Source: Oscillospiraceae bacterium (lineage in GTDB: Bacteria; Bacillota; Clostridia; Oscillospirales; Acutalibacteraceae). Taken from it: a stretch of 64,000 bases of DNA. The stretch covers positions 417-64,416 of the forward strand of contig CADAER010000005.1 in NCBI GenBank assembly GCA_902787025.1, in the 5' to 3' direction. The notes under the pieces were generated by a model. The model saw nothing but the letters and a program-made list of their open reading frames with translations, made no database searches and had not been told where the DNA came from. Numbering within the stretch: the stretch's first letter is position 1; every line of letters starts with the position of its first letter. Made by a program: the position numbers and the translations under genes. Positions 1-64,000 of this stretch are shown here, in pieces.

Positions 1-417
1 GCAAATGTAGTTCAGCTCGCCTTCGCCGTTGTAGTTGTCGGCAATGCCGGCGCAGAGCCGCGCATGAGCTTTGCTGGAGTCAATCAGTCTGTGCTGTCCC
101 GTAAAATTATCCTTTCTCTTCTTGTAGTCAATATCGGTCATAATATATGCACGCCAGCCGGACAGCCTCATATACATGAACACGAACTCAACATCGTGCT
201 TTTTGTCTTTGGTCAAATAGTATTTGTGTATGCATTTCATATCGTTTGTTTCTCTCTCCCACGCATCCTCAGAATCATCTTCTGTATCCCACGCATCCTC
301 AGAATCATCTTCTGTATCCCACACATTCTCTTCCGTCCGACGGTCCGTCCGACGGTCATCCCCGACTATCCACCGGAGATAAGTGTCCGTCAATGAACTT
401 AACCAACCAAGCATCAT
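1..417 (-). CDS. Hypothetical protein running off the left edge, not in the ORF track; acidic repeat then a possible E2-like domain
   Basis: ATG at 417 after AAGGAAGGAAG; open to base 1: MMLGWLSSLTDTYLRWIVGDDRRTDRRTEENVWDTEDDSEDAWDTEDDSEDAWERETNDMKCIHKYYLTKDKKHDVEFVFMYMRLSGWRAYIMTDIDYKKRKDNFTGQHRLIDSS...ELNYIC. Confidence 0.75.
   Translation of the reverse strand, partial: MMLGWLSSLTDTYLRWIVGDDRRTDRRTEENVWDTEDDSEDAWDTEDDSEDAWERETNDMKCIHKYYLTKDKKHDVEFVFMYMRLSGWRAYIMTDIDYKKRKDNFTGQHRLIDSSKAHARLCAGIADNYNGEGELNYIC
258..330. repeat. 30-bp tandem repeat (2 full copies plus a partial one), encoding WDTEDDSEDA on the minus strand
   Basis: cccacgcatcctcagaatcatcttctgtat at 258-287 and 288-317, degenerate partial copy 318-330. 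Confidence 0.95.
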
Positions 418-443
418 TATCTTCCTTCCTTTTGTTGACACAC

Positions 444-481
444 CGTGTGTCGGTCAAGGATAAGCTGCCGACCGACACACG
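444..481 (-). other. Perfect 12-bp stem-loop between the small ORF and the next gene
   Basis: cgtgtgtcggtc-N14-gaccgacacacg; no U-tract directly after it on the minus strand. Confidence 0.7.
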
Positions 482-493
482 CCAACCATGGAA

Positions 494-562
494 TCAGTGC
501 CATGTTCCGCCGTCCAGATCGCCCTGACGGCCGCCGTAGCAAACATGTTTAATACCGCTCAT
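494..562 (-). CDS. Small ORF, 22 aa, MSGIKHVCYGGRQGDLDGGTWH (not in the ORF track)
   Basis: AAGGAGGT RBS 6 nt before ATG(562); TGA at 496-494; directly downstream of a TATACT -10 box. Confidence 0.6.
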   Translation of the reverse strand: MSGIKHVCYGGRQGDLDGGTWH

Positions 563-593
563 ATGCACACCTCCTTCTTCAAGTGTCAACAAC

Positions 594-642
594 AGTATAG
601 CCAGGGTGATAGACAACTCGTGTCCATCACCCCGGCTATAAG
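594..642 (-). promoter_or_regulatory. Palindromic operator/promoter TGTCTA-N10-TATACT, candidate WYL site
   Basis: tatagccagggtgatagaca-actcg-tgtccatcaccccggctata inverted repeat; the same half-site occurs upstream of the WYL gene. Confidence 0.65.
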
Positions 643-715
643 AAAAAATTTTTCCCTTTTCTTTTTCGGTATGTTTGTTACACTAAGCAGATAATCATTC
701 CCAGAAAAACCCGTT

Positions 716-2422
716 TCAATGATTATCCGAAAGATTGTAGTCCCTGAGGTTTATGCTGTTTCTCCATTTTTCTAATTTCTCTACATATTCTTTGGAAAAA
801 GAGAGTTCTTGCCTTTGTTCTTCAACATAGTTTTCATATTCAGGGTATTTGGTAAAATTCTCAAAATAACTATCTTCTACAGCATCTGAAACCCCTTTAA
901 AAAGTTCACTGACAATCGCTATTAATTTATTTTTTTTCTCTTCAAAATCATTGATGCGTTTTTGCATCATAATGTTTTCAGCAACGCCTGTTCCAACATC
1001 AATAGCGGCGCCTGCAATAGGCAAAGCCTTTTCAGCGAACTTGGCCATTTTTACGACTTGCCACGGTTTGAATTTGTAACTTTTAAATAAAGTATCTCTG
1101 GTTTTAAAAATTACATTTTTAATTGTGTCGGTTCCGGCGTTTCCGGCTTTTTTAAGAACCTGGGCAGACCCGTGCCCGCTTTTACTTAATAATTTCTCCT
1201 TTTTTGAGTTGAGCTTTTCTTGTTCGTTTTTGAACTGATTTTCAAGTTTGCTTGACCACCGCATATTTTCATCTGAATAATTCATAAAAATCATGTTTAT
1301 TCTTCGGTCAATTTGATAACCTATTTCGTCAGCTCCTTTTGAAACGCCGATTTCATCTTCCAGGACTTCCCGGAAGTTTTCCATTGTGGCTGCCCTTATT
1401 TTATTTTTTATTTCTTTTTCAAGGGTTAGTATCTCTTCTAAAACTTTTGTTTGGTTGCGTCTGGTTCTTTCTTTATATTTATCAAGATCCTTCTCGCCCC
1501 GTTTCAATGTTTTTTCTATTTCGGGAATGGCATTGAATGTCAAATCATCAATGCTTCTGTCTATTTCACTGATTTTCTTGGTGAACTCATCATTAAGAAT
1601 ATCGCAGCCGGTCTTTGCTATTAACTGTTTTTTCTTTTTTTCAATAATACTGTATGTTTTTTCTTCAAGATCATTTATATGAGAACGGCGTAAATACTCT
1701 TCGCGGTTGTCCTTCCACTCATCGACGTCCTTGCCGTTGGGCGATGCGCTGACACAAACAACATTTACTTCGGAAGCTTTATTTTGACTGATTCCGAAAT
1801 CAGTCAGTTTTTTTCGCAGCGCGGCGGTTTTTATTTCGGATTGCTTTGCGAATTCTTCTTCGTCTGTCGTATCGGCAACATCATCCATTCGGTTTATAAC
1901 AAATATTGTGGATTCTATTTTCTGTAATTCGTTGAAAAGTCGGTTAACTATTGCTTTGTGGCTGTCTTTCAACGGGTTTTTAGCCGGAACAACATATAAA
2001 ATCAAATCCGCTTCGCTCAGGTATTTTTCTGTCATACCGGAAAGAGAAACGGCTTTCCCGTCTTCATCGCTGCCGATTTTATCTCCAAACAAGCCGGGCG
2101 TATCAACTATCTGACAGCCTTCGCTGATTGAATTGGGAACATAACACAGAATCTCGTCGGACGACTCGTCTGATGAAATTTTCATATTATCAAGTTTTTC
2201 ATTAAGCCAACCTGCAATTATACTTGTCTTTCCGTCGGAAAACGCGCCGATAAGCACAATTGACAAAATATCGCTGTCAATCTTTTCAATGGCTTTGTCA
2301 AACTTGTTAATTGCGTCGGAAACATCCGGTCCGGTTTCGCCCAATTCATAAAACTTGTTTTTTGCGGCTTCAATTTTTTTAATAAGCTCCTCTTTGCCGA
2401 TTGAATAATCGTTAACAAACAT
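716..2422 (-). CDS. leoA: LeoA/HP0731-family dynamin-like GTPase (Eleos-type)
   Basis: G1 GAFSDGKTS, G3 DTPG, G4 INRMD, helical stalk, KFKPW motif before a hydrophobic paddle. Confidence 0.85.
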   Translation of the reverse strand: MFVNDYSIGKEELIKKIEAAKNKFYELGETGPDVSDAINKFDKAIEKIDSDILSIVLIGAFSDGKTSIIAGWLNEKLDNMKISSDESSDEILCYVPNSISEGCQIVDTPGLFGDKIGSDEDGKAVSLSGMTEKYLSEADLILYVVPAKNPLKDSHKAIVNRLFNELQKIESTIFVINRMDDVADTTDEEEFAKQSEIKTAALRKKLTDFGISQNKASEVNVVCVSASPNGKDVDEWKDNREEYLRRSHINDLEEKTYSIIEKKKKQLIAKTGCDILNDEFTKKISEIDRSIDDLTFNAIPEIEKTLKRGEKDLDKYKERTRRNQTKVLEEILTLEKEIKNKIRAATMENFREVLEDEIGVSKGADEIGYQIDRRINMIFMNYSDENMRWSSKLENQFKNEQEKLNSKKEKLLSKSGHGSAQVLKKAGNAGTDTIKNVIFKTRDTLFKSYKFKPWQVVKMAKFAEKALPIAGAAIDVGTGVAENIMMQKRINDFEEKKNKLIAIVSELFKGVSDAVEDSYFENFTKYPEYENYVEEQRQELSFSKEYVEKLEKWRNSINLRDYNLSDNH

Positions 2423-2437
2423 TTTTTCTCCTTCTCC

Positions 2438-4075
2438 TTATATAATTTTAATTTTTTCTTTGTAAATGTCAAAAACCAATTTATTCAGTATTTCTTTGAC
2501 ATGGTTTATTGAGTTATTCCGAATCTGAACCAGTTCGGATATTCTGTCGCATACAGGCTTGATAAATTTCTCCTCAAAATTCTCCGATTTTATTTTTTCG
2601 TTTATTATTATTGTCTCTTCTATTTTAACACGTTCAATATATGTTTCTATAATATTGCTTACTAAATCGTTTCTTTTCTTTCTGGTTAAAAAGACACTCC
2701 ATATACTAATCGCCAAACCTGCAATGGCTCCCAGAATCGTCCCCACAACATTTCCGATTCCAGGAAACGCCGTGCCCATACTAAAACCGCTGAACGCCAT
2801 TTCCCCGATTCTTGAAAGGTGCTTGAAAGCTTCTTTAAAGTTGGTTTTTCTTTCCGGTAAAGCATTTTCATTAAAATCAAATGTCCATTTGTCGATGGAT
2901 TCGGCAAACCCTTTCTGAGCGTCGATGTTATCCTCGTCGGTGCGTTTAATCAAATCGTCAACGTCCTCATAAAATTTATTTATGGCTGCCGTTATTTTAT
3001 CTTGTATTTTTCTTTTCAGTTTGCTTTCAATTTCATCTTTATGATTATCAAAATACTCTTTAACAATAATGTCAACATTTTTCAGGGTGCATTCGTTGCC
3101 CACAAGGTTTAACAAATCAGTTTCTGCGTCGGTAAAAACTTCATTAACAACATTCCCGCTGATTGCGCCGATTGATTTTCCGAAATCTTCTCTTGCATCT
3201 TCGCATTGACTTTCTAATACGTTATAGTTTTTCTGCCATTCGTTATACTTTTTAAACTCAATTTTTCTCAGAGCATTTAACTTGTCAAGCGTTGAATCAA
3301 AACGGGATTTTATTTTTTTAATGTTTTCATCACAGATAGTTTCTTCAAAAGTCAGGATATATTGCTCAATAATATCAGTAATTAAGGAAATTCTGCTGTC
3401 CGATATCATTTCCGGAATATTGTCGGAGTATTCTTTGGCGTATTTTTTCTGATCGTTTAAAAGACTTTTTCCTTCGTCAATAACTATGGATGAAGTTTTG
3501 CTGTTTTGTCCTTGATAAGCTTCAGCACAAAAAGCAAGCAGTCCGTTTACGCAAATACTTCCTTTATAGTTATCTCCGAGAAATTTCAAATTGTCTTTCG
3601 TCTGAATAACAATTTCTTGCTGCTGATAATATGCTATTTTTAAATCTTCGGAATAAGACCTGTCTATTCCCTTAACTCGGTTCTTTTTCGGTTTGCAATG
3701 AACATTGAAAACTGTATAGACCGATGTGCCGTCTTTCATATAATCTTTAATTTTTTCAAGGGTTCCTTTTTCAATCTTTTTTCCGGAACCGTTCACAAAA
3801 AAGATAATATGTGCCTTTTCCAGCGATTTTTGTATTATGCTCTTGAATTTGCTTTCATTTCCTTCAATTCCGGGAATATCAATTAACGAAAAATTCTTTC
3901 CTTTTATGTTCAGATTATATTCCGTTGCGCTGCAAGTATAATCCGAACGACCGGTTCCGATTATTTCACCGTCAATATGTCCAATTTCTTTTTCTGCTTT
4001 TTTCAAAGATTCTGATGCTTCAAGCATCTTTTTTTCGTTTTCAATAAATGTGAGAAGATTATTGTTCTTTTTCAT
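2438..4075 (-). CDS. leoB: LeoB-like dynamin-like protein (GTPase domain lacking G1)
   Basis: IGTGRSDYT (G2), DIPGIEG (G3), coiled coil and Gly-rich hydrophobic hairpin FPGIGNVVGTILGAIAG; no P-loop. Confidence 0.75.
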   Translation of the reverse strand: MKKNNNLLTFIENEKKMLEASESLKKAEKEIGHIDGEIIGTGRSDYTCSATEYNLNIKGKNFSLIDIPGIEGNESKFKSIIQKSLEKAHIIFFVNGSGKKIEKGTLEKIKDYMKDGTSVYTVFNVHCKPKKNRVKGIDRSYSEDLKIAYYQQQEIVIQTKDNLKFLGDNYKGSICVNGLLAFCAEAYQGQNSKTSSIVIDEGKSLLNDQKKYAKEYSDNIPEMISDSRISLITDIIEQYILTFEETICDENIKKIKSRFDSTLDKLNALRKIEFKKYNEWQKNYNVLESQCEDAREDFGKSIGAISGNVVNEVFTDAETDLLNLVGNECTLKNVDIIVKEYFDNHKDEIESKLKRKIQDKITAAINKFYEDVDDLIKRTDEDNIDAQKGFAESIDKWTFDFNENALPERKTNFKEAFKHLSRIGEMAFSGFSMGTAFPGIGNVVGTILGAIAGLAISIWSVFLTRKKRNDLVSNIIETYIERVKIEETIIINEKIKSENFEEKFIKPVCDRISELVQIRNNSINHVKEILNKLVFDIYKEKIKII

Positions 4076-4084
4076 AACTGATGA

Positions 4085-4627
4085 TTATATCACTCCAAAA
4101 TACAAATAGGATATAACTGCTCCCGCCGCGGCGCCGCCCAAAACAAGACCGGTTGATTTTATTACCGATTTAAGGCGTTGTCTTTTCACTTGTTTATCAA
4201 CGGCGGTGTTCATTTCTGACAATTGTTTTACTAAATCATCGTATCTTGTAATATTTTCAGCCGTTTCTTCACAATACAATTGTTTTTGCTTTAACAGTGT
4301 TTCTCTTCTTTTTTCATCATCATAAATGATTCGTAACGACTCAATCAAGGTTGATTTGCCGGCATTGGTTTCTCCGAAAAAAGCAATGCACAGTTTATCC
4401 CACTCGCTGGACTCTTCAAGTTGCTTGATTTCAGTTTCAAACGCATTGTTTAATTCTTCAAAGTGAGAAATAATACCATTCAATTCGTTTATTTCTTCTT
4501 CAATTTCTTTTGTTTTTTCTCCGCTTTCCAATTCCGCTTTTTCTCTTTTCAAATCTTTTTCCGCATTTTCAAGCAGCATTAAAACATCGCTGTATTTTTT
4601 CTTCATCTCTTCTTTTTTCAAAAACAA
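4085..4627 (-). CDS. leoC: LeoC-like protein carrying the G1 P-loop, with a C-terminal TM helix
   Basis: IAFFGETNAGKSTLIESLRI; C-terminal GLVLGGAAAGAVISYLYFGVI. Confidence 0.75.
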   Translation of the reverse strand: MFLKKEEMKKKYSDVLMLLENAEKDLKREKAELESGEKTKEIEEEINELNGIISHFEELNNAFETEIKQLEESSEWDKLCIAFFGETNAGKSTLIESLRIIYDDEKRRETLLKQKQLYCEETAENITRYDDLVKQLSEMNTAVDKQVKRQRLKSVIKSTGLVLGGAAAGAVISYLYFGVI

Positions 4628-4642
4628 AACACACTCCTTTTA

Positions 4643-5272
4643 TTATATTAGCAGCTGCCATGTATCTGTGTTGCAACTGTTCGGCGCTCTTTCCGCCCAA
4701 GGACCTTTACCGTATTTTTTAAACAATTTATATTCAAGCTCATGACATTTACTTGGCGGACAGCACTGCCAAGAAACTTTGATATCGTCTCGGTTTTCCT
4801 CCGTAACAGACCAGTAATTTCCGGCTCTGGATTTATTATCGTAATTCAGATTGTAATATTGGGCAAACCGCCAACGGACACCGCCCGAATAGGAAGCCCT
4901 TCCGCATTTCATTATGCTTCCGTTAAGCCATAAAATATATACGCCCGGGGCAGAGGGTGCCTCGTGAATTGCATCAGAGAGAAGAACTTTTGTTTCATAA
5001 CTGAAATCAGTCGGCTTTTTATCGAGACCGCTTTTATCTTTGCTCAATTCTTCGTCGGTTCTTCTGTAAAGATTGCTTCTTGCTGTGTTTATGGCTTGTC
5101 TCCGCTCATTAATTTTGTCTATGTTGACGGTCTGTGTCTTCTCTGCCCAGTTCAGCTTGGATTCCTGTTCATCTAAAAAGGCATTAGCTTTTCTTTCGCT
5201 TTCATCAATCGCATCAGATATAAGAGACTGACCGATTTGAAACGCTTTTCCGATTATTTTTAAAAAATCCAT
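4643..5272 (-). CDS. Hypothetical protein with a C-terminal GIY-YIG-like domain
   Basis: APSAPGVY...IMKCGRA...VRWRF..Y...ELEYKLF follows the GIY-YIG motif order; helical N-terminus. Confidence 0.5.
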   Translation of the reverse strand: MDFLKIIGKAFQIGQSLISDAIDESERKANAFLDEQESKLNWAEKTQTVNIDKINERRQAINTARSNLYRRTDEELSKDKSGLDKKPTDFSYETKVLLSDAIHEAPSAPGVYILWLNGSIMKCGRASYSGGVRWRFAQYYNLNYDNKSRAGNYWSVTEENRDDIKVSWQCCPPSKCHELEYKLFKKYGKGPWAERAPNSCNTDTWQLLI

Positions 5273-5318
5273 ATGCTATCCTTTCTTTCATCATTTGATG
5301 AAAAATAAAATAATCATT

Positions 5319-7007
5319 CTATTCGTTCATTTTTATTTTCTTCCTGTATTTTTCTGCCGACTTTGTTTCAAAAATCACCAGCAGGCTTCGCGGCCTGCTC
5401 ATTCCTACATACATAAGATCAGGCTTGTTGTATGTCTGGATGTCCGTAAGAAAAACAACGGTGTTTTCCATACCTTTAAAACCTTGAATTGTGGAATAAG
5501 TGATTTCTTCGCTGCCGTCCCTGGCAAGATCAATTTTATATTTGGTGATTTTTGAAGCAATTGACTTTTCATACTTGAACGGAGACAGAAGAGTGATTTC
5601 TTTTCGGTTGATTCCGTTCGCAATCAATTTTTTTAGCTCTTGTTCAACAAGCTCTTTTTCTTCTTGCTCCGAATTGAATTGAATGTATTTCACAGCAGGC
5701 AGACTTTCGTCTTTTTTCAGCGTTTCAACAGATATACCGACAACTTTGTCCATTTCCGCCTGTATAGCAGGAGTATTTCTGCAATTAACCGTCAAATTAA
5801 ACATTGCGAAATTTGCCCTGCCTTCCAGCATATCAACAACTCTGTCATAATCAATCCCGCGGTTGAAGATTGTCTGAAGATTGAAATCTCCGAAAAAATA
5901 CCACTCGCCTTTTTTTAACCCGCCTTTTATGATTGTATCAAACAGTTCAAGATAATCCGGATTCATCAGATCCTGAGCTTCGTCAATTATTATTTTATCA
6001 AACTCAACCTGTTCTTTTTCAAGCGCATCAAGGGCAAGAAACGGTAAATCCTCCTTGTAAAACTTGCCCGGATCGGTTATCGAACTGAAATCAAAATCGG
6101 TATTTCTCCGTATAAGATTCTCGAGAAAATCGGTAAACGAGCCGACATATGCCGGTTGTATCTCCTCATCTGTAAAATGCTGTTTCAGCTCTTTTGCCAA
6201 AAGAAGATTATAACAGAACACCGCCGTCTTTTTGCCACTGACAACGCTTTCTTTGGCATTTTTTATTGCAAGGACCGTTTTGCCTGTGCCTGCTGCACCG
6301 TTAATAAGGCATCTTTGATTTGATGCAAGGCCGTCAATACAGCGGTATTGCTCATTTGTGAGATTTATTATTCTGTCTTCCGAGTATTCAATCTTTGTTG
6401 ATACAGGAACCGCTTTTTCAAAGTCTTTGCGAAGTATGTTCACGATGTCATTTACATCTTCATTTGAAGGATAGATTACAATAACTTTTTTGTCACGCAG
6501 TTTCTTGCTGCTGTAATCCGAAAGCCTTTTTATAAACCTGCCGACATATTGGGAATCTCTTTTGTCGAAAACCTGTTCCTGAGAGCAATCAATATCACTG
6601 TTTTCATATTCGATATCGGGGAACATAACCCCGTATCCGCTGAGCACCTTTCGTGTGCCTCCGCGCTTTTCGAGCTCATCAATTACACTGAACATTCCCT
6701 CACCGGCCTGCTCAAACGGGCCGCGTACTTTTTTGTGCTCCACGCCATATTTATCGGTATATATCCAGATTCCGTCTTCTCTCTTTACGCGACCGCCTTT
6801 TACTTCAAGAGCAAAAACGCCCAGATTTGATGCGAGCACAAGAAAGTCGATTTCCCCGAAAACAACAGTCTGATGATTCTCAATGCCGAGAGAATGGAAG
6901 ACCACCCATTCTTTTGTCATCGGGTCATTCTTAAACCACTCAAATATTTTTCTTTCTGCCGACGATTTTACTTTAGGAGAAATGACGGGAGGAATCATTT
7001 TTGCCAT
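5319..7007 (-). CDS. NERD nuclease-domain / UvrD-like SF1 helicase fusion
   Basis: GEIDFLVL...LEVKGG (NERD); Walker A GAAGTGKT, DEAQD, NCRNT, STIQGFKGME, YVGMSR. Confidence 0.85.
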   Translation of the reverse strand: MAKMIPPVISPKVKSSAERKIFEWFKNDPMTKEWVVFHSLGIENHQTVVFGEIDFLVLASNLGVFALEVKGGRVKREDGIWIYTDKYGVEHKKVRGPFEQAGEGMFSVIDELEKRGGTRKVLSGYGVMFPDIEYENSDIDCSQEQVFDKRDSQYVGRFIKRLSDYSSKKLRDKKVIVIYPSNEDVNDIVNILRKDFEKAVPVSTKIEYSEDRIINLTNEQYRCIDGLASNQRCLINGAAGTGKTVLAIKNAKESVVSGKKTAVFCYNLLLAKELKQHFTDEEIQPAYVGSFTDFLENLIRRNTDFDFSSITDPGKFYKEDLPFLALDALEKEQVEFDKIIIDEAQDLMNPDYLELFDTIIKGGLKKGEWYFFGDFNLQTIFNRGIDYDRVVDMLEGRANFAMFNLTVNCRNTPAIQAEMDKVVGISVETLKKDESLPAVKYIQFNSEQEEKELVEQELKKLIANGINRKEITLLSPFKYEKSIASKITKYKIDLARDGSEEITYSTIQGFKGMENTVVFLTDIQTYNKPDLMYVGMSRPRSLLVIFETKSAEKYRKKIKMNE

Positions 7008-7020
7008 ACAGTCACATCCA

Positions 7021-7932
7021 CTATCTGATATTCTTCACTTTATCCCCTTGTGCGCCGAGCCACATCAGGATACCGTCGCCGTAGCTTTCGGCTGTGATGG
7101 TATAAACGCCGTCCTTTTCCGATATGACCTTTGCGGTGGGGACCTTGTCGAGCATTGCTTCAAGCACGCCCGAATATTCAAAGGTGACTCTTCGGAGATC
7201 ACCCGAATACATAAACTGAATACGCTTGCGGAATTCGCCGTCTTTGAATTTTTTTGCGTATGGCACTTCAAATTTTTCGCCTGTCGCTTTGATATTGCCC
7301 ATTCTGTCAATGCGGTAGATTATCGGATAATCCGTTTTCCCCTCTCCGTCGAACACAAGACAGTAAAAATAGAATTCGGAAAACAGAATGCTCACGGGCT
7401 TCATGATTTTACTGCTCTTTTTGCCGTCCTGCCTCGTGTAGTCAAATTCTATCATATTGTGTGAAACTATATGTCGCGAAAGATTCCATATCGGTGAAAG
7501 CAGCTCTTTGTTATGCTGCAGCGGCACATAGTTGAAAAATTCGTTCCGGATGATTTCCTCCGCCGTCTTTCTGTCTTCGGGAGAAATCTGCATAATCAGT
7601 TTTTCGATTATCTGCGAGAGCTCATCCTTGCGGAACGCGCGGCTTTCCAGCAGTATTTTGCACAGAGCGAGCGCTTCCTCGTTTGTCATCCACTCGCGCT
7701 CAAGGCGCACAAGATAATAGAAATTGCCGCTCTTGTCATATTTGATTGAAATCTCGTTTTCGTAAAAGTGAGTTTCCGTTATATAGGCGCGCAGGTCATC
7801 GATGTCGCGCTGAATTGATTTGAGCGAAACCTCATATTCATTTGCCAGCTGTTCCTTGCTGATTTTTTCGCCCTTGTTCAGCCGCTCGTAAATGTTGAGC
7901 ATGCGAAAACCTTTGTTGTTGCTGAATTCCAT
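7021..7932 (-). CDS. WYL-domain transcriptional regulator (HTH-WYL-WCX)
   Basis: HTH LANEYEVSLKSIQRDIDDLR; WYL core PVSILFSEFYFY...IYRIDRM; start moved to MEFS (7932) because of the RBS. Confidence 0.9.
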   Translation of the reverse strand: MEFSNNKGFRMLNIYERLNKGEKISKEQLANEYEVSLKSIQRDIDDLRAYITETHFYENEISIKYDKSGNFYYLVRLEREWMTNEEALALCKILLESRAFRKDELSQIIEKLIMQISPEDRKTAEEIIRNEFFNYVPLQHNKELLSPIWNLSRHIVSHNMIEFDYTRQDGKKSSKIMKPVSILFSEFYFYCLVFDGEGKTDYPIIYRIDRMGNIKATGEKFEVPYAKKFKDGEFRKRIQFMYSGDLRRVTFEYSGVLEAMLDKVPTAKVISEKDGVYTITAESYGDGILMWLGAQGDKVKNIR

Positions 7933-7962
7933 AAAACAATCCACCTTTATCACCTCGGAATC

Positions 7963-7984
7963 ATTATATCCGCGGTGATGGACA
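7963..7984 (-). promoter_or_regulatory. WYL gene promoter TGTCCA-N10-TATAAT
   Basis: Minus strand tgtccatcaccgcggatataat, nearly identical to the motif at 594-642. Confidence 0.65.
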
Positions 7985-8388
7985 AATATGGGGAATTTAT
8001 AAAACTATAACAAATAATATTCATATTATACTTGAAAATTGAATAAAATTCAACAAAAAATCTATTTAAGAATTATATTTCTTTATGGCTGATTGGTGTA
8101 TCAGTCGTTTTATCTCATTCAGGTTAACAAGATATGCAGTCTGTTTAAGGATTCGCAGCATACTGTTTCGAAAATGTTATGATTGATAAGATTAATTCCG
8201 GGAGCCACTTAAATAAACCGAAAATGCTCCGCAGGCAGGATCTGCGGAGCGAGAATGTTGCTGAATCAATTGCAGTATTACTGCAATTTTTCTGCGGTTT
8301 TCAGTTGATTTTTAAGCGGACTGACAAGCTATAAATCCAACAATTACAAGGGTTCTAATGCTTATTAAACAGTTCACGAAAGAGGCCG

Positions 8389-8433
8389 ATGGCATTCAAG
8401 AGGTAAGGGGTTCAATCCCCCTCATCTCCACCA
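8389..8433 (+). tRNA. 3' fragment only of tRNA-Ala(GGC), probable attR; not a complete tRNA
   Basis: atggcattcaagaggtaaggggttcaatccccctcatctccacca: GGC anticodon loop, T-arm, acceptor 3' strand and CCA; no D-arm or 5' acceptor strand upstream. Confidence 0.8.
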
Positions 8434-8434
8434 G

Positions 8435-8468
8435 AAAAACAGTCCGTCCTTTTGGACGGACTGTTTTT
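8435..8468. terminator. Bidirectional intrinsic terminator
   Basis: aaaaacagtccgtcc-tttt-ggacggactgttttt. Confidence 0.85.
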
Positions 8469-8599
8469 GTTTTGGTCACTGCGCCATAATCAGAATTCTA
8501 ATCCTGTCGTGATAAATTTGAATTGATTGTTTGTTTAAAGTAAAAACAGCGGAGCAAATCTTTAATCAAAAGCGATGCTCCGCTGTTTCATTAATACAT

Positions 8600-10198
8600 T
8601 TACAGGGTAATGCCTACGAATGCGAGGACTTTGGTTACAAAATCGATGATATAATCGATAACCGATTTGACGAAATCAAAGATTTTGTCGAGAAGCGATT
8701 TCTCTTCGCCTTTTACGGTAAAGCTGATTGTTTTGTCTTCGCCGAGGGTGTTGCCGTTGTTTGCTTTGAGATCTTTGCCGAGCTTGAGTGTATATTCGCC
8801 GGCTGGAAGATTCTCATAGGAAAGTTCGGTGTAGCTGTTGCCTTCACCGTTCTTTGTGAAATCGGAGAAGGTTACGCCTTCGACTTTTTTGCCGTCTTTG
8901 TCATAGATGCCTATCTGCTCGAAGTTTGCCGCCTGGTTTTCGGTCATACCGCGGTCGAAAGTGATAACTATCTTGCCGCTCGCTTCAAGTTCCGCGCCTT
9001 CAAGATCGGCATCATTTGCTTTGACCGATACAAGGCTCAGGGGATTGTTGCCGCCGCCAGTTCCCGAGCCGTCGCCCTTGACGGAGAATGAAATTTCAAC
9101 CTTTTCGCCGAGTGTGTTGCCGTTCTTTGCTTTTAATTCCTTGCCGAGGGTGAGAGTGTAGTTGCCCTTTGCGAGGTTGCCGAGCGTTACGATGAATACG
9201 GTTTTATCCGAGCCTGCGGAAACGGTGGCGTCCGCCGCGGAGCCGTCTGCCGCCTTGGCTTTGATTTTTGTGATGTTGGCCGCAAGAACGGATTCATCCG
9301 TAACATTGTTTGAGAAGGTCAGAGTAATTTCCGAACCTGCGGGTATTTTTGAGTTTGCGAGGTCGGTGTCGCCGACTTTTGCGGAGACGAGTGAAATAGT
9401 CTTCTCGCCTTCGTCACCTTCGCCGCTGCCGTTGCCGACGGTAAAGGAAACGGTTACTTTAGTGCCGAGAGTGAGTTCGGTATTCTTCGCGGAGATTTCT
9501 TTGCCGAGGTTAAGGGTATATCCGCCGTCTGCGATTTCGCCGAGATTGACTGTGATAACGGTTTTATCCGAGCCTGCGGATACAGTGACGGTTTCAACTT
9601 CGGCGCCTTCGGAATCCTTGACTTTGATTTTACTTGCGTTAGCGTCAAAAACGGTTGAGTCTGTTACATTGTTGGAAAAAGTAAGGGTAATCACGGAACC
9701 CGAAGGGATTGTCGCGCCTTCAAGGTCTGTGTCGCCGACTTTTGCGGAGATCAGTGAAAGTGTCTGTTCGCCTTCACCGCTGCCGTTGCCGACGGTAAAG
9801 GATATGGTAACTTTGGTGCCGAGAGTGAGTTCGGTATTCTTAGCGGAGATTTCTTTGCCGAGGTTAAGGGTATATCCGCCGTCTGCGATTTCGCCGAGAT
9901 CGACTGTGATAACGGTTTTGTCCGAGCCCGCGGATACGGTGACGGATTCAACTTCGGCGCCTTCGGAATCCTTGACCTTGATTTTTCCCGCGTTAGCGTC
10001 AAAAACGGTTGAGTCTGTTACATTGTTGGAAAAAGTAAGGGTAATCACGGAACCCGAAGGAATTGTTGCGCCTTCAAGGTCCGTGTCGCCGACTTTTGCC
10101 GAGGTGAGAGTAAGGTCTCCCGCCACCGCGAACACGGTGACATTGAGCACCATAAGAAGTGCGAGAATAACACTGAGAACTGATGATGTTTTTTTCAT
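8600..10198 (-). CDS. Secreted/surface protein with four Ig-like (Big_5/SbsA-like) repeats
   Basis: Signal peptide MKKTSSVLSVILALLMV; four repeats ITLTFS...YTL.LGK...ISF.V; GDGSGTGGGNNPL linker; amphipathic C-terminus. Confidence 0.75.
   Translation of the reverse strand: MKKTSSVLSVILALLMVLNVTVFAVAGDLTLTSAKVGDTDLEGATIPSGSVITLTFSNNVTDSTVFDANAGKIKVKDSEGAEVESVTVSAGSDKTVITVDLGEIADGGYTLNLGKEISAKNTELTLGTKVTISFTVGNGSGEGEQTLSLISAKVGDTDLEGATIPSGSVITLTFSNNVTDSTVFDANASKIKVKDSEGAEVETVTVSAGSDKTVITVNLGEIADGGYTLNLGKEISAKNTELTLGTKVTVSFTVGNGSGEGDEGEKTISLVSAKVGDTDLANSKIPAGSEITLTFSNNVTDESVLAANITKIKAKAADGSAADATVSAGSDKTVFIVTLGNLAKGNYTLTLGKELKAKNGNTLGEKVEISFSVKGDGSGTGGGNNPLSLVSVKANDADLEGAELEASGKIVITFDRGMTENQAANFEQIGIYDKDGKKVEGVTFSDFTKNGEGNSYTELSYENLPAGEYTLKLGKDLKANNGNTLGEDKTISFTVKGEEKSLLDKIFDFVKSVIDYIIDFVTKVLAFVGITL
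9412..10099. repeat. Recent intragenic tandem duplication, 354-bp period
   Basis: ccgctgccgttgccgacggtaaagga at 9423 and 9777; the first two Ig domains are almost identical. Confidence 0.9.
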
Positions 10199-10215
10199 TT
10201 GGATGCTTCCTTTCG

Positions 10216-11307
10216 TCAAATATTATTATCTTTCTTTTTCTTTATGATTAATGCAATCGCAGGAACTGCGATGACTGCAATAATGCCCGATATGATATAC
10301 GGAAGAGCTTTGCGCGCACCGCCGTTTTCTTTCGCTTCGGAAGTGTTGTCATTCGGAGTCTGTTGAGTTACCGACCCGGAATATGTTGCGGTTGTGTCGT
10401 TTTCTTCTGTTTCGGACCACGACCATAGATCGGACTCCAAGACGGCTGTTTCCGTCTGAGTTACCGGTTCCGTTTCGCTTGCCGTTTCTGTAACCGTAAC
10501 CGCGACAGAAGTTGTATCAGAGGTTTTTTCGGGCGCGGAAGTGCCTGCCGCCGAAGTTGCTTTTGAGGTTGATACCGCCCTGTGGGTTATTTCGCGTTTT
10601 GTTTTTTCAATTACGGTTGTCTGCTTTGCCGAAACGGGTTTTACCGTGGTCTCAGGTGTTGTCGTTGCCGTTGTTGACGGCTTGGTTGCGGATTTCGACC
10701 CGGCGGCTGCCGCCGATTTCGAGGTTTTTACTTTTGTCGTCTGTTTTGCCGTGGTTGAGGGTTTGGCGGTTGTTTGTTTGGTTGTTGTGGGTTTGTTGGT
10801 TGATGTGGCCGGCGGCTTTACCGTGGTTGTTTCCGCCGCTTTGGTTGTAAAGCTTATATAAGTGTCTCTGCCGAGGCTGACACCGCTTTTTGATGTGATG
10901 TCTTTGCCGATTTTAAGAATATATGTTGTTTCCGGTTCAAGCGGTGATTTCGGCTTTATTGTGACGATTCTTTTGATTGAAGGGTCAACCTGGTCGTCTC
11001 CCATTATGACATCGACCGGCACATTTTTTCCGTTCTCATCCGTCATTGAAAAACATTTCATATTGTTTTCCTTCACGGTGAAGTGAACAACATTTTTATT
11101 GAAATTGAGAACGATTTCGGGAGTCAGCGAGACATTCTGCGCTCCGTTTGAAACGCTTGAAGATTCAAGCGCGAGCGGTTTATCCTTTCCGCCGCCCGTG
11201 CCGTCGCCGTTGCCGCCTTCCGCATAAGCAAAGAATGCGAAAGTCAGCGCAATCAGAGCGGCGGTAATCAATGCCGTTACTCTCAGCGCGGTTTTTCTGT
11301 TCATCAT
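10216..11307 (-). CDS. Membrane-anchored surface protein: Ig-like domain on a Thr/Ser/Lys-rich stalk
   Basis: Signal peptide, GNGDGTGGGKDKPL, Ig-like domain similar to the 8600 repeats, low-complexity stalk, C-terminal TM helix plus KKKK. Confidence 0.75.
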   Translation of the reverse strand: MMNRKTALRVTALITAALIALTFAFFAYAEGGNGDGTGGGKDKPLALESSSVSNGAQNVSLTPEIVLNFNKNVVHFTVKENNMKCFSMTDENGKNVPVDVIMGDDQVDPSIKRIVTIKPKSPLEPETTYILKIGKDITSKSGVSLGRDTYISFTTKAAETTTVKPPATSTNKPTTTKQTTAKPSTTAKQTTKVKTSKSAAAAGSKSATKPSTTATTTPETTVKPVSAKQTTVIEKTKREITHRAVSTSKATSAAGTSAPEKTSDTTSVAVTVTETASETEPVTQTETAVLESDLWSWSETEENDTTATYSGSVTQQTPNDNTSEAKENGGARKALPYIISGIIAVIAVPAIALIIKKKKDNNI

Positions 11308-11309
11308 TT

Positions 11310-11513
11310 TCACCTCTTCATACACTCAAAACTGTCGGCTGTCCAGCGGCGGTAGCGGCAGTTGTAGCAGCTTACCGCATCGTCACACACAAGCTCGTCT
11401 TCGCAGTCTTCCGAGAAGAACAGGCAGTTTTCCGCTTCCCGCGCGGCAGCGTCAAATGCGCTTTTGCCGCCTGAGAATACGGTTTTTCCGTTTATTTTCA
11501 TCCATGCTGTCAT
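11310..11513 (-). CDS. Small Cys-rich protein
   Basis: CLFFSEDCEDELVC...SCYNCRYRRW...FEC; ATGA overlap with the upstream gene. Confidence 0.7.
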   Translation of the reverse strand: MTAWMKINGKTVFSGGKSAFDAAAREAENCLFFSEDCEDELVCDDAVSCYNCRYRRWTADSFECMKR

Positions 11514-12247
11514 TGGTTTTTCTCTTTGTTCTTTTTGATTTTCGGTTTGGGCATATAACAGCCGTTTTCATTAACTATGACGGCGGTAACCTGTCCTTTG
11601 CTGTAAAGCAGTTTTGTGGGATGAACAAATCTTATTGAAAGATTCTCCGTTATTTTGTTGCCCTCTTCATCGGCAAAACGGGCAACGCCGTAAACCGAGG
11701 CGAACTCGGAGAGAGTCCATTCGGGCTTGTTCGGGAGCGGTTGCAGCTTGCCTTTGATTCTGCCCTCTTCTTTCCCCGCGCGAAGAGCCGCGCCCGCGAG
11801 CGCGCCGATTATACCGCCGCCCGTGCCGCCGTGTTCGCTCAGATGAATTTCGCCTGAGAAATTTTCAGCCGCCTTGTATGCGTCCTGCTTTGTGAGAACT
11901 TCGTTTTGCGCACGCTTTCCGAAAGCGATGAGAGATGAATAATCGAGATTTTCGTCATCGGGCAGAATGCAGAGGCCGGGATCGGAGCCTTCGGCGGAGT
12001 ATTCTTCGAGATAACTCTCACAGAATCCAGTGAACGCATCAAGGTCGGTTGTTTCGACTGTGCAGCACATTGAGCTGTTGTGGGAGGTGTATGGGATATC
12101 TTCGTGAATATAAAGCTGGTAGCGGACCGTGAATCCGCTTTTCGCGAGGTCTTTGATTGCCGCCTCGCCCATCATATTCTCGAGGAGTTCACCCGTGCCG
12201 ATGCTGTCGTAATTGTCGGTGTCATCTATGCAGACAAACAGTTTCAA
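11510..12247 (-). CDS. Stand-alone TiaS N-terminal-like (DDTD motif) protein
   Basis: CIDDTD...GTG, QLY...IPYTSHNSSMC, SDPGLC, GGTGGGIIGALAG; no OB-fold or Zn-ribbon tRNA-binding domains. Confidence 0.65.
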   Translation of the reverse strand: MKLFVCIDDTDNYDSIGTGELLENMMGEAAIKDLAKSGFTVRYQLYIHEDIPYTSHNSSMCCTVETTDLDAFTGFCESYLEEYSAEGSDPGLCILPDDENLDYSSLIAFGKRAQNEVLTKQDAYKAAENFSGEIHLSEHGGTGGGIIGALAGAALRAGKEEGRIKGKLQPLPNKPEWTLSEFASVYGVARFADEEGNKITENLSIRFVHPTKLLYSKGQVTAVIVNENGCYMPKPKIKKNKEKNQ

Positions 12248-13320
12248 GCGGCATCCTCCTTATGCTCGGTTTTCGGCTCGCGCATTTCGGTGCCTTCGAT
12301 TATCGCGCCGAGCCAGTCATCGTTTATTTCAAAACCGAAAAAGTTTTTGTAAAAGGTTTTTATTTCGGCGTTCATATCTACTTCGAATGTGTCGGGATAA
12401 AGCAGATTCATAAGCCAGAGCATCGCGAGAGGCGTTTCAAAACTTGAGGGATGCCCCCATCTTGTTATGCCGATGGGGATCTGATAAACCTCGCCGTTCT
12501 GCACGCAGGAGAGCCCCTGCCATTTGGAGTCGCCCAGAATGTAGTCATCCACCTGCGCCTCGTTGCAGATGATTATGTCGGGATTCCATGCGTAAATCTG
12601 CTCGAGGGTTGTGTATGCCTTTTCGCCTTCGATGCTTAATTTTCCGCTTTCGACCGAGACATTTTCGACTCCCGTCAGGGCTATCCATTCGGCGCAGTAG
12701 CTGCCCTCATAATCGGTGCGCACCGCTTCGTTGACGGAGTGATAGAGGCGTTTCGGCGTTCCCTGCGCGCCATTTTGCGCGCGGTCAATAACAGAGCGGA
12801 AATATGAAACATATTCTTCCGCTTTTCCGGTGTTGCCGAAGGTAGTGCCGAGAATTTCAACGGCTTCGAGCTGGTCTTCTATGGTGTTGTAATCAATTAC
12901 GATATAAGGGATTCCCATGGCGTCGATTTTGGCGCGCTCGGTTGAGTCCTCATAAACGCCTGAATTAAGAATAATGAGGTCGGTATTTCTCGCCATAATT
13001 TCCTCCGCGTTGACCGAACCGCTGTTTTTGACAACAACTGCGTTTTCAAGTGAAGGACAAATCTGCATAAGCAGGCGGCTTCTCGCCGCGTTGTTTGTGA
13101 AGGAAGTGATTTTGTCTCCGCTGCCGAGCATAACGATTATCGGACCTGAGAACGGACAGAGCGTGCAGACGGACTGCGGATTTTCAGGCACGGAAACCTC
13201 TCTGCCGACGGAATCCGTCACGACGAAACCGTCCTTCCCGGGAGTCGCCTTCGGTGTGCAGCCGCAGATTGAAACCATTATTAAAATGAGCGTTATTGTA
13301 AGAGCCGAGCATCTTTTCAT
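12244..13320 (-). CDS. Type II ABC substrate-binding lipoprotein (FecB/BtuF/MolA-like)
   Basis: Lipobox ICGC, VTDSVGREVSVP, LEQIYAWNPDIII. Confidence 0.85.
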   Translation of the reverse strand: MKRCSALTITLILIMVSICGCTPKATPGKDGFVVTDSVGREVSVPENPQSVCTLCPFSGPIIVMLGSGDKITSFTNNAARSRLLMQICPSLENAVVVKNSGSVNAEEIMARNTDLIILNSGVYEDSTERAKIDAMGIPYIVIDYNTIEDQLEAVEILGTTFGNTGKAEEYVSYFRSVIDRAQNGAQGTPKRLYHSVNEAVRTDYEGSYCAEWIALTGVENVSVESGKLSIEGEKAYTTLEQIYAWNPDIIICNEAQVDDYILGDSKWQGLSCVQNGEVYQIPIGITRWGHPSSFETPLAMLWLMNLLYPDTFEVDMNAEIKTFYKNFFGFEINDDWLGAIIEGTEMREPKTEHKEDAA

Positions 13321-13335
13321 AAGGGATTCTCCTTA

Positions 13336-14139
13336 TTATATATCACTGCCGATAACGGCAACTGTTTTTACTGTTTTGCCTCCGGCTTTTATCTCTGTAA
13401 CCTCGGCGCGAACGCCGTAAACCTCTCTGAGCGTTTCCGGAGTGATGAGTTCGCCGGGCGCGCCCGTGCGGAAGGGTTTGCCCTTGCAGAGCATAACCGC
13501 TTTTGAGGGGATGCCCTCCGATTCAAAATACAGAGGATGCTGCAAAGCGTGTGTTGCCATAAGCACGGAAATACCGTCGCTTCGCACAAGATCCGAGAGC
13601 ATTTCGAGAAACAGCAGTTCGTTTTTGAAATCGAGCGAGCTTGTGGGTTCGTCGAGAACAATGAGAGGCGCTTTCTGCGCGAGAGCGCGAGCCAAAAGAA
13701 CGAGTTTTCGTTCGCCTCCCGAAAGCTCGGTGTAAGGTCTTTCGGAGAAGTTTTCAATTCCCGTGCGGGCTATGGCGTAATCGCAGATTTCGTAATCCTC
13801 TTTGCCGGGCGCTCCTAAAAGCCCGGACTGCGCTGTTCTGCCCATCAGCACAACCTCGCGCACTGTGTATGGAAAAGTCGGCGCGTGAACCTGCGGAACA
13901 TAAGAGACAAGTTTAGCGAGTTCGGGACGGGAAAGAGTTAAAACATCTTTGCCGCAGACCGAAACTAAACCCGAAAATGTGCGATGGAAACCGAGAACAC
14001 AGTCAAGCAGAGTGGTTTTTCCGCTTCCGTTTGGTCCGAGAAGGCATATTATTTCGCCTTTGTCCGCAGACAGCGAAAGGTTTTCAAGGAGGGGTGTTTT
14101 ATCGTATGAAAAAGAGAGGTTGTCAATGTTTAAAATCAC
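13336..14139 (-). CDS. Type II ABC transporter ATP-binding protein
   Basis: GPNGSGKTT, LSGGE, LDEPT; start reassigned to GTG 14139, overlapping the permease stop. Confidence 0.9.
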   Translation of the reverse strand: MILNIDNLSFSYDKTPLLENLSLSADKGEIICLLGPNGSGKTTLLDCVLGFHRTFSGLVSVCGKDVLTLSRPELAKLVSYVPQVHAPTFPYTVREVVLMGRTAQSGLLGAPGKEDYEICDYAIARTGIENFSERPYTELSGGERKLVLLARALAQKAPLIVLDEPTSSLDFKNELLFLEMLSDLVRSDGISVLMATHALQHPLYFESEGIPSKAVMLCKGKPFRTGAPGELITPETLREVYGVRAEVTEIKAGGKTVKTVAVIGSDI

Positions 14140-15149
14140 GCTTTGAAACCTCCCTTCGTCTTTTTGAGAAGGTAAACGAAGAAGGGTGTGCCAATGAGGG
14201 CGCAGAGGATGCCTATGGGTATTTCCGAACCTGTCAATGTGCGAGAGAGCAGGTCCATAATTACCATAAACGCCGCGCCGAGAGAGATGCTGACGGGAAT
14301 CAGCTTCTGGTTGCTGTTGCCCGTGAGCATTCTGCCGATATGGGGAATCACAAGCCCCACCCAGCCGATGGTGCCGCTTATGCACACGGCGGCGGCTGTG
14401 CAGAGGGTGGCGCCTCCGATAATGAGAATCTGCGCTTTTTTCACATCAAGCCCGAGCGAGGCGGCTTCCCTCTCGCCCATAGACAGAACATTGAGTTTCC
14501 ACCGTGACAGGAAAATGAGAAGCATACCCAATCCCATCGGAATCAGTGCGTAAAGGTGGGAATAATTGATTGAAGCGAAACTGCCCATAAACCAGAATGT
14601 GATTGAGGGAAGCTGACTATATGGATCGGCGACATATTTCATTATTGAAACAAGGGCGCTGAAAAATGCGCCTACAATAACACCGCCGAGAATCATTGTA
14701 ATTGATGTTGTCACGCGCGAGATTCTGCCCGCGAAATAACTGAGAAGAACCGCGGCAACCGCGAATACAAACGAAAAGAAATATGTGAATACTCCGCCGC
14801 CGAAGAAAACTATCGCCACGCAGGCACCGAAGCCCGCTCCGTTTGATACGCCGAGAATACCCGAATTGACAAGCGGATTGCGGAAAACGCTCTGGAACGC
14901 AGCGCCCGACACCGCGAGAGACGCGCCGACAAAGGCGGAGGCAATCGCTCTGGGAAGGCGGAGATGAAGCACCGCGACACGGGAGGCGAGAGGCACGCTT
15001 TCGGGTTTTATGAGCGAGAGTGCGACTTCGCTGAGCGGTATGTGATATCTGCCGAAAAACAGCGAAATGAAAACAGCGAGGAACGGTATAATGAGAAGCA
15101 GAGCTTTTACAGGCAGAGAAAGAGTGCCCGCAGACTTGTTCTTTTGCAT
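14136..15149 (-). CDS. FecCD/BtuC-family permease
   Basis: LRLPR, FRNPL, GWVGLVIPH, EIPIG. Confidence 0.9.
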   Translation of the reverse strand: MQKNKSAGTLSLPVKALLLIIPFLAVFISLFFGRYHIPLSEVALSLIKPESVPLASRVAVLHLRLPRAIASAFVGASLAVSGAAFQSVFRNPLVNSGILGVSNGAGFGACVAIVFFGGGVFTYFFSFVFAVAAVLLSYFAGRISRVTTSITMILGGVIVGAFFSALVSIMKYVADPYSQLPSITFWFMGSFASINYSHLYALIPMGLGMLLIFLSRWKLNVLSMGEREAASLGLDVKKAQILIIGGATLCTAAAVCISGTIGWVGLVIPHIGRMLTGNSNQKLIPVSISLGAAFMVIMDLLSRTLTGSEIPIGILCALIGTPFFVYLLKKTKGGFKA

Positions 15150-15183
15150 TTGCTCCGCTCCTTTCCGTCTGTTTTTGCTGAAA

Positions 15184-15618
15184 TTACAAAACGGTTATTT
15201 CGTCGTTTTCTTTAACTGTGCCGCCTTCGAGAACAATGCCGAAAATGCCTTCTTTGGGCATAATGCACTGGCCGACGAGTTCTCTTATGGCGCAGCCGTC
15301 ATGGCACTCCTTGCCTATCTGGGTTACCTCAATTACGGCTTCATCGCCGATTTTCAGTTTTGTGCCTATGGGAAGAGTGTGAAGTTCAATGCCCTCGGTG
15401 GTGATGTTCTCCGCGAACATACCGTGGCAGAGGCCGTCCGTTCTCATTCCTTTTGCTTTTTCAATGCTTTCTTTGGCGAGCAGACTTACCTGACGATGCC
15501 ACTTGCCCGCGTGTGCGTCGCCCTCAAAGCCGAAATCTTTTATGAGTTTACCCTCCGGAATTGTCTTTTTCGGAGTTTTCTTTTTTTCGCTGATGTTTAC
15601 AGCAACTACTTTTGCCAT
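15184..15618 (-). CDS. MOSC-domain protein
   Basis: GDAHAGKWHRQVSLL, FAENIT, QIGKECH, CIMPKEGIF. Confidence 0.9.
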   Translation of the reverse strand: MAKVVAVNISEKKKTPKKTIPEGKLIKDFGFEGDAHAGKWHRQVSLLAKESIEKAKGMRTDGLCHGMFAENITTEGIELHTLPIGTKLKIGDEAVIEVTQIGKECHDGCAIRELVGQCIMPKEGIFGIVLEGGTVKENDEITVL

Positions 15619-15619
15619 A

Positions 15620-16555
15620 TTATCCTCCCGTTCTGTTAAGCCCGTGACCGGTATTTTTGTTTTCAAAACTGTGCCCCGCGGGCTTTTTCAGAATTGTATT
15701 TTTAACTTCTTCAAGAAGTCTGTCTTCGTCGTCAATGAACTGCATTATGTCATAGGCGGTGTCATAACCGAGGCAGGGTTTGACTTTACCGTCCGAGAGC
15801 AGGCGGATTCTGTTGCAGTCGGAGCAGAATTTCTGAGTAATCGGGTTTATGAGGCCTATTCTGCCTTTGAAGCCGTCGGCGGAATAATACCGTGCCGTGC
15901 CTTCTTTATAATCAATCGGGCTGAGAAACGGAAATTCTTTTAAAAGCTCATCGCCCGTTACTATAAGCGAGGCGTTTTCACCCTCATCGGAAAACGGCAT
16001 AAGCTCAATGAAGCGCACATCGATATTTCTTTTTTTCGCAAGATTGATAAGCTCCCCCGCTCCGTCATCGTTTACGCCTTTCATCAACACGGCGTTGATT
16101 TTTACGGGCGATAATCCTGCGCTCTGCGCTTCGTCGATTCCTTCAAGCACTTTTTTGAGCACATCCGCTCCCGTGAGGTGGCGGTAGGTGCTGCCGTCGG
16201 TGCTGTCAAGACTGATATTGACGCTGTCGAGCCCCGCTTTTTTCAGGTCTTCTGCATATTGAGCGAGGTAAACTCCGTTGGTTGTCAGGGCGAGCGTTTC
16301 AACGCCCGCGATTGAGTGTATTTTTTTCGTTATTTCGCAGATGTCTTTCCGCACAAGCGGTTCGCCGCCCGTAATGCGGACTTTGTTTATTCCGCATTTC
16401 ACAAACGCTCTCACAAGTTTTTCGATCGTTCCGGGAGAAAGCTCGGTCTCCTTTTTGGCGCAGTCGCTCTTGCCGCAATACACACAGTTGAGATTGCAGC
16501 GCTGAGTTACGGACACACGCAGATATGAAATTTCTCTGCCGAAATTATCCTTCAT
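15620..16555 (-). CDS. moaA: GTP 3',8-cyclase (radical SAM)
   Basis: CNLNCVYC, TGGEPL, FCSDCNRIRL...CL, C-terminal GG. Confidence 0.95.
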   Translation of the reverse strand: MKDNFGREISYLRVSVTQRCNLNCVYCGKSDCAKKETELSPGTIEKLVRAFVKCGINKVRITGGEPLVRKDICEITKKIHSIAGVETLALTTNGVYLAQYAEDLKKAGLDSVNISLDSTDGSTYRHLTGADVLKKVLEGIDEAQSAGLSPVKINAVLMKGVNDDGAGELINLAKKRNIDVRFIELMPFSDEGENASLIVTGDELLKEFPFLSPIDYKEGTARYYSADGFKGRIGLINPITQKFCSDCNRIRLLSDGKVKPCLGYDTAYDIMQFIDDEDRLLEEVKNTILKKPAGHSFENKNTGHGLNRTGG

Positions 16556-17012
16556 TATGATAATCGCTCTTTCCGCCCGTTTTTTCGAGCAGTTTTATTT
16601 CTTCAATAACCATATCCTTGCCCATTGCCTTGCACATATCGTAAACGGTTAATGCGGCTATTGAAGCGCCTGTTACGGCTTCCATTTCGATACCCGTTTT
16701 GTAGGTGCATTTCGCGCGGACATAAATACCTAGAGCGCAGTCGCTCTCCTTTTCAAAATCAACGGTGATTTTATCAATCGGGATATTGTGGCACAGCGGA
16801 ATAAGTTCGCTCGTTTTTTTAGCGCCCATTATTCCCGCGATACGCGCGGCGGCAAGCCCGTCGCCTTTTTTGAGATCCGCGTTCAAAAGTGCCTCCAGGG
16901 CTTCGGGTTTCATTTTTATTCTCGCGTAGGCGGTAGCGGTGCGTTCGGTTGTTTCTTTCCCACCGATATCGACCATTACCGCTTCGCCGTTTTCGTTAAT
17001 ATGAGTCAGCAT
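16545..17012 (-). CDS. moaC: Cyclic pyranopterin monophosphate synthase
   Basis: LTH...MVDIGGK, LIPLCH, TGIEMEA, YDMCKA, KTGGKS. Confidence 0.95.
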   Translation of the reverse strand: MLTHINENGEAVMVDIGGKETTERTATAYARIKMKPEALEALLNADLKKGDGLAAARIAGIMGAKKTSELIPLCHNIPIDKITVDFEKESDCALGIYVRAKCTYKTGIEMEAVTGASIAALTVYDMCKAMGKDMVIEEIKLLEKTGGKSDYHNEG

Positions 17013-17013
17013 T

Positions 17014-18891
17014 TCAGCCCTCCGTATAGCCGCCCATTTCATTGAGACGGGTTTTGAATTCATCAGAGTAAAGCACTTCGAGGAAGGCTTTTACCATCGG
17101 GTTTTCAAGATACTTTTTGTCAATCAGAAATTCGTATGTTTCATTGCATATAGGAATAAAGTCGAGGTCATACATTTTCGCGGCGGAGTAAATTCCGAGG
17201 CCCGCGTCGGCATTACCCGCGGCAATGAGAGCCGCGACGGCGGTGTGAGTGAATTCCTCGTTGTTGTAGCCGTTTATTTCATCCGCGGATATTCCGTTTT
17301 TGTCAAGAAGATAATCGCAGAGTATTCTCGTTCCCGCTCCGCGCTGGCGGTTTACATAGCGGGCGTTTTTAATATCGGCAAATTCTTTGATTCCCAGAGG
17401 ATTGCCTTTTTTAACCATTAAGCCCTGAACTCTGCCCACGCCCCGAACGGCGAGGGCATTGCCCGACGGGATGTATTTTTCAATGTAAGATTTATTGTAT
17501 TCGCCTGTTTCGGCGTCGAGCAGATGAATGCCGCCCATGTGCGCGAGACCGTCGCGCACGGCGTAAATTGCGCCCATACTGCCGACATGGGTTGAACAGA
17601 CTCTGAACGGTGCGCCTTTCTTTGCGAGAAAGTCGGAAACCTCATCAATCAGCGGGTCGTGGCTGCCCGTGATAATCAAGGTGTTTTCGATTTCGCAAAG
17701 CGGTCTGTTGAGGCGTATCGCAACCTCCTCGCCCGCTTCGATTCCCTCGCAGTCCTGCGGAACAAGCAGAACTCCGTCCGCCTTTGTGAAGCTCGTAATC
17801 ACGCCCGCTCCTCTCGCGAGAGGCGAAGCGGAGAGTTTTTCTCCGATTCTGCCGAGTGACACACGGACATATTCGGTGTATTTAAGTGAGGAGACAATTT
17901 TTTTGGAGAGCGTAGCTTTTACCGTTTCGCCCTTTGCGCGCTCTTTGCCGTAATACATTGAAACAACATCGCCGACGATTTCATCCATAATAACTATTGC
18001 CGAAACAGGGTAGCCGGGGATGCCGATGATGGGCTTGCCCCGCGCCTCACCGAGAACCGCGGGCTTGCCGGGTTTTATCGCTATGCCGTGGACCAGTACG
18101 GTGCCGAGCGATGAAATAATCTCGCTTGTGTAATCATCTCTGCCCGCTGAGGAACCCGCCGAGATAAGAACAATATCACATTCGGCAAGAGCTTTCTCAA
18201 CGGCTGATTTAATCAGTTCTTTTTTATCGGGAGTTATCGGATATACTTTTGCTTCGGCTCCGAAGGAATCAAGCATACCCTTGAAGACGGTTGAGTTGAA
18301 TTCAATTATATCGCCTTTACCGGGATTGCTTGTGGGCGCAACTATCTCATCCCCTGTCGGAATAATGCCGGCAAGCGGTTTTTTCACAACCTCGATTTCG
18401 GTTATTCCGCCCGCGAGGAGCGCTCCGCAGAGAGACGGGGTGAGAACCGTTCCCGAGGGCGCAATCATATCGCCCATACAGATATCCTCGCCTACCTGGC
18501 GGACATTCTGCCAGGGATATACGGCGGAGATAATATTGAATTTGTCATCGCCCGCATCAATCAGATCCTCAACCATAATAACGGCATCGCAGCCGTCGGG
18601 AATCGGATCGCCGGTATCAACAACGGTGTAGTCGGCGACATCAAGCGTTACGGGAGTTTTTTCGCTCGCTCCGAAGGTCTTTTCCGATTTCACGGCAACG
18701 CCGTCCATAGCGCTTGCGTTGTAATGAGGCGAGCAGATAACGGCGTAGGCGGCGTTTTTAATCACTCTGCCGCAGGCGTCGGTTACTTTGACTGTTTCGG
18801 TCTTGCCCGAAAAGCCCGACGCTTGCAAGTGGTTGAAGAGAATTGTTTTCGCCTCGTCGAGAGGCACATTGTTTAAATAGTTGTGTTTCAT
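17014..18891 (-). CDS. moeA: MoeA fused to a C-terminal PBP (oxyanion-binding-like) domain
   Basis: SAMDGVAV, PTGDE, IKPGKP, GIPGYP; PBP part GSHD, VNRQRGAGTR. Confidence 0.9.
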   Translation of the reverse strand: MKHNYLNNVPLDEAKTILFNHLQASGFSGKTETVKVTDACGRVIKNAAYAVICSPHYNASAMDGVAVKSEKTFGASEKTPVTLDVADYTVVDTGDPIPDGCDAVIMVEDLIDAGDDKFNIISAVYPWQNVRQVGEDICMGDMIAPSGTVLTPSLCGALLAGGITEIEVVKKPLAGIIPTGDEIVAPTSNPGKGDIIEFNSTVFKGMLDSFGAEAKVYPITPDKKELIKSAVEKALAECDIVLISAGSSAGRDDYTSEIISSLGTVLVHGIAIKPGKPAVLGEARGKPIIGIPGYPVSAIVIMDEIVGDVVSMYYGKERAKGETVKATLSKKIVSSLKYTEYVRVSLGRIGEKLSASPLARGAGVITSFTKADGVLLVPQDCEGIEAGEEVAIRLNRPLCEIENTLIITGSHDPLIDEVSDFLAKKGAPFRVCSTHVGSMGAIYAVRDGLAHMGGIHLLDAETGEYNKSYIEKYIPSGNALAVRGVGRVQGLMVKKGNPLGIKEFADIKNARYVNRQRGAGTRILCDYLLDKNGISADEINGYNNEEFTHTAVAALIAAGNADAGLGIYSAAKMYDLDFIPICNETYEFLIDKKYLENPMVKAFLEVLYSDEFKTRLNEMGGYTEG

Positions 18892-20084
18892 AAGCTGTAT
18901 ATTCCCATCACTGTTCCTTTGCTCAGCCCTTCGGCGTTTCTCGGAATTCTTATGAAGCCCTTTGCTTCGGAGAGCACCGAGATTATGCCGGATTTTGTGT
19001 GCAGAGGAACAATTTCATTGTTTTCGTTTAATTTCACACAGAGGAATTCCTCTCTGCCGTGGTTTGAGGGGATATTCAAAGCGAGCGTGCCGTTATAAAC
19101 GGGCTTGTCTTCGGGCAGATTCATAATTCCGCGCAGATATTCGGTTACAACAAGACGGAACACGAAATAAGCCGCGAGCGGATGACCCGGAAGACCGAAT
19201 ACGGGTTTATCGTTTACAATTCCGAAAATTGTCGGCTTGCCGGGTTTCATCGCTATGCCGTGAAAATATGCCTTGCCGAGAGTGTCGATTATATCAACGG
19301 TCATATCTCTCGCGCCCGCCGACGAGCCGCCCGAAATAATGACGGCATCGGCTGTTTCAAGACATTCTCTGAGCGCTGTTTCTATTTCATCCCTTTTGTC
19401 CGCGACCGCGCCGTATTCAATCACTTCGCAACCGTATTCTCTGAACGCGGCGGACAGCAGGAATGTGTTTACATCTCTTATCTGACCTGGTTTCGGCGAA
19501 CCCGTAACAATTTCATCGCCTGTCGAGATAACGGCGACTTTCGGATTTTTATAAACCTGAACTTCGGTTATTCCGAGGGCGGCGAGCACGCCGATCTGAG
19601 AGGGTTTGATTAAAGTTCCCTTTTTCAGCGCGGTTTCGCCTTCGGAAACATCATCGCCTTTTCTTGTGATGTTTTCGTAAGGAGCGACCGATTTATACAC
19701 AAGGCACAGACCTTCGGCAGAATCGGTATGCTCGACCATAACGGCGGCATCCGCTCCTTCGGGGAGCATTCCGCCTGTTGAAATTTTCGCGCACTGACCT
19801 CTTTTGAGGATAAAGTCCGCGCTTTCGCCCATAAGAATTTCTCCGGCGATTTCAAGCTGTGCGGGTATTGAGGCACCCGCGCCGAAGGTGTCCGCCGCGC
19901 TGACCGCGTAACCGTCAACCGTAGTTCTGTCAAATGACGGAACATTTTCAGGAGACACGATATCGCGGGCGAGGACTCTGCCGCAGGCGTTACGGATGTT
20001 GACTTTTTCAATTCCGGGTGTGAGATGAGCCGTTTTTTCTCTGATGAGCGCGACAGCTTCTTCTCTGTTGAGAACATTAAGCAT
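18888..20084 (-). CDS. moeA: Molybdopterin molybdo/tungsto-transferase
   Basis: VDGYAV, STGDE, SGGSSAG, MKPGKP, GLPGHP. Confidence 0.95.
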   Translation of the reverse strand: MLNVLNREEAVALIREKTAHLTPGIEKVNIRNACGRVLARDIVSPENVPSFDRTTVDGYAVSAADTFGAGASIPAQLEIAGEILMGESADFILKRGQCAKISTGGMLPEGADAAVMVEHTDSAEGLCLVYKSVAPYENITRKGDDVSEGETALKKGTLIKPSQIGVLAALGITEVQVYKNPKVAVISTGDEIVTGSPKPGQIRDVNTFLLSAAFREYGCEVIEYGAVADKRDEIETALRECLETADAVIISGGSSAGARDMTVDIIDTLGKAYFHGIAMKPGKPTIFGIVNDKPVFGLPGHPLAAYFVFRLVVTEYLRGIMNLPEDKPVYNGTLALNIPSNHGREEFLCVKLNENNEIVPLHTKSGIISVLSEAKGFIRIPRNAEGLSKGTVMGIYSL

Positions 20085-20743
20085 TATATCTTCCACCCCG
20101 CAACAAAACTTTTTGCCCATTGAGTTTCGGGATTAGCGAGCGTTTCTTCGGGAGAGCCGTCAGTCTCGACTTTACCGCCGTTGAGAATTATCAGTCTGTC
20201 GGCGGCGTTCAGAGCCAGCAGCGGTGAATGGGTGCTCATAATCACAGTGCATCCGCTTTCACGCTGATAATCCTTTATCGCTTTTATTACAAGTTCGGCT
20301 CCCTTCGCGTCGCAGGCGGAGGTCGGTTCGTCAAGGAGCAGCAGATCGCATTTTCTTGAAAGCACGCGACAGAGCGACAGGCGCTGCAGTTCTCCGCCCG
20401 AGAGCGATTTCGCCTTTTTGCCGGCTAAATGGGAAAGTTCGAGCTTTTCAAGCAGTTCAAGCGCTTCTTTTCTGTCCGCGCCGCTTATCGTAATGTTTCT
20501 CAGAGTATCTCCGCGGAAAGCGTAGGAACTCTGCGGCATATAAAGAACATTTTCGGGAATGTGAAAACCGCCTTCGCTCCCCTTAATTATTCCCGCGAGG
20601 ATTTTAAGCAGGGTTGTTTTACCGCTGCCGTTCGCGCCCGCGAGAGCCGCTGTTTCGCCGTCTCTGAATTCAAGTCCGGGTATATCAAGCACGGTTCTTT
20701 CGCCGTATATTTTTTTAAGATTCTTTATTTCAACCATCGGCAT
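20084..20743 (-). CDS. tupC: Tungstate ABC transporter ATPase
   Basis: GANGSGKTT, LSGGE, LDEPT; follows tupAB. Confidence 0.8.
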   Translation of the reverse strand: MPMVEIKNLKKIYGERTVLDIPGLEFRDGETAALAGANGSGKTTLLKILAGIIKGSEGGFHIPENVLYMPQSSYAFRGDTLRNITISGADRKEALELLEKLELSHLAGKKAKSLSGGELQRLSLCRVLSRKCDLLLLDEPTSACDAKGAELVIKAIKDYQRESGCTVIMSTHSPLLALNAADRLIILNGGKVETDGSPEETLANPETQWAKSFVAGWKI

Positions 20744-21416
20744 TCTCCTTCACGATAAACGAGGCAACAGCGTTGACGGCGAACGCGATAATAAGCAGGA
20801 TTATGCCGAGGGCGAGGGCAAATGAGAATTTGCCCTTGTTGGTTTCAAGCATAATTGCGGTTGTCATAACTCTTGTTTTCCACTGAATATTGCCGCCGAC
20901 TATGCTGACGGCTCCGACCTCGGCTATTGAGCGGCCGAAGGCGTTGAGAACAACGGAAAACAGCGAAGAGCGCCCTTCGCCTATGCACAGGCGGGCGGTT
21001 TTGAGCCCGGAAAAACCAAGCCCCCTCGCCGTTTCAATGACAGGCTTTGAAGCGCTCTCTATAAATGATGATGTGAGCCCGATTACCACAGGTGTTATGA
21101 GCATAACCTGAGCCACAACCATAACCCTGACGGTAAAGAGCATATTGAGCTTTCCGAAAGGTCCGTAGTGAGTAAACAGAGAATACACTATCAGGCCTGC
21201 CACCACAGGCGGCAAGCCCATAAGAGTGTGTATCAGTTTTTTTATAAACGATTTCCCGCGGAAGGACTTTGAACCGATAAGCGAACCGAGAGGCAGACCT
21301 ATCAGGCAGGAAATCAGCGTGCTGAAAAATGACATTCTCAGCGTGACGCCGATTATCTGCAAAAGTTCCCTGTCCGGCGGAAAAAGAAGTTCAAACGCCT
21401 GACGGAAGCTTTCCAT
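20730..21416 (-). CDS. tupB: Tungstate ABC transporter permease
   Basis: LMGLPPVVAGL, EVGAVSIVGGNI..TRVMTTAI. Confidence 0.9.
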   Translation of the reverse strand: MESFRQAFELLFPPDRELLQIIGVTLRMSFFSTLISCLIGLPLGSLIGSKSFRGKSFIKKLIHTLMGLPPVVAGLIVYSLFTHYGPFGKLNMLFTVRVMVVAQVMLITPVVIGLTSSFIESASKPVIETARGLGFSGLKTARLCIGEGRSSLFSVVLNAFGRSIAEVGAVSIVGGNIQWKTRVMTTAIMLETNKGKFSFALALGIILLIIAFAVNAVASFIVKENADG

Positions 21417-21426
21417 CTGTCAATGA

Positions 21427-22284
21427 TTAAAGCAGATTGAAAAGGGCAACGCCGTATTCGGCTTCACCGTATTTTGCAATAAGTTCGCTCGCTTCGTCGG
21501 AGAGCATCCAGTCGATAAACGCCTGCGCGCCATCGGTGTTGAGACCGTCAATCTTTTCGGGGTTGACTGCGATGAGCGAATAAGTGTTTTTCATATCCTC
21601 GCCTTCGGCAAGAACGATGTCGAGGTCGAGTTCATCCTGCATTGAGAGGAAGGTCGCCTTGTCTGTCAGGCAGTATGCCTGCTGCTCGCTTGCCATTGTA
21701 AGGCAGGCGCCCATGCCCTGACCCGCGCTGATATACCAGCTGTCGCTTTCGGCGTCGGGAGCGATGTCGCCCCAGATTTTGAGTTCGGCTTTATGTGTGC
21801 CGCTCTCGTCTCCGCGGGAGACAAACTTGCTTTCGCTCTCTCTGATTTTCGCGAAAGCGGTTGCCGCGTCGGCGCTGTCTTTAACACCCGCTGGATCGTC
21901 CTTGGGACCGACGATTACGAAATAGTTATACATAAACGGAAGTCTCTCAACGCCGTAGCCGCCATCAATAAACTCCTCTTCGGACGCTTTGGCGTGAACA
22001 AGAATAACATCGGCGTTGCCGTCGATTGCTTTCTGGATGGCCGCGCCTGTACCTGCGGACTGAACCTCAACTTTATAGCCGGTTTCCGCTTCAAATGCCG
22101 GAAGCAGATAAGGAAGAAGGCCCGAGTCGTTGACCGATGTGGTGGTTGAAAGACGGATAACCGGATTTTCGGGTGTTTCAACAACCTGAGAAGTTGATTC
22201 CGGTTCGGTTTCTGTCTTTGAGCCGCAGGCGGCAAGACCGGCCACGAGAATGAGAGCCAATAAAACTGCAAATATTCTTTTCAT
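21427..22284 (-). CDS. tupA: Tungstate-binding lipoprotein
   Basis: Lipobox LAAC, TTTS signature, GTGAA, SRGDESGTH. Confidence 0.9.
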   Translation of the reverse strand: MKRIFAVLLALILVAGLAACGSKTETEPESTSQVVETPENPVIRLSTTTSVNDSGLLPYLLPAFEAETGYKVEVQSAGTGAAIQKAIDGNADVILVHAKASEEEFIDGGYGVERLPFMYNYFVIVGPKDDPAGVKDSADAATAFAKIRESESKFVSRGDESGTHKAELKIWGDIAPDAESDSWYISAGQGMGACLTMASEQQAYCLTDKATFLSMQDELDLDIVLAEGEDMKNTYSLIAVNPEKIDGLNTDGAQAFIDWMLSDEASELIAKYGEAEYGVALFNLL

Positions 22285-22414
22285 GATATTTACTCCTTTT
22301 CAAACACGGAAGGCACCGCCGTTTCCCGCGATACCCTTAAGCCGATGGATGTATTTCGGCTTCGGCTTAACAGGCATACAATTACGCTTAGCCCGCAAAG
22401 CTCGGATAATATCA
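22285..22414 (-). ncRNA. Moco RNA motif (Mo/W-cofactor riboswitch candidate)
   Basis: Minus strand TCCGAGC...CTAAG...TATG, stem ttaagccga/tcggcttaa, AGGG, GGAAAC loop, GCCTTCCG...GAAAAGGAG; closing stem tgatatt/aatatca encloses the tupA RBS. Confidence 0.85.
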
Positions 22415-22504
22415 CAACCATACTATAACACACATATTTTTAAATTAAAAGTATTTTTGTTGTTTTTTGGAAAATACTGTGATATTATTTAAATGGTGAT
22501 TTAT

Positions 22505-22999
22505 ATGAGATTCGGAATAATATGCGTAAGCGACAGATGTTTTTCAGGCGAAAAAGAAGATATGAGCGGCCCCGCGATAGCCGAATGCGTCAAGGAACTG
22601 TCAACCGAAAATGAATACCGACTTGTGCCCGACGAAAAAGAGATGATTGAAAAAGCTATAATATCACTCTCCGATGATTTCGGAGCCGATGTTGTTTTCA
22701 CAACTGGCGGCACGGGCTTTGCTCCGAGGGACATAACACCCGAAGCGACAAAAGCGGTTATTGAAAAGGAAGTTCCCGGCATCTCCGAGGCGATAAGGGC
22801 GAAAAGTCTTGAAATTACCGACAGAGCGATGCTTTCGAGAGCGGTCAGCGGAATAAGAGGCAAAACGCTTATAATCAATCTTCCCGGCAGCCCGAAGGCG
22901 GTCAGAGAAAGCATTGCGGTTGTGCTTCCCGTTCTTGAACACGCGGTTGAGACGATAAGCGGAAACACGCAGAACTGCGGAGGTAATTACGGGAAATGA
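22505..22999 (+). CDS. mogA: Molybdopterin adenylyltransferase (MogA/MoaB)
   Basis: VSDR, TTGGTGFAPRDITPEAT, NLPGSPKA. Confidence 0.9.
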   Translation: MRFGIICVSDRCFSGEKEDMSGPAIAECVKELSTENEYRLVPDEKEMIEKAIISLSDDFGADVVFTTGGTGFAPRDITPEATKAVIEKEVPGISEAIRAKSLEITDRAMLSRAVSGIRGKTLIINLPGSPKAVRESIAVVLPVLEHAVETISGNTQNCGGNYGK

Positions 23000-23643
23000 G
23001 TCTGAAATCCGACATTCAGGGCTTTGATATTTCATCAAAAAGCGCGGTCGTTGTCGGTTGCGGAGGCCTCGGCACAAACGCATCCGTTCACCTTGCGGGC
23101 ACGGGTATAGGCAGACTGCTCCTGATTGATTTTGACAGCGTTGAGGAGCGAAACCTCAACAGACAGTTTTTCTACACAAAAGATGACACTGGTATTGAAA
23201 AAGCCCGTCTGCTTGCAGAAAAGCTTAAAGCATACGCGCCCGAGGTTGAAATTGATTATAAATCCTCACGATTCGAGGATTCTTTTATTAACGGCTATGA
23301 CATAGTGATAATCGCCGTTGACAACATAGCGACAAGGGCGCAGGTCAACGGTTGCTGCAAAAAAGCGGGCGTTCCCTGTGTGAACGGCAGCATAAACGGC
23401 TTTTTCGGCACGGCTTATCTGTATATTCCCGGTAAAACTCCCGACCTCGAAGCGGCGGGCTGTCTCAATGAAACGGGCAGCAAAAACAAGTCGCCGAGCA
23501 CAACGGCGGCGATTATCGGATCATTTGAAGCGCAGCTCGCTGTTGATTATTTTCTCGGCAAAACCGAAAGTGCGGGCAAGCTTTACATTTACGACAACAA
23601 CGAAATTCACAAACTTGAAATAAGGAGTGAGAAAATTGACTGA
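22996..23643 (+). CDS. moeB: ThiF/MoeB adenylyltransferase
   Basis: GCGGLG, NLNRQ, AVDN..TR; Zn CxxC motifs absent. Confidence 0.85.
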   Translation: MSLKSDIQGFDISSKSAVVVGCGGLGTNASVHLAGTGIGRLLLIDFDSVEERNLNRQFFYTKDDTGIEKARLLAEKLKAYAPEVEIDYKSSRFEDSFINGYDIVIIAVDNIATRAQVNGCCKKAGVPCVNGSINGFFGTAYLYIPGKTPDLEAAGCLNETGSKNKSPSTTAAIIGSFEAQLAVDYFLGKTESAGKLYIYDNNEIHKLEIRSEKID

Positions 23644-25573
23644 TTACTGCGGTTATATGGGCAGAGTTCTGTTTGTTGACCTCACTAAACAGACCTGGGA
23701 GGAGTTCCCCTGGACCGACAAGGACAGGGAACGCACGCTCGGCGGAAAGATTATGGCGGCGGATATTCTGCTTCATCATATCAAGCCCGGTATGAAGGCG
23801 TTCGACGAGGACAACTGGCTGGTTGTCACAACCGGTCCTCTTACCGGTTGCGGCTGCCCGAACACATCGAGATTCAATATTTCCACCATCTCTCCGCTTA
23901 CAAACATTGTCACCTCCTCGAACTGCGGAGGCGACTTCGGTCTCTCACTCAAAAGAGCGGGTTATGACGCCGTAATATTCACTGGCAGAAGCGAAAATCC
24001 CGTTACCGTTCACATCACCTGCGACGATGTCAAATTCGAGAGCGCCGAGGAAATCTGGGGACTTACCACGGGCGAAGCGCAGGAGAAGCTGTCCGATTAT
24101 CCGGGCAGGCTCGTCATCGGCCCAGCGGGTGAAAACAAGGTGCTTTACGCCTGTGTTTTCAGCAATGAGAGAACAGCAGGCAGAGGCGGCGTAGGCGCTG
24201 TTTTCGGCGACAAAAAGCTCAAAGCGGTAACCGCATTCGGCACCAAACTGCCGAAAATTGCAAAAGAAGAAAAACTCAGGGATCTGAATAAAAAATGGAC
24301 CAAACTCCTGCATACACACCCCCTTACAGGCAGACAGCTCCCCAAACTCGGAAGCGCGGGTCTGGTTGCTCCGATGCAGGCTCACTCAATACTTGCCACC
24401 AAGAATTTTTCGGCGGGCAGATTTGACGGTTTCGAGAAGGTTTCGGGCGAGGAGCTTGCCGAGAATCATCTTGTTTCAAACGCTGCCTGCACGGGCTGTG
24501 TCATCCGCTGCGCGAGAAAAGTTGTTGTCAACGGCAAGGTCGTCAAAGGCCCCGAACTTGAAACTCTCGGTCTTTTCGGCCCCAACATTTTAAATGACGA
24601 TATTGAAAAAATCCTCAAATGGAATTACGAGCTTGATGAACTCGGTATGGATGCTATCTCCTGCGCGGGCTCAATCGCATTCGCCATGGAGCTTGCCGAA
24701 AAAGGCGTTCACGATTTCGGAGTTCATTTCGGAGAAACAGATAATATCTCGCAGATGTTTGAGGATATCGCCTACCGCAGAGGCGAGGGCAACGATATTG
24801 CCGACGGCTCAAAACGGATGAGCGACAAATACGGCGGAAAAGAATACGCCATAAACGCAAAAGGTATGGAACTCGCGGCTTACGAACCGCGCCACGCGGT
24901 CGGTCAGGGTCTCGGCTACGCCACAGCAAACAGAGGCGGTTGCCACCTCAACGCGGGATATATGGTTGTTGTGGAAGGTCTCGGCCTTGATGTCAACTCC
25001 CTTACGCCTCACGGCAAGGCAGCGCTTGCCATTATGTTCCAGAACCTTATGGAATCCGTCTCCGCGGGCGGCAGCTGTATGTTCACAAGTTACGCTGTTC
25101 TGCCCGGCTTCCTGATTGCAAAGCCGAACATGCTTCTTACCAAGATTATTCTCGGAGCGTTTCCGTATGTAGGTCCCGTTGTGAATCTGCTGAGCCATTT
25201 CACGAAGGTTCCTCAGTTGAATATTCCGCTTCTTCCTCACGCCATCGCCGTAAAGCACGCAACGGGTATGAAATCCAATATGGCAAAATATCTCACCTGG
25301 GGCGCTTACGGATGGAACGCGGAACGAATGTCAAATGTTATTCTCGGTCAGAAGGCGGGCGCGGACAAACTCCCGAAGCGTCTGACGGATGAACTGCAGG
25401 ATCCCAACAATCCCAAAACTAAGGTTCCTCTTGAACAGATGAAAAAGGTTTTCTACCGCGCAAGAGGATGGAAGGACGGAATTCCGACTTGGCACCGTCT
25501 TAAAACTCTCGGCATAAAGATAGACAAATCCGTTTATGACGCCGCGGTCGCCGCCGCGAAAAAGCCCGATTAA
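23627..25573 (+). CDS. aor: Aldehyde:ferredoxin oxidoreductase family (tungstoenzyme)
   Basis: SNCGGDFG, IGPAGEN, AGRGGVGAV, CTGCVIRC, DELGMDAIS, NRGGCH. Confidence 0.9.
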   Translation: MRKLTDYCGYMGRVLFVDLTKQTWEEFPWTDKDRERTLGGKIMAADILLHHIKPGMKAFDEDNWLVVTTGPLTGCGCPNTSRFNISTISPLTNIVTSSNCGGDFGLSLKRAGYDAVIFTGRSENPVTVHITCDDVKFESAEEIWGLTTGEAQEKLSDYPGRLVIGPAGENKVLYACVFSNERTAGRGGVGAVFGDKKLKAVTAFGTKLPKIAKEEKLRDLNKKWTKLLHTHPLTGRQLPKLGSAGLVAPMQAHSILATKNFSAGRFDGFEKVSGEELAENHLVSNAACTGCVIRCARKVVVNGKVVKGPELETLGLFGPNILNDDIEKILKWNYELDELGMDAISCAGSIAFAMELAEKGVHDFGVHFGETDNISQMFEDIAYRRGEGNDIADGSKRMSDKYGGKEYAINAKGMELAAYEPRHAVGQGLGYATANRGGCHLNAGYMVVVEGLGLDVNSLTPHGKAALAIMFQNLMESVSAGGSCMFTSYAVLPGFLIAKPNMLLTKIILGAFPYVGPVVNLLSHFTKVPQLNIPLLPHAIAVKHATGMKSNMAKYLTWGAYGWNAERMSNVILGQKAGADKLPKRLTDELQDPNNPKTKVPLEQMKKVFYRARGWKDGIPTWHRLKTLGIKIDKSVYDAAVAAAKKPD

Positions 25574-25585
25574 GGAGGCGTGATT

Positions 25586-25837
25586 ATGGCAAAGGTAAAT
25601 GTAAAACTTTTCGGAGTTTACAGAGTTGACACCCATATTTCCGATATTGAAATCGAAGCCGAAAAACTCTCGGATCTGCTTGAGGAACTCAATAAAATAG
25701 CTGTCGGTGAGCATAAGAGCAGCATCTCGTTTTCGGATGCTTCGGTATTCATCAACGGCACCAACTGCAAGAAGAAAAAGTTTAAACTCAGCGACGGAGA
25801 CGAAGTGTGGCTTCTCTCACCCGCATCGGGAGGTTGA
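25586..25837 (+). CDS. moaD: MoaD/ThiS sulfur carrier
   Basis: LSDGDEVWLLSPASGG C-terminus. Confidence 0.9.
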   Translation: MAKVNVKLFGVYRVDTHISDIEIEAEKLSDLLEELNKIAVGEHKSSISFSDASVFINGTNCKKKKFKLSDGDEVWLLSPASGG

Positions 25838-25839
25838 TT

Positions 25840-26220
25840 ATGGCTTTCAGAATTGACGAAAATGTATGCGTAGGCTGCGGAGGATGCGCTTTCATCTGCC
25901 TTTTCGGGGCGATAAGCGCGGCAAACGATGATTCGTCTCTCTACGTAATTGACGACACAAAATGTGTTGAGTGCTCACAGTGCTCGCATGTGTGCCCGGT
26001 CAGCGCGATAAGCGCTCCCGATGGCTATAAACCGATTAAAAAGGTTACGATTACCGCCGAAAAATGCAAGGGTTGTTCGCTGTGCAGCAGAGTTTGCAAG
26101 GCGGGCGCTCCCACAGGCAAAATCAAAGAGCCGTTCGAAATCAATCAGGAAAAATGTTTCAAATGCGGCGTCTGCGCCTCAAAATGCAAATTTGAAGCGA
26201 TTGAGGTTGAATACGAATAA
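25840..26220 (+). CDS. Polyferredoxin with four [4Fe-4S] motifs
   Basis: Four CxxCxxCxxxC motifs. Confidence 0.9.
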   Translation: MAFRIDENVCVGCGGCAFICLFGAISAANDDSSLYVIDDTKCVECSQCSHVCPVSAISAPDGYKPIKKVTITAEKCKGCSLCSRVCKAGAPTGKIKEPFEINQEKCFKCGVCASKCKFEAIEVEYE

Positions 26221-26232
26221 AACAGTGTATAA

Positions 26233-26267
26233 GCCCCGCAGGCAAGACCTGCGGGGCGAATTTTTTT
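26233..26267 (+). terminator. Intrinsic terminator of the aor operon
   Basis: gccccgcagg-caaga-cctgcggggc followed by a T tract. Confidence 0.8.
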
Positions 26268-26390
26268 GAGTTCATTATCCTTTTGCTTGTCAGTCAACCC
26301 AAGTGCGCAGTATTTGGTCTCAGCATATTGACCTGAGCGGTATATTTGATATAATGTTTATGTTCATTAAAAAGGAACCGGAGGTTCGCC

Positions 26391-27782
26391 ATGAAAAAAG
26401 ACAGGAATCCCGTTAAAATTGAGAAAGAGATAGCAAAAAGGCAGAAACAGCTTGATAAAAGAGAAGGCAAGAGATACTACTTCTACCTGTTCTTCATCAT
26501 CAGTATAGTCTACATAACCGATGAAGTTGCTTCGGCAATAGCGTCTTTCATGCAGCAGGATATAGCAAAGGACATTGCTTCCCTGGAAACTCTCAACAAA
26601 ATAACTCTTCTGTCATTTCCCCTTATGGCGCTGGGTGTAATCTACAAACCGCTCGCCGACAGATTCGGCAGAAAGCCGTTTCTGATTCTTAACACATTCG
26701 GAATGTGCTTCGGCCTTTGCATTGTCTATATGACGCATAACCTGGCCGGATATATCGCTGGCACCGTTCTCACACAGTTCTTCATTACACATGACATGCA
26801 GGTCGTTTACATAATGGAATCCGCTCCCGACAAACACAGGGCAAAGATTTATTCCTCAATAAAATGCGTGGCCATGCTCGGTGTTACCCTTATTCCGCTT
26901 CTGAGAAAAACAATGATGCACAGCACCTCGGAATGGAGAAACGTATTCCTTGTTCCCGCTCTTCTGGGAATGGCTGTCAGTATAGCGGCTATCTTTCTTG
27001 CCAAGGAAACAGACGCGTTCAATATCGCCAGAATAAATGAACTCAAGGGAATCGCCAAGACAGAAGAAGGCAATTCAAGCGGCGGCGGAATAATCAACGC
27101 CCTGAAATTCGGATTCAGACACAAGCAGACAAAGTGGCTCTTCCTCGCTCTCGTATTCTGCGAAACCGGATTCATTTTTACTCTTGACTACCAGTCCATA
27201 ATGACATTCGGCTTTGTGGACAACGCAATGGCTCAGGGGCTTTTCACAAATATCGAAACGGCAAGCGAGAGCATTCTCATGAATGAAATCACGACCGCAC
27301 TCTTCTTCTATCCCATAGGCTGCGCGCTCAGCCAGCTTATACCCGGATTCATTTCCGACAAGAAGGGCAGGAGAGTCTCGGCTATTGCAATGTCCGCTTC
27401 TGCCGTTGTTCTCTTCCTCGGTTTCTGGCTGGGTGCGGAAAAGGGACTTCCTCCCCAGCTTGTAGGCTTCCTCTGCGGCGGCAGCGTGGGAACATTCTGG
27501 GCCAACATAGACACCATTTCCCTTATGGAAGGCGAGTCGACGCCTACGGAACTCCGTTCCTCCATGCTTTCCGCAATATATCTTCCCCTGGGTCTGGGGA
27601 TCGGTTTCTCCTTCGGCGTATCCTTGCTGTTTATGAAATTGTTCAGCGAGCAGGCAATCGGAATTATTTCCCTGTGCCTCACCGTTCCAGGGCTTCTTGC
27701 GGATTTCTTTATTCTTTCACTCAAGGTTAAAGAAACCGCCGGAGTCGATCTTAAGAAAATCGACGGTTCCGAATTTGACTGA
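26391..27782 (+). CDS. MFS transporter
   Basis: LADRFGRK and ISDKKGRR motif A; many hydrophobic helices. Confidence 0.85.
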   Translation: MKKDRNPVKIEKEIAKRQKQLDKREGKRYYFYLFFIISIVYITDEVASAIASFMQQDIAKDIASLETLNKITLLSFPLMALGVIYKPLADRFGRKPFLILNTFGMCFGLCIVYMTHNLAGYIAGTVLTQFFITHDMQVVYIMESAPDKHRAKIYSSIKCVAMLGVTLIPLLRKTMMHSTSEWRNVFLVPALLGMAVSIAAIFLAKETDAFNIARINELKGIAKTEEGNSSGGGIINALKFGFRHKQTKWLFLALVFCETGFIFTLDYQSIMTFGFVDNAMAQGLFTNIETASESILMNEITTALFFYPIGCALSQLIPGFISDKKGRRVSAIAMSASAVVLFLGFWLGAEKGLPPQLVGFLCGGSVGTFWANIDTISLMEGESTPTELRSSMLSAIYLPLGLGIGFSFGVSLLFMKLFSEQAIGIISLCLTVPGLLADFFILSLKVKETAGVDLKKIDGSEFD

Positions 27783-27890
27783 TGACCTGCTTGTGACAGT
27801 CTGCCGGAGTGCAAATATTTTCCAAATACGGCATAAAAAATCAGACTTGAAGACAAAACCACTTCTGTAATAAAAAAATCGTTTGCAAAG

Positions 27891-27923
27891 TATAACGCCA
27901 CCCACAAAACGGGTGGCGTTATA
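27891..27923. terminator. Hairpin between convergent genes
   Basis: tataacgccaccc-N7-gggtggcgttata. Confidence 0.65.
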
Positions 27924-28002
27924 TGTTCTATTCACAGTTTTTATTATTAAATAATTCTCGCTCTGCAAAGCAGATTCTGTGGGGCGTTGTTTTTATCCGA
28001 GG

Positions 28003-29055
28003 TTATGTTGTTTTATGAAATTGACGGGAACGCTGAACGTTTTCGCCAATTTGTTTTTCTTTGCTTTTATAATATAAATGCAGTAATTTCATATAAACTA
28101 TTGACGTGCAGTCATAAGCATCCCACATAAATCTGAGTTTGTCATAGCAGTAAATCATTTCGTCCGGCAAATTTTTTCGTTTGAAACTTTCCATTAAAGT
28201 TCTTTTTTCCTCACCGGATTCCCAGTTCCTTGCGAGTTTATAAGCACGTTCGGAATCAAACGATGCCGATTTGAATTCTTTATAAAAATCATCAAAGAAA
28301 ACATAGTTTCTGACATCATAAAAGCCCACATCTTCGCTGCGAGAGTTTTTGTTTCTGTAAAATGCAAATAATCTTGCCATTTCGGAAATAGTGTATTCTT
28401 TTAATTCGAACGGTGTTTTTTCCTTCTCCGATTCAAAAAAGTATTCGGTCACTTCCTTTAACAATTCCGGAGTGTTGCAGTCAACGTAATTATAAGGCTC
28501 ATTCAGTGCTTTCGCGAGTTTTCCCACCTCTTCCAGCACGGTTGACGGAGGAATGCATATTTTGCGCCACTCATAATTGTTACTTTCATATTTGCCGAAA
28601 CGTTGATTAAGCCGCCTCTGAATATGTTTTCTGACCGGTTCGGCTATATGCATCTCAAATCCGCAGCCTTTCTGCAAACCGACAAGCGCTATATCCGAAG
28701 ATAATGCGATGCTGTCGTATTCTCTTTCTCCGATCCCGGATACTCCGAGAACATCCAGAATACACAATCCGCAATCACGACCTGCCGGACTTACCGGAAA
28801 ACCGAGTTCCTTTGAAAGCAAGTAAATCTCATACATTATAAGAATTCCGACAACGATTTCGGTATTATTTGAGATTCCTTTTAGCTCCGTAGCGAATAAT
28901 TCTAATTTCTTTATCTCTTTCCTTTCTGTTACCTTTTCTATACAAAGAGATGCCAATTCACTATACAAGGAATCCCGGGCGGTTTCTGACGGAAGAGTAT
29001 AAAACAAATCGCCGACACTCATTTTAGCGGCGGGTTTGGAAAGAATAAAACGCAT
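28003..29055 (-). CDS. Degenerate, compact PolC/DnaE-like protein, catalytic Asp apparently lost
   Basis: SKELGFPVSPAGRDCGLCILDVLGVS ~ PolC GYxVGSRGSVGSSxVA..GIT; NLPDEMIYCYDKLRFMW...YYK ~ VPxWYIxSCxKIKYMFP...YFK. Confidence 0.5.
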   Translation of the reverse strand: MRFILSKPAAKMSVGDLFYTLPSETARDSLYSELASLCIEKVTERKEIKKLELFATELKGISNNTEIVVGILIMYEIYLLSKELGFPVSPAGRDCGLCILDVLGVSGIGEREYDSIALSSDIALVGLQKGCGFEMHIAEPVRKHIQRRLNQRFGKYESNNYEWRKICIPPSTVLEEVGKLAKALNEPYNYVDCNTPELLKEVTEYFFESEKEKTPFELKEYTISEMARLFAFYRNKNSRSEDVGFYDVRNYVFFDDFYKEFKSASFDSERAYKLARNWESGEEKRTLMESFKRKNLPDEMIYCYDKLRFMWDAYDCTSIVYMKLLHLYYKSKEKQIGENVQRSRQFHKTT

Positions 29056-29077
29056 ATTAATCTTTTACTCGCTTTCT

Positions 29078-29569
29078 TTAATCATTTTCTGCTGCAGCGA
29101 ACATTTTATCAAACGCTTTTTTAACTTGATTATAAATTTCGCTTCTTATTTCCATAAGGATTTTGCCGAGCCAGTTGAGGCCTTCTTTTTTGCTGCATCT
29201 CTCACAGGTGCAGCTGCCCCAGCGGTTGTCGTGCCATCGGTTGCCTTCGATGAGTTCGGCATCGCCGGTAGCGAGCAGTTTCTCTCTGAGCTCGGGAACC
29301 GCGAATTTGCAGATGAGAATATCTTTCATAATTCCATAGCAGATTTCGTCCCAGTCTGAGGGAAAGCCGGGTTCCTTTTTGCCCATACGCTTTGCGACAA
29401 CAGGGTTTGTTATTTCCGTGTATTTGATTTTCTCCTCATCGGTCGCGCATTTCTGCGCCTGGAAGGCGGCTTCGGCGTTTTTATAGACGAGTCCTTTATA
29501 CTCGAATGGATGGGAATAAAAGTTTGAAAGGAAAGCGTTTTCTTCCCTGAAATCATTGATGACGGTCAT
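29078..29569 (-). CDS. NADAR (YbiA-like) family protein
   Basis: FLSNFY, NAEAAFQAQK, KF...LLATGDAELIEGN.WHD..WG, GLNWLGKILMEIR. Confidence 0.9.
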   Translation of the reverse strand: MTVINDFREENAFLSNFYSHPFEYKGLVYKNAEAAFQAQKCATDEEKIKYTEITNPVVAKRMGKKEPGFPSDWDEICYGIMKDILICKFAVPELREKLLATGDAELIEGNRWHDNRWGSCTCERCSKKEGLNWLGKILMEIRSEIYNQVKKAFDKMFAAAEND

Positions 29570-30079
29570 TTAAATATCCTCCTGTTCTTCCTCTTCTTCG
29601 GCGAGTAATTCTTCGTATTCCTCCTCATACATTTTGAGAAGTCTGCCGAAATCTTTTTCAAAGGCTTCATATGTGCTCATATCGGTCCAGTTATTCGAGC
29701 CGTGGGAAAGAATATCGAACGGAATTGTTTTTTTGAAGCAATACGCTTCCTCAAAGCCGTTTTCAATTCCCCAGCACAGACTTTCGGCAAATGACTGGCA
29801 GCAGCGCAGATTCACTTCGCTTCTTATTCCCGGGTATATATCAATGCTTGTAAAAATGCTTATGAAGTGATAAATCCGCAGGTCGGAACGCGCGACGGAG
29901 CCGCTTGCCTTGTTTTTGAAAAAGTATTCAAAGGTTTCATAAAACAACGGTTTGAATTCTTTGACGCGGTCGGAGGTGAATTTTTCACCGATGCTTCGCA
30001 GGTCTTCCGCAAGCAATTTCCATTTTTCTTCAAGTATTTCACACTGTTGTATTTCGGGGTTGTTTTTCAAGCAAATCAC
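29570..30079 (-). CDS. Hypothetical protein
   Basis: GTG start directly after AAGGA, acidic tail, abuts the NADAR gene. Confidence 0.65.
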   Translation of the reverse strand: MICLKNNPEIQQCEILEEKWKLLAEDLRSIGEKFTSDRVKEFKPLFYETFEYFFKNKASGSVARSDLRIYHFISIFTSIDIYPGIRSEVNLRCCQSFAESLCWGIENGFEEAYCFKKTIPFDILSHGSNNWTDMSTYEAFEKDFGRLLKMYEEEYEELLAEEEEEQEDI

Positions 30080-30102
30080 TCCTTTATTTTTGACGGAGGT
30101 TT

Positions 30103-30139
30103 ATTATGGCGCAGGTTATGGGGTGAAAAAGGGACATAA
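30103..30139 (-). promoter_or_regulatory. Shared promoter/operator motif, copy 1
   Basis: attatg(-10)-N7-ttatggggtg-aaaa-agggacataa on the plus strand. Confidence 0.55.
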
Positions 30140-30146
30140 TTTCCGC

Positions 30147-30662
30147 TTATTTCCTGTATTTGTCGCAGATTTTCAAAAAATCATCAAATACAGTAAGACC
30201 TTCATTTATTGCTTCTGAAGCCGTCCTGAGTTCTTTCTTATATTTTCTTATCATTTTAACAGCAAATTCCAGATTTCTTTTGCCGTTGTGAAAATCTCCG
30301 TTTTCGATATCATCCAACGCTCTTCCTGTTTCACAGGGATAAACAATAAGATGATGAACATATTGTCTGACAATACTTATGAAAAGCTCACTGTCCTTAT
30401 CTATGTCATCAAGAACGTGCATACTCTGCGCAAAAGAATAGTCTTCATCAAGTCCCCAGAAGTCTTCTTCGTCATCGATATCATCATCTTCAGAATTTTT
30501 CCAGTCTTCCGGTTTGACATTTTCTGGATAATCTATTCCGAAAGTGTCAGCCTGAATTTTTCTTACCTCAAGAGCATCGTTTTCATAAAGCTCACGGTAT
30601 TTTTTTATCGTTTCATCAAACCCGGCTTTATCTTTTTTGAATTCTTCCATATTAATTGACAT
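30147..30662 (-). CDS. Hypothetical acidic protein
   Basis: ATG after AAGGAG; D/E-rich centre. Confidence 0.7.
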   Translation of the reverse strand: MSINMEEFKKDKAGFDETIKKYRELYENDALEVRKIQADTFGIDYPENVKPEDWKNSEDDDIDDEEDFWGLDEDYSFAQSMHVLDDIDKDSELFISIVRQYVHHLIVYPCETGRALDDIENGDFHNGKRNLEFAVKMIRKYKKELRTASEAINEGLTVFDDFLKICDKYRK

Positions 30663-30690
30663 AAAGGCTTCTCCTTTTTTCTTTTTAATC

Positions 30691-30713
30691 ATTATACCAC
30701 TTGTTACGGGGTT
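30691..30713 (-). promoter_or_regulatory. Shared promoter motif, copy 2 (half-site only)
   Basis: attata-N7-ttacggggtt. Confidence 0.45.
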
Positions 30714-30744
30714 TCACCATTGACAATGTGCCGATTATGGTATG

Positions 30745-32178
30745 TCAGTCTTGTATATTCTGCACTGCGGCGAGAAGAGCTTCGGGAGTTCTGATTATGC
30801 CGCTTTGGTTAAGCTCCAGGATTTTATCGCCGATGGCATTGCTGCCGTTTATTATTTTCGAGATTTCTTCAAACACGGCATCGTTACCGGTAAGTCTGCC
30901 CGTGAATTTTCTCAGGCGGAAAAGCGGGGAGACGAGTAACCCCGGCATAAGATTCAGCCACATATCGCAATGCTTTACGGCGCCTGCCCTGTATTCGCCG
31001 TTTTTATAATATAGAGCGAGAACGCCGCAGCAGTCCCAGTCCTCGCCCGAATAGAGAATAAGCGCGTTTACGGGAGGGGCAAACGGGGCGCAGTCGATTC
31101 TGACTATATCGCCCGCCCTGAACGGCACGGCGAGGTTGAGATGAACAAGTTCAAAAGAGTAATCACGGTCTGGCACCGGAAGGTATTCATCATCAAAATC
31201 ATCAACAGCCGTTCTGTGTTTCCTGCGTGTTTTGCTATATTCATAAGGGGTAAACCAGCATAATCCTGTTTTGTAAATATGGTAATATGAGTATTTTTTG
31301 CGCAGGTTTCCGTTGCCGTCGGGCGCCCATTTTTCAATTATATGCCAGGTCAGTGATTTTGTATTTACCTCTTCGTATTTATTATCCAGGTCAATAAATT
31401 CAATCGCTTTTTCAACGCTTGTGAACGGATACGCTTCGCCCGTGCGGATATCGTTTATATCTTCGTCGAAATACGGGTTATACACAAAAAGCAGTTCGCC
31501 CGGCGCTGCCGAGAAACTGTCGATTGCCGTTTTGAAATCTCCGGCGATATGGCAGAGCCCCTCACCGCAGGAAGTATCGTCATATTTTTCAAGTTTTCGG
31601 ATTATCTCATATTTTTCATATATTGACAGATTCGGAGAACCGACGGTAATTTCAGCAATTCCCCATAAGCCGGGACGGTTTTCTTCTTTTTTATAAAAAT
31701 GCTTCATCGGGGCGGATGAAAAGGCTCTGTCGATTACGGATTCATATTCTTCCACGCTCAATTTTTCTTCCGAGTATTTTTTCTGCGAGGGGGAGCAATC
31801 GATATCAATTGCTTTAATCCCTTTCTTACGCTTCGTGACAAAGTTATATCCCGATGCATCGGAACGGTCACTGACAAAGTTGACAACGGCGCCGCCGGTC
31901 TGTTCTATAAAGTCAACCATATCGTAATTTCTCATCGCTCCGGCGCATCTGCCGAATCTTTTCCAGTTGGCTTCGAATACAAGCAGTTTGTATCCCTGCT
32001 CCTGCGCAAACTTTTCGCAGAATCTGTCGCAGCCCTTGCAGTGTCCGCTGACAATTTTGATTTCTTTATCCGTGTCAAGCTGTGAAATGACGGAAGCACA
32101 GGATGATCTGAAATAATCATAATCGGTAAAATGTCTGCCGCAGCAGAGGATTATTTCATAATTGTTTGCGAAGTTCAT
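30745..32178 (-). CDS. SLOG (YspA/DUF2493-like) domain fused to an uncharacterised domain
   Basis: CGRHFTDY...IVSGHCKGCD...ANWKRFGRCAGAMRN; C-terminal PFRAGDIV...DCC...KH...SPLFRL. Confidence 0.65.
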   Translation of the reverse strand: MNFANNYEIILCCGRHFTDYDYFRSSCASVISQLDTDKEIKIVSGHCKGCDRFCEKFAQEQGYKLLVFEANWKRFGRCAGAMRNYDMVDFIEQTGGAVVNFVSDRSDASGYNFVTKRKKGIKAIDIDCSPSQKKYSEEKLSVEEYESVIDRAFSSAPMKHFYKKEENRPGLWGIAEITVGSPNLSIYEKYEIIRKLEKYDDTSCGEGLCHIAGDFKTAIDSFSAAPGELLFVYNPYFDEDINDIRTGEAYPFTSVEKAIEFIDLDNKYEEVNTKSLTWHIIEKWAPDGNGNLRKKYSYYHIYKTGLCWFTPYEYSKTRRKHRTAVDDFDDEYLPVPDRDYSFELVHLNLAVPFRAGDIVRIDCAPFAPPVNALILYSGEDWDCCGVLALYYKNGEYRAGAVKHCDMWLNLMPGLLVSPLFRLRKFTGRLTGNDAVFEEISKIINGSNAIGDKILELNQSGIIRTPEALLAAVQNIQD

Positions 32179-32190
32179 ACAGTTCTCCTT

Positions 32191-32634
32191 TCAGACAAAA
32201 AACACCCCCAAATATCTCAGGGCGAAACATTCGCCGTTTTCATCCTCGAGGCGGCGGTAATCCCATCTTTTTCCGTCCTCTTCCTCAACGCGACCCGCGA
32301 CAAGCCCTTTCGATTTCATATACTCCTCAAAAGTTTCAAAGCCTTTGAGATCAATGCAGTATTTATTTCCAAAGACGCGACGGAACTCATCGTCCTTGTA
32401 GTAATCCGTTTTAAAAACGATAATATTGCCGTCATCCAGAACGCAGCTGCAATTGAAATAATAGGGATGCTTTCCGAGTTCACCTGCTTTGTATTCTTTA
32501 AACGAGTTCCGCTCTTTAAGACACCTTATGCCCGTAATGTGCTTTTCGAGTTCCGAAAAAATACTTCTGACTTTTGTGAATTCCTTTCCTGGTTCGATAT
32601 ACGAATTAAAAATGCTTTCGTTGTTTTCGTTCAT
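32191..32634 (-). CDS. Hypothetical protein
   Basis: ATG after AAGGAGG. Confidence 0.7.
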   Translation of the reverse strand: MNENNESIFNSYIEPGKEFTKVRSIFSELEKHITGIRCLKERNSFKEYKAGELGKHPYYFNCSCVLDDGNIIVFKTDYYKDDEFRRVFGNKYCIDLKGFETFEEYMKSKGLVAGRVEEEDGKRWDYRRLEDENGECFALRYLGVFFV

Positions 32635-32658
32635 TGTTTTCCGCCTCCTTACGACTGT

Positions 32659-32695
32659 ATTTTATCATTGACTATGGGGCGAAATTAACCCATTG
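32659..32695 (-). promoter_or_regulatory. Shared promoter/operator motif, copy 3
   Basis: atttta-N7-ctatggggcg-aaat-taacccattg. Confidence 0.55.
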
Positions 32696-32708
32696 TCTGC
32701 AAACGGTT

Positions 32709-33107
32709 TCAGTCATCAGAATAACATCTGTAATGGCGGCTGTTGTCATACTTTATGACATATTCAACTTTGATGCCGAACGCTTTTTCAATCGCGGAAA
32801 CACAGTTTATTGGGATTTCGGGACTCATATAAACGGTAACGGTCCCGCTGTTTGATATGACCGCCCTGCCCCGCGGATAATAATCGAAGGGCTTGCCGCA
32901 TCCCTTGGGTTTTACGAGCTCCCACAGTTTTTCGTGGTTATAGGTATTCCCCGATTTCGCTATTGCTTCGGGGTATTTTTCTTTATCAAACGGAAATGTC
33001 AGCAAGTTTTCGCCGACCAACCAGAACACGCCGTCGGTTCCGCTCGGTTTGTCGGGCGCTTTCTGTCCTTTCGGTTCTTCCTGTTCTTTTGCTTTTTCGT
33101 TATCCAT
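32709..33107 (-). CDS. Hypothetical protein
   Basis: Good RBS; motif-like segments NHEKLW, DYYPRGR, HYRC. Confidence 0.75.
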   Translation of the reverse strand: MDNEKAKEQEEPKGQKAPDKPSGTDGVFWLVGENLLTFPFDKEKYPEAIAKSGNTYNHEKLWELVKPKGCGKPFDYYPRGRAVISNSGTVTVYMSPEIPINCVSAIEKAFGIKVEYVIKYDNSRHYRCYSDD

Positions 33108-33151
33108 TTTTAAGTCTCCCTCATTTTTGTAAGCGGATTTTTATCCGCGGT

Positions 33152-33937
33152 TCAGCCGATGAAGAGTCCCGTTTCGTCGTCGATAACCGAAGTTACGCAT
33201 ATCAACGGCTGTTTACAATTACCGGTGTAAACAGAAAAATCGGCTATGGTTATTCCGTCCTCATCGGACATCGTTACAAAGGTTGTTACGCTGTCGGCAT
33301 ATTTACAGATATCAGAAAAAAAGCGAATTGAATCGGGCGCGGGACACCAACCAAGGTTTTTGGCCGCAGAACGGTTCACCTGTGAAAACACGAAAACGGG
33401 TCTGTCGGCGGCAAGTTCACGGAGTTTTCCGAGAATTATTTTTCTTTCTTCACAACGCGATTCCGAAGATTGCTTTGTGCCGAGCAGCTGAAGATAATCA
33501 ATAAAAACATAGCCTTTTTTATCTTTCAGTTCTTCGCATATTTCTTCAACGCATGCCTGTTCGGTGCAAAGATAAATCGGTTTGCTTTTAAGATAGGCGT
33601 TCACATATTTGCGCCGGACATATAAATCTCTTTCCGATATGTTCCCGAAAAGCGCCGTCGCCATTCTGTCCCTTATTTTTTCCCAGACCGTATCGGCTTC
33701 GTAAATATAAACATTTTCATCTTTTCCGAGGGCGAGTGCTTTCTGTATCATAAGCGTTGTTTTACCGTTCGCAGGTCTCGCACCGATTACATACAAACCC
33801 GGTTTGTTTTCGAAAAGGGCGTTGAGAGCATCGGGCAAGGTGCCGCCGAACTCATAACCCTCGCTGGACCACTCGCTGCCTATATATTCGCTTATGTGTC
33901 TGAACAGTTCCGAAGTTTTTCCGTTTTTTTCGCTCAT
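33152..33937 (-). CDS. DnaB-like helicase C-terminal (RecA-fold) domain protein
   Basis: GARPANGKT, VFIDYLQL, FSQVNR; no N-terminal DnaB domain. Confidence 0.8.
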   Translation of the reverse strand: MSEKNGKTSELFRHISEYIGSEWSSEGYEFGGTLPDALNALFENKPGLYVIGARPANGKTTLMIQKALALGKDENVYIYEADTVWEKIRDRMATALFGNISERDLYVRRKYVNAYLKSKPIYLCTEQACVEEICEELKDKKGYVFIDYLQLLGTKQSSESRCEERKIILGKLRELAADRPVFVFSQVNRSAAKNLGWCPAPDSIRFFSDICKYADSVTTFVTMSDEDGITIADFSVYTGNCKQPLICVTSVIDDETGLFIG

Positions 33938-33967
33938 CGTTTTAACCTCCCGTTTTGTTTCGTTTGT

Positions 33968-34004
33968 ATTATAAAAAAATCTATGGGTCATTTTTGACAC
34001 ATAG
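33968..34004 (-). promoter_or_regulatory. Shared promoter/operator motif, copy 4 (best palindrome)
   Basis: attata-N7-ctatgggtca-tttt-tgacacatag. Confidence 0.6.
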
Positions 34005-34135
34005 ATTCAGATTTAAAATACTTCCCCTGCTTTTACAAGTTCAAAGGCAAAAAAAATGAAAAACAGTTGTAATTGATTATGTATATTTCTGTTGCGGGAA
34101 AGATTGACGAAATATTAATAATATGATAAAATAAT

Positions 34136-36466
34136 TTGGATTATGCGGCCGGAACACCGGATTTATCAAAAACCCGTTTGAGCCGGACGCAATTATTCAG
34201 AAGACTGTTTAAATCCGGCGTGTCTTTTTTCGGATACGCGGGGTTAATCTTACGGAAAGCGGTGCAGAATTTGAACTCTTTTGTTTTTGTTTCGGCGGAT
34301 CTCCGCACGCCCGTGCGTATGCCGATAGTTTCGCTTATGAATTATCTCGCCGAGCGCGGATATCAGGTTACCGTTATCACAAACGGCAAAAGCGCGTTTG
34401 ACGATTACCGTTACGATTACCGTATTGTCAGGCGTTCCTTCGCGGAGCCGTTCAAGGATCTCCACACGCGCAGACAGATTCTCGAACACATAGCCGCCGA
34501 ACTGCCGCAAAGTGTTTTTGTCATGACGAACAGCATCAACAGAACGGTTGTATCGGATGCAATGATAATCAAAAACGCCGAATCGTGTGCGTCCAAAGGT
34601 CATAAAATCGTTGTTTGGGAGCTTATGCCGTTTTATATGCTTCTCTCAAGGATGAATTACGCGGATTACGCCGCCGTTCTTCAGAACGGAGAGCTTTTCG
34701 ACGCGTTTGTTACCTGCTACGCGCAGAGCGACAAGGTGTTCAGAAGTTTCAATCAGCCTAATTGCACATATATTCCCTATTTTTTCCCGTTCAAGAGCAG
34801 CGAATACTCGCATGTTGAGGGAACAGGGACGCAGATTCTCGCTGTTCAGACCGCCGCGGAAAACTATCTTTACCCGCAGATTCTCGACGCGTTCGCGCAG
34901 ATATACAGGAAAGTTCCCGATGTTACGCTTAAATTCGTCAAGAATATGAATACAGCTCCCGTCAAGGATGAGACGAAGGAATTTGTGCTGAAATACGCGA
35001 CAAGTCTTCATCTGGAAGACAGGATATCCTTCGCTCAGGGCGACACGACTCTCAAATCTCTTCTTCGCGAATCAGCGTTTGCCGTTGTCGCTTCGTCGGA
35101 TGTTTCGCACACATCGCCTACGGTGCTTATGCATACGGTCAGATATCCGTTTATTCTGGCGTGCGATTACAAAGCGAGCGAAGACTACGCAAATCTTAAA
35201 TCTGTTGACGCGACGGATACGAACGCGCTGGTTGACGAGATGCTTCGTCTGCTAAAACCCGAAGAGAGAAAAAAAGACAGCGGAAAGATGACCGCTGTTC
35301 TTGACACCGATGTTTCAGCGGAGTCGCTGCAAAGCTGGGAAAAGCTTCTGCTCGCTGTTGACAAAGGCGAAGAAATACCCGTATCCGCCACTCCCGCGGG
35401 AGAGGCGCTTGAACCCGGTGCCATGCTCGGTCAGTCGGCAATGTATCACCTTCATCGCACCGCCGCCGGCACAATGTTCCCGAAGCCTGAGCCGGCTGAG
35501 ACGCTTTCCGGAAAAATCCGCAAAAAGCTGCGCTATAGGGAACTTAAACGCACGCAGAAATACACATATATTCAGATGTCTCCGCAGGATGTCCGCCGTT
35601 CGCAGCTCCTGGCTCTGTCTCTTCTTCGTGAATTTGAGCGGATCTGCATAAAGTATTCGCTTACTTATTATGTCGCGGCGGGCTCGCTTCTCGGAGCGGC
35701 AAGACACCACGGACAGATTCCGTGGGATGACGATGTTGATGTCACCATGCCCCGCAAGGACTATGACACATTCATCAAAATCGCGCAGAAGGAACTGCCT
35801 GACACGATGATTCTTCCGAAAAACAACTATCCCTACGGCTTCCACCGTATGCAGTTAAAAGGAACAAACATCGAAAGAATGCTGCGTCAGAAGGGAACGC
35901 ACGGCGTATTCCTTGACATTCTTCCTCTTGACGGAGCCGCTCCGACGGAAAAGGAAAAACGCGTTCACGAATTAATCAATTCAAGACTTATCTTTTATAT
36001 GTTTGAATCCGCACGCCCGCTTCCCCCGCTCAATCAGCTGAAAACAAACAAAAAAGCCATATTGAAGCGCCTGATAATCAAGATGTTCGGTCCGAGACAT
36101 CTTATGCATTTCATCTGGTTAAGAAACGCAAGAAAGTATGACGTTGACAAGGCGGCTGAATGGGTATGCCTTCCCGGCAGTTACGGCTACGAGAAGGAGT
36201 GCTTCCCGAAGGAATACTGGGGAGATCCCGCTTGGCTGGAATATGAGAAAAAGCTCTGTCCTGTTATGAGCGAGTGGAAGACTTATCTCGAACTGCATTA
36301 CGGCGACTTTATGCAGTGTCCGGCGGAACTTGAAAAGAGAACGCATCTGCTGTTCGATATCGATTTCGGTCCTTATCGCGATGTTCCGATTGAGGAACTC
36401 GAGGCTTCCGTTTATCAGAAATCTGAACAGCTCGGAGAATTGCAGCATCCTAAGACGGGAGATTGA
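34136..36466 (+). CDS. GT-B-like N-terminal region fused to a LicD-family phosphotransferase; true start probably further downstream
   Basis: GSLLGAARH.G.IPWDDDVDV.MPR.DY, LDILPLD, YLELHYGDFM; N-terminus LAERGYQVTVIT resembles GT4. Confidence 0.8.
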   Translation: MDYAAGTPDLSKTRLSRTQLFRRLFKSGVSFFGYAGLILRKAVQNLNSFVFVSADLRTPVRMPIVSLMNYLAERGYQVTVITNGKSAFDDYRYDYRIVRRSFAEPFKDLHTRRQILEHIAAELPQSVFVMTNSINRTVVSDAMIIKNAESCASKGHKIVVWELMPFYMLLSRMNYADYAAVLQNGELFDAFVTCYAQSDKVFRSFNQPNCTYIPYFFPFKSSEYSHVEGTGTQILAVQTAAENYLYPQILDAFAQIYRKVPDVTLKFVKNMNTAPVKDETKEFVLKYATSLHLEDRISFAQGDTTLKSLLRESAFAVVASSDVSHTSPTVLMHTVRYPFILACDYKASEDYANLKSVDATDTNALVDEMLRLLKPEERKKDSGKMTAVLDTDVSAESLQSWEKLLLAVDKGEEIPVSATPAGEALEPGAMLGQSAMYHLHRTAAGTMFPKPEPAETLSGKIRKKLRYRELKRTQKYTYIQMSPQDVRRSQLLALSLLREFERICIKYSLTYYVAAGSLLGAARHHGQIPWDDDVDVTMPRKDYDTFIKIAQKELPDTMILPKNNYPYGFHRMQLKGTNIERMLRQKGTHGVFLDILPLDGAAPTEKEKRVHELINSRLIFYMFESARPLPPLNQLKTNKKAILKRLIIKMFGPRHLMHFIWLRNARKYDVDKAAEWVCLPGSYGYEKECFPKEYWGDPAWLEYEKKLCPVMSEWKTYLELHYGDFMQCPAELEKRTHLLFDIDFGPYRDVPIEELEASVYQKSEQLGELQHPKTGD

Positions 36467-36469
36467 ACT

Positions 36470-37558
36470 TTGAAAAACGGAAAGATTGAGTTTTTGCGCT
36501 TTATTTTCAGCATAGTTATAGTATTGTTCCATTGCGGAAAAGATTTTTTGCCTCATGTTTTCTTCTCAAAGGGCGTTCATATTTCGCTTTTCGCACACGG
36601 AGCGGTCGGTGTTGAATTTTTCTTTATGCTGTCTGGTCTTTTGATGGCGCGCACAGCTTACAAAAATATTGCAAAACCCGCTTCCGGAGAGGCGCTTTTC
36701 AAAGAGCATACGGCGTTTATGAGCAGAAAATATATGAGCATTTTCCCTGTTCACTGCATCGGTTTTGTTTTTGCTTTTATCAGTTCATGTCTCCTAAGCG
36801 CTTACAGAGGAAGCAAAATCGCCTGGTATTTTCTGGACAGTATTCCGAACCTGTTTCTAGTTCAGATGTCAGGTCTGCGCTACAGAGACCCGAACAATAT
36901 TGAATGGTATATTTCATGTATGCTTATAGTTATGGCTGTGCTGTATCCGGTTCTGCGCAAATCATACTACGGTTTTACCAGATATGCCGCACCTGTTTTA
37001 AGCCTTATGATTATCGGATGGATAATTCAAACAACCGGAGGACTGACCGGTGTAATGGAGTGGTCGGGGCTTTGCTATAAATCGCTTCTGCGTGCTTTCG
37101 CAGACATTTCGCTCGGTGCAACAGCTTATGAACTTTCTGCAGTATTGGGGAAAACAACTTTTTCCAAAAGCCGGAAAGTTTTTCTAACTGTTCTCGAATG
37201 GTTGATTTATACCGCCGTCATCGCGTTTGCATTATTTAATCTCCCAACAAAATATGAGGGGTTGATTCCTTTTCTGCTGTTGCCCGCTCTGGCGCTTTCA
37301 TTCAGCGGAAAAACAGGTTTTCCGGAAAGATGGAATCATCAATGGATATTTTTTCTCGGAAAACTCAGTCTGCCCATTTATGTCAGTCAACGCAGCGCAA
37401 TCTATCTGACACATAATTTCTTCTCTTCTTTTTCGCCCTGGCAAAGTGTCTGGGTTGCATTTGAACTGACAATTATCGTCTCGCTTATTGTTTACGCTTT
37501 ATCTGTTTTGTGTAAAAAAATAAAAGTCAGGGCGCACAATCTGGAAAAATCAGTCTGA
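36470..37558 (+). CDS. Acyltransferase-3 (OafA-like) membrane protein
   Basis: IEFLR...VLFH, VEFFFMLSG, WYI, LGKLSLPIY. Confidence 0.85.
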   Translation: MKNGKIEFLRFIFSIVIVLFHCGKDFLPHVFFSKGVHISLFAHGAVGVEFFFMLSGLLMARTAYKNIAKPASGEALFKEHTAFMSRKYMSIFPVHCIGFVFAFISSCLLSAYRGSKIAWYFLDSIPNLFLVQMSGLRYRDPNNIEWYISCMLIVMAVLYPVLRKSYYGFTRYAAPVLSLMIIGWIIQTTGGLTGVMEWSGLCYKSLLRAFADISLGATAYELSAVLGKTTFSKSRKVFLTVLEWLIYTAVIAFALFNLPTKYEGLIPFLLLPALALSFSGKTGFPERWNHQWIFFLGKLSLPIYVSQRSAIYLTHNFFSSFSPWQSVWVAFELTIIVSLIVYALSVLCKKIKVRAHNLEKSV

Positions 37559-37699
37559 ACGGAGTATATAAATCGAAAACTGCATAATTTTACCCGACTT
37601 CATTTGAAGCCGGATTATACTTTTAATACGCTGTTATTATTATATCTCGATTTTTTGCTTCTTATTTTTTCTATAATAAAATATTAGTGAATAAAAAAA

Positions 37700-37727
37700 C
37701 GAACCGCGGGATTAAACCTGCGGTTCG
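37700..37727 (-). terminator. Intrinsic terminator
   Basis: cgaaccgcggg-N-cctgcggttcg preceded by an A tract. Confidence 0.7.
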
Positions 37728-37750
37728 CTGTTTTATCGGTTATTTAAATG

Positions 37751-38668
37751 TTATTTCTTTAAAAACGGAAGGGCATACTGCATCGTTTTATCGATTTCAT
37801 CATAGAGGAAAATATGTCCCGAACCTTCAAGAGCGTGGAGTTCTGCATCGGGCATAACCTCTTTGAATCTTTCTGACTGGTAGAAAGGCATTGTGATATC
37901 ATCGGTGCCCCAGAGGCAGAGAACGGGAATTCCGTGCTCCGCGGTTTTCTGATAGTATTTCGTTATTTTCTTTGTTTTGAGAATTGTGTTTCTCAGACTC
38001 GAAAGAACGCATCTGGGGAAACCTTTATACTTCATTGAATACGCAAGCGACTCAAGATAATAGTCGACTTCATCGGTGCAGTGTTTCATTTCTCTCGCGC
38101 AGTTTTTAAGCAGGATTTTGTCGCCGAGAACCGCGAAAAGAATGTCACCCACAAGCGGGAAGCTGCTGAGATACATATAGAAAGGCGGTTTGAAGTTGTC
38201 CATACCCGCGGGAGCAAGCAGAATCATTTTTTTGACATATTCGGGGTATGCCGCGCAGAAGGCGTTGACTATTGAGCCGCCCATGGATGTTCCGAAAAGG
38301 TAAAACTTCTCATCGGGGAAAAGCGCCTGAGTAATCTCTTTCAACTGCGTCGCGAAAAGTTCGGGAGTGTATTTTGCTTTGACTCTTTCGGAGAGTCCTC
38401 TGCCGAGCAGGTCATAGCGCAGAATTTTATAGCCGTTCGCGACAAGCGCGTCGGCAACCTTGTCATAAATATAGTAAGGGATGGCGTAGCCGTGGACGAG
38501 AACGCAGAGTTCGCCCTCCCCTTTTATTTCATAATGCGTGTTGCCGCAGGGAAGGTCAATGAACGAACCCGGCGCTTTGGCTTTTTCACTGTCGGTCAGT
38601 TCATATTTTTCCGCTTCTAATAGCAGTTCTTTTATTCTTTCATCTGTCATATTATCTGCCTCATTCAT
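37751..38668 (-). CDS. Alpha/beta hydrolase
   Basis: LVHG, YDLLGRGLS, GTSMGG, WGTDD, SGH. Confidence 0.9.
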   Translation of the reverse strand: MNEADNMTDERIKELLLEAEKYELTDSEKAKAPGSFIDLPCGNTHYEIKGEGELCVLVHGYAIPYYIYDKVADALVANGYKILRYDLLGRGLSERVKAKYTPELFATQLKEITQALFPDEKFYLFGTSMGGSIVNAFCAAYPEYVKKMILLAPAGMDNFKPPFYMYLSSFPLVGDILFAVLGDKILLKNCAREMKHCTDEVDYYLESLAYSMKYKGFPRCVLSSLRNTILKTKKITKYYQKTAEHGIPVLCLWGTDDITMPFYQSERFKEVMPDAELHALEGSGHIFLYDEIDKTMQYALPFLKK

Positions 38669-38788
38669 TTATTTAAAGGTATTTTATCACCTGCCGGCGC
38701 AACTGTCAAACGGCGGTTGAATAATTATACAGTATATGATATATTTATCAAGGAGAAAAATACAAAACCGGCACCGGAGGTAACAAAG

Positions 38789-40843
38789 ATGGATTTCAAC
38801 ACTGCGGCGAAAAAATACGCGTCAAACCCGACGGACGAGACTCTGTATTCCGTCGCGAAAGAGCTTTGCGGCGAACTGAAGTTAAGAGAGAAACTGCATA
38901 TGCTGTCGGGGCAGAAATTCTTTTTGCGAAACGGTTTTGACCTCATCACAAAAGGGCAGAAATACAACTGCCGTCCGTGTCTGAGCGGCGGTGTGAAAAG
39001 GCTCGGTATTCCCGCTGTTGCGTTTTCGGACGGTCCCCGCGGAGTTGTTATGGGCAACAGCACATGTTTTCCCGTATCAATGGCGAGAGGCGCATCGTTT
39101 GACGACGGTCTTGAATATGAAATCGGCTCTGCGATAGCGGATGAGGTTATCGCTCAGGGCGGAAACTACTTTGCTGGAATCTGCATAAATCTTCTGCGGA
39201 ACCCCCGCTGGGGAAGAGCGCAGGAAACTTACGGCGAGGACCCGTTCCTGCTCGGCAAAATGGGGGTCGCTCTGACAAAAGCGGTGCAGGAAAAGGGCGT
39301 TATCGCCTGCCCCAAACACTACGCGGTAAACAGCATTGAAAATATCCGTTTCGATGTGGATGTTCAGGCTGACGAAAAGACTCTTCACGAAGTTTATCTG
39401 CCGCATTTCAAGGCCTGCGTTGACGCGGGCGCTATGTCGATTATGGGCGCTTACAATCTTTTCAGGGGCGAACACTGCTGTGAGAGCAGATATCTTTTAA
39501 AAGATGTTCTGCGTGATCAGTGGGGCTTTTCGGGCTTTACGATTTCGGACTTTCTTATGGGCGTGCGGAACGCTCCGCGCGCGCTGAAAGCGGGACTGGA
39601 TATCGAAATGCCGCAGATTATGCATTACGCGACGCTTCCGCTTGACCTGAAGCTCGATAAAGTAACGATTGAAGATATAGACAACAGCGTACAGAGCGTT
39701 CTGCGAGGGCTTATAAAAATCACTCTGCGGATAAAACCCGTTTCAAAAGAAAAAGTCGCCTGCAAAGAGCATACGGAGCTTGCAAAACGGGCGGCGCTTG
39801 AAGGCACGGTTCTGCTTAAAAACAACGGAATACTGCCGCTTAAAGACATCGGCAGAATCGCGATTATCGGCAGATACGCAAATAAAATCAATGTCGGCGA
39901 TCACGGCTCAAGCTCTGTTTTCTCGCCTTATACAGTTACTCCATACGAGGGTTTATGTAATCTTTACGGCAAAGACAAAGTTGTGCTTTGCGAAGGGATG
40001 GATTTCTCCGCTAAAGAAAGCGAAATCAAAAAATGCGATGCCGTTATTCTCTGTGTAGGAAGCGATTACAGACAGGAAGGCGAAAATCTCGCGAACTTCT
40101 CAAAGAGCGACAAGGTAACCGAAAAGGCTCTGGGAGGCGACAGATATTCGCTTCACATTCCCGAAGAGGAGGTCTCGCTTATTCACAGGGCGTGCGCGGC
40201 TTTTGACGGGGTAGTTGTGAATATCATAGGCGGCAGCGCCTACATTATTGAAGAGTGGAAGGATGAGGCAGGCGCCATACTGCACTCGTTTTACAGCGGT
40301 ATGGAAGGCGGCAACGCTTTCGCGGAACTGCTGTGCGGCAAGGTTAATCCGAGCGGTCATCTGCCCTTCACCATGGCAAAAAGCGAAGATGACTACCCCG
40401 ACTTTTTGTTTCCGAGCGCGAAAACAAGAAAAATTACATATGATTATCTTCACGGTTATACCCTGCTTGACAGTCAGGGCAAAAAGGCGGCTTTCCCGTT
40501 CGGTTTCGGACTTTCATATACGGAGTTTGAATACTCGGATATCAAAGCCGACGACCGCGGTGATGAGGTTGAAATCTCACTGACTGTAAAGAACACGGGA
40601 AGTTATGACGGCAAGACTCTTGTGCAGGTTTACGCGGGCGCGCAGGGTGAAAACGCGGTCAAACTGCTCAAAGGATTCAGGAAAGTGTTTGTGAAAGCAG
40701 GCGAAACGGTCCGCGAGACGGTTAGTGTCTGCAAGGATGATCTGAAATTCTATAATCCCGGTAAAAAGACATGGTTTTTTGCGGATGACTACACTTTTTA
40801 TGTCGGACAGGACTGCGAGAATGTCATCGCGTTGAAAGGATAA
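38789..40843 (+). CDS. GH3 beta-glucosidase/xylosidase
   Basis: SDGPRG, WGRAQETYGEDP, KHY, ISDF, FPFGFGLSYT, C-terminal Fn3-like domain. Confidence 0.95.
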   Translation: MDFNTAAKKYASNPTDETLYSVAKELCGELKLREKLHMLSGQKFFLRNGFDLITKGQKYNCRPCLSGGVKRLGIPAVAFSDGPRGVVMGNSTCFPVSMARGASFDDGLEYEIGSAIADEVIAQGGNYFAGICINLLRNPRWGRAQETYGEDPFLLGKMGVALTKAVQEKGVIACPKHYAVNSIENIRFDVDVQADEKTLHEVYLPHFKACVDAGAMSIMGAYNLFRGEHCCESRYLLKDVLRDQWGFSGFTISDFLMGVRNAPRALKAGLDIEMPQIMHYATLPLDLKLDKVTIEDIDNSVQSVLRGLIKITLRIKPVSKEKVACKEHTELAKRAALEGTVLLKNNGILPLKDIGRIAIIGRYANKINVGDHGSSSVFSPYTVTPYEGLCNLYGKDKVVLCEGMDFSAKESEIKKCDAVILCVGSDYRQEGENLANFSKSDKVTEKALGGDRYSLHIPEEEVSLIHRACAAFDGVVVNIIGGSAYIIEEWKDEAGAILHSFYSGMEGGNAFAELLCGKVNPSGHLPFTMAKSEDDYPDFLFPSAKTRKITYDYLHGYTLLDSQGKKAAFPFGFGLSYTEFEYSDIKADDRGDEVEISLTVKNTGSYDGKTLVQVYAGAQGENAVKLLKGFRKVFVKAGETVRETVSVCKDDLKFYNPGKKTWFFADDYTFYVGQDCENVIALKG

Positions 40844-40854
40844 AAAGAATTAAT

Positions 40855-40895
40855 ACGTGCACGCTTTATTAAAAGCGTGCACGTTTCTTTTTTTT
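40855..40895 (+). terminator. Intrinsic terminator
   Basis: acgtgcacgcttt-N4-aaagcgtgcacgt followed by a T tract. Confidence 0.8.
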
Positions 40896-41050
40896 GATAA
40901 TCATCGCTGTTTTTAAGCGAAAGGTTTTCCGGCAGTATGTTTTAATTCTTCGTTTTTTTATTTTTTTGAAAAAAGTGTCACCTATTTGTCACCCTATATA
41001 TATTATTATTTGAGTGTAAAATGCTAATACTATGGAAATGGGGCATTTAT

Positions 41051-43459
41051 ATGAGGGAAAAAGCCAAAAAAATCATTGTGTTTACGCTGGCGCTGATGTT
41101 TGTCTGCGGCGCTCTGCCTTCGGGCGCGCTTATCGCATCTGCCGCGACGAAAAGCGTCGCTGCTGAGGAAGCGCTTGTTTCGGCGGTGAACAACGGCGGA
41201 GACATAAAACTGACGGCTGACATTAATCTGTCGGCTGAACTTAACATTCCAGAGGGAGTAACCGTTTCGCTCAACCTCAACGGGAAAACACTCAACAGAG
41301 GGCTGAAAGACTGCGTCGATCACGGCGAAGTCATCCGCGTGAACCCCGGCGCGACTCTTACGGTTACAGACTCTTCGGGCAACAACGCCGGAAAAATCAC
41401 GGGAGGCGCGTCGTGGAACGGCGGAGGTATCTGCAACCACGGAACGCTTTATTTTGAAGGCGGCACAATTGAGAACTGCAAGGCTGTCCACAGCAGCTAC
41501 GGCGGCGGAGGCGGCATTTACAATGACGGATTAAACGGCTCTGATGCAACGCTTTATTTAACGGGCGGCGTAATAAAGAACAATACCGCGCGTAACGGCG
41601 GCGGCGTGTTCAACGGTTCCGCCGGCACGGTTGTTATTGAAAAGAAAGTTACCGTCAAGAAAGTAGGCACCCAGGCAAAGGAAACAATTACCAATGTAAA
41701 GATAACAGGCAACGTGGCGAACGCTTTGGGCGGCGGAATTTACAACAGTTCCGCGATAAGCATGCAGGACACTCCCGAAATTTACGGCAACAGCAGCCAT
41801 GATATCTATACTTCTGACGGGAAGAAAATAAACATTACCGGCGCGCTTTCAAGCAAAAACAAGATGAGTGTGAAATCATCTGGCACAGATGCCGTATTGA
41901 CAAAAGGTTATTCGGATTTCAACACAAAGAAGCCTTCTCAGTATTTCACTCCCGCCGACAACACCTGCGTTGTTCTGTTTACGGATTCAGGTGAAGCGAT
42001 GCTCAAAAACGGCACGAACACTGTTATTGAAGTTTATGAAAAAGGCAAGCTTGTCAAAAGAGAGGAAGTTAAAGAGTCCGATTTTGTAAGCGTCTGGAAC
42101 AAAACAATCGGTTATTCCAAGGAAAACCAGTGCGTATGGGGTTTTACGGGTGAGGACAGCGTTGTTGAGATAACGCTCGGCGCCGACTATTCATACGACA
42201 CGAATTTATATGTTGATCCTTACAGAAACATTGTCATTGACCTGAACGGGCATTATATCAAGCGCGCGGGCCAAAAGCAGAAGGACGGTTATCTTTTCAA
42301 GCTGGGCGAGTTCTCTAAGCTCACGGTCAAGGATTCCAACCCGAAATCCGACGGTTACGCGGACCATAATGGCGGAGTTCTCGCGGATGGCAACGGCGAC
42401 GACTGCGGCGGCGGTATCATCATTGAAAAATACGCTCAGTTTTATATGACCGGCGGAACAATTTACAACTGCATTACCGATGAACACGGCGGCGCGGTAT
42501 ATTTAGGCGCAGACTTCGCGACGGTTAATTTGAAAAACTGCACGATTGACTCCTGCAAAACCAAAGACAGCGGCGATGACGCGCACGGCGGCGGAATCTA
42601 TGCCAAAAACGCGGGCAATGTCGTTCTTGAAAATGTGACAATCAAAAACTGTTACGGTGAAGACAAGGGCGGCGGACTGTATCTGCGCGAAAAGCCCAGA
42701 AACGTCCGGCTCTCAAATGTTACATTTGAAAGCAACTATGCCGAGGACGGCGGCGGAGCCATTTTCATAGACGATTTAAAAAGCAGCACCGAATTTTCGT
42801 TTGAAGCCGAAAACTGCACATTCAAGAAGAACAAAAGCGGCGGTGACGGCGGCGCGGTTTATGTTTATGACGATGATGAAAGCGAATACAGAAATCCGAC
42901 GGTTTTCCGCAACTGCACATTTACCGAAAACGAAAGTTCGAAAGACGCCGGCGCGATTGAAGTCAATGACAACGGTGTTGTTCTTTTCGGCGGAAACTTC
43001 AACAACAACAAAGCGGGCGGAAAAGGCGGAGCGGTTTATGTTGAGGGAGAATATGACATAAGTGTTGCGGGCAAGCTGGTTATCAAGGGCAACGACGGCA
43101 AAGACAATTACGACAATCTCTGTCTTGAAGATACCAGCGACCATAAAGCCTATGTTTACAGCGCCGGTCTTTATCCCGGTTCCGAAATTTATTTAAGCAC
43201 ATCAAACAACAAGACCGGCATTACCGCGGTCAAGGATGTAAGCGATTATCAGACCAAATATTTTCACGCGGACAAGGGAAGTCTCAGCTTCAACAAAAAA
43301 GGAACGAAGACAGCAAATATGGTAACGGCATCGCTCTTCGGCGAGGGTTCAAAAACCACATTGTTTGTTCTGGCAGGCGCGGCGGTTGTCGCTGTCGCTG
43401 TTGCGGTGATTATATTCAAAAAAAGGAAAGGAGCTGCGGTTAACAATGACACAGACTAA
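41051..43459 (+). CDS. Cell-anchored right-handed beta-helix (GGAI/GGGI repeat) protein
   Basis: Signal peptide; many N.A..GG(A/G)(I/V)Y repeats; C-terminal TM helix plus KKRK. Confidence 0.8.
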   Translation: MREKAKKIIVFTLALMFVCGALPSGALIASAATKSVAAEEALVSAVNNGGDIKLTADINLSAELNIPEGVTVSLNLNGKTLNRGLKDCVDHGEVIRVNPGATLTVTDSSGNNAGKITGGASWNGGGICNHGTLYFEGGTIENCKAVHSSYGGGGGIYNDGLNGSDATLYLTGGVIKNNTARNGGGVFNGSAGTVVIEKKVTVKKVGTQAKETITNVKITGNVANALGGGIYNSSAISMQDTPEIYGNSSHDIYTSDGKKINITGALSSKNKMSVKSSGTDAVLTKGYSDFNTKKPSQYFTPADNTCVVLFTDSGEAMLKNGTNTVIEVYEKGKLVKREEVKESDFVSVWNKTIGYSKENQCVWGFTGEDSVVEITLGADYSYDTNLYVDPYRNIVIDLNGHYIKRAGQKQKDGYLFKLGEFSKLTVKDSNPKSDGYADHNGGVLADGNGDDCGGGIIIEKYAQFYMTGGTIYNCITDEHGGAVYLGADFATVNLKNCTIDSCKTKDSGDDAHGGGIYAKNAGNVVLENVTIKNCYGEDKGGGLYLREKPRNVRLSNVTFESNYAEDGGGAIFIDDLKSSTEFSFEAENCTFKKNKSGGDGGAVYVYDDDESEYRNPTVFRNCTFTENESSKDAGAIEVNDNGVVLFGGNFNNNKAGGKGGAVYVEGEYDISVAGKLVIKGNDGKDNYDNLCLEDTSDHKAYVYSAGLYPGSEIYLSTSNNKTGITAVKDVSDYQTKYFHADKGSLSFNKKGTKTANMVTASLFGEGSKTTLFVLAGAAVVAVAVAVIIFKKRKGAAVNNDTD

Positions 43460-46400
43460 GAAGAATAATAAAGCATTCCGGCTTTTCGCTTCGGTGCTTT
43501 GCGTTCTGCTTGCTGTTACTGTCGGCACAGTCAGCTCACTTCAGCTTATAGCAAAGGCCACCGATACGGTTTATTACGTTGAAGATATAAAGATTTATGC
43601 GGGCGAAGGAAAAAAGAAGGCAAAAGAGTATTTTGAGAAAAACGGCTATATCCCCGCGAATATCGACCTTAATATCGACACGGACACGGGCAAGGACGCC
43701 TGGCTCGGTTACAAACTGACGACCAACAAAGATATGGCGATAACCGATATCCGCTTTATGGGTATGGATACAGGTTACCAGCTTTATGATTACGATGAGA
43801 TGCTGGAATATCTCAAAGCGCAGAACGCCGGCACGGCGCAGACTCTTTTCAATCTGTCGCAGGAGTTTTCGGAAAAATACAAAGCCGGCAGTCCGAGAGC
43901 GAGGGACGCTTATGAAGGACTCAATCTGTTCTGCGTGGACGACACGAAAAAGACGAAGCTCGGAGATTATATTCTCGCGGGAAGAGCGAACCTCGATTTC
44001 TTTACGCAGGTTCTTGTCAAAGCGGGCACCGGAACTCTCAACGCGGTTCTCGGTTTCCTCAATGTAGGCATTTCGCCCTATGAAAATGAGTATGACGAAG
44101 AGTCGGGCGAGCAGATTACATCCCCCTGGGCTTCGCTTATTTCAAAGAGCACTCTCTGGGAGAGATATGAGGCGGGTTTAAGCAGAGATGAAGAGGACGC
44201 GCTTCATCAACAGTATAACGACCTTGCCCGCGCTATTTTCAAGCAGATTCAAGACTTCACGGCTCTTTATCAGAACGCCGAGGCGAGGTTCAACGCGAAC
44301 GGCAACAAGTATGAAACCGACCTCGAAATGGACGACATGGAAGAGGCTTATGACAAGATGGACGATGTTGAGCTTGAAGACACCGATGCCATCTATCTTG
44401 CCTCATATGAGATGCTTAACTCTTACCCGTTGAACGAGGAAACAAAGCTCGGCGACTGGTTTATTTCAATCGGTCTGAAAACATCGGATGAAATAGATCT
44501 GAAGCAGCTTTATCCTCTTGTTGAGGCGATGGGTGAAAATCAGGCTGCCGCCGTCGCTGTCGGCGGACTGCTTTCCGCCATCAACAACCTCGAAGAAAAC
44601 GCGCAAAATGATGATTTCCGCAAAAAACTGCCCGAAGTCAGGGAGCAGATAAAGGAATACAACAACTCGGAATCCATGGAAATCTTTGAGAACTGCGACG
44701 ATGAGATTGAAGGCAAAACCATCGGCTTTACCAACGACGCGATACGCAAGAATCAGGCAAGTCTCTCGCTCGGCAAAACCAGCCGTTACGATAGAGTAAA
44801 AAACAAAATCAATGAAATCATAGGCTATGTCAATCTGGCTATGGGCGCCCTGTTTGTAGGCGTTACGGTGCTGGCCTTTGTCGCCGCCGCAGGTATTGTC
44901 ATTACAAAGATGGTATGCGGAACCTTTGTTCTAATGGCGGCGCTCAACTGGATGTTTATGGCTCTGTCATCGGTCTGCGCGGTGATCAACGCCGTAATGT
45001 TCTGGGCAGGTCCCATTGTTCTGGCTCTTACCATCGGCTTTATGATAGGCTGGTGGATAGGCGGAATGCTGCGTGAAAAAATCAAGAACAAATTCCACAG
45101 TGAAAAGCCGGACTTCGTTTTCGACGCGCCTGAGACAGTTCAGGGAGCGCTCAACCTTAAATACAGAAGCGTTCTTGATGACGATGGAGACGTGGCGGAT
45201 ATAAACCGCGGCAAGCAGTGGAAATGGACAATTATGGCATACACCACGGATATCCGTGTAGGCAGCCCGATCCGCGCAGATAAGGACGGAAACATTTTCA
45301 AACTGATGAAAGACAACCCGAATTTTGTCAACGGCTACGACTGCGCGAAGTATTTCGGTGAACGCAACGCGGGCAATGTCAACGCTTTCTGCGAGGACAG
45401 CGGTTATTTCTATCTGCATTACAGAACGGACGCTTCCATCGCGGCGGAAGGAAAATCATCTTCCGAAGACCCCGAATTCTATAATGAAGATGATGAAGAA
45501 AACGAAAATGAAAACGCCGGGGAAGAAACACCGAAGCCCGAAGAGAAGAGAAACTATCTCGGCGATATCATTGTCTGCATAGGAGAGAACACCGAGGAAG
45601 CGAAAGCGAAAATCACGGCTCACGCGGGCGGATTTTATATTCTTGACTACAATCTCTCCAAGGACAGGGAACACGCGACATATATAGGCTACTCGATAAC
45701 GACCAATCCCGATGACGCAATAACGGACCTTCGTGTTGCGCCTTACTGCGGTCAGACAATGTCGTTCAACTACGGCGATGTAAAATACACTTTTGCTCGG
45801 CGACGAGCAGACCAAGCCGCAGTCGGACGCGCTGTTTTTCACCCGCGACAAGAGAGCGGGCGACCCGATTCTCGCGGACGGTCTGTTCCCCGTTTCAGAC
45901 CCGAAGAAAGCGAAGGAAGGATGGACTCCGGTTTCATTTTTCGGCAGCGACCTGCCTTATAACTTTGACACGGACTACAAGATTATTTCAAGCACGGGAA
46001 TAAGTGAGAGCACTTTCGATTACAAAAGCGACCATCACAGCACGCACGCGATTTCCGGCTACAGATCCCAGGGCGACCACGATTTAAAGGATAAGCCCAA
46101 AATATATCTTTATTATGAATCCACGGTGAAATACACCGAGGGGACGGAATATCTTTCGGGCATTTTCTTTGCGGGCGGTTATGACACCACGAACAATAAA
46201 TACAGAACGGGTGAAATAGAGCACGATATTTCGGAAATGATCGAGTATTATATAAACACATTCCCGAATATTAATTGCGAGAAACCAAATCTGGCACAGT
46301 CGATTTCGGACAGATCATTCAAATCGATGATAGAAAATCAGTCCCTGTATCTGTTATATACATGGACATACAATCCGAAACGCGCCGTTTCGAATATTGC

Positions 46401-48399
46401 GGTTTATCAGGGCGACACATTCTCCGACACCCTGCCCTACTCAATTTCAAAGCCTCTTGACGGCATTCAGCAAAATTTCCTCGCCGCCACGGTTATTCAG
46501 CAGGGCTATCACGACAAGGGAACCGCGGTTGAGAGATACATCTGCCCTTACAACACCTATATGCGTTTTGACGGTATGGTTATTCTGGAAGGCAAATACT
46601 TCGACCATCTGAAAGCGAGTTACACAAAAGAGCTGCCCGAAGGTATAGACTTCGGCTACACGAACCAGAAGCTTCTGCCGACGAATCTGTATATTTGCGG
46701 TCCGACGGAAGGCAAAACGCCGCTCAAGCTTTCGGATGTTATCATCTCGGCGAAGGAATTCGCATATACCGAGGAAAACGGCAGGATAACATACACAATA
46801 CCCGAGGAAGAAAAAACCTCTCTCGAACACGGCACGGAAGAGGATTACAAGGCGATAGGCTGGAGATACTGGAGAGACGCCAGGCTGCCTGCACAGGGCA
46901 GTTATATGCCGATTGTTGAACTCAAAAACCCCAACAGGTTAAAGCCGTTCAATCTCTCATATCCAAGGGTATATGATGAAAATGACAAGCTCAGGACAAA
47001 GGGTTCGTCGATTTATATTTACATCCGCGGCGAAAAACAGGTAAAGGGCAAATACATTTCATCGCTTTCGGTCGGAAGCTTTTCCAGAAAGATTTATAAG
47101 GAATCGTTCCCGAAAGCGAGCAAGAAAGACCTCCAATCAGTGGATGAAATGACAGAAGGTCAGGCGATGATAGGCGCGCTGAGCGGCTGCTCGGATGAGA
47201 TTATCATAAGGAACATATCTTTGACCAACCAGAGCGACGCCTGGTATAACAGTTGTGCGAAAATGGGTTACAACGACACGGTCAAGTCATGCCTAGATGC
47301 GCCGGAGAACAAACCTGCCGCCTATGTAGGAGTCAGCAGAACAAACGATTCGAGCAAAGCGATTACCGGAGTTGTTTTTTATCAGCTCAATGATACCGTA
47401 GCACCTAATCAGCTGACGCTCGACAATGTGGATTACTACTGCGCGGGCGTAAAGGCGCCGATTGAAATGAACGGCAAGACATATTTCCTCTACTACACAT
47501 ACAACCGCGGCATCTCACCGGGACTTCCCATAGAGGATATCACAATAGACAGTATGCCGCTTCAGGCAGGCAGCGCGACAAATCTCTGTGCCGACGCCAA
47601 GCACACCAAGCCTTACGGAGACGCAGACCTGACGAATTTCATACATCTCAAATACAGCAAATCAAGCGAATTCTTCAATAAAATCTATATCGGTTCGGGC
47701 GAAACCAAGCGCGAAGCCATGGCGGAGCTGCTGTCTCAGGGCTGTGTCGAAATTATGGATATGGATATAAACACCGGTATCAGGGGCAAAACGATTCTTT
47801 TAGGCTACCGCACAAGTTCGGTTAACTGGGAAAAAATCAATTCAAAGAAAACGGACAGCGCGAAGCAGAAAGAGTATGACACCCAGACGCAGGAGGCAAT
47901 TTACGATATCATCGTTACCAGCGGCGAGCCGTGCCACGAGGAAGGCATAGTGCGGAACAACATTTATTACCATCTCGCGAGCAAGGAAGACCTCAACGGC
48001 TGGGAAGGTGAAGAACTCTATCTCTATTTCGCATCGCCCTACTATTCTTCGGAATACAACAAAACAAACAACGAGCATACGGATATGCCGCAGGATGTGT
48101 TTACGGGCTATATTTCGCACATCGCTCTCGCAGAAAGCGACAGGGTGCCTTACAACGCGTCGCTGTCTTCCACGACGGATACGGAAAGCAGCGCGCTTAA
48201 ATGGGAATATGTTGTTGACGGCGATGCCGCGCCCGTTGATCTCAACGCAGGAGCGGTCAGCTACTCTCCGCATCACGCGAAGGACATCCGCATATATATG
48301 TTTGCCCAGCGCAGTGACGGAAGCGTCAAGCCCGCAGGCGAAATAACAGGCGGATTTGTTGACAGCAAATATAATGTAGGCGAACTGAAATTCAAATGA
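43446..48399 (+). CDS. Large secreted MABP-like-repeat protein with a central hydrophobic segment; split by a +1 frameshift near 45790 (ORFs 43446-45962 and 45793-48399)
   Basis: Signal peptide; repeated DLN...LGY / AITD motifs continue across the junction (KYTF | LGDEQ...LFFTRDKRAGDPIL). Confidence 0.65.
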
Positions 48400-48415
48400 T
48401 AAGAGGAGAATTACT

Positions 48416-50746
48416 ATGAAAAAGACAATTATTATAATCACGGCGGTTCTTCTGGCTTTGCTTATGTCGGCGGTTATGCCCGCCCAGATTTTCGCGGATT
48501 CACTTCCCGAATACATAAGCGAGGTTAAAATCGGTATGGGCAAAACCCCCTCCGACGCGGAAGCGGCGCTTTCGGGCTATACAATTCTTTCTGCCGAAAA
48601 CGGCGGATATGTAAACCTCAATCAGAAAGCCGGCGGCGATCTTGGTTCCAAAGGCGAAAAGGCTGTTTATCTCGGTTACAAAACCACGACAAACAGAAAA
48701 GAGGCAATCACGGACCTTGCTCTTATGAATATGAAGGGCGGCTATTCCGTGCAGGATTATGAAGCGCTTATGGAAACCCAGCTTAAATCACAGATTGCTC
48801 CTTTCGTTGACAATTTCCTTTCGGCTATTGAGGAATACAGAGAAAACTACAATTCTTCTCTTGAATCAAACAAGGCGAGAGCGGAGTATATTCACGGTAT
48901 TCTCAACAATTTCACCGATGACGACTGCGGCGGCAAGGGCCTCGGCGACCTGCTTCTCAATGAAACGAAATATGAAATGGGTTTAAAGGCGTTCAACGCG
49001 CTTTCCGACGCAGACAAAGAGAATACCGATGTCATAAAGGAGAGCGAAAAGGCTTTTGAAAAGCTCTCCGACGAAGAAAAGAAAAACCACGCGGATATTC
49101 TCACTATACTGGCTCAGACAAACGGCAAAGTCACACTTATGATTGAAAACCTCATCACAAGAGCCTCCGACACGAACGAGGACACATGGATTGACCGTTT
49201 TTCGGCAACAACCTATGATGACCTGGAGGAAATGATGGATATGCTCCCGACGGACGCGGGAGCGGAACTTGCGAAGCTTTATGATGATGATGCTAAAAAG
49301 GTTCTGGCGCTTTGGGATGATTTCAGCGAAAATCTTTCGGGATATGACGCAGCCGTTAAATTCCTGAAATCATATAATCCGGATGAATACACAGACGCCT
49401 GCGAGGCGTATGAAAACATTGACAAAAACTCAAAAGAAGAAGAGAGCCTCGAAGTTCTCAACGAATTTGACAAGGCCGTCAAGAACTACAACAGATTTAT
49501 GGACGACACCCGGACCGTTTTGATTCACGACGCTCTTGACGGAATTGAATACGGTGAAGGAACGCTGCTTGATTTCTTTATGACACCTTACGATGAAATC
49601 AGCGAAGACATCCGTCAGCTCTACCCTCTTGTCGCTTCTCTTTCGGACGGTCAGAGAGCCGGTCTTGAGTTTGTTAACCTTATGGAATTCTGCTGTCTTG
49701 CGATAACGGATGAAAACGGTTATTCCGATGTTGAACTTGACAAAATCGAAAAGGCCTCCATCTATGCCGGTGTTGACCGCGACATATACAAGAAAGGCGG
49801 CGTTGCGCTCACAAGCGAAGCTCTCAGAGGAAAGGCTCTTCAGCAAGACGAAGACGAGGAATCCGTAAACAAGCTTGCCGTCATTTTCCTTGCCGCCGGA
49901 TTTGCTTCACTGGTCGGTCTTATAGGCTCGATTGCCGGATGGGCATACAATGCGAACATGTTCAACAGAGTGAATACAATATTCAACACCACGGGCGTAA
50001 ATCCGGTTTACAAAGTCATCAAGACAGATTTGGGCGGCGGATTTATAAACGAAGAATATGTTTACAGCGTTGATGTTTACGCGGCAAGAACCACGCTTTG
50101 CAAATTCCTGACAGCGGGTTTCACCATCGTTATGGTTGCCGCATACGCGGTCGGACTTTATCTCAGCTATAAAGAAATGGTTGATACTTATAAGGTTGAA
50201 TTCACGCCCATTCCCAACTATATGGTTGACGAGGCGGATATAACCGCATACAACGAAAAAGGTGAAAAGATAGTCATTAAAAATCAGAGCGCTTATTATA
50301 AAGCCGTTCAATGCAACAGAACCGAAAAAGACGAATTCTACGGCACTCTCGGCACCTGCGCGGATCTGAACGGCGATGTCGGAAAACAGTGGCTCGCTCT
50401 CTACGCCGCGAAAAACGAGGCGATGAAACCTATTCTCGCTTCATCGCTCAAAGTTGTTGTCGGCAATACAGACATTCCCGCCGGTTACGAAACGGGTATT
50501 CATATGTTCGGCAGCAGTTCGGCGTTCAACCTGAACAGCGAGCTCTATGACTGGAACAAGAGCGCTCCGAGCGTGTTTGTATATTTCAAGACGGACTCGG
50601 CGGCTGCCGCAAGCACATCCGGTTCAAACTTCACCGCGGGCAATTTAGCCATCGCGGGAGGCGCGGGACTCGTTCTCGGAGCGGTTATCTCCGCTCTGGC
50701 GGTATCTGCGGCAGGCAAAAAGAAGAGCAAAAAAGCTGTTGCTTAA
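48416..50746 (+). CDS. Membrane-anchored MABP-like protein with two internal hydrophobic helices (paralog A)
   Basis: Signal peptide; NLNQKAGG...VYLGYKTT..AITDL; ADLNGDVGKQWLALY; C-terminal TM helix plus Lys tail. Confidence 0.75.
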   Translation: MKKTIIIITAVLLALLMSAVMPAQIFADSLPEYISEVKIGMGKTPSDAEAALSGYTILSAENGGYVNLNQKAGGDLGSKGEKAVYLGYKTTTNRKEAITDLALMNMKGGYSVQDYEALMETQLKSQIAPFVDNFLSAIEEYRENYNSSLESNKARAEYIHGILNNFTDDDCGGKGLGDLLLNETKYEMGLKAFNALSDADKENTDVIKESEKAFEKLSDEEKKNHADILTILAQTNGKVTLMIENLITRASDTNEDTWIDRFSATTYDDLEEMMDMLPTDAGAELAKLYDDDAKKVLALWDDFSENLSGYDAAVKFLKSYNPDEYTDACEAYENIDKNSKEEESLEVLNEFDKAVKNYNRFMDDTRTVLIHDALDGIEYGEGTLLDFFMTPYDEISEDIRQLYPLVASLSDGQRAGLEFVNLMEFCCLAITDENGYSDVELDKIEKASIYAGVDRDIYKKGGVALTSEALRGKALQQDEDEESVNKLAVIFLAAGFASLVGLIGSIAGWAYNANMFNRVNTIFNTTGVNPVYKVIKTDLGGGFINEEYVYSVDVYAARTTLCKFLTAGFTIVMVAAYAVGLYLSYKEMVDTYKVEFTPIPNYMVDEADITAYNEKGEKIVIKNQSAYYKAVQCNRTEKDEFYGTLGTCADLNGDVGKQWLALYAAKNEAMKPILASSLKVVVGNTDIPAGYETGIHMFGSSSAFNLNSELYDWNKSAPSVFVYFKTDSAAAASTSGSNFTAGNLAIAGGAGLVLGAVISALAVSAAGKKKSKKAVA

Positions 50747-50758
50747 AGGAAAGATAAT

Positions 50759-53134
50759 ATGAAAAAATTTTCAATTATATTTACGGCGGTTCTGTTGGCG
50801 TTGCTCACCGCGGCGGTTATGCCCGCTCAGGTGTTCGCGGATTCTTTGCCCGAATACATAAGCGAGGTTAAAGTCTATCAGGGCAGTTACGCCGACGCAA
50901 AAGCGGAGGGCTTCACGATTCTCTCGGATGAAGAAGGCAAGCCCGTTGACCTCAATCAGGGCGCGGGAGCCACCGGAATGGGAGCAAAGGGAAACAAGAA
51001 GGTTTATCTAGGCTACAAGACCACGACAGACAGAGATGATGCCATAACTGACTTAGCTCTTATGAATATGAAGGGCGGCTATGATGTCGCGGAATATGAA
51101 GCGCTGATGGAAGACCAGATGAATCTTCAAATAATCCCCTTCGTGGACGGCTTCCTTACGGCTATTGAAGAATACCGTGAAAATTACAATTCGGGCAATA
51201 AAAACAATAAACAGAGAGCGAAATATATTCACGATCTTTTAAACAAGTTCACGGATGACGACTGCGACGGAGCGGGACTCGGAGACCTGTTTCTCAACGA
51301 AACCATTTATGAAATGGCAAAGCCTCAGTTTGACGCTCTTTCCGATAAAGAGAAGGAAAAAAATCCTCTTATCAGAATCAACGAGGAAGTGCGGGATTCT
51401 CTTCCCGAAAGCGAAAAGAACAAGCACGCCGATATTCTCACCATTGTTGCGCAGAGTAACGGCTCAACAATGATTGTGCTTGAAAATCTTCTCGCCAGAG
51501 CGGCAGACACAAACGATGACACCTGGTTTGACCGTTTTTCGGAAACAAATTATGAGGATCTTATAGAGTTCGAAGGCGGTTCCCCCGTCGACGCAGAGAT
51601 GTCTCTCGCGAGGCAGTATGAAGACGACGCGAAAAGAATTCTTGAAAAATGGGATGACTTTCAGGCAGAACTCCTCGACTATGACAATAATGTCAAAAAG
51701 GTTGAGGAATATGACGAAAACAGAGCAAAGCAAGTTACTCAGGCTGTTGAAAATATTGACAAAAACACAAGCGAAGAAGATATAACAAAGGCGCTTGTTG
51801 ACTATGCCAAGTGGCAGATTGAGAACGCTGTCTTCATCAAAAGCGTTATGAATGTGGTAACTTATGAGGTGCTCGCTGAAATCGATTATCTTGACGGCAC
51901 TATGCTTGATTTCTTCTCGATACCAAAAGAGGAGATAAAAGATGACCTGACGCTGCTTTATCCCATTGTCGCCTCCCTTTCGGATGGGCAGAGAGCCGGC
52001 CTCGATTTTCTTTCACTCAGGGACCTCTTTACGATTGCGCTGACAATTGCCGAAGGTTACAAGAGTATGGATATAAGCAACATTGAAACCGTATCGATTT
52101 ACGAAGGCGTTGACCGCGGTATTTACGAAAAAGGCGGCGTTGCGCTGACCTCCGACGCGTTCCGCGCGGATGCAATGGAAAAGATGATGAACGAGGATGA
52201 CGGTTCAATACTCAGCGCCTCCACAATCGCAATGATTGCAGTCACGGGCACGACATTTGCCGCCTTAGTTGCTTCGGCGACAAGCTGGGGCGTTCTCAGC
52301 TACAAAGCCCGGTCCTGGGAAAATTTCATTGACAACATAACAAGTGAGCATGCCTTAGAAGAGTTAAAAAGCCAAGGTATCACCATCTCACGCAGGGTGT
52401 ATGTCGGTGAAAGCCCTATGGGCGGTCCGGAATACAAAACTGTATTTATGAACGAAATATATGCGTCAAAAGCGGCGATTGCCAAGTATCTTACCATAGG
52501 CTTCACTATCGCAATGGTTGCTTTCACCGCAGTTTCACTATATCTTTCATACAGAGACATGAAAGCTCATTACAATGTCGATTTCACGCCCATTCCGCAC
52601 TATATGGTTGACAAGAAAGATATTGTCGTTTATGACGAGAACAACAACAGAACGATTCTCAAAAACCAGAGCGCATACTACAAAGCGGTTGAGTGCAACC
52701 GCAAGAAAGGCGACAGTAACTTTGACGACATAGACACCTGCGCCGATATGAACGGCTGCGTAGGCAAGCAGTGGCTCGCGCTTTACGCACAGAAGAGCGA
52801 TGTAAGTTCACCGATTCTCGCGTCATCACTGAAGGTTGTTGTCGGCGACACGAACATTCCCGCCGGTTATGAAACAGGTATTCATATGTTCGGCGGAGAC
52901 ACCGCGTTCAACCTGAACAATGAGATTTTCTGCTGGAACAGCAGCGCAAAGAGCGTGTTTGTATATTTCAAGGTTGATACCTCGACATCCTCTTCGGCAA
53001 GCACGGCGGGTTCGAACTTTACAGGCGGCAATCTCGCCCTCGCGGGTGTCGGCGGACTCGCCCTGGGCGCGTTGGTTTCGGGAACCGTATCGGTATTGGC
53101 AAACAAGAAAAAGAAAAAAGCGAACGCTGCGTAA
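50759..53134 (+). CDS. Membrane-anchored MABP-like protein (paralog B)
   Basis: Colinear with 48416-50746, sharing long identical blocks (FADSLPEYISEVK, AITDLALMNMKGGY, IPAGYETGIHMFG). Confidence 0.75.
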   Translation: MKKFSIIFTAVLLALLTAAVMPAQVFADSLPEYISEVKVYQGSYADAKAEGFTILSDEEGKPVDLNQGAGATGMGAKGNKKVYLGYKTTTDRDDAITDLALMNMKGGYDVAEYEALMEDQMNLQIIPFVDGFLTAIEEYRENYNSGNKNNKQRAKYIHDLLNKFTDDDCDGAGLGDLFLNETIYEMAKPQFDALSDKEKEKNPLIRINEEVRDSLPESEKNKHADILTIVAQSNGSTMIVLENLLARAADTNDDTWFDRFSETNYEDLIEFEGGSPVDAEMSLARQYEDDAKRILEKWDDFQAELLDYDNNVKKVEEYDENRAKQVTQAVENIDKNTSEEDITKALVDYAKWQIENAVFIKSVMNVVTYEVLAEIDYLDGTMLDFFSIPKEEIKDDLTLLYPIVASLSDGQRAGLDFLSLRDLFTIALTIAEGYKSMDISNIETVSIYEGVDRGIYEKGGVALTSDAFRADAMEKMMNEDDGSILSASTIAMIAVTGTTFAALVASATSWGVLSYKARSWENFIDNITSEHALEELKSQGITISRRVYVGESPMGGPEYKTVFMNEIYASKAAIAKYLTIGFTIAMVAFTAVSLYLSYRDMKAHYNVDFTPIPHYMVDKKDIVVYDENNNRTILKNQSAYYKAVECNRKKGDSNFDDIDTCADMNGCVGKQWLALYAQKSDVSSPILASSLKVVVGDTNIPAGYETGIHMFGGDTAFNLNNEIFCWNSSAKSVFVYFKVDTSTSSSASTAGSNFTGGNLALAGVGGLALGALVSGTVSVLANKKKKKANAA

Positions 53135-53143
53135 TCAGCTGAA

Positions 53144-53171
53144 AATCCCTGAGCCTTATGGCTCAGGGATT
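53144..53171 (+). terminator. Terminator-like hairpin ending the surface-protein operon
   Basis: aatccctgagcc-ttat-ggctcagggatt. Confidence 0.75.
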
Positions 53172-53450
53172 CTTGATAAATGGGAAGATTTTTTTGGGGG
53201 TATCGGCATTAAACGTCTTTTTTGCTTTAAAAGATATTTCAAGAGGTCTTTGAATGTCAAATTATTTACTTTTTGTTTGGAATAATGTATAATTAATAAA
53301 ATTTGTTTTTTATTAAAAAATATAAGGCGGTGTTCGACCATATGGCAAAGGTAACCGGCCTGATTTATGGTTTATAATCCTGCGGACTGCTAAGTAACAA
53401 GGGATTTTCTTTTACTCTTAAATATAAAATATGAATCGGAGGTGTTCTCC

Positions 53451-55976
53451 ATGAAGAAGTTCATAATGGCTGTAAAAAGCTTTTTGCTTATAATGCTGGC
53501 TGCGGCAGTTTCTTTTCCCGGTGTAATCGCGGGCGCGCAAGACGAAGAAGCCGGATATGCGGTGGTTGTTTCCGCAAACGCGACTTCAACGGAAATGTAT
53601 GCCGCGCAAACGCTGCAGGAATATCTCTATTATCTTAATAAAACCGAATACCCGTTAATCACGGATGCCGAGCAGTTCGACGGATTTAAATTCTGTGTCG
53701 GAGCGACCTCCGTTTATGATACGTCCGATATTGAGGGCAAAGCCGCCGACTCGTATATTATCGCTCCCTTCGACAACGGTCTTGCCATTTTCGGCGCGGG
53801 CAGTCGCGGAACCCTCTACGGAGTTCATACCTTCCTTGAAAAGTTCTGCGGTTATAAATGTTACGGCTGGTATCCCGCAATGGTAATGACTTCCGATAAA
53901 ATGACGCTTCCGCAGGAAAAAATCGAATACGAACCTTATTTTGAATACAGAAACACCGACTGGCGCAGCGGCTGGATGGCGTTGTATTCGGTCTCGCACA
54001 AGCTCAACGGCACCTATCAGACCGACGCTCCCGAGCAGGGCGGAAACATCCCCTATCTCGGCGACGCAAGCTGCCATACGCTCTCAACCGTCTTCTGCTC
54101 CGCGGGCGAATATTTTGAAAGCCACCCTGAATATTTCGCGCTGCGCGACGGCGAGAGAGTTCCCAACCAGCTTTGTCTGACCAATGAAGAGGTTTATGAA
54201 ATTGTCCTCGATGAGGTTCTGAATGTTCTCGCGGAAGAACACGACAGCAACGCCGATCTGCAGATAGTTTCGCTGTCTCAGGCGGACAATCTCGACTACT
54301 GCGAGTGTGAAAACTGCAAGGCTCTCGACGACGCGAACGGCTCCCACTCGGGTTCCCTGATTGCGTTCGTCAACAGGATTGCCTCCGCCGTTAAGCAGCA
54401 AGGCTATGACAACGTGGCGTTCGACACGCTCGCCTATACTTATTCGCGCAAGGCTCCGTCTCAGTTGCAGCCGGCAGACAATGTCATCGTTACGCTCTGC
54501 ACATTCGAATGTTGTTTTTCGCACGCTCTGGATGACGCCGACTGCCCGAGAAACAGAGAACTGATGGAGGACCTTGAAGACTGGTCCGGAATCTGCAACA
54601 GATTATATATCTGGGATTACACAACGAATTACGCCTACACGCTCGGCATATTCCCCGATTTCAACACTTTACAGAAGAATATGCAGTGCTTTCACAGATA
54701 CGGCGTAAAGGGCGTTTATGAAGAGGGAAACTATTATGTTGACCGCTGCGATACGGAATTCGGAGAACTCAGAACCTATCTGATTGCGGAGCTTATGGAA
54801 AACCCTTACTGTAATTATGACGCAAAAATGCAGGAATTCTGCAACTACTACTACGGTAAAGGCGGAAGTTACATCGTGCAGATTATTGACGAACTCACCG
54901 CCTGCACGAAGGGCCACCTGGACCTCATCTGCCGTATGGGCGACACATTTTCAATTGACGAAGAAGAAGCGGAAAAAATCGACCGTCTCTGGACTCTTGC
55001 CGAAAGCGCTTCGGCAGATTCTCAGGACGCTCTCGAGGCAATCGTACGAAGCAAACTCTCCTGGCGTTATGTCAAGGCTGTGCTCGGATTAAGAGAATTC
55101 AGCGGAACGCTTGAAGAAAACAGAGACGCAAGGGAAGCCTTATTCAACGACCTCATTTCCCACGGTGTCAGAATGATTGACGAGTGGACCTGGATTGAAG
55201 ATGATTTCTCCGAATATGAACTGATACCCGTTGAAGAATGGGAGTATGCCGCCCGTTTCTATTATCTTGTTTATAATCCGAACGGCGGAAAAGACGCTCC
55301 CGGCGGTCAGTGGGCGTTTGATTATACAATATCCGACACTGTTCCGTCGCGCAACGGATTCACCTTCCTCGGCTGGGCAACCTCCGCAGACGCGACTGCA
55401 GCTGAGTATCAGCCCGGCGACATTATAGATATGGAAAGCGACCTTACGCTTTTCGCCGTCTGGGAGGAAAGCAACGGTCATGATTACCGCTTCAGCAGAT
55501 TTATATGGGCGGATGACTTTACGGCAAAGGCCGAGTATGTCTGCTCCTATGACAGCAGTCATGTCGCTTATTACGACGCCGGTGTCACTTCCGTAACCGA
55601 CAGGGAAGCCACCTGTTCAAAAGCAGGTAAAAAGACTTATACCGCCGTTTATGACGGCAATACGGGAACAAAGACGGTAACTGTCCCCAAAAATGCGAAA
55701 AACCACGCAAAAGCGGTCACCGTTCCCGGCGTGGCGCCGACCTGCGCAAAAACAGGTCTGACGGAAGGCAGCAGGTGTCCTGACTGCGGCGCCGTTCTGA
55801 CCGCGCAGCATACAATACCCGCAACGGGAAAGCATGTTGACAAAAACAATGACGGCCGCTGTGACGTATGCAACATGTGCAAATGGTGCGGCAAGGTTCA
55901 CAGCGTTGATTTCTGGCAGAGGATAACAGAATTCTTCCACCGGATACTTATCGTAATATTCGGCGCGAAATACTGA
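53451..55976 (+). CDS. Secreted DUF4838-like putative glycoside hydrolase with an InlB B-like repeat and Cys-rich C-terminus
   Basis: RGTLYGV..FLE, YFESHPEYFAL, QLCLTN, CECENC, YIWDY; YNPNGG...GFTFLGW...LFAVW. Confidence 0.75.
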   Translation: MKKFIMAVKSFLLIMLAAAVSFPGVIAGAQDEEAGYAVVVSANATSTEMYAAQTLQEYLYYLNKTEYPLITDAEQFDGFKFCVGATSVYDTSDIEGKAADSYIIAPFDNGLAIFGAGSRGTLYGVHTFLEKFCGYKCYGWYPAMVMTSDKMTLPQEKIEYEPYFEYRNTDWRSGWMALYSVSHKLNGTYQTDAPEQGGNIPYLGDASCHTLSTVFCSAGEYFESHPEYFALRDGERVPNQLCLTNEEVYEIVLDEVLNVLAEEHDSNADLQIVSLSQADNLDYCECENCKALDDANGSHSGSLIAFVNRIASAVKQQGYDNVAFDTLAYTYSRKAPSQLQPADNVIVTLCTFECCFSHALDDADCPRNRELMEDLEDWSGICNRLYIWDYTTNYAYTLGIFPDFNTLQKNMQCFHRYGVKGVYEEGNYYVDRCDTEFGELRTYLIAELMENPYCNYDAKMQEFCNYYYGKGGSYIVQIIDELTACTKGHLDLICRMGDTFSIDEEEAEKIDRLWTLAESASADSQDALEAIVRSKLSWRYVKAVLGLREFSGTLEENRDAREALFNDLISHGVRMIDEWTWIEDDFSEYELIPVEEWEYAARFYYLVYNPNGGKDAPGGQWAFDYTISDTVPSRNGFTFLGWATSADATAAEYQPGDIIDMESDLTLFAVWEESNGHDYRFSRFIWADDFTAKAEYVCSYDSSHVAYYDAGVTSVTDREATCSKAGKKTYTAVYDGNTGTKTVTVPKNAKNHAKAVTVPGVAPTCAKTGLTEGSRCPDCGAVLTAQHTIPATGKHVDKNNDGRCDVCNMCKWCGKVHSVDFWQRITEFFHRILIVIFGAKY

Positions 55977-56013
55977 TCCGGTCATTTTTATTAATCGGGA
56001 TTTGAGGAGGTAA

Positions 56014-56454
56014 ATGATGATTAAGTTAGTAACTATCGACCCAGATAATTGGAGACTTGGTCTTAAAGTGTCATAAACACAAAAAAGATATGTATCTGAT
56101 AGTATGAAACTACTGGCAAGAGCATATGCGTATCGAAACAGCAGAAGCAATGCGTTTGTCATTTATAACGATTCCAATCCTGTGGGTATGGCCCTATACT
56201 ATGACTGCGATGAAGTTAACGCATATGATTTCAGCCAATTGTTTATAGATGAACGATATCAGGGAAACGGATTTGGAATTGAATCGGCGAACCAAATCCT
56301 TGAATTAATGAAAAACGATGGTAAATATGATAAAGTTATTCTTTGTTATATTGATGGAAATGAAGTTGCAAAAAATATGTATGAAAAATTGGGCTTTCAT
56401 TTAACAGGAGAATGCGATGGAAACGAGATTATTATGGAGAAGCTATTAAGATAA
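56014..56454 (+). pseudogene. GNAT acetyltransferase with an in-frame TAA at 56074-56076
   Basis: ATG after GAGGAGG gives MMIKLVTIDPDNWRLGLKVS*TQKRYVSDSMKLL, in frame with ORF 56104; QGNGFG and YEKLGF motifs. Confidence 0.8.
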
Positions 56455-56465
56455 ATTCCGGTTTG
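56453..56465 (+). repeat. 13-bp direct repeat aaattccggtttg (second copy at 59132-59144; related site at 55992-56004)
   Basis: Exact match between the two copies; the first overlaps the GNAT stop codon. Confidence 0.75.
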
Positions 56466-56476
56466 GTGAGGTAAAA

Positions 56477-59098
56477 ATGAGCAAATACAATAAAATCATA
56501 TCTTATATAATCGTTGCCGTTACGGTTTTTACTCTTCTTCCGCTTAAAACAGCGGCACAGGAAAACATACTTCTCTCATATCCGGAATATGACGAGAGGA
56601 TTACCCGATGTTATGAGTATGAAGTTTCGGTAACGCAGAATAATAAGACGATACCGTTAAAGGTTTATGACAGATGCAATTCTTCCACACTGCTCGGTAA
56701 CCGGACAAAGAGGCCCGATATGCACAGGAGATTCTGTGAATTTGCCTTTTCCGGAGAATCTGTTACGGTAAATATCAGGGTTAGAAAAGATTTCAGGAAT
56801 TATTCTGTTATTCCAAGCGCGAAACAGTTCCCGGTGTCATTCAGCGACGGAGTTATATCCGTTACAGTATCGGAGCCTGACGATTATTTTATCCTGCGTC
56901 TTGATTCCGACGACAATACCGTTCTCTCGGTATTTGCCGATAAACCTGAATCCGACAGTTATATTAAATCAGATGAATCCGTTCTTATTCTTGACGATAA
57001 ATGGAACGAAATGAGTTCAGGCGAATATCTTACAATTGACGGTAAATCATCATTTGTCAAATCGGAGTCAGACGGAAAAACACTGCTTACCCGTGTAAAC
57101 AATTCTGAACATCCGGTTACATCCGTCTATGTTGCTCCCGGCTGTGTGCTGAATTCCAGGGTAAGAATCGAAGCCGCGGGAGTGAAGATATCCGGCCACG
57201 GTATAATTCTTGACCCGTATTCTGATATTTTCGCTGCGGATATCCGTAATGCTCCCGATAAATTCTTTGTTCTTCTGGGTGCTGCCGACTGCTCGGTCCG
57301 TGATTTAAAAATCCTTGATTCGCAGAATTATTCTCTTACTCTCGGCTGGCTTTGCGACCGCACGGTTATAGAAAATGTAAAAATACTTGCATCCACGATG
57401 TGTACCGACGGAATATCTGTTTTTGAAAGCAGAAGTATAAATATCAAAAACAATTTCATTTACGCCGGCGATAATGCCATAGTTTTCGGCGGAGATTGCT
57501 CGGGCAGCGATTTTGAAAACAATATAATCGGAACAACCTGCGCGGCATTTTTCCCTCAGAGCAGCATTTCGGGCACAGTCACTTTCAGGGATTCATTTGT
57601 TTTCCGCTGTGATGAAGGATGCGTGAATAACTGGTACGGCGCGTCCGGAGACGGATCGGAGATCGAAAATATCATATTTGACCGCCTCGACTGCACCGAT
57701 GTCACCGTGTTCCCCTGGCTGTTTTGCGCGCGAAACCAAGGCTCGCCCGCCAAGAATTTTACTTTCATTAACACCTCGATTGTTTCTTCACGCGGAACGG
57801 CTTATATAACGGAACCTGCGAACGGTAAGTCGGTTATAATATCGGTTGATTCTCAGGATGAATTTCCTGCATGCGGATACCGTCTTGCTTTTAATAATTT
57901 GTTTGTTGACGGCATCTGCGTCACATCTGCCGATGATTTGGTTTACAGCGCTCCGGATAATTCAGTAACAATGAATTTCACAAGCACTGATAACTGTGAA
58001 ATCAATCTTCACTCGTCGGAATCCGTGGTAAATTATATTTATCCATATAAAATATTTATCGGCGGTTGCGAAACATTTTTATCAGGATGCCCTGCGGAGA
58101 ATGAAAACGGTATTCTTTTACCGGCTGAAATTCTAAGCAGACTCGCGATTGAAGATAAATCGAAAATCGTAACTGTTGAAGGAAAAATATATATTCAGTT
58201 AAGTGATTTGAGCTCATATTGCGCCGGAGTGTCATACGACAAAGCCAAAGGCATTATTTCAATAAAAAAGCCTTCTTATAAAACAGATAATCTCATTAAA
58301 GACAACGCCCTCGCATTCAGCCGCTGGACTGAAATGATTTGCTATGAATCCGGTCTGACCGCTTCAACATCAGGCGGAGACTGTATATACTGTCTGGATG
58401 TTGATTCAAAAAATTCGGCCGCGGGAATGAAAACCTTCATCACCGATGAAATACTGCGTAACGGCTCAGGCAGATACAGATTGGCATTCAGCGCGAAAAC
58501 TGCCGCCAAAACAAAGCAAAAACTGCGTGTCGGTCTGAGCACTGTTCCGCAGAATTGCGGATATTACGAGCATACGGCAGAGCTTACCGGTAAATGGCAG
58601 AGTTTTTCATTTGCCTTTGATTTATCCGGCGCGGATCTGAATGCAGTTACCGACGTTTTTATTTCATTAAGCAACAAAGGCAATTCCGGTTTCTCGGCTC
58701 AATTCAAAGATTTTGCTTTTTATTATGAAGACGGTCCCGACAGCCCCGATAATCCCGCTCCGCCGTCAACATATATCCCCGAAGCTTACATAATCAATGG
58801 CAACAGCCCTGACAACAGAAAGACTTACGGCTACCGCACAACGGTAACTTTCACCGCCGTTGTTCCCGAAGGCGGAAGTGTTCAGTGGTATGTTGACTCA
58901 AACCCTGCAGGTAACGGCAACACTTTAACCGTAAAAGACAAAACAAACGATTATACGGTTAAGGTCGTTGTTACAGACAAAAGCGGCAAAAAGACAATGG
59001 ATGAGGAACAGGTAACGATCAGGCACGGCTTCTTTGATATTTTAATCTGGTTTTTCGTTCATCTGTTCAATCCGGGAGCATATGATATAAAGCAGTAA
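56477..59098 (+). CDS. Secreted pectin-lyase-fold (GH28/49-like) protein with CBM4/9-like and Ig-like modules
   Basis: Signal peptide; VKISGHGIL-type segment, TDGI, GDNAI beta-helix motifs; YRLAFSAK...LTGKWQSFSF. Confidence 0.65.
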   Translation: MSKYNKIISYIIVAVTVFTLLPLKTAAQENILLSYPEYDERITRCYEYEVSVTQNNKTIPLKVYDRCNSSTLLGNRTKRPDMHRRFCEFAFSGESVTVNIRVRKDFRNYSVIPSAKQFPVSFSDGVISVTVSEPDDYFILRLDSDDNTVLSVFADKPESDSYIKSDESVLILDDKWNEMSSGEYLTIDGKSSFVKSESDGKTLLTRVNNSEHPVTSVYVAPGCVLNSRVRIEAAGVKISGHGIILDPYSDIFAADIRNAPDKFFVLLGAADCSVRDLKILDSQNYSLTLGWLCDRTVIENVKILASTMCTDGISVFESRSINIKNNFIYAGDNAIVFGGDCSGSDFENNIIGTTCAAFFPQSSISGTVTFRDSFVFRCDEGCVNNWYGASGDGSEIENIIFDRLDCTDVTVFPWLFCARNQGSPAKNFTFINTSIVSSRGTAYITEPANGKSVIISVDSQDEFPACGYRLAFNNLFVDGICVTSADDLVYSAPDNSVTMNFTSTDNCEINLHSSESVVNYIYPYKIFIGGCETFLSGCPAENENGILLPAEILSRLAIEDKSKIVTVEGKIYIQLSDLSSYCAGVSYDKAKGIISIKKPSYKTDNLIKDNALAFSRWTEMICYESGLTASTSGGDCIYCLDVDSKNSAAGMKTFITDEILRNGSGRYRLAFSAKTAAKTKQKLRVGLSTVPQNCGYYEHTAELTGKWQSFSFAFDLSGADLNAVTDVFISLSNKGNSGFSAQFKDFAFYYEDGPDSPDNPAPPSTYIPEAYIINGNSPDNRKTYGYRTTVTFTAVVPEGGSVQWYVDSNPAGNGNTLTVKDKTNDYTVKVVVTDKSGKKTMDEEQVTIRHGFFDILIWFFVHLFNPGAYDIKQ

Positions 59099-59170
59099 GA
59101 ATTATAAAAAAAGGCCCGGTGTTTGACTGACAAATTCCGGTTTGCAGGGCAAAAACAATTTAATAAGCAA

Positions 59171-59199
59171 TGTGCCGCTCGCTTATTGTGGGCGGCACA
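59171..59199 (+). terminator. Hairpin, probable terminator
   Basis: tgtgccgctcgc-ttatt-gtgggcggcaca. Confidence 0.6.
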
Positions 59200-59316
59200 A
59201 TATTACTGTTAAGGGAGGGAAATATTTGAAGATATTAAACAGTGGTGAAAATCGTCAATAGTGGTGAAAATAGTGCTGAAATTCAGAGGTTTTTGATTTT
59301 ATTAGCTGAAAAATAA

Positions 59317-59361
59317 CTGTCTAATATACTGGACAAAATCTGTCTAATATACTTGACAAAA
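59317..59361. repeat. 23-bp-period tandem repeat in the AAA ATPase promoter
   Basis: ctgtctaatatact(g/t)gacaaaa twice. Confidence 0.9.
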
Positions 59362-59415
59362 ACGGGCAAAAATTGTATAGTATATCCGACAGTTGCTAAA
59401 ACAGGAGATGAAATT

Positions 59416-60681
59416 ATGAATCATGATATTCTCAAATCGGTTATTTTTGATCAGCACGAAATCATAAAAAACTTCATTATCTATCCCAGAGAATATAGTT
59501 TTGAAGAGAATGCCAACTATGTTCTTACAGGTATGAGACGTTCCGGAAAATCAACCCTCTTATATGATAAAGTGCAAAAGCTGATAGCTGCGGGAAACGA
59601 CTGGAATCAGATCGTTTATATTAACTTTGAGGATGAGAGACTCGCCGACTTTACCATTAATGATTTTAATGATATTCTCGGCGTTGCCTATGAACTCAGC
59701 GACAGCAAAAGTTATTTCTTCTTTGATGAAATCCAGAATATAGAAGGATGGGAAAAATTTGCCAGGCGCCTTGCAGATGCAAAAGAGAGAGTATATATTA
59801 CCGGCAGTAATGCAAAAATGCTCAGCAGAGATATTGAAAGCACACTGGGCGCAAGATTTCTGAGCATGAATATCTCGCCTTATAATCTGCGTGAGTATCT
59901 TACTGCTTTATCTGTGCCTTATAATAAAACTGAATTGCTGAAAACAAAATCAAACGCTCTGGTTCAGAAAAACTGTAATGAGTATCTTACTTTCGGAGGA
60001 TTTCCCGAGTCATTACTTTACAAATCAAAGCGTGAATATGTCTCTTCGGTCTATCAGAAAATTCTGCTCGGTGATATTATTGCAAGGAACAACATCCGCA
60101 ATGGATATCCGCTTCGAGTTATGATGAAGAAAATTGCAGAATCGGTATGCAGTGAATTATCCTATACCCGCCTGCATAATATAGTTACGGGAACGGGAGC
60201 AAAAATCAGCAAAGAGACTGTGATTGATTATGTTCAGTATGCGATTCAGGCGTATATGATTTTCCCTGTCAGGAGCTATTATGCAAAGTTTGCAGATAAA
60301 GAGAGCAATCCTAAATACTATTTCGGAGATACGGGTTTAACAAACCTTTTCCTTGTTGACAAGGACAGTGCACTGCTTGAAAACGCAGTCGCTGTATCTA
60401 TGCTCAGAAAATACGGTGAAGAAAACTTATACTATATCAAATCATCCGAAACAGGTATAGATGTTGACTTCTGGATACCTGAAACCAAGACAGCAATCCA
60501 GGTATGTTACAGCCTTAATGACAGCAGCTATGACAGAGAGGTCAAATCAATTAAGAAACTGGCCTCACTCGGTGAAGCTAAAAGACTTGTTATTGTCACA
60601 AAAGACGAATCGGGAGTCCTGGATGTCAACGGGACTGAAATAGAAATTGTTCCTGTATATAAATTCCTTTTGGGATTATAA
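59416..60681 (+). CDS. AAA_14 ATPase with DUF4143 / C-terminal PD-(D/E)xK-like domain
   Basis: GMRRSGKS, INFEDERL, FFDEIQ, ITGSNA, GGFPE, KYYFGDTG, DVDF...IQVC. Confidence 0.9.
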   Translation: MNHDILKSVIFDQHEIIKNFIIYPREYSFEENANYVLTGMRRSGKSTLLYDKVQKLIAAGNDWNQIVYINFEDERLADFTINDFNDILGVAYELSDSKSYFFFDEIQNIEGWEKFARRLADAKERVYITGSNAKMLSRDIESTLGARFLSMNISPYNLREYLTALSVPYNKTELLKTKSNALVQKNCNEYLTFGGFPESLLYKSKREYVSSVYQKILLGDIIARNNIRNGYPLRVMMKKIAESVCSELSYTRLHNIVTGTGAKISKETVIDYVQYAIQAYMIFPVRSYYAKFADKESNPKYYFGDTGLTNLFLVDKDSALLENAVAVSMLRKYGEENLYYIKSSETGIDVDFWIPETKTAIQVCYSLNDSSYDREVKSIKKLASLGEAKRLVIVTKDESGVLDVNGTEIEIVPVYKFLLGL

Positions 60682-60704
60682 TATAGTCAAAATAGTTTAT
60701 TATG

Positions 60705-60738
60705 AAAAGCCGGGCTGATGTAATATCAGCCCGGTTTT
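60705..60738. terminator. Intrinsic terminator
   Basis: aaaagccgggctgat-N5-atcagcccggtttt. Confidence 0.8.
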
Positions 60739-60748
60739 GTTTTATGTG

Positions 60749-60890
60749 TTACAGCGCTATTGAGCATATCCTCATTTGCCGTAATTTCATATTCGTCAAA
60801 TATCAGCTCGGGCTCCAATCCTTTCTCAGCCCATCGCTTTTCCAGAAGCAGAACACAGCCGCGTATCTGCTCCGACAGGTTATATGTATT
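60749..60890 (-). pseudogene. Sensor histidine kinase fragment
   Basis: Minus-strand YNLSEQIRGCVLLLEKRWAEKGLEPELIFDEYEITANEDML resembles the segment just before the HATPase N-box; no start codon. Confidence 0.55.
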
Positions 60891-61100
60891 TAATGCTCCA
60901 GATTAGGATAGGAACTATTATAGCGGAGCACACTGTCATGTGCTGTCGAAACCTGTCGGCAAACATAAAATAATAGCAAAAAAGACCACAGGAAGTGAAA
61001 CCTGTGGCCTTCTTTGCACTCAAGGATTATACCTTCAGCTAAGCCGATACCTGAAAGCAGACTCCCCACCGTGATTGGTGGGGAGCTGTTAAGAAATCAA

Positions 61101-61556
61101 TTAGCCTTCGATAGCGATGTACTTCTTTTCAGGAAGCTGCGGTTTTGCTTCCTTCTTCGGAATCTGCAGCGTCAGAACACCGTGCTCCAGCTTGGCCTTG
61201 ATATCCTCTTCCGTGATTTCCTCGCCGACATAGAAGCTGCGGCTCATGCTGCCGGCATAGCGCTCCTGGCGGATGATCTTACCGGACTTCTTGTCCTTCT
61301 CATCCTTGTCAAGGCCTTTCGCCGCCGTGATGTTCAGATACCCGTTCTCCAGGCTGAGCTGAACTTCATCCTTGTGGAAGCCGGGAAGCTCAATATCAAC
61401 TTCATAGCTGTCATCGTGCTCCCGCACATCCGTCTTCATCAGCTTCTTGGCATTGTGACCGTAAAGCGGTTTCTCAATCCGGGCAAATTCACGATCCATG
61501 TCATCGAACCAACGATCCATCAAATCCTCACCAAAAACACTAGGCATGTACAACAT
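61101..61556 (-). CDS. Hsp20/alpha-crystallin small heat-shock protein
   Basis: MKTDVRE, ELPGF.K, RQERYAGSMSRSFYVG, GVLTLQIPKKE. Confidence 0.95.
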   Translation of the reverse strand: MLYMPSVFGEDLMDRWFDDMDREFARIEKPLYGHNAKKLMKTDVREHDDSYEVDIELPGFHKDEVQLSLENGYLNITAAKGLDKDEKDKKSGKIIRQERYAGSMSRSFYVGEEITEEDIKAKLEHGVLTLQIPKKEAKPQLPEKKYIAIEG

Positions 61557-61695
61557 AAGTCAAACCTCCTTTTATTTTCGGTCCTGGATGCTGTTCAGGG
61601 CTGTTGCTGTGGTATATGCCGCAAGGGAGATGAAGAAACCCGGAACCTTAGTTCCGGATCTTTTTCCCTCTTGCGATTATGTTATACCACCTTTT

Positions 61696-61722
61696 TTAGC
61701 ACTTGTCAAGTGAGAGTGCTAA
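61696..61722 (-). promoter_or_regulatory. CIRCE (HrcA operator) overlapping the hsp20 -35 box
   Basis: ttagcactt-N9-gagtgctaa (1 mismatch); minus-strand TTGACA-17-TATAAC. Confidence 0.9.
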
Positions 61723-61734
61723 TTTTTTTGTGAA

Positions 61735-61930
61735 TTATTTGTTAACACCAATACAGTTATTCTGTTCAGCCAGTTCTGAGCCATTCTGGAATTTGAACAA
61801 CATACCGCCATCCTTAAAAACGGTGACCCGGTCAACTGTATCCATCCATAGCCGCTCATCAAAATGCTCCGGCAGCTGATCCATCTCCCGGAGCCGGAAC
61901 ATAAAAGCACCAATGGCATCAGCCTTATTG
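61735..61930 (-). pseudogene. C-terminal remnant of a large serine recombinase
   Basis: FDERLWMDTVDRVTVFKDGGMLFKFQNGSE resembles the typical C-terminus; catalytic domain absent. Confidence 0.6.
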
Positions 61931-62244
61931 TGATATCTACATACAATTATAAAACCAATATTGAACACTTGTTGTTTGCTGTTGCCCAAATTGAAAAGCG
62001 CTCAGAAACGCAATATGTTTATGATTCGACTATCAACACTTATGAACAACTCTCTGATGCTCTGGTTGGCAGAGTTTCAAAAAAGGACAGGCATATATTG
62101 TAAGATTTTCACAATATAATTCCTCTTTTTATTTGCAACCGCTCCGTTTGGGGCGGTTATTATTTTGCTGTTGTTTCGCTTGAGTTTAGAAATCGGTTAT
62201 AAAATCATAGTACTTCGAACATAAATGAAAAGAAGGATAAATCG

Positions 62245-62883
62245 ATGAAAGCAAAATTCAATTTCAGGCAGTATGTATGGATTTTCATAATCGGCTGTTA
62301 TACGGGTTATGCAGTTGAAACACTCTGGTGTTTGATTAAAAACGGGTATATTGAAAGCCGTCGTTCTCTCGTGCTGGGGCATCTGAGTGTCGCTTACGGT
62401 ATGGGTGCGGTACTGCTCACTCTGATTCTTGTCCGCTTTCAAGGAGCCGCGTGGTGGAAAATTTTTCTGATTTCGTTTTTCAGCGGAACGGTGACCGAAT
62501 ATATCTGCTCTCTTGGGCAGGAAATCTGCTTCGGCTCCGTCGCGTGGGATTACAGTCATTTGCCGCTCAATATCAACGGACGGGTTTGTCTGCTGTACTC
62601 CGTCTTCTGGGGCGTAATCGGGCTCGGATGGGTGAAGCTGATTATGCCGCTGATGAACAAGCTGTTTGAAAAAATTCATATTCCGTTTGAGCATATTTTG
62701 ATTGGCGCATTTATCGTTTTCTTCGCATTTGACGCTCTGCTTTCAGCCGGCGCCGCCGTCCGTATGGACAGGCGTCAACAAGGCATTTCTGCGTCAAACA
62801 GTATGGAAATTTTTCTGGACACACATTTTGATGACGAGAGAATGCATGAAATCTATGCAAATTCTAAAACTGTGAAAGAGTGA
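62245..62883 (+). CDS. CmpB/TMEM229-like putative ABC transporter permease
   Basis: GYAVETLW, YGMG, EY, WDYSHLPLNINGRVCL. Confidence 0.85.
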   Translation: MKAKFNFRQYVWIFIIGCYTGYAVETLWCLIKNGYIESRRSLVLGHLSVAYGMGAVLLTLILVRFQGAAWWKIFLISFFSGTVTEYICSLGQEICFGSVAWDYSHLPLNINGRVCLLYSVFWGVIGLGWVKLIMPLMNKLFEKIHIPFEHILIGAFIVFFAFDALLSAGAAVRMDRRQQGISASNSMEIFLDTHFDDERMHEIYANSKTVKE

Positions 62884-63812
62884 TCTTTGTGATAGAGAAA
62901 ACAACACTTCTGATATACAATCCGCGGGCAGGAAAAAGTATCGGCCGTCCGAAACCAAAGGAGATTCTTGAACGCTTCGGGGCAGATGCGGAGAAGATTC
63001 ACATTGCCGTAACGGCGTATCCGGGGCACGCGAAGGAGATTGCCGCCCTTGAGGGAAACCGTTACGAAACGGTGATTTGCTGCGGCGGCGACGGCACACT
63101 CAACGAGGTGATCAGCGGACTGTCGGGTTTGGAATCACGCCCGGTGATCGGTTATATTCCCATGGGCTCGACTAACGACCTCGCGAATAATATCGGAATT
63201 CCTTCGGCTATGTCTAACGCCGTAAAGGTCATTGAGCAAGGGGAGAGCCGCGGTTTCGATATCGGCGCATTTAACGATCGCTGTTTTACATACATCGCCT
63301 CCTTCGGTCCGGGTGTATCTGTTTCCTATTCCACGCCGCAGCGGATAAAGAATGTGCTGGGCTACAGCGCGTATATTCTCAATGGCTTCGGGCTGCAGCT
63401 TATCCCGACGATGAAAGCGCTGAAACCCAAGCATATCTGTGTGGAATACGACGGAAATGTGCTGGAGGATGATTTCTATTTCGGCACCATATCCAATTCA
63501 CTCTCCGCCGCAGGTATGTTTAAATTCCGCAAGGACGAAGTACGCTTTAATGACGGAAAATTTGAAGTGGTACTGATTCGGAAGGTCAAAACTCCGTTTC
63601 AGATTTTTTCTCTTCTCAAAAAAATGCGCCTGCATGAATACGACGGAGAGACGCTTGTTCATTTTCAGGCTTCAAAGCTGCATTTTACTTTTGAAAAGCC
63701 GGAGAGCTGGACGATGGATGGCGAATGCAGCGGCCCTGTCAGCGATATACATATTGAAGTCAGAAATAACGCTGTCAGGATTTATTGCCCGGACAGTGAA
63801 TACTTCGTTTAG
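62880..63812 (+). CDS. Diacylglycerol/lipid kinase (YegS/DgkB family)
   Basis: YNPRAG, GGDGTLNEV, IPMGSTND, MDGE. Confidence 0.9.
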   Translation: MIFVIEKTTLLIYNPRAGKSIGRPKPKEILERFGADAEKIHIAVTAYPGHAKEIAALEGNRYETVICCGGDGTLNEVISGLSGLESRPVIGYIPMGSTNDLANNIGIPSAMSNAVKVIEQGESRGFDIGAFNDRCFTYIASFGPGVSVSYSTPQRIKNVLGYSAYILNGFGLQLIPTMKALKPKHICVEYDGNVLEDDFYFGTISNSLSAAGMFKFRKDEVRFNDGKFEVVLIRKVKTPFQIFSLLKKMRLHEYDGETLVHFQASKLHFTFEKPESWTMDGECSGPVSDIHIEVRNNAVRIYCPDSEYFV

Positions 63813-63942
63813 ATGATAAAGGAAGCAGATCATATAAGAAATCTGTATATTTGAAATAACATTCAAAGCGCTTTCTGTTTCTTTTGAGTTTAGAAACGGC
63901 GAATAAAATATAATATCATAATTCGAAAAAGGTCGGGTTTGT

Positions 63943-64000
63943 ATGGGAAAGCGTAAAAAACTGCTTATAAAAATATCTGTTGCGCTTGCTGGCATAACAT
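63943..64000 (+). CDS. Start of a probable exported/membrane protein, truncated by the window edge
   Basis: MGKRKKLLIKISVALAGIT. Confidence 0.5.
   Translation, partial: MGKRKKLLIKISVALAGIT

Follow-up and report, generated by a model that had tools for sequence, protein, structure and literature searches.

Parts of the locus described here resemble systems already known. The type II molybdate/tungstate importer MolBC-A (HI1470/HI1471/HI1472) of Haemophilus influenzae coexists with the high-affinity oxyanion system ModABC, and its binding protein MolA has the ligand residues Y114, K221, R264 and Y301 (bioRxiv 10.64898/2026.10.15.759412). The oxyanion importers TupABC, ModABC and WtpABC, all of type I, are regulated by Moco riboswitches (Regulski et al. 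2008, PMC2408646), and Moco RNAs that lack P3 are of the Tuco type (PMC2408646). The kinase domain of TiaS, the archaeal tRNA(Ile2) 2-agmatinylcytidine synthetase (3AMT, 3AMU, 5XOB, 4RVZ), has dual RNA and protein specificity (PMC11938285). Finally, DUF364 and FmdE are uncharacterised accessory proteins that recur beside molybdate/tungstate transporters (PMC2954201; bioRxiv 10.1101/2024.03.05.583561), and DUF364 was predicted by JCSG to bind a flavin or pterin (PMC2954201).

The window, the whole 64,000-nucleotide stretch of DNA analysed here, contains seven minus-strand genes at 8600-15149 that combine features of these systems. The most probable explanation, at a probability of roughly 0.55, is a conserved supply module for tungsten (or molybdenum) that serves pterin-cofactor enzymes such as the aldehyde oxidoreductase AOR, is tied to Moco/Tuco riboswitches and includes an ATP-dependent cytoplasmic step. 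The module has three parts, namely a MolBC-A-type importer, one or two exported Big_5 proteins and the cytoplasmic pair TiaSL–CysMini; its function, like the transport and enzyme activities of all its members, is a putative assignment. Literature searches returned no paper on it.

Organisation of the locus

The operon is led by a riboswitch aptamer (78.6 bits against an Rfam gathering score of 36) that lies on the same strand as the genes and 5' of them and includes the P3 hairpin (Table 1). Its 3' end covers the ribosome-binding site and ATG of tupA, and it looks translational in type. The tungstate importer genes tupABC, moeA, a moeA fusion, moaC, moaA and a MOSC gene are followed by seven abutting or overlapping genes, in the order FecCD permease, ATPase, binding lipoprotein, TiaSL, CysMini and two exported Big_5 proteins. 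The MOSC–FecCD junction is a 34-nt gap with the ribosome-binding site GGAAAGGAG and no hairpin, the FecCD/ATPase, lipoprotein/TiaSL and TiaSL/CysMini genes overlap at GTGA, TTGA and ATGA, respectively, and the remaining gaps within the module are 20 nt or shorter. No promoter or terminator stood out between tupA and the module, and terminator-like hairpins occur only past the last gene. The riboswitch acts at tupA, 7-13 kb upstream of the module genes, and we infer from the sequence that it would also control these distal seven. A divergent AOR cluster (22493-26220) lies upstream of the operon. Two gene starts were reassigned: the longest ATPase ORF extends to 14385, with the GTG that overlaps the permease stop as the likely start, and Big5b probably begins at the ATG at 10198. 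An importer, a TiaS-like enzyme, a Cys-rich mini-protein and two Ig-like proteins had been proposed by a sequence-only reading of this DNA, and Rfam, Pfam and NCBIfam searches place all of them where that reading had put them.

Table 1. Features of the riboswitch-led operon and the divergent AOR cluster in the window.
Feature	Positions	Strand	Evidence or remark
Terminator-like hairpins	about 8545-8586 and 8435-8468 (bidirectional)	minus	3' of last gene
Big5b	8600-10219	minus	Signal peptide; four Big_5/CopC-like Ig repeats in tandem; C-terminus hydrophobic
Big5a	10216-11307	minus	Signal peptide, Big_5 Ig-like domain, C-terminal membrane anchor
CysMini, 67 aa, Cys4	11310-11513	minus	Start overlaps TiaSL stop (ATGA)
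TiaSL, 245 aa	11510-12247	minus	Stand-alone TiaS kinase domain (TCKD) and C-terminal beta domain
Class III substrate-binding lipoprotein (Peripla_BP_2), MolA homologue	12244-13320	minus	Pfam
ABC ATPase, 267 aa	13336-14139	minus	Pfam; PDB match to MolC
Type II ABC importer permease, FecCD fold	14136-15149	minus	Pfam FecCD, E 1.4e-83
MOSC	15184-15666	minus	Pfam, NCBIfam
moaA	15620-16555	minus	Pfam
moaC	16545-17063	minus	Pfam, NCBIfam
moeA-PBP_like fusion	17014-18891	minus	Pfam
moeA	18888-20120	minus	Pfam
tupC	20084-20743	minus	Pfam ABC_tran; tungstate ABC importer
tupB	20730-21416	minus	Pfam BPD_transp_1; tungstate ABC importer
tupA	21427-22284	minus	Pfam PBP_like_2; tungstate ABC importer
Moco/Tuco riboswitch aptamer RF01055	22277-22419	minus	Rfam
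moaB/mogA	22493-22999	plus	Divergent tungsten-enzyme cluster
thiF/moeB	22996-23643	plus	Divergent tungsten-enzyme cluster
AOR (tungsten-type aldehyde oxidoreductase)	23627-25573	plus	Divergent tungsten-enzyme cluster
moaD	25580-25837	plus	Divergent tungsten-enzyme cluster
4Fe-4S ferredoxin	25807-26220	plus	Divergent tungsten-enzyme cluster

Importer, surface proteins and the cytoplasmic pair

The best PDB match of the permease is MolB HI1471 (2nq2_A; E 1.1e-63, 218.8 bits), followed by FhuB (E 4.7e-46, 160.9 bits), with MolB about 58 bits above FhuB, BhuU, HmuU and BtuC. Similarly, the top match of the ATPase is MolC HI1470 (2nq2_C, E 9.2e-39). The binding lipoprotein can be aligned to MolA along its entire length (3psa_A, E 5.8e-18; query 33-329 to chain 3-320), though it is closer to two uncharacterised structural-genomics proteins (4ovk, 4hn9). 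Only one of the four MolA ligand residues is kept, as they align with Y123, S207, A255 and H290 of the window protein, and Y123 itself lies outside the conserved positions of the family, in which R80, N104, E106, Y193, H194, R201, E240, N253, R287 and H290 are invariant. Because the other three are replaced, binding of a free oxyanion is putative, and the pocket would count against plain tungstate as the cargo.

The surface protein Big5a has a GDGTGGG..PL motif and a Ser/Thr-rich linker. In Pfam searches, both exported proteins matched only Big_5 and related Ig-like/CopC-like families, and no NEAT domains were found. An assignment as CopC copper-binding proteins was rejected, the Pfam CopC match being confined to profile positions 18-73 of 92 and the NCBIfam CopC score to 43.3 bits against a cut-off of 95.

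TiaSL displays the motifs DDTD, T18, R42, IPYTSHNS, GSDPG and GGTGxGxIGALAG together with three family-specific invariant cysteines (C6, C61 and C93). Its TiaS-like character, suggested by the sequence-only reading, was confirmed at three levels. The NCBIfam TiaS model matches at E 3.9e-5 (22.4 bits against a cut-off of 600, positions 2-149 of 422 only), the TiaSL family profile matches PDB TiaS at E 1e-7 over residues 1-156 with DDTD, T18, R42, IPY-T-N, PG and G-G-IGALA in register, and a Foldseek search with the AlphaFold model (pLDDT 91.8) returned TiaS structures as sole matches (E 1e-10, rmsd 2.4-3.0 Å over ~158 residues). An orthologous role in tRNA modification was rejected, since the OB fold and zinc ribbon are missing, the full-length score is not reached, and the genes around it are those of transporter or Mo/W operons, with a Cys4 mini-protein as neighbour or fusion partner.

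This partner, CysMini, has the invariant residues C30, C49-x2-C52, C64, D36, E40, R55 and R56. Fusions of the two are frequent, occurring in L075, L109 and no fewer than 14 representative clusters with lengths of about 290-340 aa, one of which was verified by hhalign (E 1.5e-55). Several further clusters fuse TiaSL to FAD/2Fe-2S oxidoreductases (DAO/2Fe-2S), and in P0135 the CysMini motif sits between TiaSL and a DAO/Fer2_BFD domain. Complex prediction for the pair gave a score of 0.32, compared with 0.01 for the best of three controls, in a range (0.60 or below) where just 7 of 80 solved complexes reach the mark and where both passing mismatches fall; overall, the mark was reached by 58 of these 80 complexes and by 2 of 110 mismatched pairs. 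The runs shared at least 69% of contacts, with partner pLDDT of at least 82, and the model thus weakly suggests that TiaSL and CysMini may form a complex.

A possible mechanism for the supply module is as follows. When the cofactor is scarce, the riboswitch would release the operon, and the Big_5 proteins and the lipoprotein would capture tungsten or molybdenum species that TupA does not serve, whether in another affinity range or in a thio-, poly- or chelated form, for import by the MolBC-like pump. In the cytoplasm, TiaSL could use ATP to activate an oxygen atom through O-phosphorylation, as the TiaS domain does on the C2=O of cytidine; Terasaka et al. (2011) reportedly showed that this domain phosphorylates a carbonyl oxygen with ATP and so prepares it for substitution. 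The activated oxygen may be an oxo group on either the metal species or an intermediate of the cofactor; the Cys4 partner could then supply a thiolate or sulfide to replace it, and the product would proceed to the MoeA and MOSC steps.

Genomic contexts and candidate cargo

The TiaSL family comprises more than 3000 clusters at 90% identity and occupies at least 591 loci in species-representative genomes of Bacillota, Desulfobacterota, Gammaproteobacteria, Kiritimatiellales and Lentisphaeria. CysMini adjoins TiaSL in 62 of 87 non-close loci. Among the same 87, a transporter of any type is adjacent in 69, with FecCD-type importers in 58 (51 of which include an exported protein of Big_5 or Oxidored_molyb-like type), ECF-type transporters in 14 and Tup in 5. 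The pair directly follows TupABC in L061, L062 and L115, without any further importer in L061 and L115, and follows ECF-type transporters in Desulfobacterota and Shewanella, while in Geobacter it stands alone directly behind a riboswitch (L085, L092, L094, L096). In L115 it closes a TupABC-MoeA-MoaC-MoaB-TiaSL-CysMini series, and in L097 it likewise lies within a biosynthesis operon. Under the supply reading, the TiaSL–CysMini pair is the core unit, and the attached importer (FecCD-type, ECF-type or Tup) is interchangeable.

These contexts could also mean that the module unites two separable functions, with the FecCD system as a second MolBC-like tungstate/molybdate pump and the pair acting in cofactor maturation whatever the cargo, for instance in an ATP-driven exchange of oxo for sulfido or thiolate ligands or in metal selection upstream of MoeA/MOSC. 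The association with three transporter types or none, the biosynthesis operons of L115 and L097, the invariant TiaSL cysteines, the Cys4 site of CysMini and the MOSC gene adjoining the module in the window would all agree with such a division. However, in two thirds of the loci (58/87) no other gene separates the pair from the FecCD importer, stop and start codons overlap in the window copy, and a transporter adjoins it more tightly (69/87) than expected for a pure biosynthesis enzyme, which makes separate functions rather unlikely.

The link to tungsten and molybdenum was assessed through riboswitches and enzymes. Conservation of the neighbourhood with Moco RNAs, a test set beforehand, was found in about 25 of the 87 more distant loci, and such an RNA lies upstream on the same strand in 20 of the 58 FecCD-type modules. 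Rfam matches upstream on the same strand were obtained in L002, L025, L027 and L029-L032. Our own riboswitch model gave 38 matches in 1.45 Mb of flanking sequence, 35 of them on the TiaSL strand. A stand-alone operon of Moco RNA, Big_5, FecCD, ATPase, binding protein, TiaSL and CysMini occurs in L063, L077, L079, L106 and L109, the L063 RNA being of the Tuco type without P3. In a sister species (L002) the operon is split, and the module has a riboswitch copy of its own that is 82% identical to the tup riboswitch of the window. Mo/W genes cluster independently with the module or pair in Acetobacterium (L062), Kiritimatiellales (L072), L115 and Geobacter L085, and further in L032, L047, L071, L089 and the P0120 contig. 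In a Clostridia sample, AOR (AFOR_N) was present in 13 of 13 TiaSL genomes compared to 51 of 399 overall, spanning 6 families, an association that overstates independence because 8 of the 13 carriers belong to one family. TupA was present in all 12 carriers examined. The riboswitch placement, the L002 copy and the AOR association uphold the earlier view of the module as a part of Mo/W-cofactor metabolism, not an iron or B12 system that is only a neighbour.

An importer of iron chelates, heme or corrinoids with accessory genes, standing behind the Mo/W operon by chance in this genome, is already disfavoured and highly improbable. It could draw on the generic family matches to BtuC, FhuB and FecCD and to IsdE and ferrichrome-binding proteins, and on the roughly half of the FecCD-type modules that have neither a Moco RNA nor a Mo/W gene in the surrounding 10 kb (absence was verified with Rfam in 10 loci). 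Against it stand the recurrent, independent placement behind Moco/Tuco riboswitches, the strict co-occurrence with AOR and TupA in the sample and the nearest solved relatives, MolB and MolC, ahead of Btu, Fhu and Hmu; moreover, the Rfam scan of loci showed neither a cobalamin riboswitch nor a marker of iron regulation in front of the module. A cobalamin riboswitch does lie nearby in L034, yet ahead of a different FecCD system.

In one Clostridia family, the riboswitch-led operon adds lipoproteins exported through Sec that carry an Oxidored_molyb-like domain (a Moco-binding fold), an FMN_bind lipoprotein, DUF364, FmdE, a phosphodiesterase of the alkaline-phosphatase family and an ECF transporter whose S component is of YkoE type. 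Except for FmdE, these neighbours and the DAO/2Fe-2S fusions would suit a cargo that is organic, redox-active or phosphorylated more than a metal on its own. They could point to salvage, in which surface and binding proteins would take up tungsto-/molybdopterin, its precursors (MPT, cPMP) or dinucleotide and other Moco/Tuco fragments shed by other anaerobes in anoxic communities, with import by the type II or ECF system and re-phosphorylation or re-activation by the TiaS-type kinase and its Cys4 partner, the pyrimidinone ring of the pterin resembling the cytidine substrate of TiaS. This would be the first Moco/Tuco cofactor-salvage pathway in prokaryotes. A pocket unlike that of MolA and rich in Arg, His, Asn and Glu, the TonB-dependent receptors alongside Gram-negative versions and the coverage of tungstate by TupABC in all carriers sampled also favour salvage.

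Nevertheless, salvage appears doubtful. The pair occurs behind TupABC in the absence of any further importer, or by itself behind a riboswitch; the permease and ATPase are nearest to a small-substrate pump; and the small Oxidored_molyb-like proteins cover only positions 66-160 of a 169-position profile and have, besides the lipobox Cys, no cysteine able to ligate the metal. A bacterial uptake system for Moco is not known to us, and none came up in the literature searches. Nor is salvage needed, because MoaC and two copies of MoeA are present in all five carriers examined. The original suggestion that an enzyme repairs an imported pterin-metal cofactor gains no specific support: the pair is not bound to this importer, the pump is closest to one for small oxyanions, and de novo synthesis and TupA are in place. 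A metal chelate or other non-oxyanion cargo is a candidate alternative in view of the three MolA ligands lost from the binding lipoprotein and of the TonB-dependent receptors. Under the preferred supply reading, this widespread and uncharacterised module points to an undescribed step in the provision of tungsten or molybdenum enzymes.

Comparison with described systems

TiaSL residues 1-156 share the Thr18-Cyt34 kinase-domain fold and motifs of TiaS, but this 245-aa protein is bacterial, has no OB fold or zinc ribbon, and differs by its invariant Cys6, Cys61 and Cys93 and its Cys4 partner. With the Isd/NEAT heme relay and BtuFCD, the module has in common surface-anchored beta-sandwich proteins, a class III binding lipoprotein and a type II importer, whereas it lacks NEAT domains, a sortase signal (the anchor is a C-terminal transmembrane helix) and heme or B12 markers, and its regulation is by Moco RNA. 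As with the DUF364/FmdE clusters, uncharacterised accessory proteins recur here beside Mo/W transporters, and DUF364 and FmdE are found in operons with the module in the one Clostridia family; the window copy has neither gene, and TiaSL and CysMini are unrelated to both. Like the TupABC, ModABC and WtpABC regulons, the module places metal-supply genes behind a cofactor-sensing RNA, with TupABC in the very same operon of the window, but it is of type II, with another binding-protein fold and extra non-transport genes.

MolBC-A has several features in common with the module: the three-part architecture, the best PDB matches of permease and ATPase by a clear margin, the full-length alignment of the binding protein, and coexistence with a high-affinity oxyanion system, ModABC in H. 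influenzae and TupABC in the module carrier. The module differs in three of the four MolA ligand residues and in possessing a TCKD enzyme, a Cys4 protein and dedicated surface proteins of Big_5 type, all of which MolBC-A lacks; furthermore, it stands under a Moco/Tuco riboswitch in many lineages, and its carriers include AOR-bearing Gram-positive anaerobes.

Operon anatomy in the window

A Moco RNA heads 15 closely packed genes on the minus strand of the window. The front half of this operon was assigned by Pfam to tupA, tupB, tupC, moeA, a moeA-PBP_like fusion, moaC, moaA and a MOSC protein, and the last seven genes form the module considered here, which encodes an importer (FecCD permease, ATPase and a binding lipoprotein, SBP), a TiaS-like protein (TiaSL), a Cys4 mini-protein (CysMini) and two exported Ig-like proteins (Big5a and Big5b). 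The MOSC and FecCD genes are separated by a 34-nt gap bearing a strong ribosome-binding site, the other module junctions consist of stop/start overlaps (GTGA, TTGA and ATGA) and short gaps, and terminator-like hairpins occur only 3' of the last gene of the operon. The gene set and layout described in the sequence-only reading are thus borne out by the Rfam and Pfam assignments, the tight junctions and the terminal-only hairpins, and judging from this anatomy the operon is probably co-transcribed.

Features of the riboswitch-led operon and its surroundings in the window
Feature	Position	Strand	Assignment or remark
Tungsten-type AOR, in divergent upstream cluster with moaB, thiF/moeB, moaD and ferredoxin	23627-25573	+	
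Moco RNA (RF01055)	22277-22419	-	Rfam, 78.6 bits
FecCD permease	14136-15149	-	Pfam
ABC ATPase	13336-14139	-	Pfam
SBP, Peripla_BP_2 lipoprotein	12244-13320	-	Pfam
TiaSL, 245 aa	11510-12247	-	without Pfam family
CysMini, 67 aa	11310-11513	-	Cys-rich
Big5a, Big_5 protein	10216-11307	-	signal peptide and C-terminal anchor
Big5b	8600-10219	-	four Big_5/CopC-like repeats
tRNA 3'-end-like fragment	8407-8433	+	exact; T arm, acceptor, CCA

MoaA, MoaC, MoaD, MoeB, MoaB and MoeA are all encoded in the window. No MoaE (PF02391) was detected in the window's genome (87.7% complete) or in two of five other carriers, and even where present the match was weak (about 32 bits); in the window's genome it could be divergent, unassembled or replaced. 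At the other end of the operon, the tRNA-like fragment stands alone, as no whole tRNA was found anywhere in the window, and the GC content shifts near position 8500 from about 0.50 to 0.35-0.45 on the left side, where WYL and helicase genes sit. Together, the fragment and the shift look like an att remnant at the border of an integrated island.

The TiaSL-CysMini pair

TiaSL gave a weak match to the NCBIfam TiaS model (E 3.9e-5, residues 2-152) and a weaker one to methanogenesis marker protein 11 (TIGR03280, C-terminal half; E 6e-4), the latter hinting at more uncharacterised non-tRNA members of the TiaS kinase fold. A PDB search with the single sequence returned only noise, and the match to TiaS structures came from profile and fold searches. 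With the AlphaFold model (pLDDT 91.8), Foldseek retrieved TiaS structures only (E 1e-10, about 158 residues aligned, rmsd 2.4-3.0 Å), and the family profile matched TiaS chains over residues 1-156 (E 1e-7), pairing the DDTD, Thr18, R42, IPY-T-N, PG and G-G-IGALA elements of TiaSL with those of TiaS. In an alignment of 29 homologues, C6, D8, D9, T10, D11, T18, G19, R42 and Q44 were invariant, as were the blocks IPYTSHNSSMC, GSDPG-C, LSEHGGTGxGxIGALAG and GRxKGK. Among the Atlas neighbours of TiaSL, TiaS_TCKD was present and TiaS_FLD occurred in some. Since TiaSL lacks both the OB fold and the zinc ribbon of TiaS, these comparisons place it in the TiaS kinase-domain superfamily as a stand-alone protein rather than as a TiaS orthologue.

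CysMini belongs to no family in Pfam or NCBIfam. Besides a Cys4 site, it has an acidic patch and three arginines that are invariant or nearly so. Its model (pLDDT 86.4) gave no fold match in the PDB by Foldseek and a best Z of 2.8 by VIA-align against 48,161 chains; no fold is therefore assigned to it, be it zinc ribbon or Fe-S.

At 90% identity the TiaSL family falls into more than 3000 clusters, every one unnamed or 'hypothetical', and it occupies at least 591 loci among species-representative genomes of Bacillota, Desulfobacterota, Gammaproteobacteria, Kiritimatiellales and Lentisphaeria. Neighbours were mapped by tblastn in 96 fetched loci (numbered with L), 87 of which are not closely related to the window. 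CysMini adjoins TiaSL in 62 of these 87, and the two are fused in L075, in L109 and in at least 14 representative clusters, the latter of about 290-340 aa, one of which was verified by hhalign (E 1.5e-55). A FecCD-type importer is present in 58 loci, 51 of them with an exported Big_5 or Oxidored_molyb-like protein, while an ECF-type transporter is found in 14 and TupAB in five. The pair is thus the conserved core, and the attached transporter is variable. Prediction of the TiaSL-CysMini complex (0.32, with 0.01 for the best control) lends weak support to a contact: the mark was met by 58 of 80 solved complexes and two of 110 mismatched pairs, and at scores of 0.60 or below by only seven of the 80 solved complexes and by both of the mismatches.

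Other fusions were encountered. TiaSL is joined N-terminally to a DAO and Fer2_BFD FAD/2Fe-2S oxidoreductase in the family entries P0131 and P0134-P0140 and in L117 (6502-9414), and P0135 carries the CysMini motif at 260-297; neighbours of these fusions include a Pyr_redox_2/DUF1667 protein, DUF2149, SLH-anchored Big_5 proteins, FecCD-ATPase-SBP and TupAB. In L096 (10748-11884), no stop codon separates the CysMini frame from a TupA-like protein that has a signal peptide of its own; the resulting 379-aa ORF may be a true fusion or an assembly error. A 613-aa SBP-TiaSL 'fusion' (P0130) was left out of the evidence, as a real fusion would have an implausible topology and the ORF probably arises from reading through the TTGA overlap.

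Link to molybdenum and tungsten, and possible cargo

Of the first 12 diverse loci, seven have an Rfam Moco RNA upstream on the same strand, and our own covariance model (R1), which was built from these RNAs and captured only 10 base pairs, gave 38 matches in 1.45 Mb of flanking DNA, with 35 on the same strand as TiaSL. A stand-alone form, [Moco RNA]-Big_5-FecCD-ATPase-SBP-TiaSL-CysMini, recurs in L063, L077, L079, L106, L109, L090 and L030, and in Geobacter the riboswitch stands immediately 5' of TiaSL-CysMini (L085, L092, L094 and L096). The sister species (L002) encodes its tup-moe genes on the opposite strand, and its module follows a separate riboswitch that shares 82% identity with the tup leader of the window. 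Moreover, tup, moe, moa, mog and AOR genes occur together with the module or with the pair in independent clusters (L062, L072, L115, L085, L047, L071, L089 and the P0120 contig). In a Clostridia sample, AOR was present in 13 of 13 TiaSL carriers, which are in part related to one another (eight belong to one family), compared with 51 of 399 genomes overall. TupA orthologues were found in all 12 carriers other than the window's genome, which rules out the module as a Tup replacement. The association with Mo/W is therefore strong. At the same time, about half of the FecCD-type modules have no Mo/W marker within 10 kb, and in 10 marker-less loci the absence of a riboswitch by Rfam upheld the negatives of our model, so other regulation must exist there.

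Module riboswitches of other lineages, such as the Moco RNA of L063, are without the P3 hairpin, a type linked to the tungsten cofactor (Regulski et al. 2008, PMC2408646). The window's RNA has P3, the 'Moco type' of the same study, and nevertheless heads tupABC and adjoins a tungsten-type AOR; it may be an exception to the rule that P3 denotes molybdenum. Arrays of 4-8 Moco RNA matches in about 11 kb, some in tandem and interspersed with AOR, TiaSL-CysMini and transporter genes, were seen in Geobacter and Desulfotomaculum (L094:271-11176; L085:5474-11162; L101:2271-2804).

The closest solved relative of the permease is MolB/HI1471 (E 1.1e-63), with FhuB, BhuU, HmuU and BtuC about 58 bits or more below, and that of the ATPase is MolC/HI1470. 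Similarly, the SBP aligned over its full length with MolA/HI1472 (E 5.8e-18), which ranked third after two uncharacterised structural-genomics proteins. At the MolA ligand residues Y114, K221, R264 and Y301 (bioRxiv 10.64898/2026.10.15.759412), however, it has Y, S, A and H, and 66 module-linked orthologues share a distinct invariant set (R80, N104, E106, Y193, H194, R201, E240, N253, R287 and H290). By these matches the importer is MolBC-A-like in architecture and ancestry, with a ligand site of its own. As for the surface proteins, a GDG[ST]GGG..PL motif is kept immediately after the signal peptide and ahead of the Big_5 domain in most of 45 Big5a orthologues, along with FxKNV, M-x-D-D-Q and K-x-G, and the Gly-rich motif also precedes the Big5b repeats (8600-11307, minus strand).

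The MolBC ancestry of permease and ATPase, the occurrence of the pair directly with TupABC (L061, L062 and L115) and the de novo pterin synthesis of the carriers checked favour a metal species as cargo. The altered SBP site, the constant coexistence with Tup, the dedicated surface proteins and the TonB-dependent receptors alongside Gram-negative versions argue for something more complex than plain tungstate. The sequence-only reading proposed surface capture, import and enzymatic repair of a pterin-metal cofactor or metal chelate; the Mo/W link stands, whereas pterin repair is not specifically supported and is one of several options. Salvage in place of a missing de novo pathway is ruled out, as the carriers checked hold MoaC, two MoeA copies and 2-7 AOR genes. 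What keeps pterin salvage alive, though without establishing it, are the DAO/Fer2_BFD fusions beside Big_5, FecCD and Tup genes and a Moco-riboswitch-led operon of about 12 kb in one Clostridia family (L029:3144-15431, also L025 and L027). This operon encodes an FMN_bind lipoprotein, DUF364/DUF4213, an FmdE-like protein, FecCD-ATPase-SBP-TiaSL, an alkaline-phosphatase-family phosphodiesterase, a YkoE-type ECF S component with ECF A, A' and T, and three Sec-exported Oxidored_molyb-like lipoproteins.

Proposed chemistry and its place among known systems

According to Terasaka et al. 2011, the TiaS domain reportedly phosphorylates a carbonyl oxygen with ATP, after which a nucleophile replaces the oxygen. 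PMC11938285 describes the domain as a kinase that has specificity for both RNA and protein. TiaSL has the TiaS catalytic core, supplemented by three cysteines (C6, C61 and C93) that are invariant. The most economical proposal is that TiaSL would use ATP to activate an oxo or carbonyl oxygen on an imported W/Mo species or a cofactor intermediate, that this oxygen would then be exchanged for a thiolate or sulfide, and that the product would feed the MoeA/MOSC steps encoded directly upstream.

Literature searches found no publication on the TiaSL family or module, and nothing relevant on TiaS-like proteins tied to Mo/W or on bacterial Moco uptake. The pair is widespread across many anaerobic phyla and in many lineages lies behind Moco/Tuco riboswitches; control by an end-product riboswitch is among the strongest genomic evidence for a gene's role in supplying that product. 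A possible use lies in the heterologous production of tungsten enzymes (AOR and CO2-reducing formate dehydrogenases), and the pair is also relevant to competition for trace metals within rumen and gut communities. How tungsten and molybdenum are acquired, told apart and inserted is only partly understood, and the list of known parts (Tup/Wtp/Mod, MoaB/MogA and MoeA) has been static for years. Once defined, the chemistry of the pair would introduce a further step into W/Mo cofactor metabolism, and would be the first non-tRNA function of the TiaS kinase fold.
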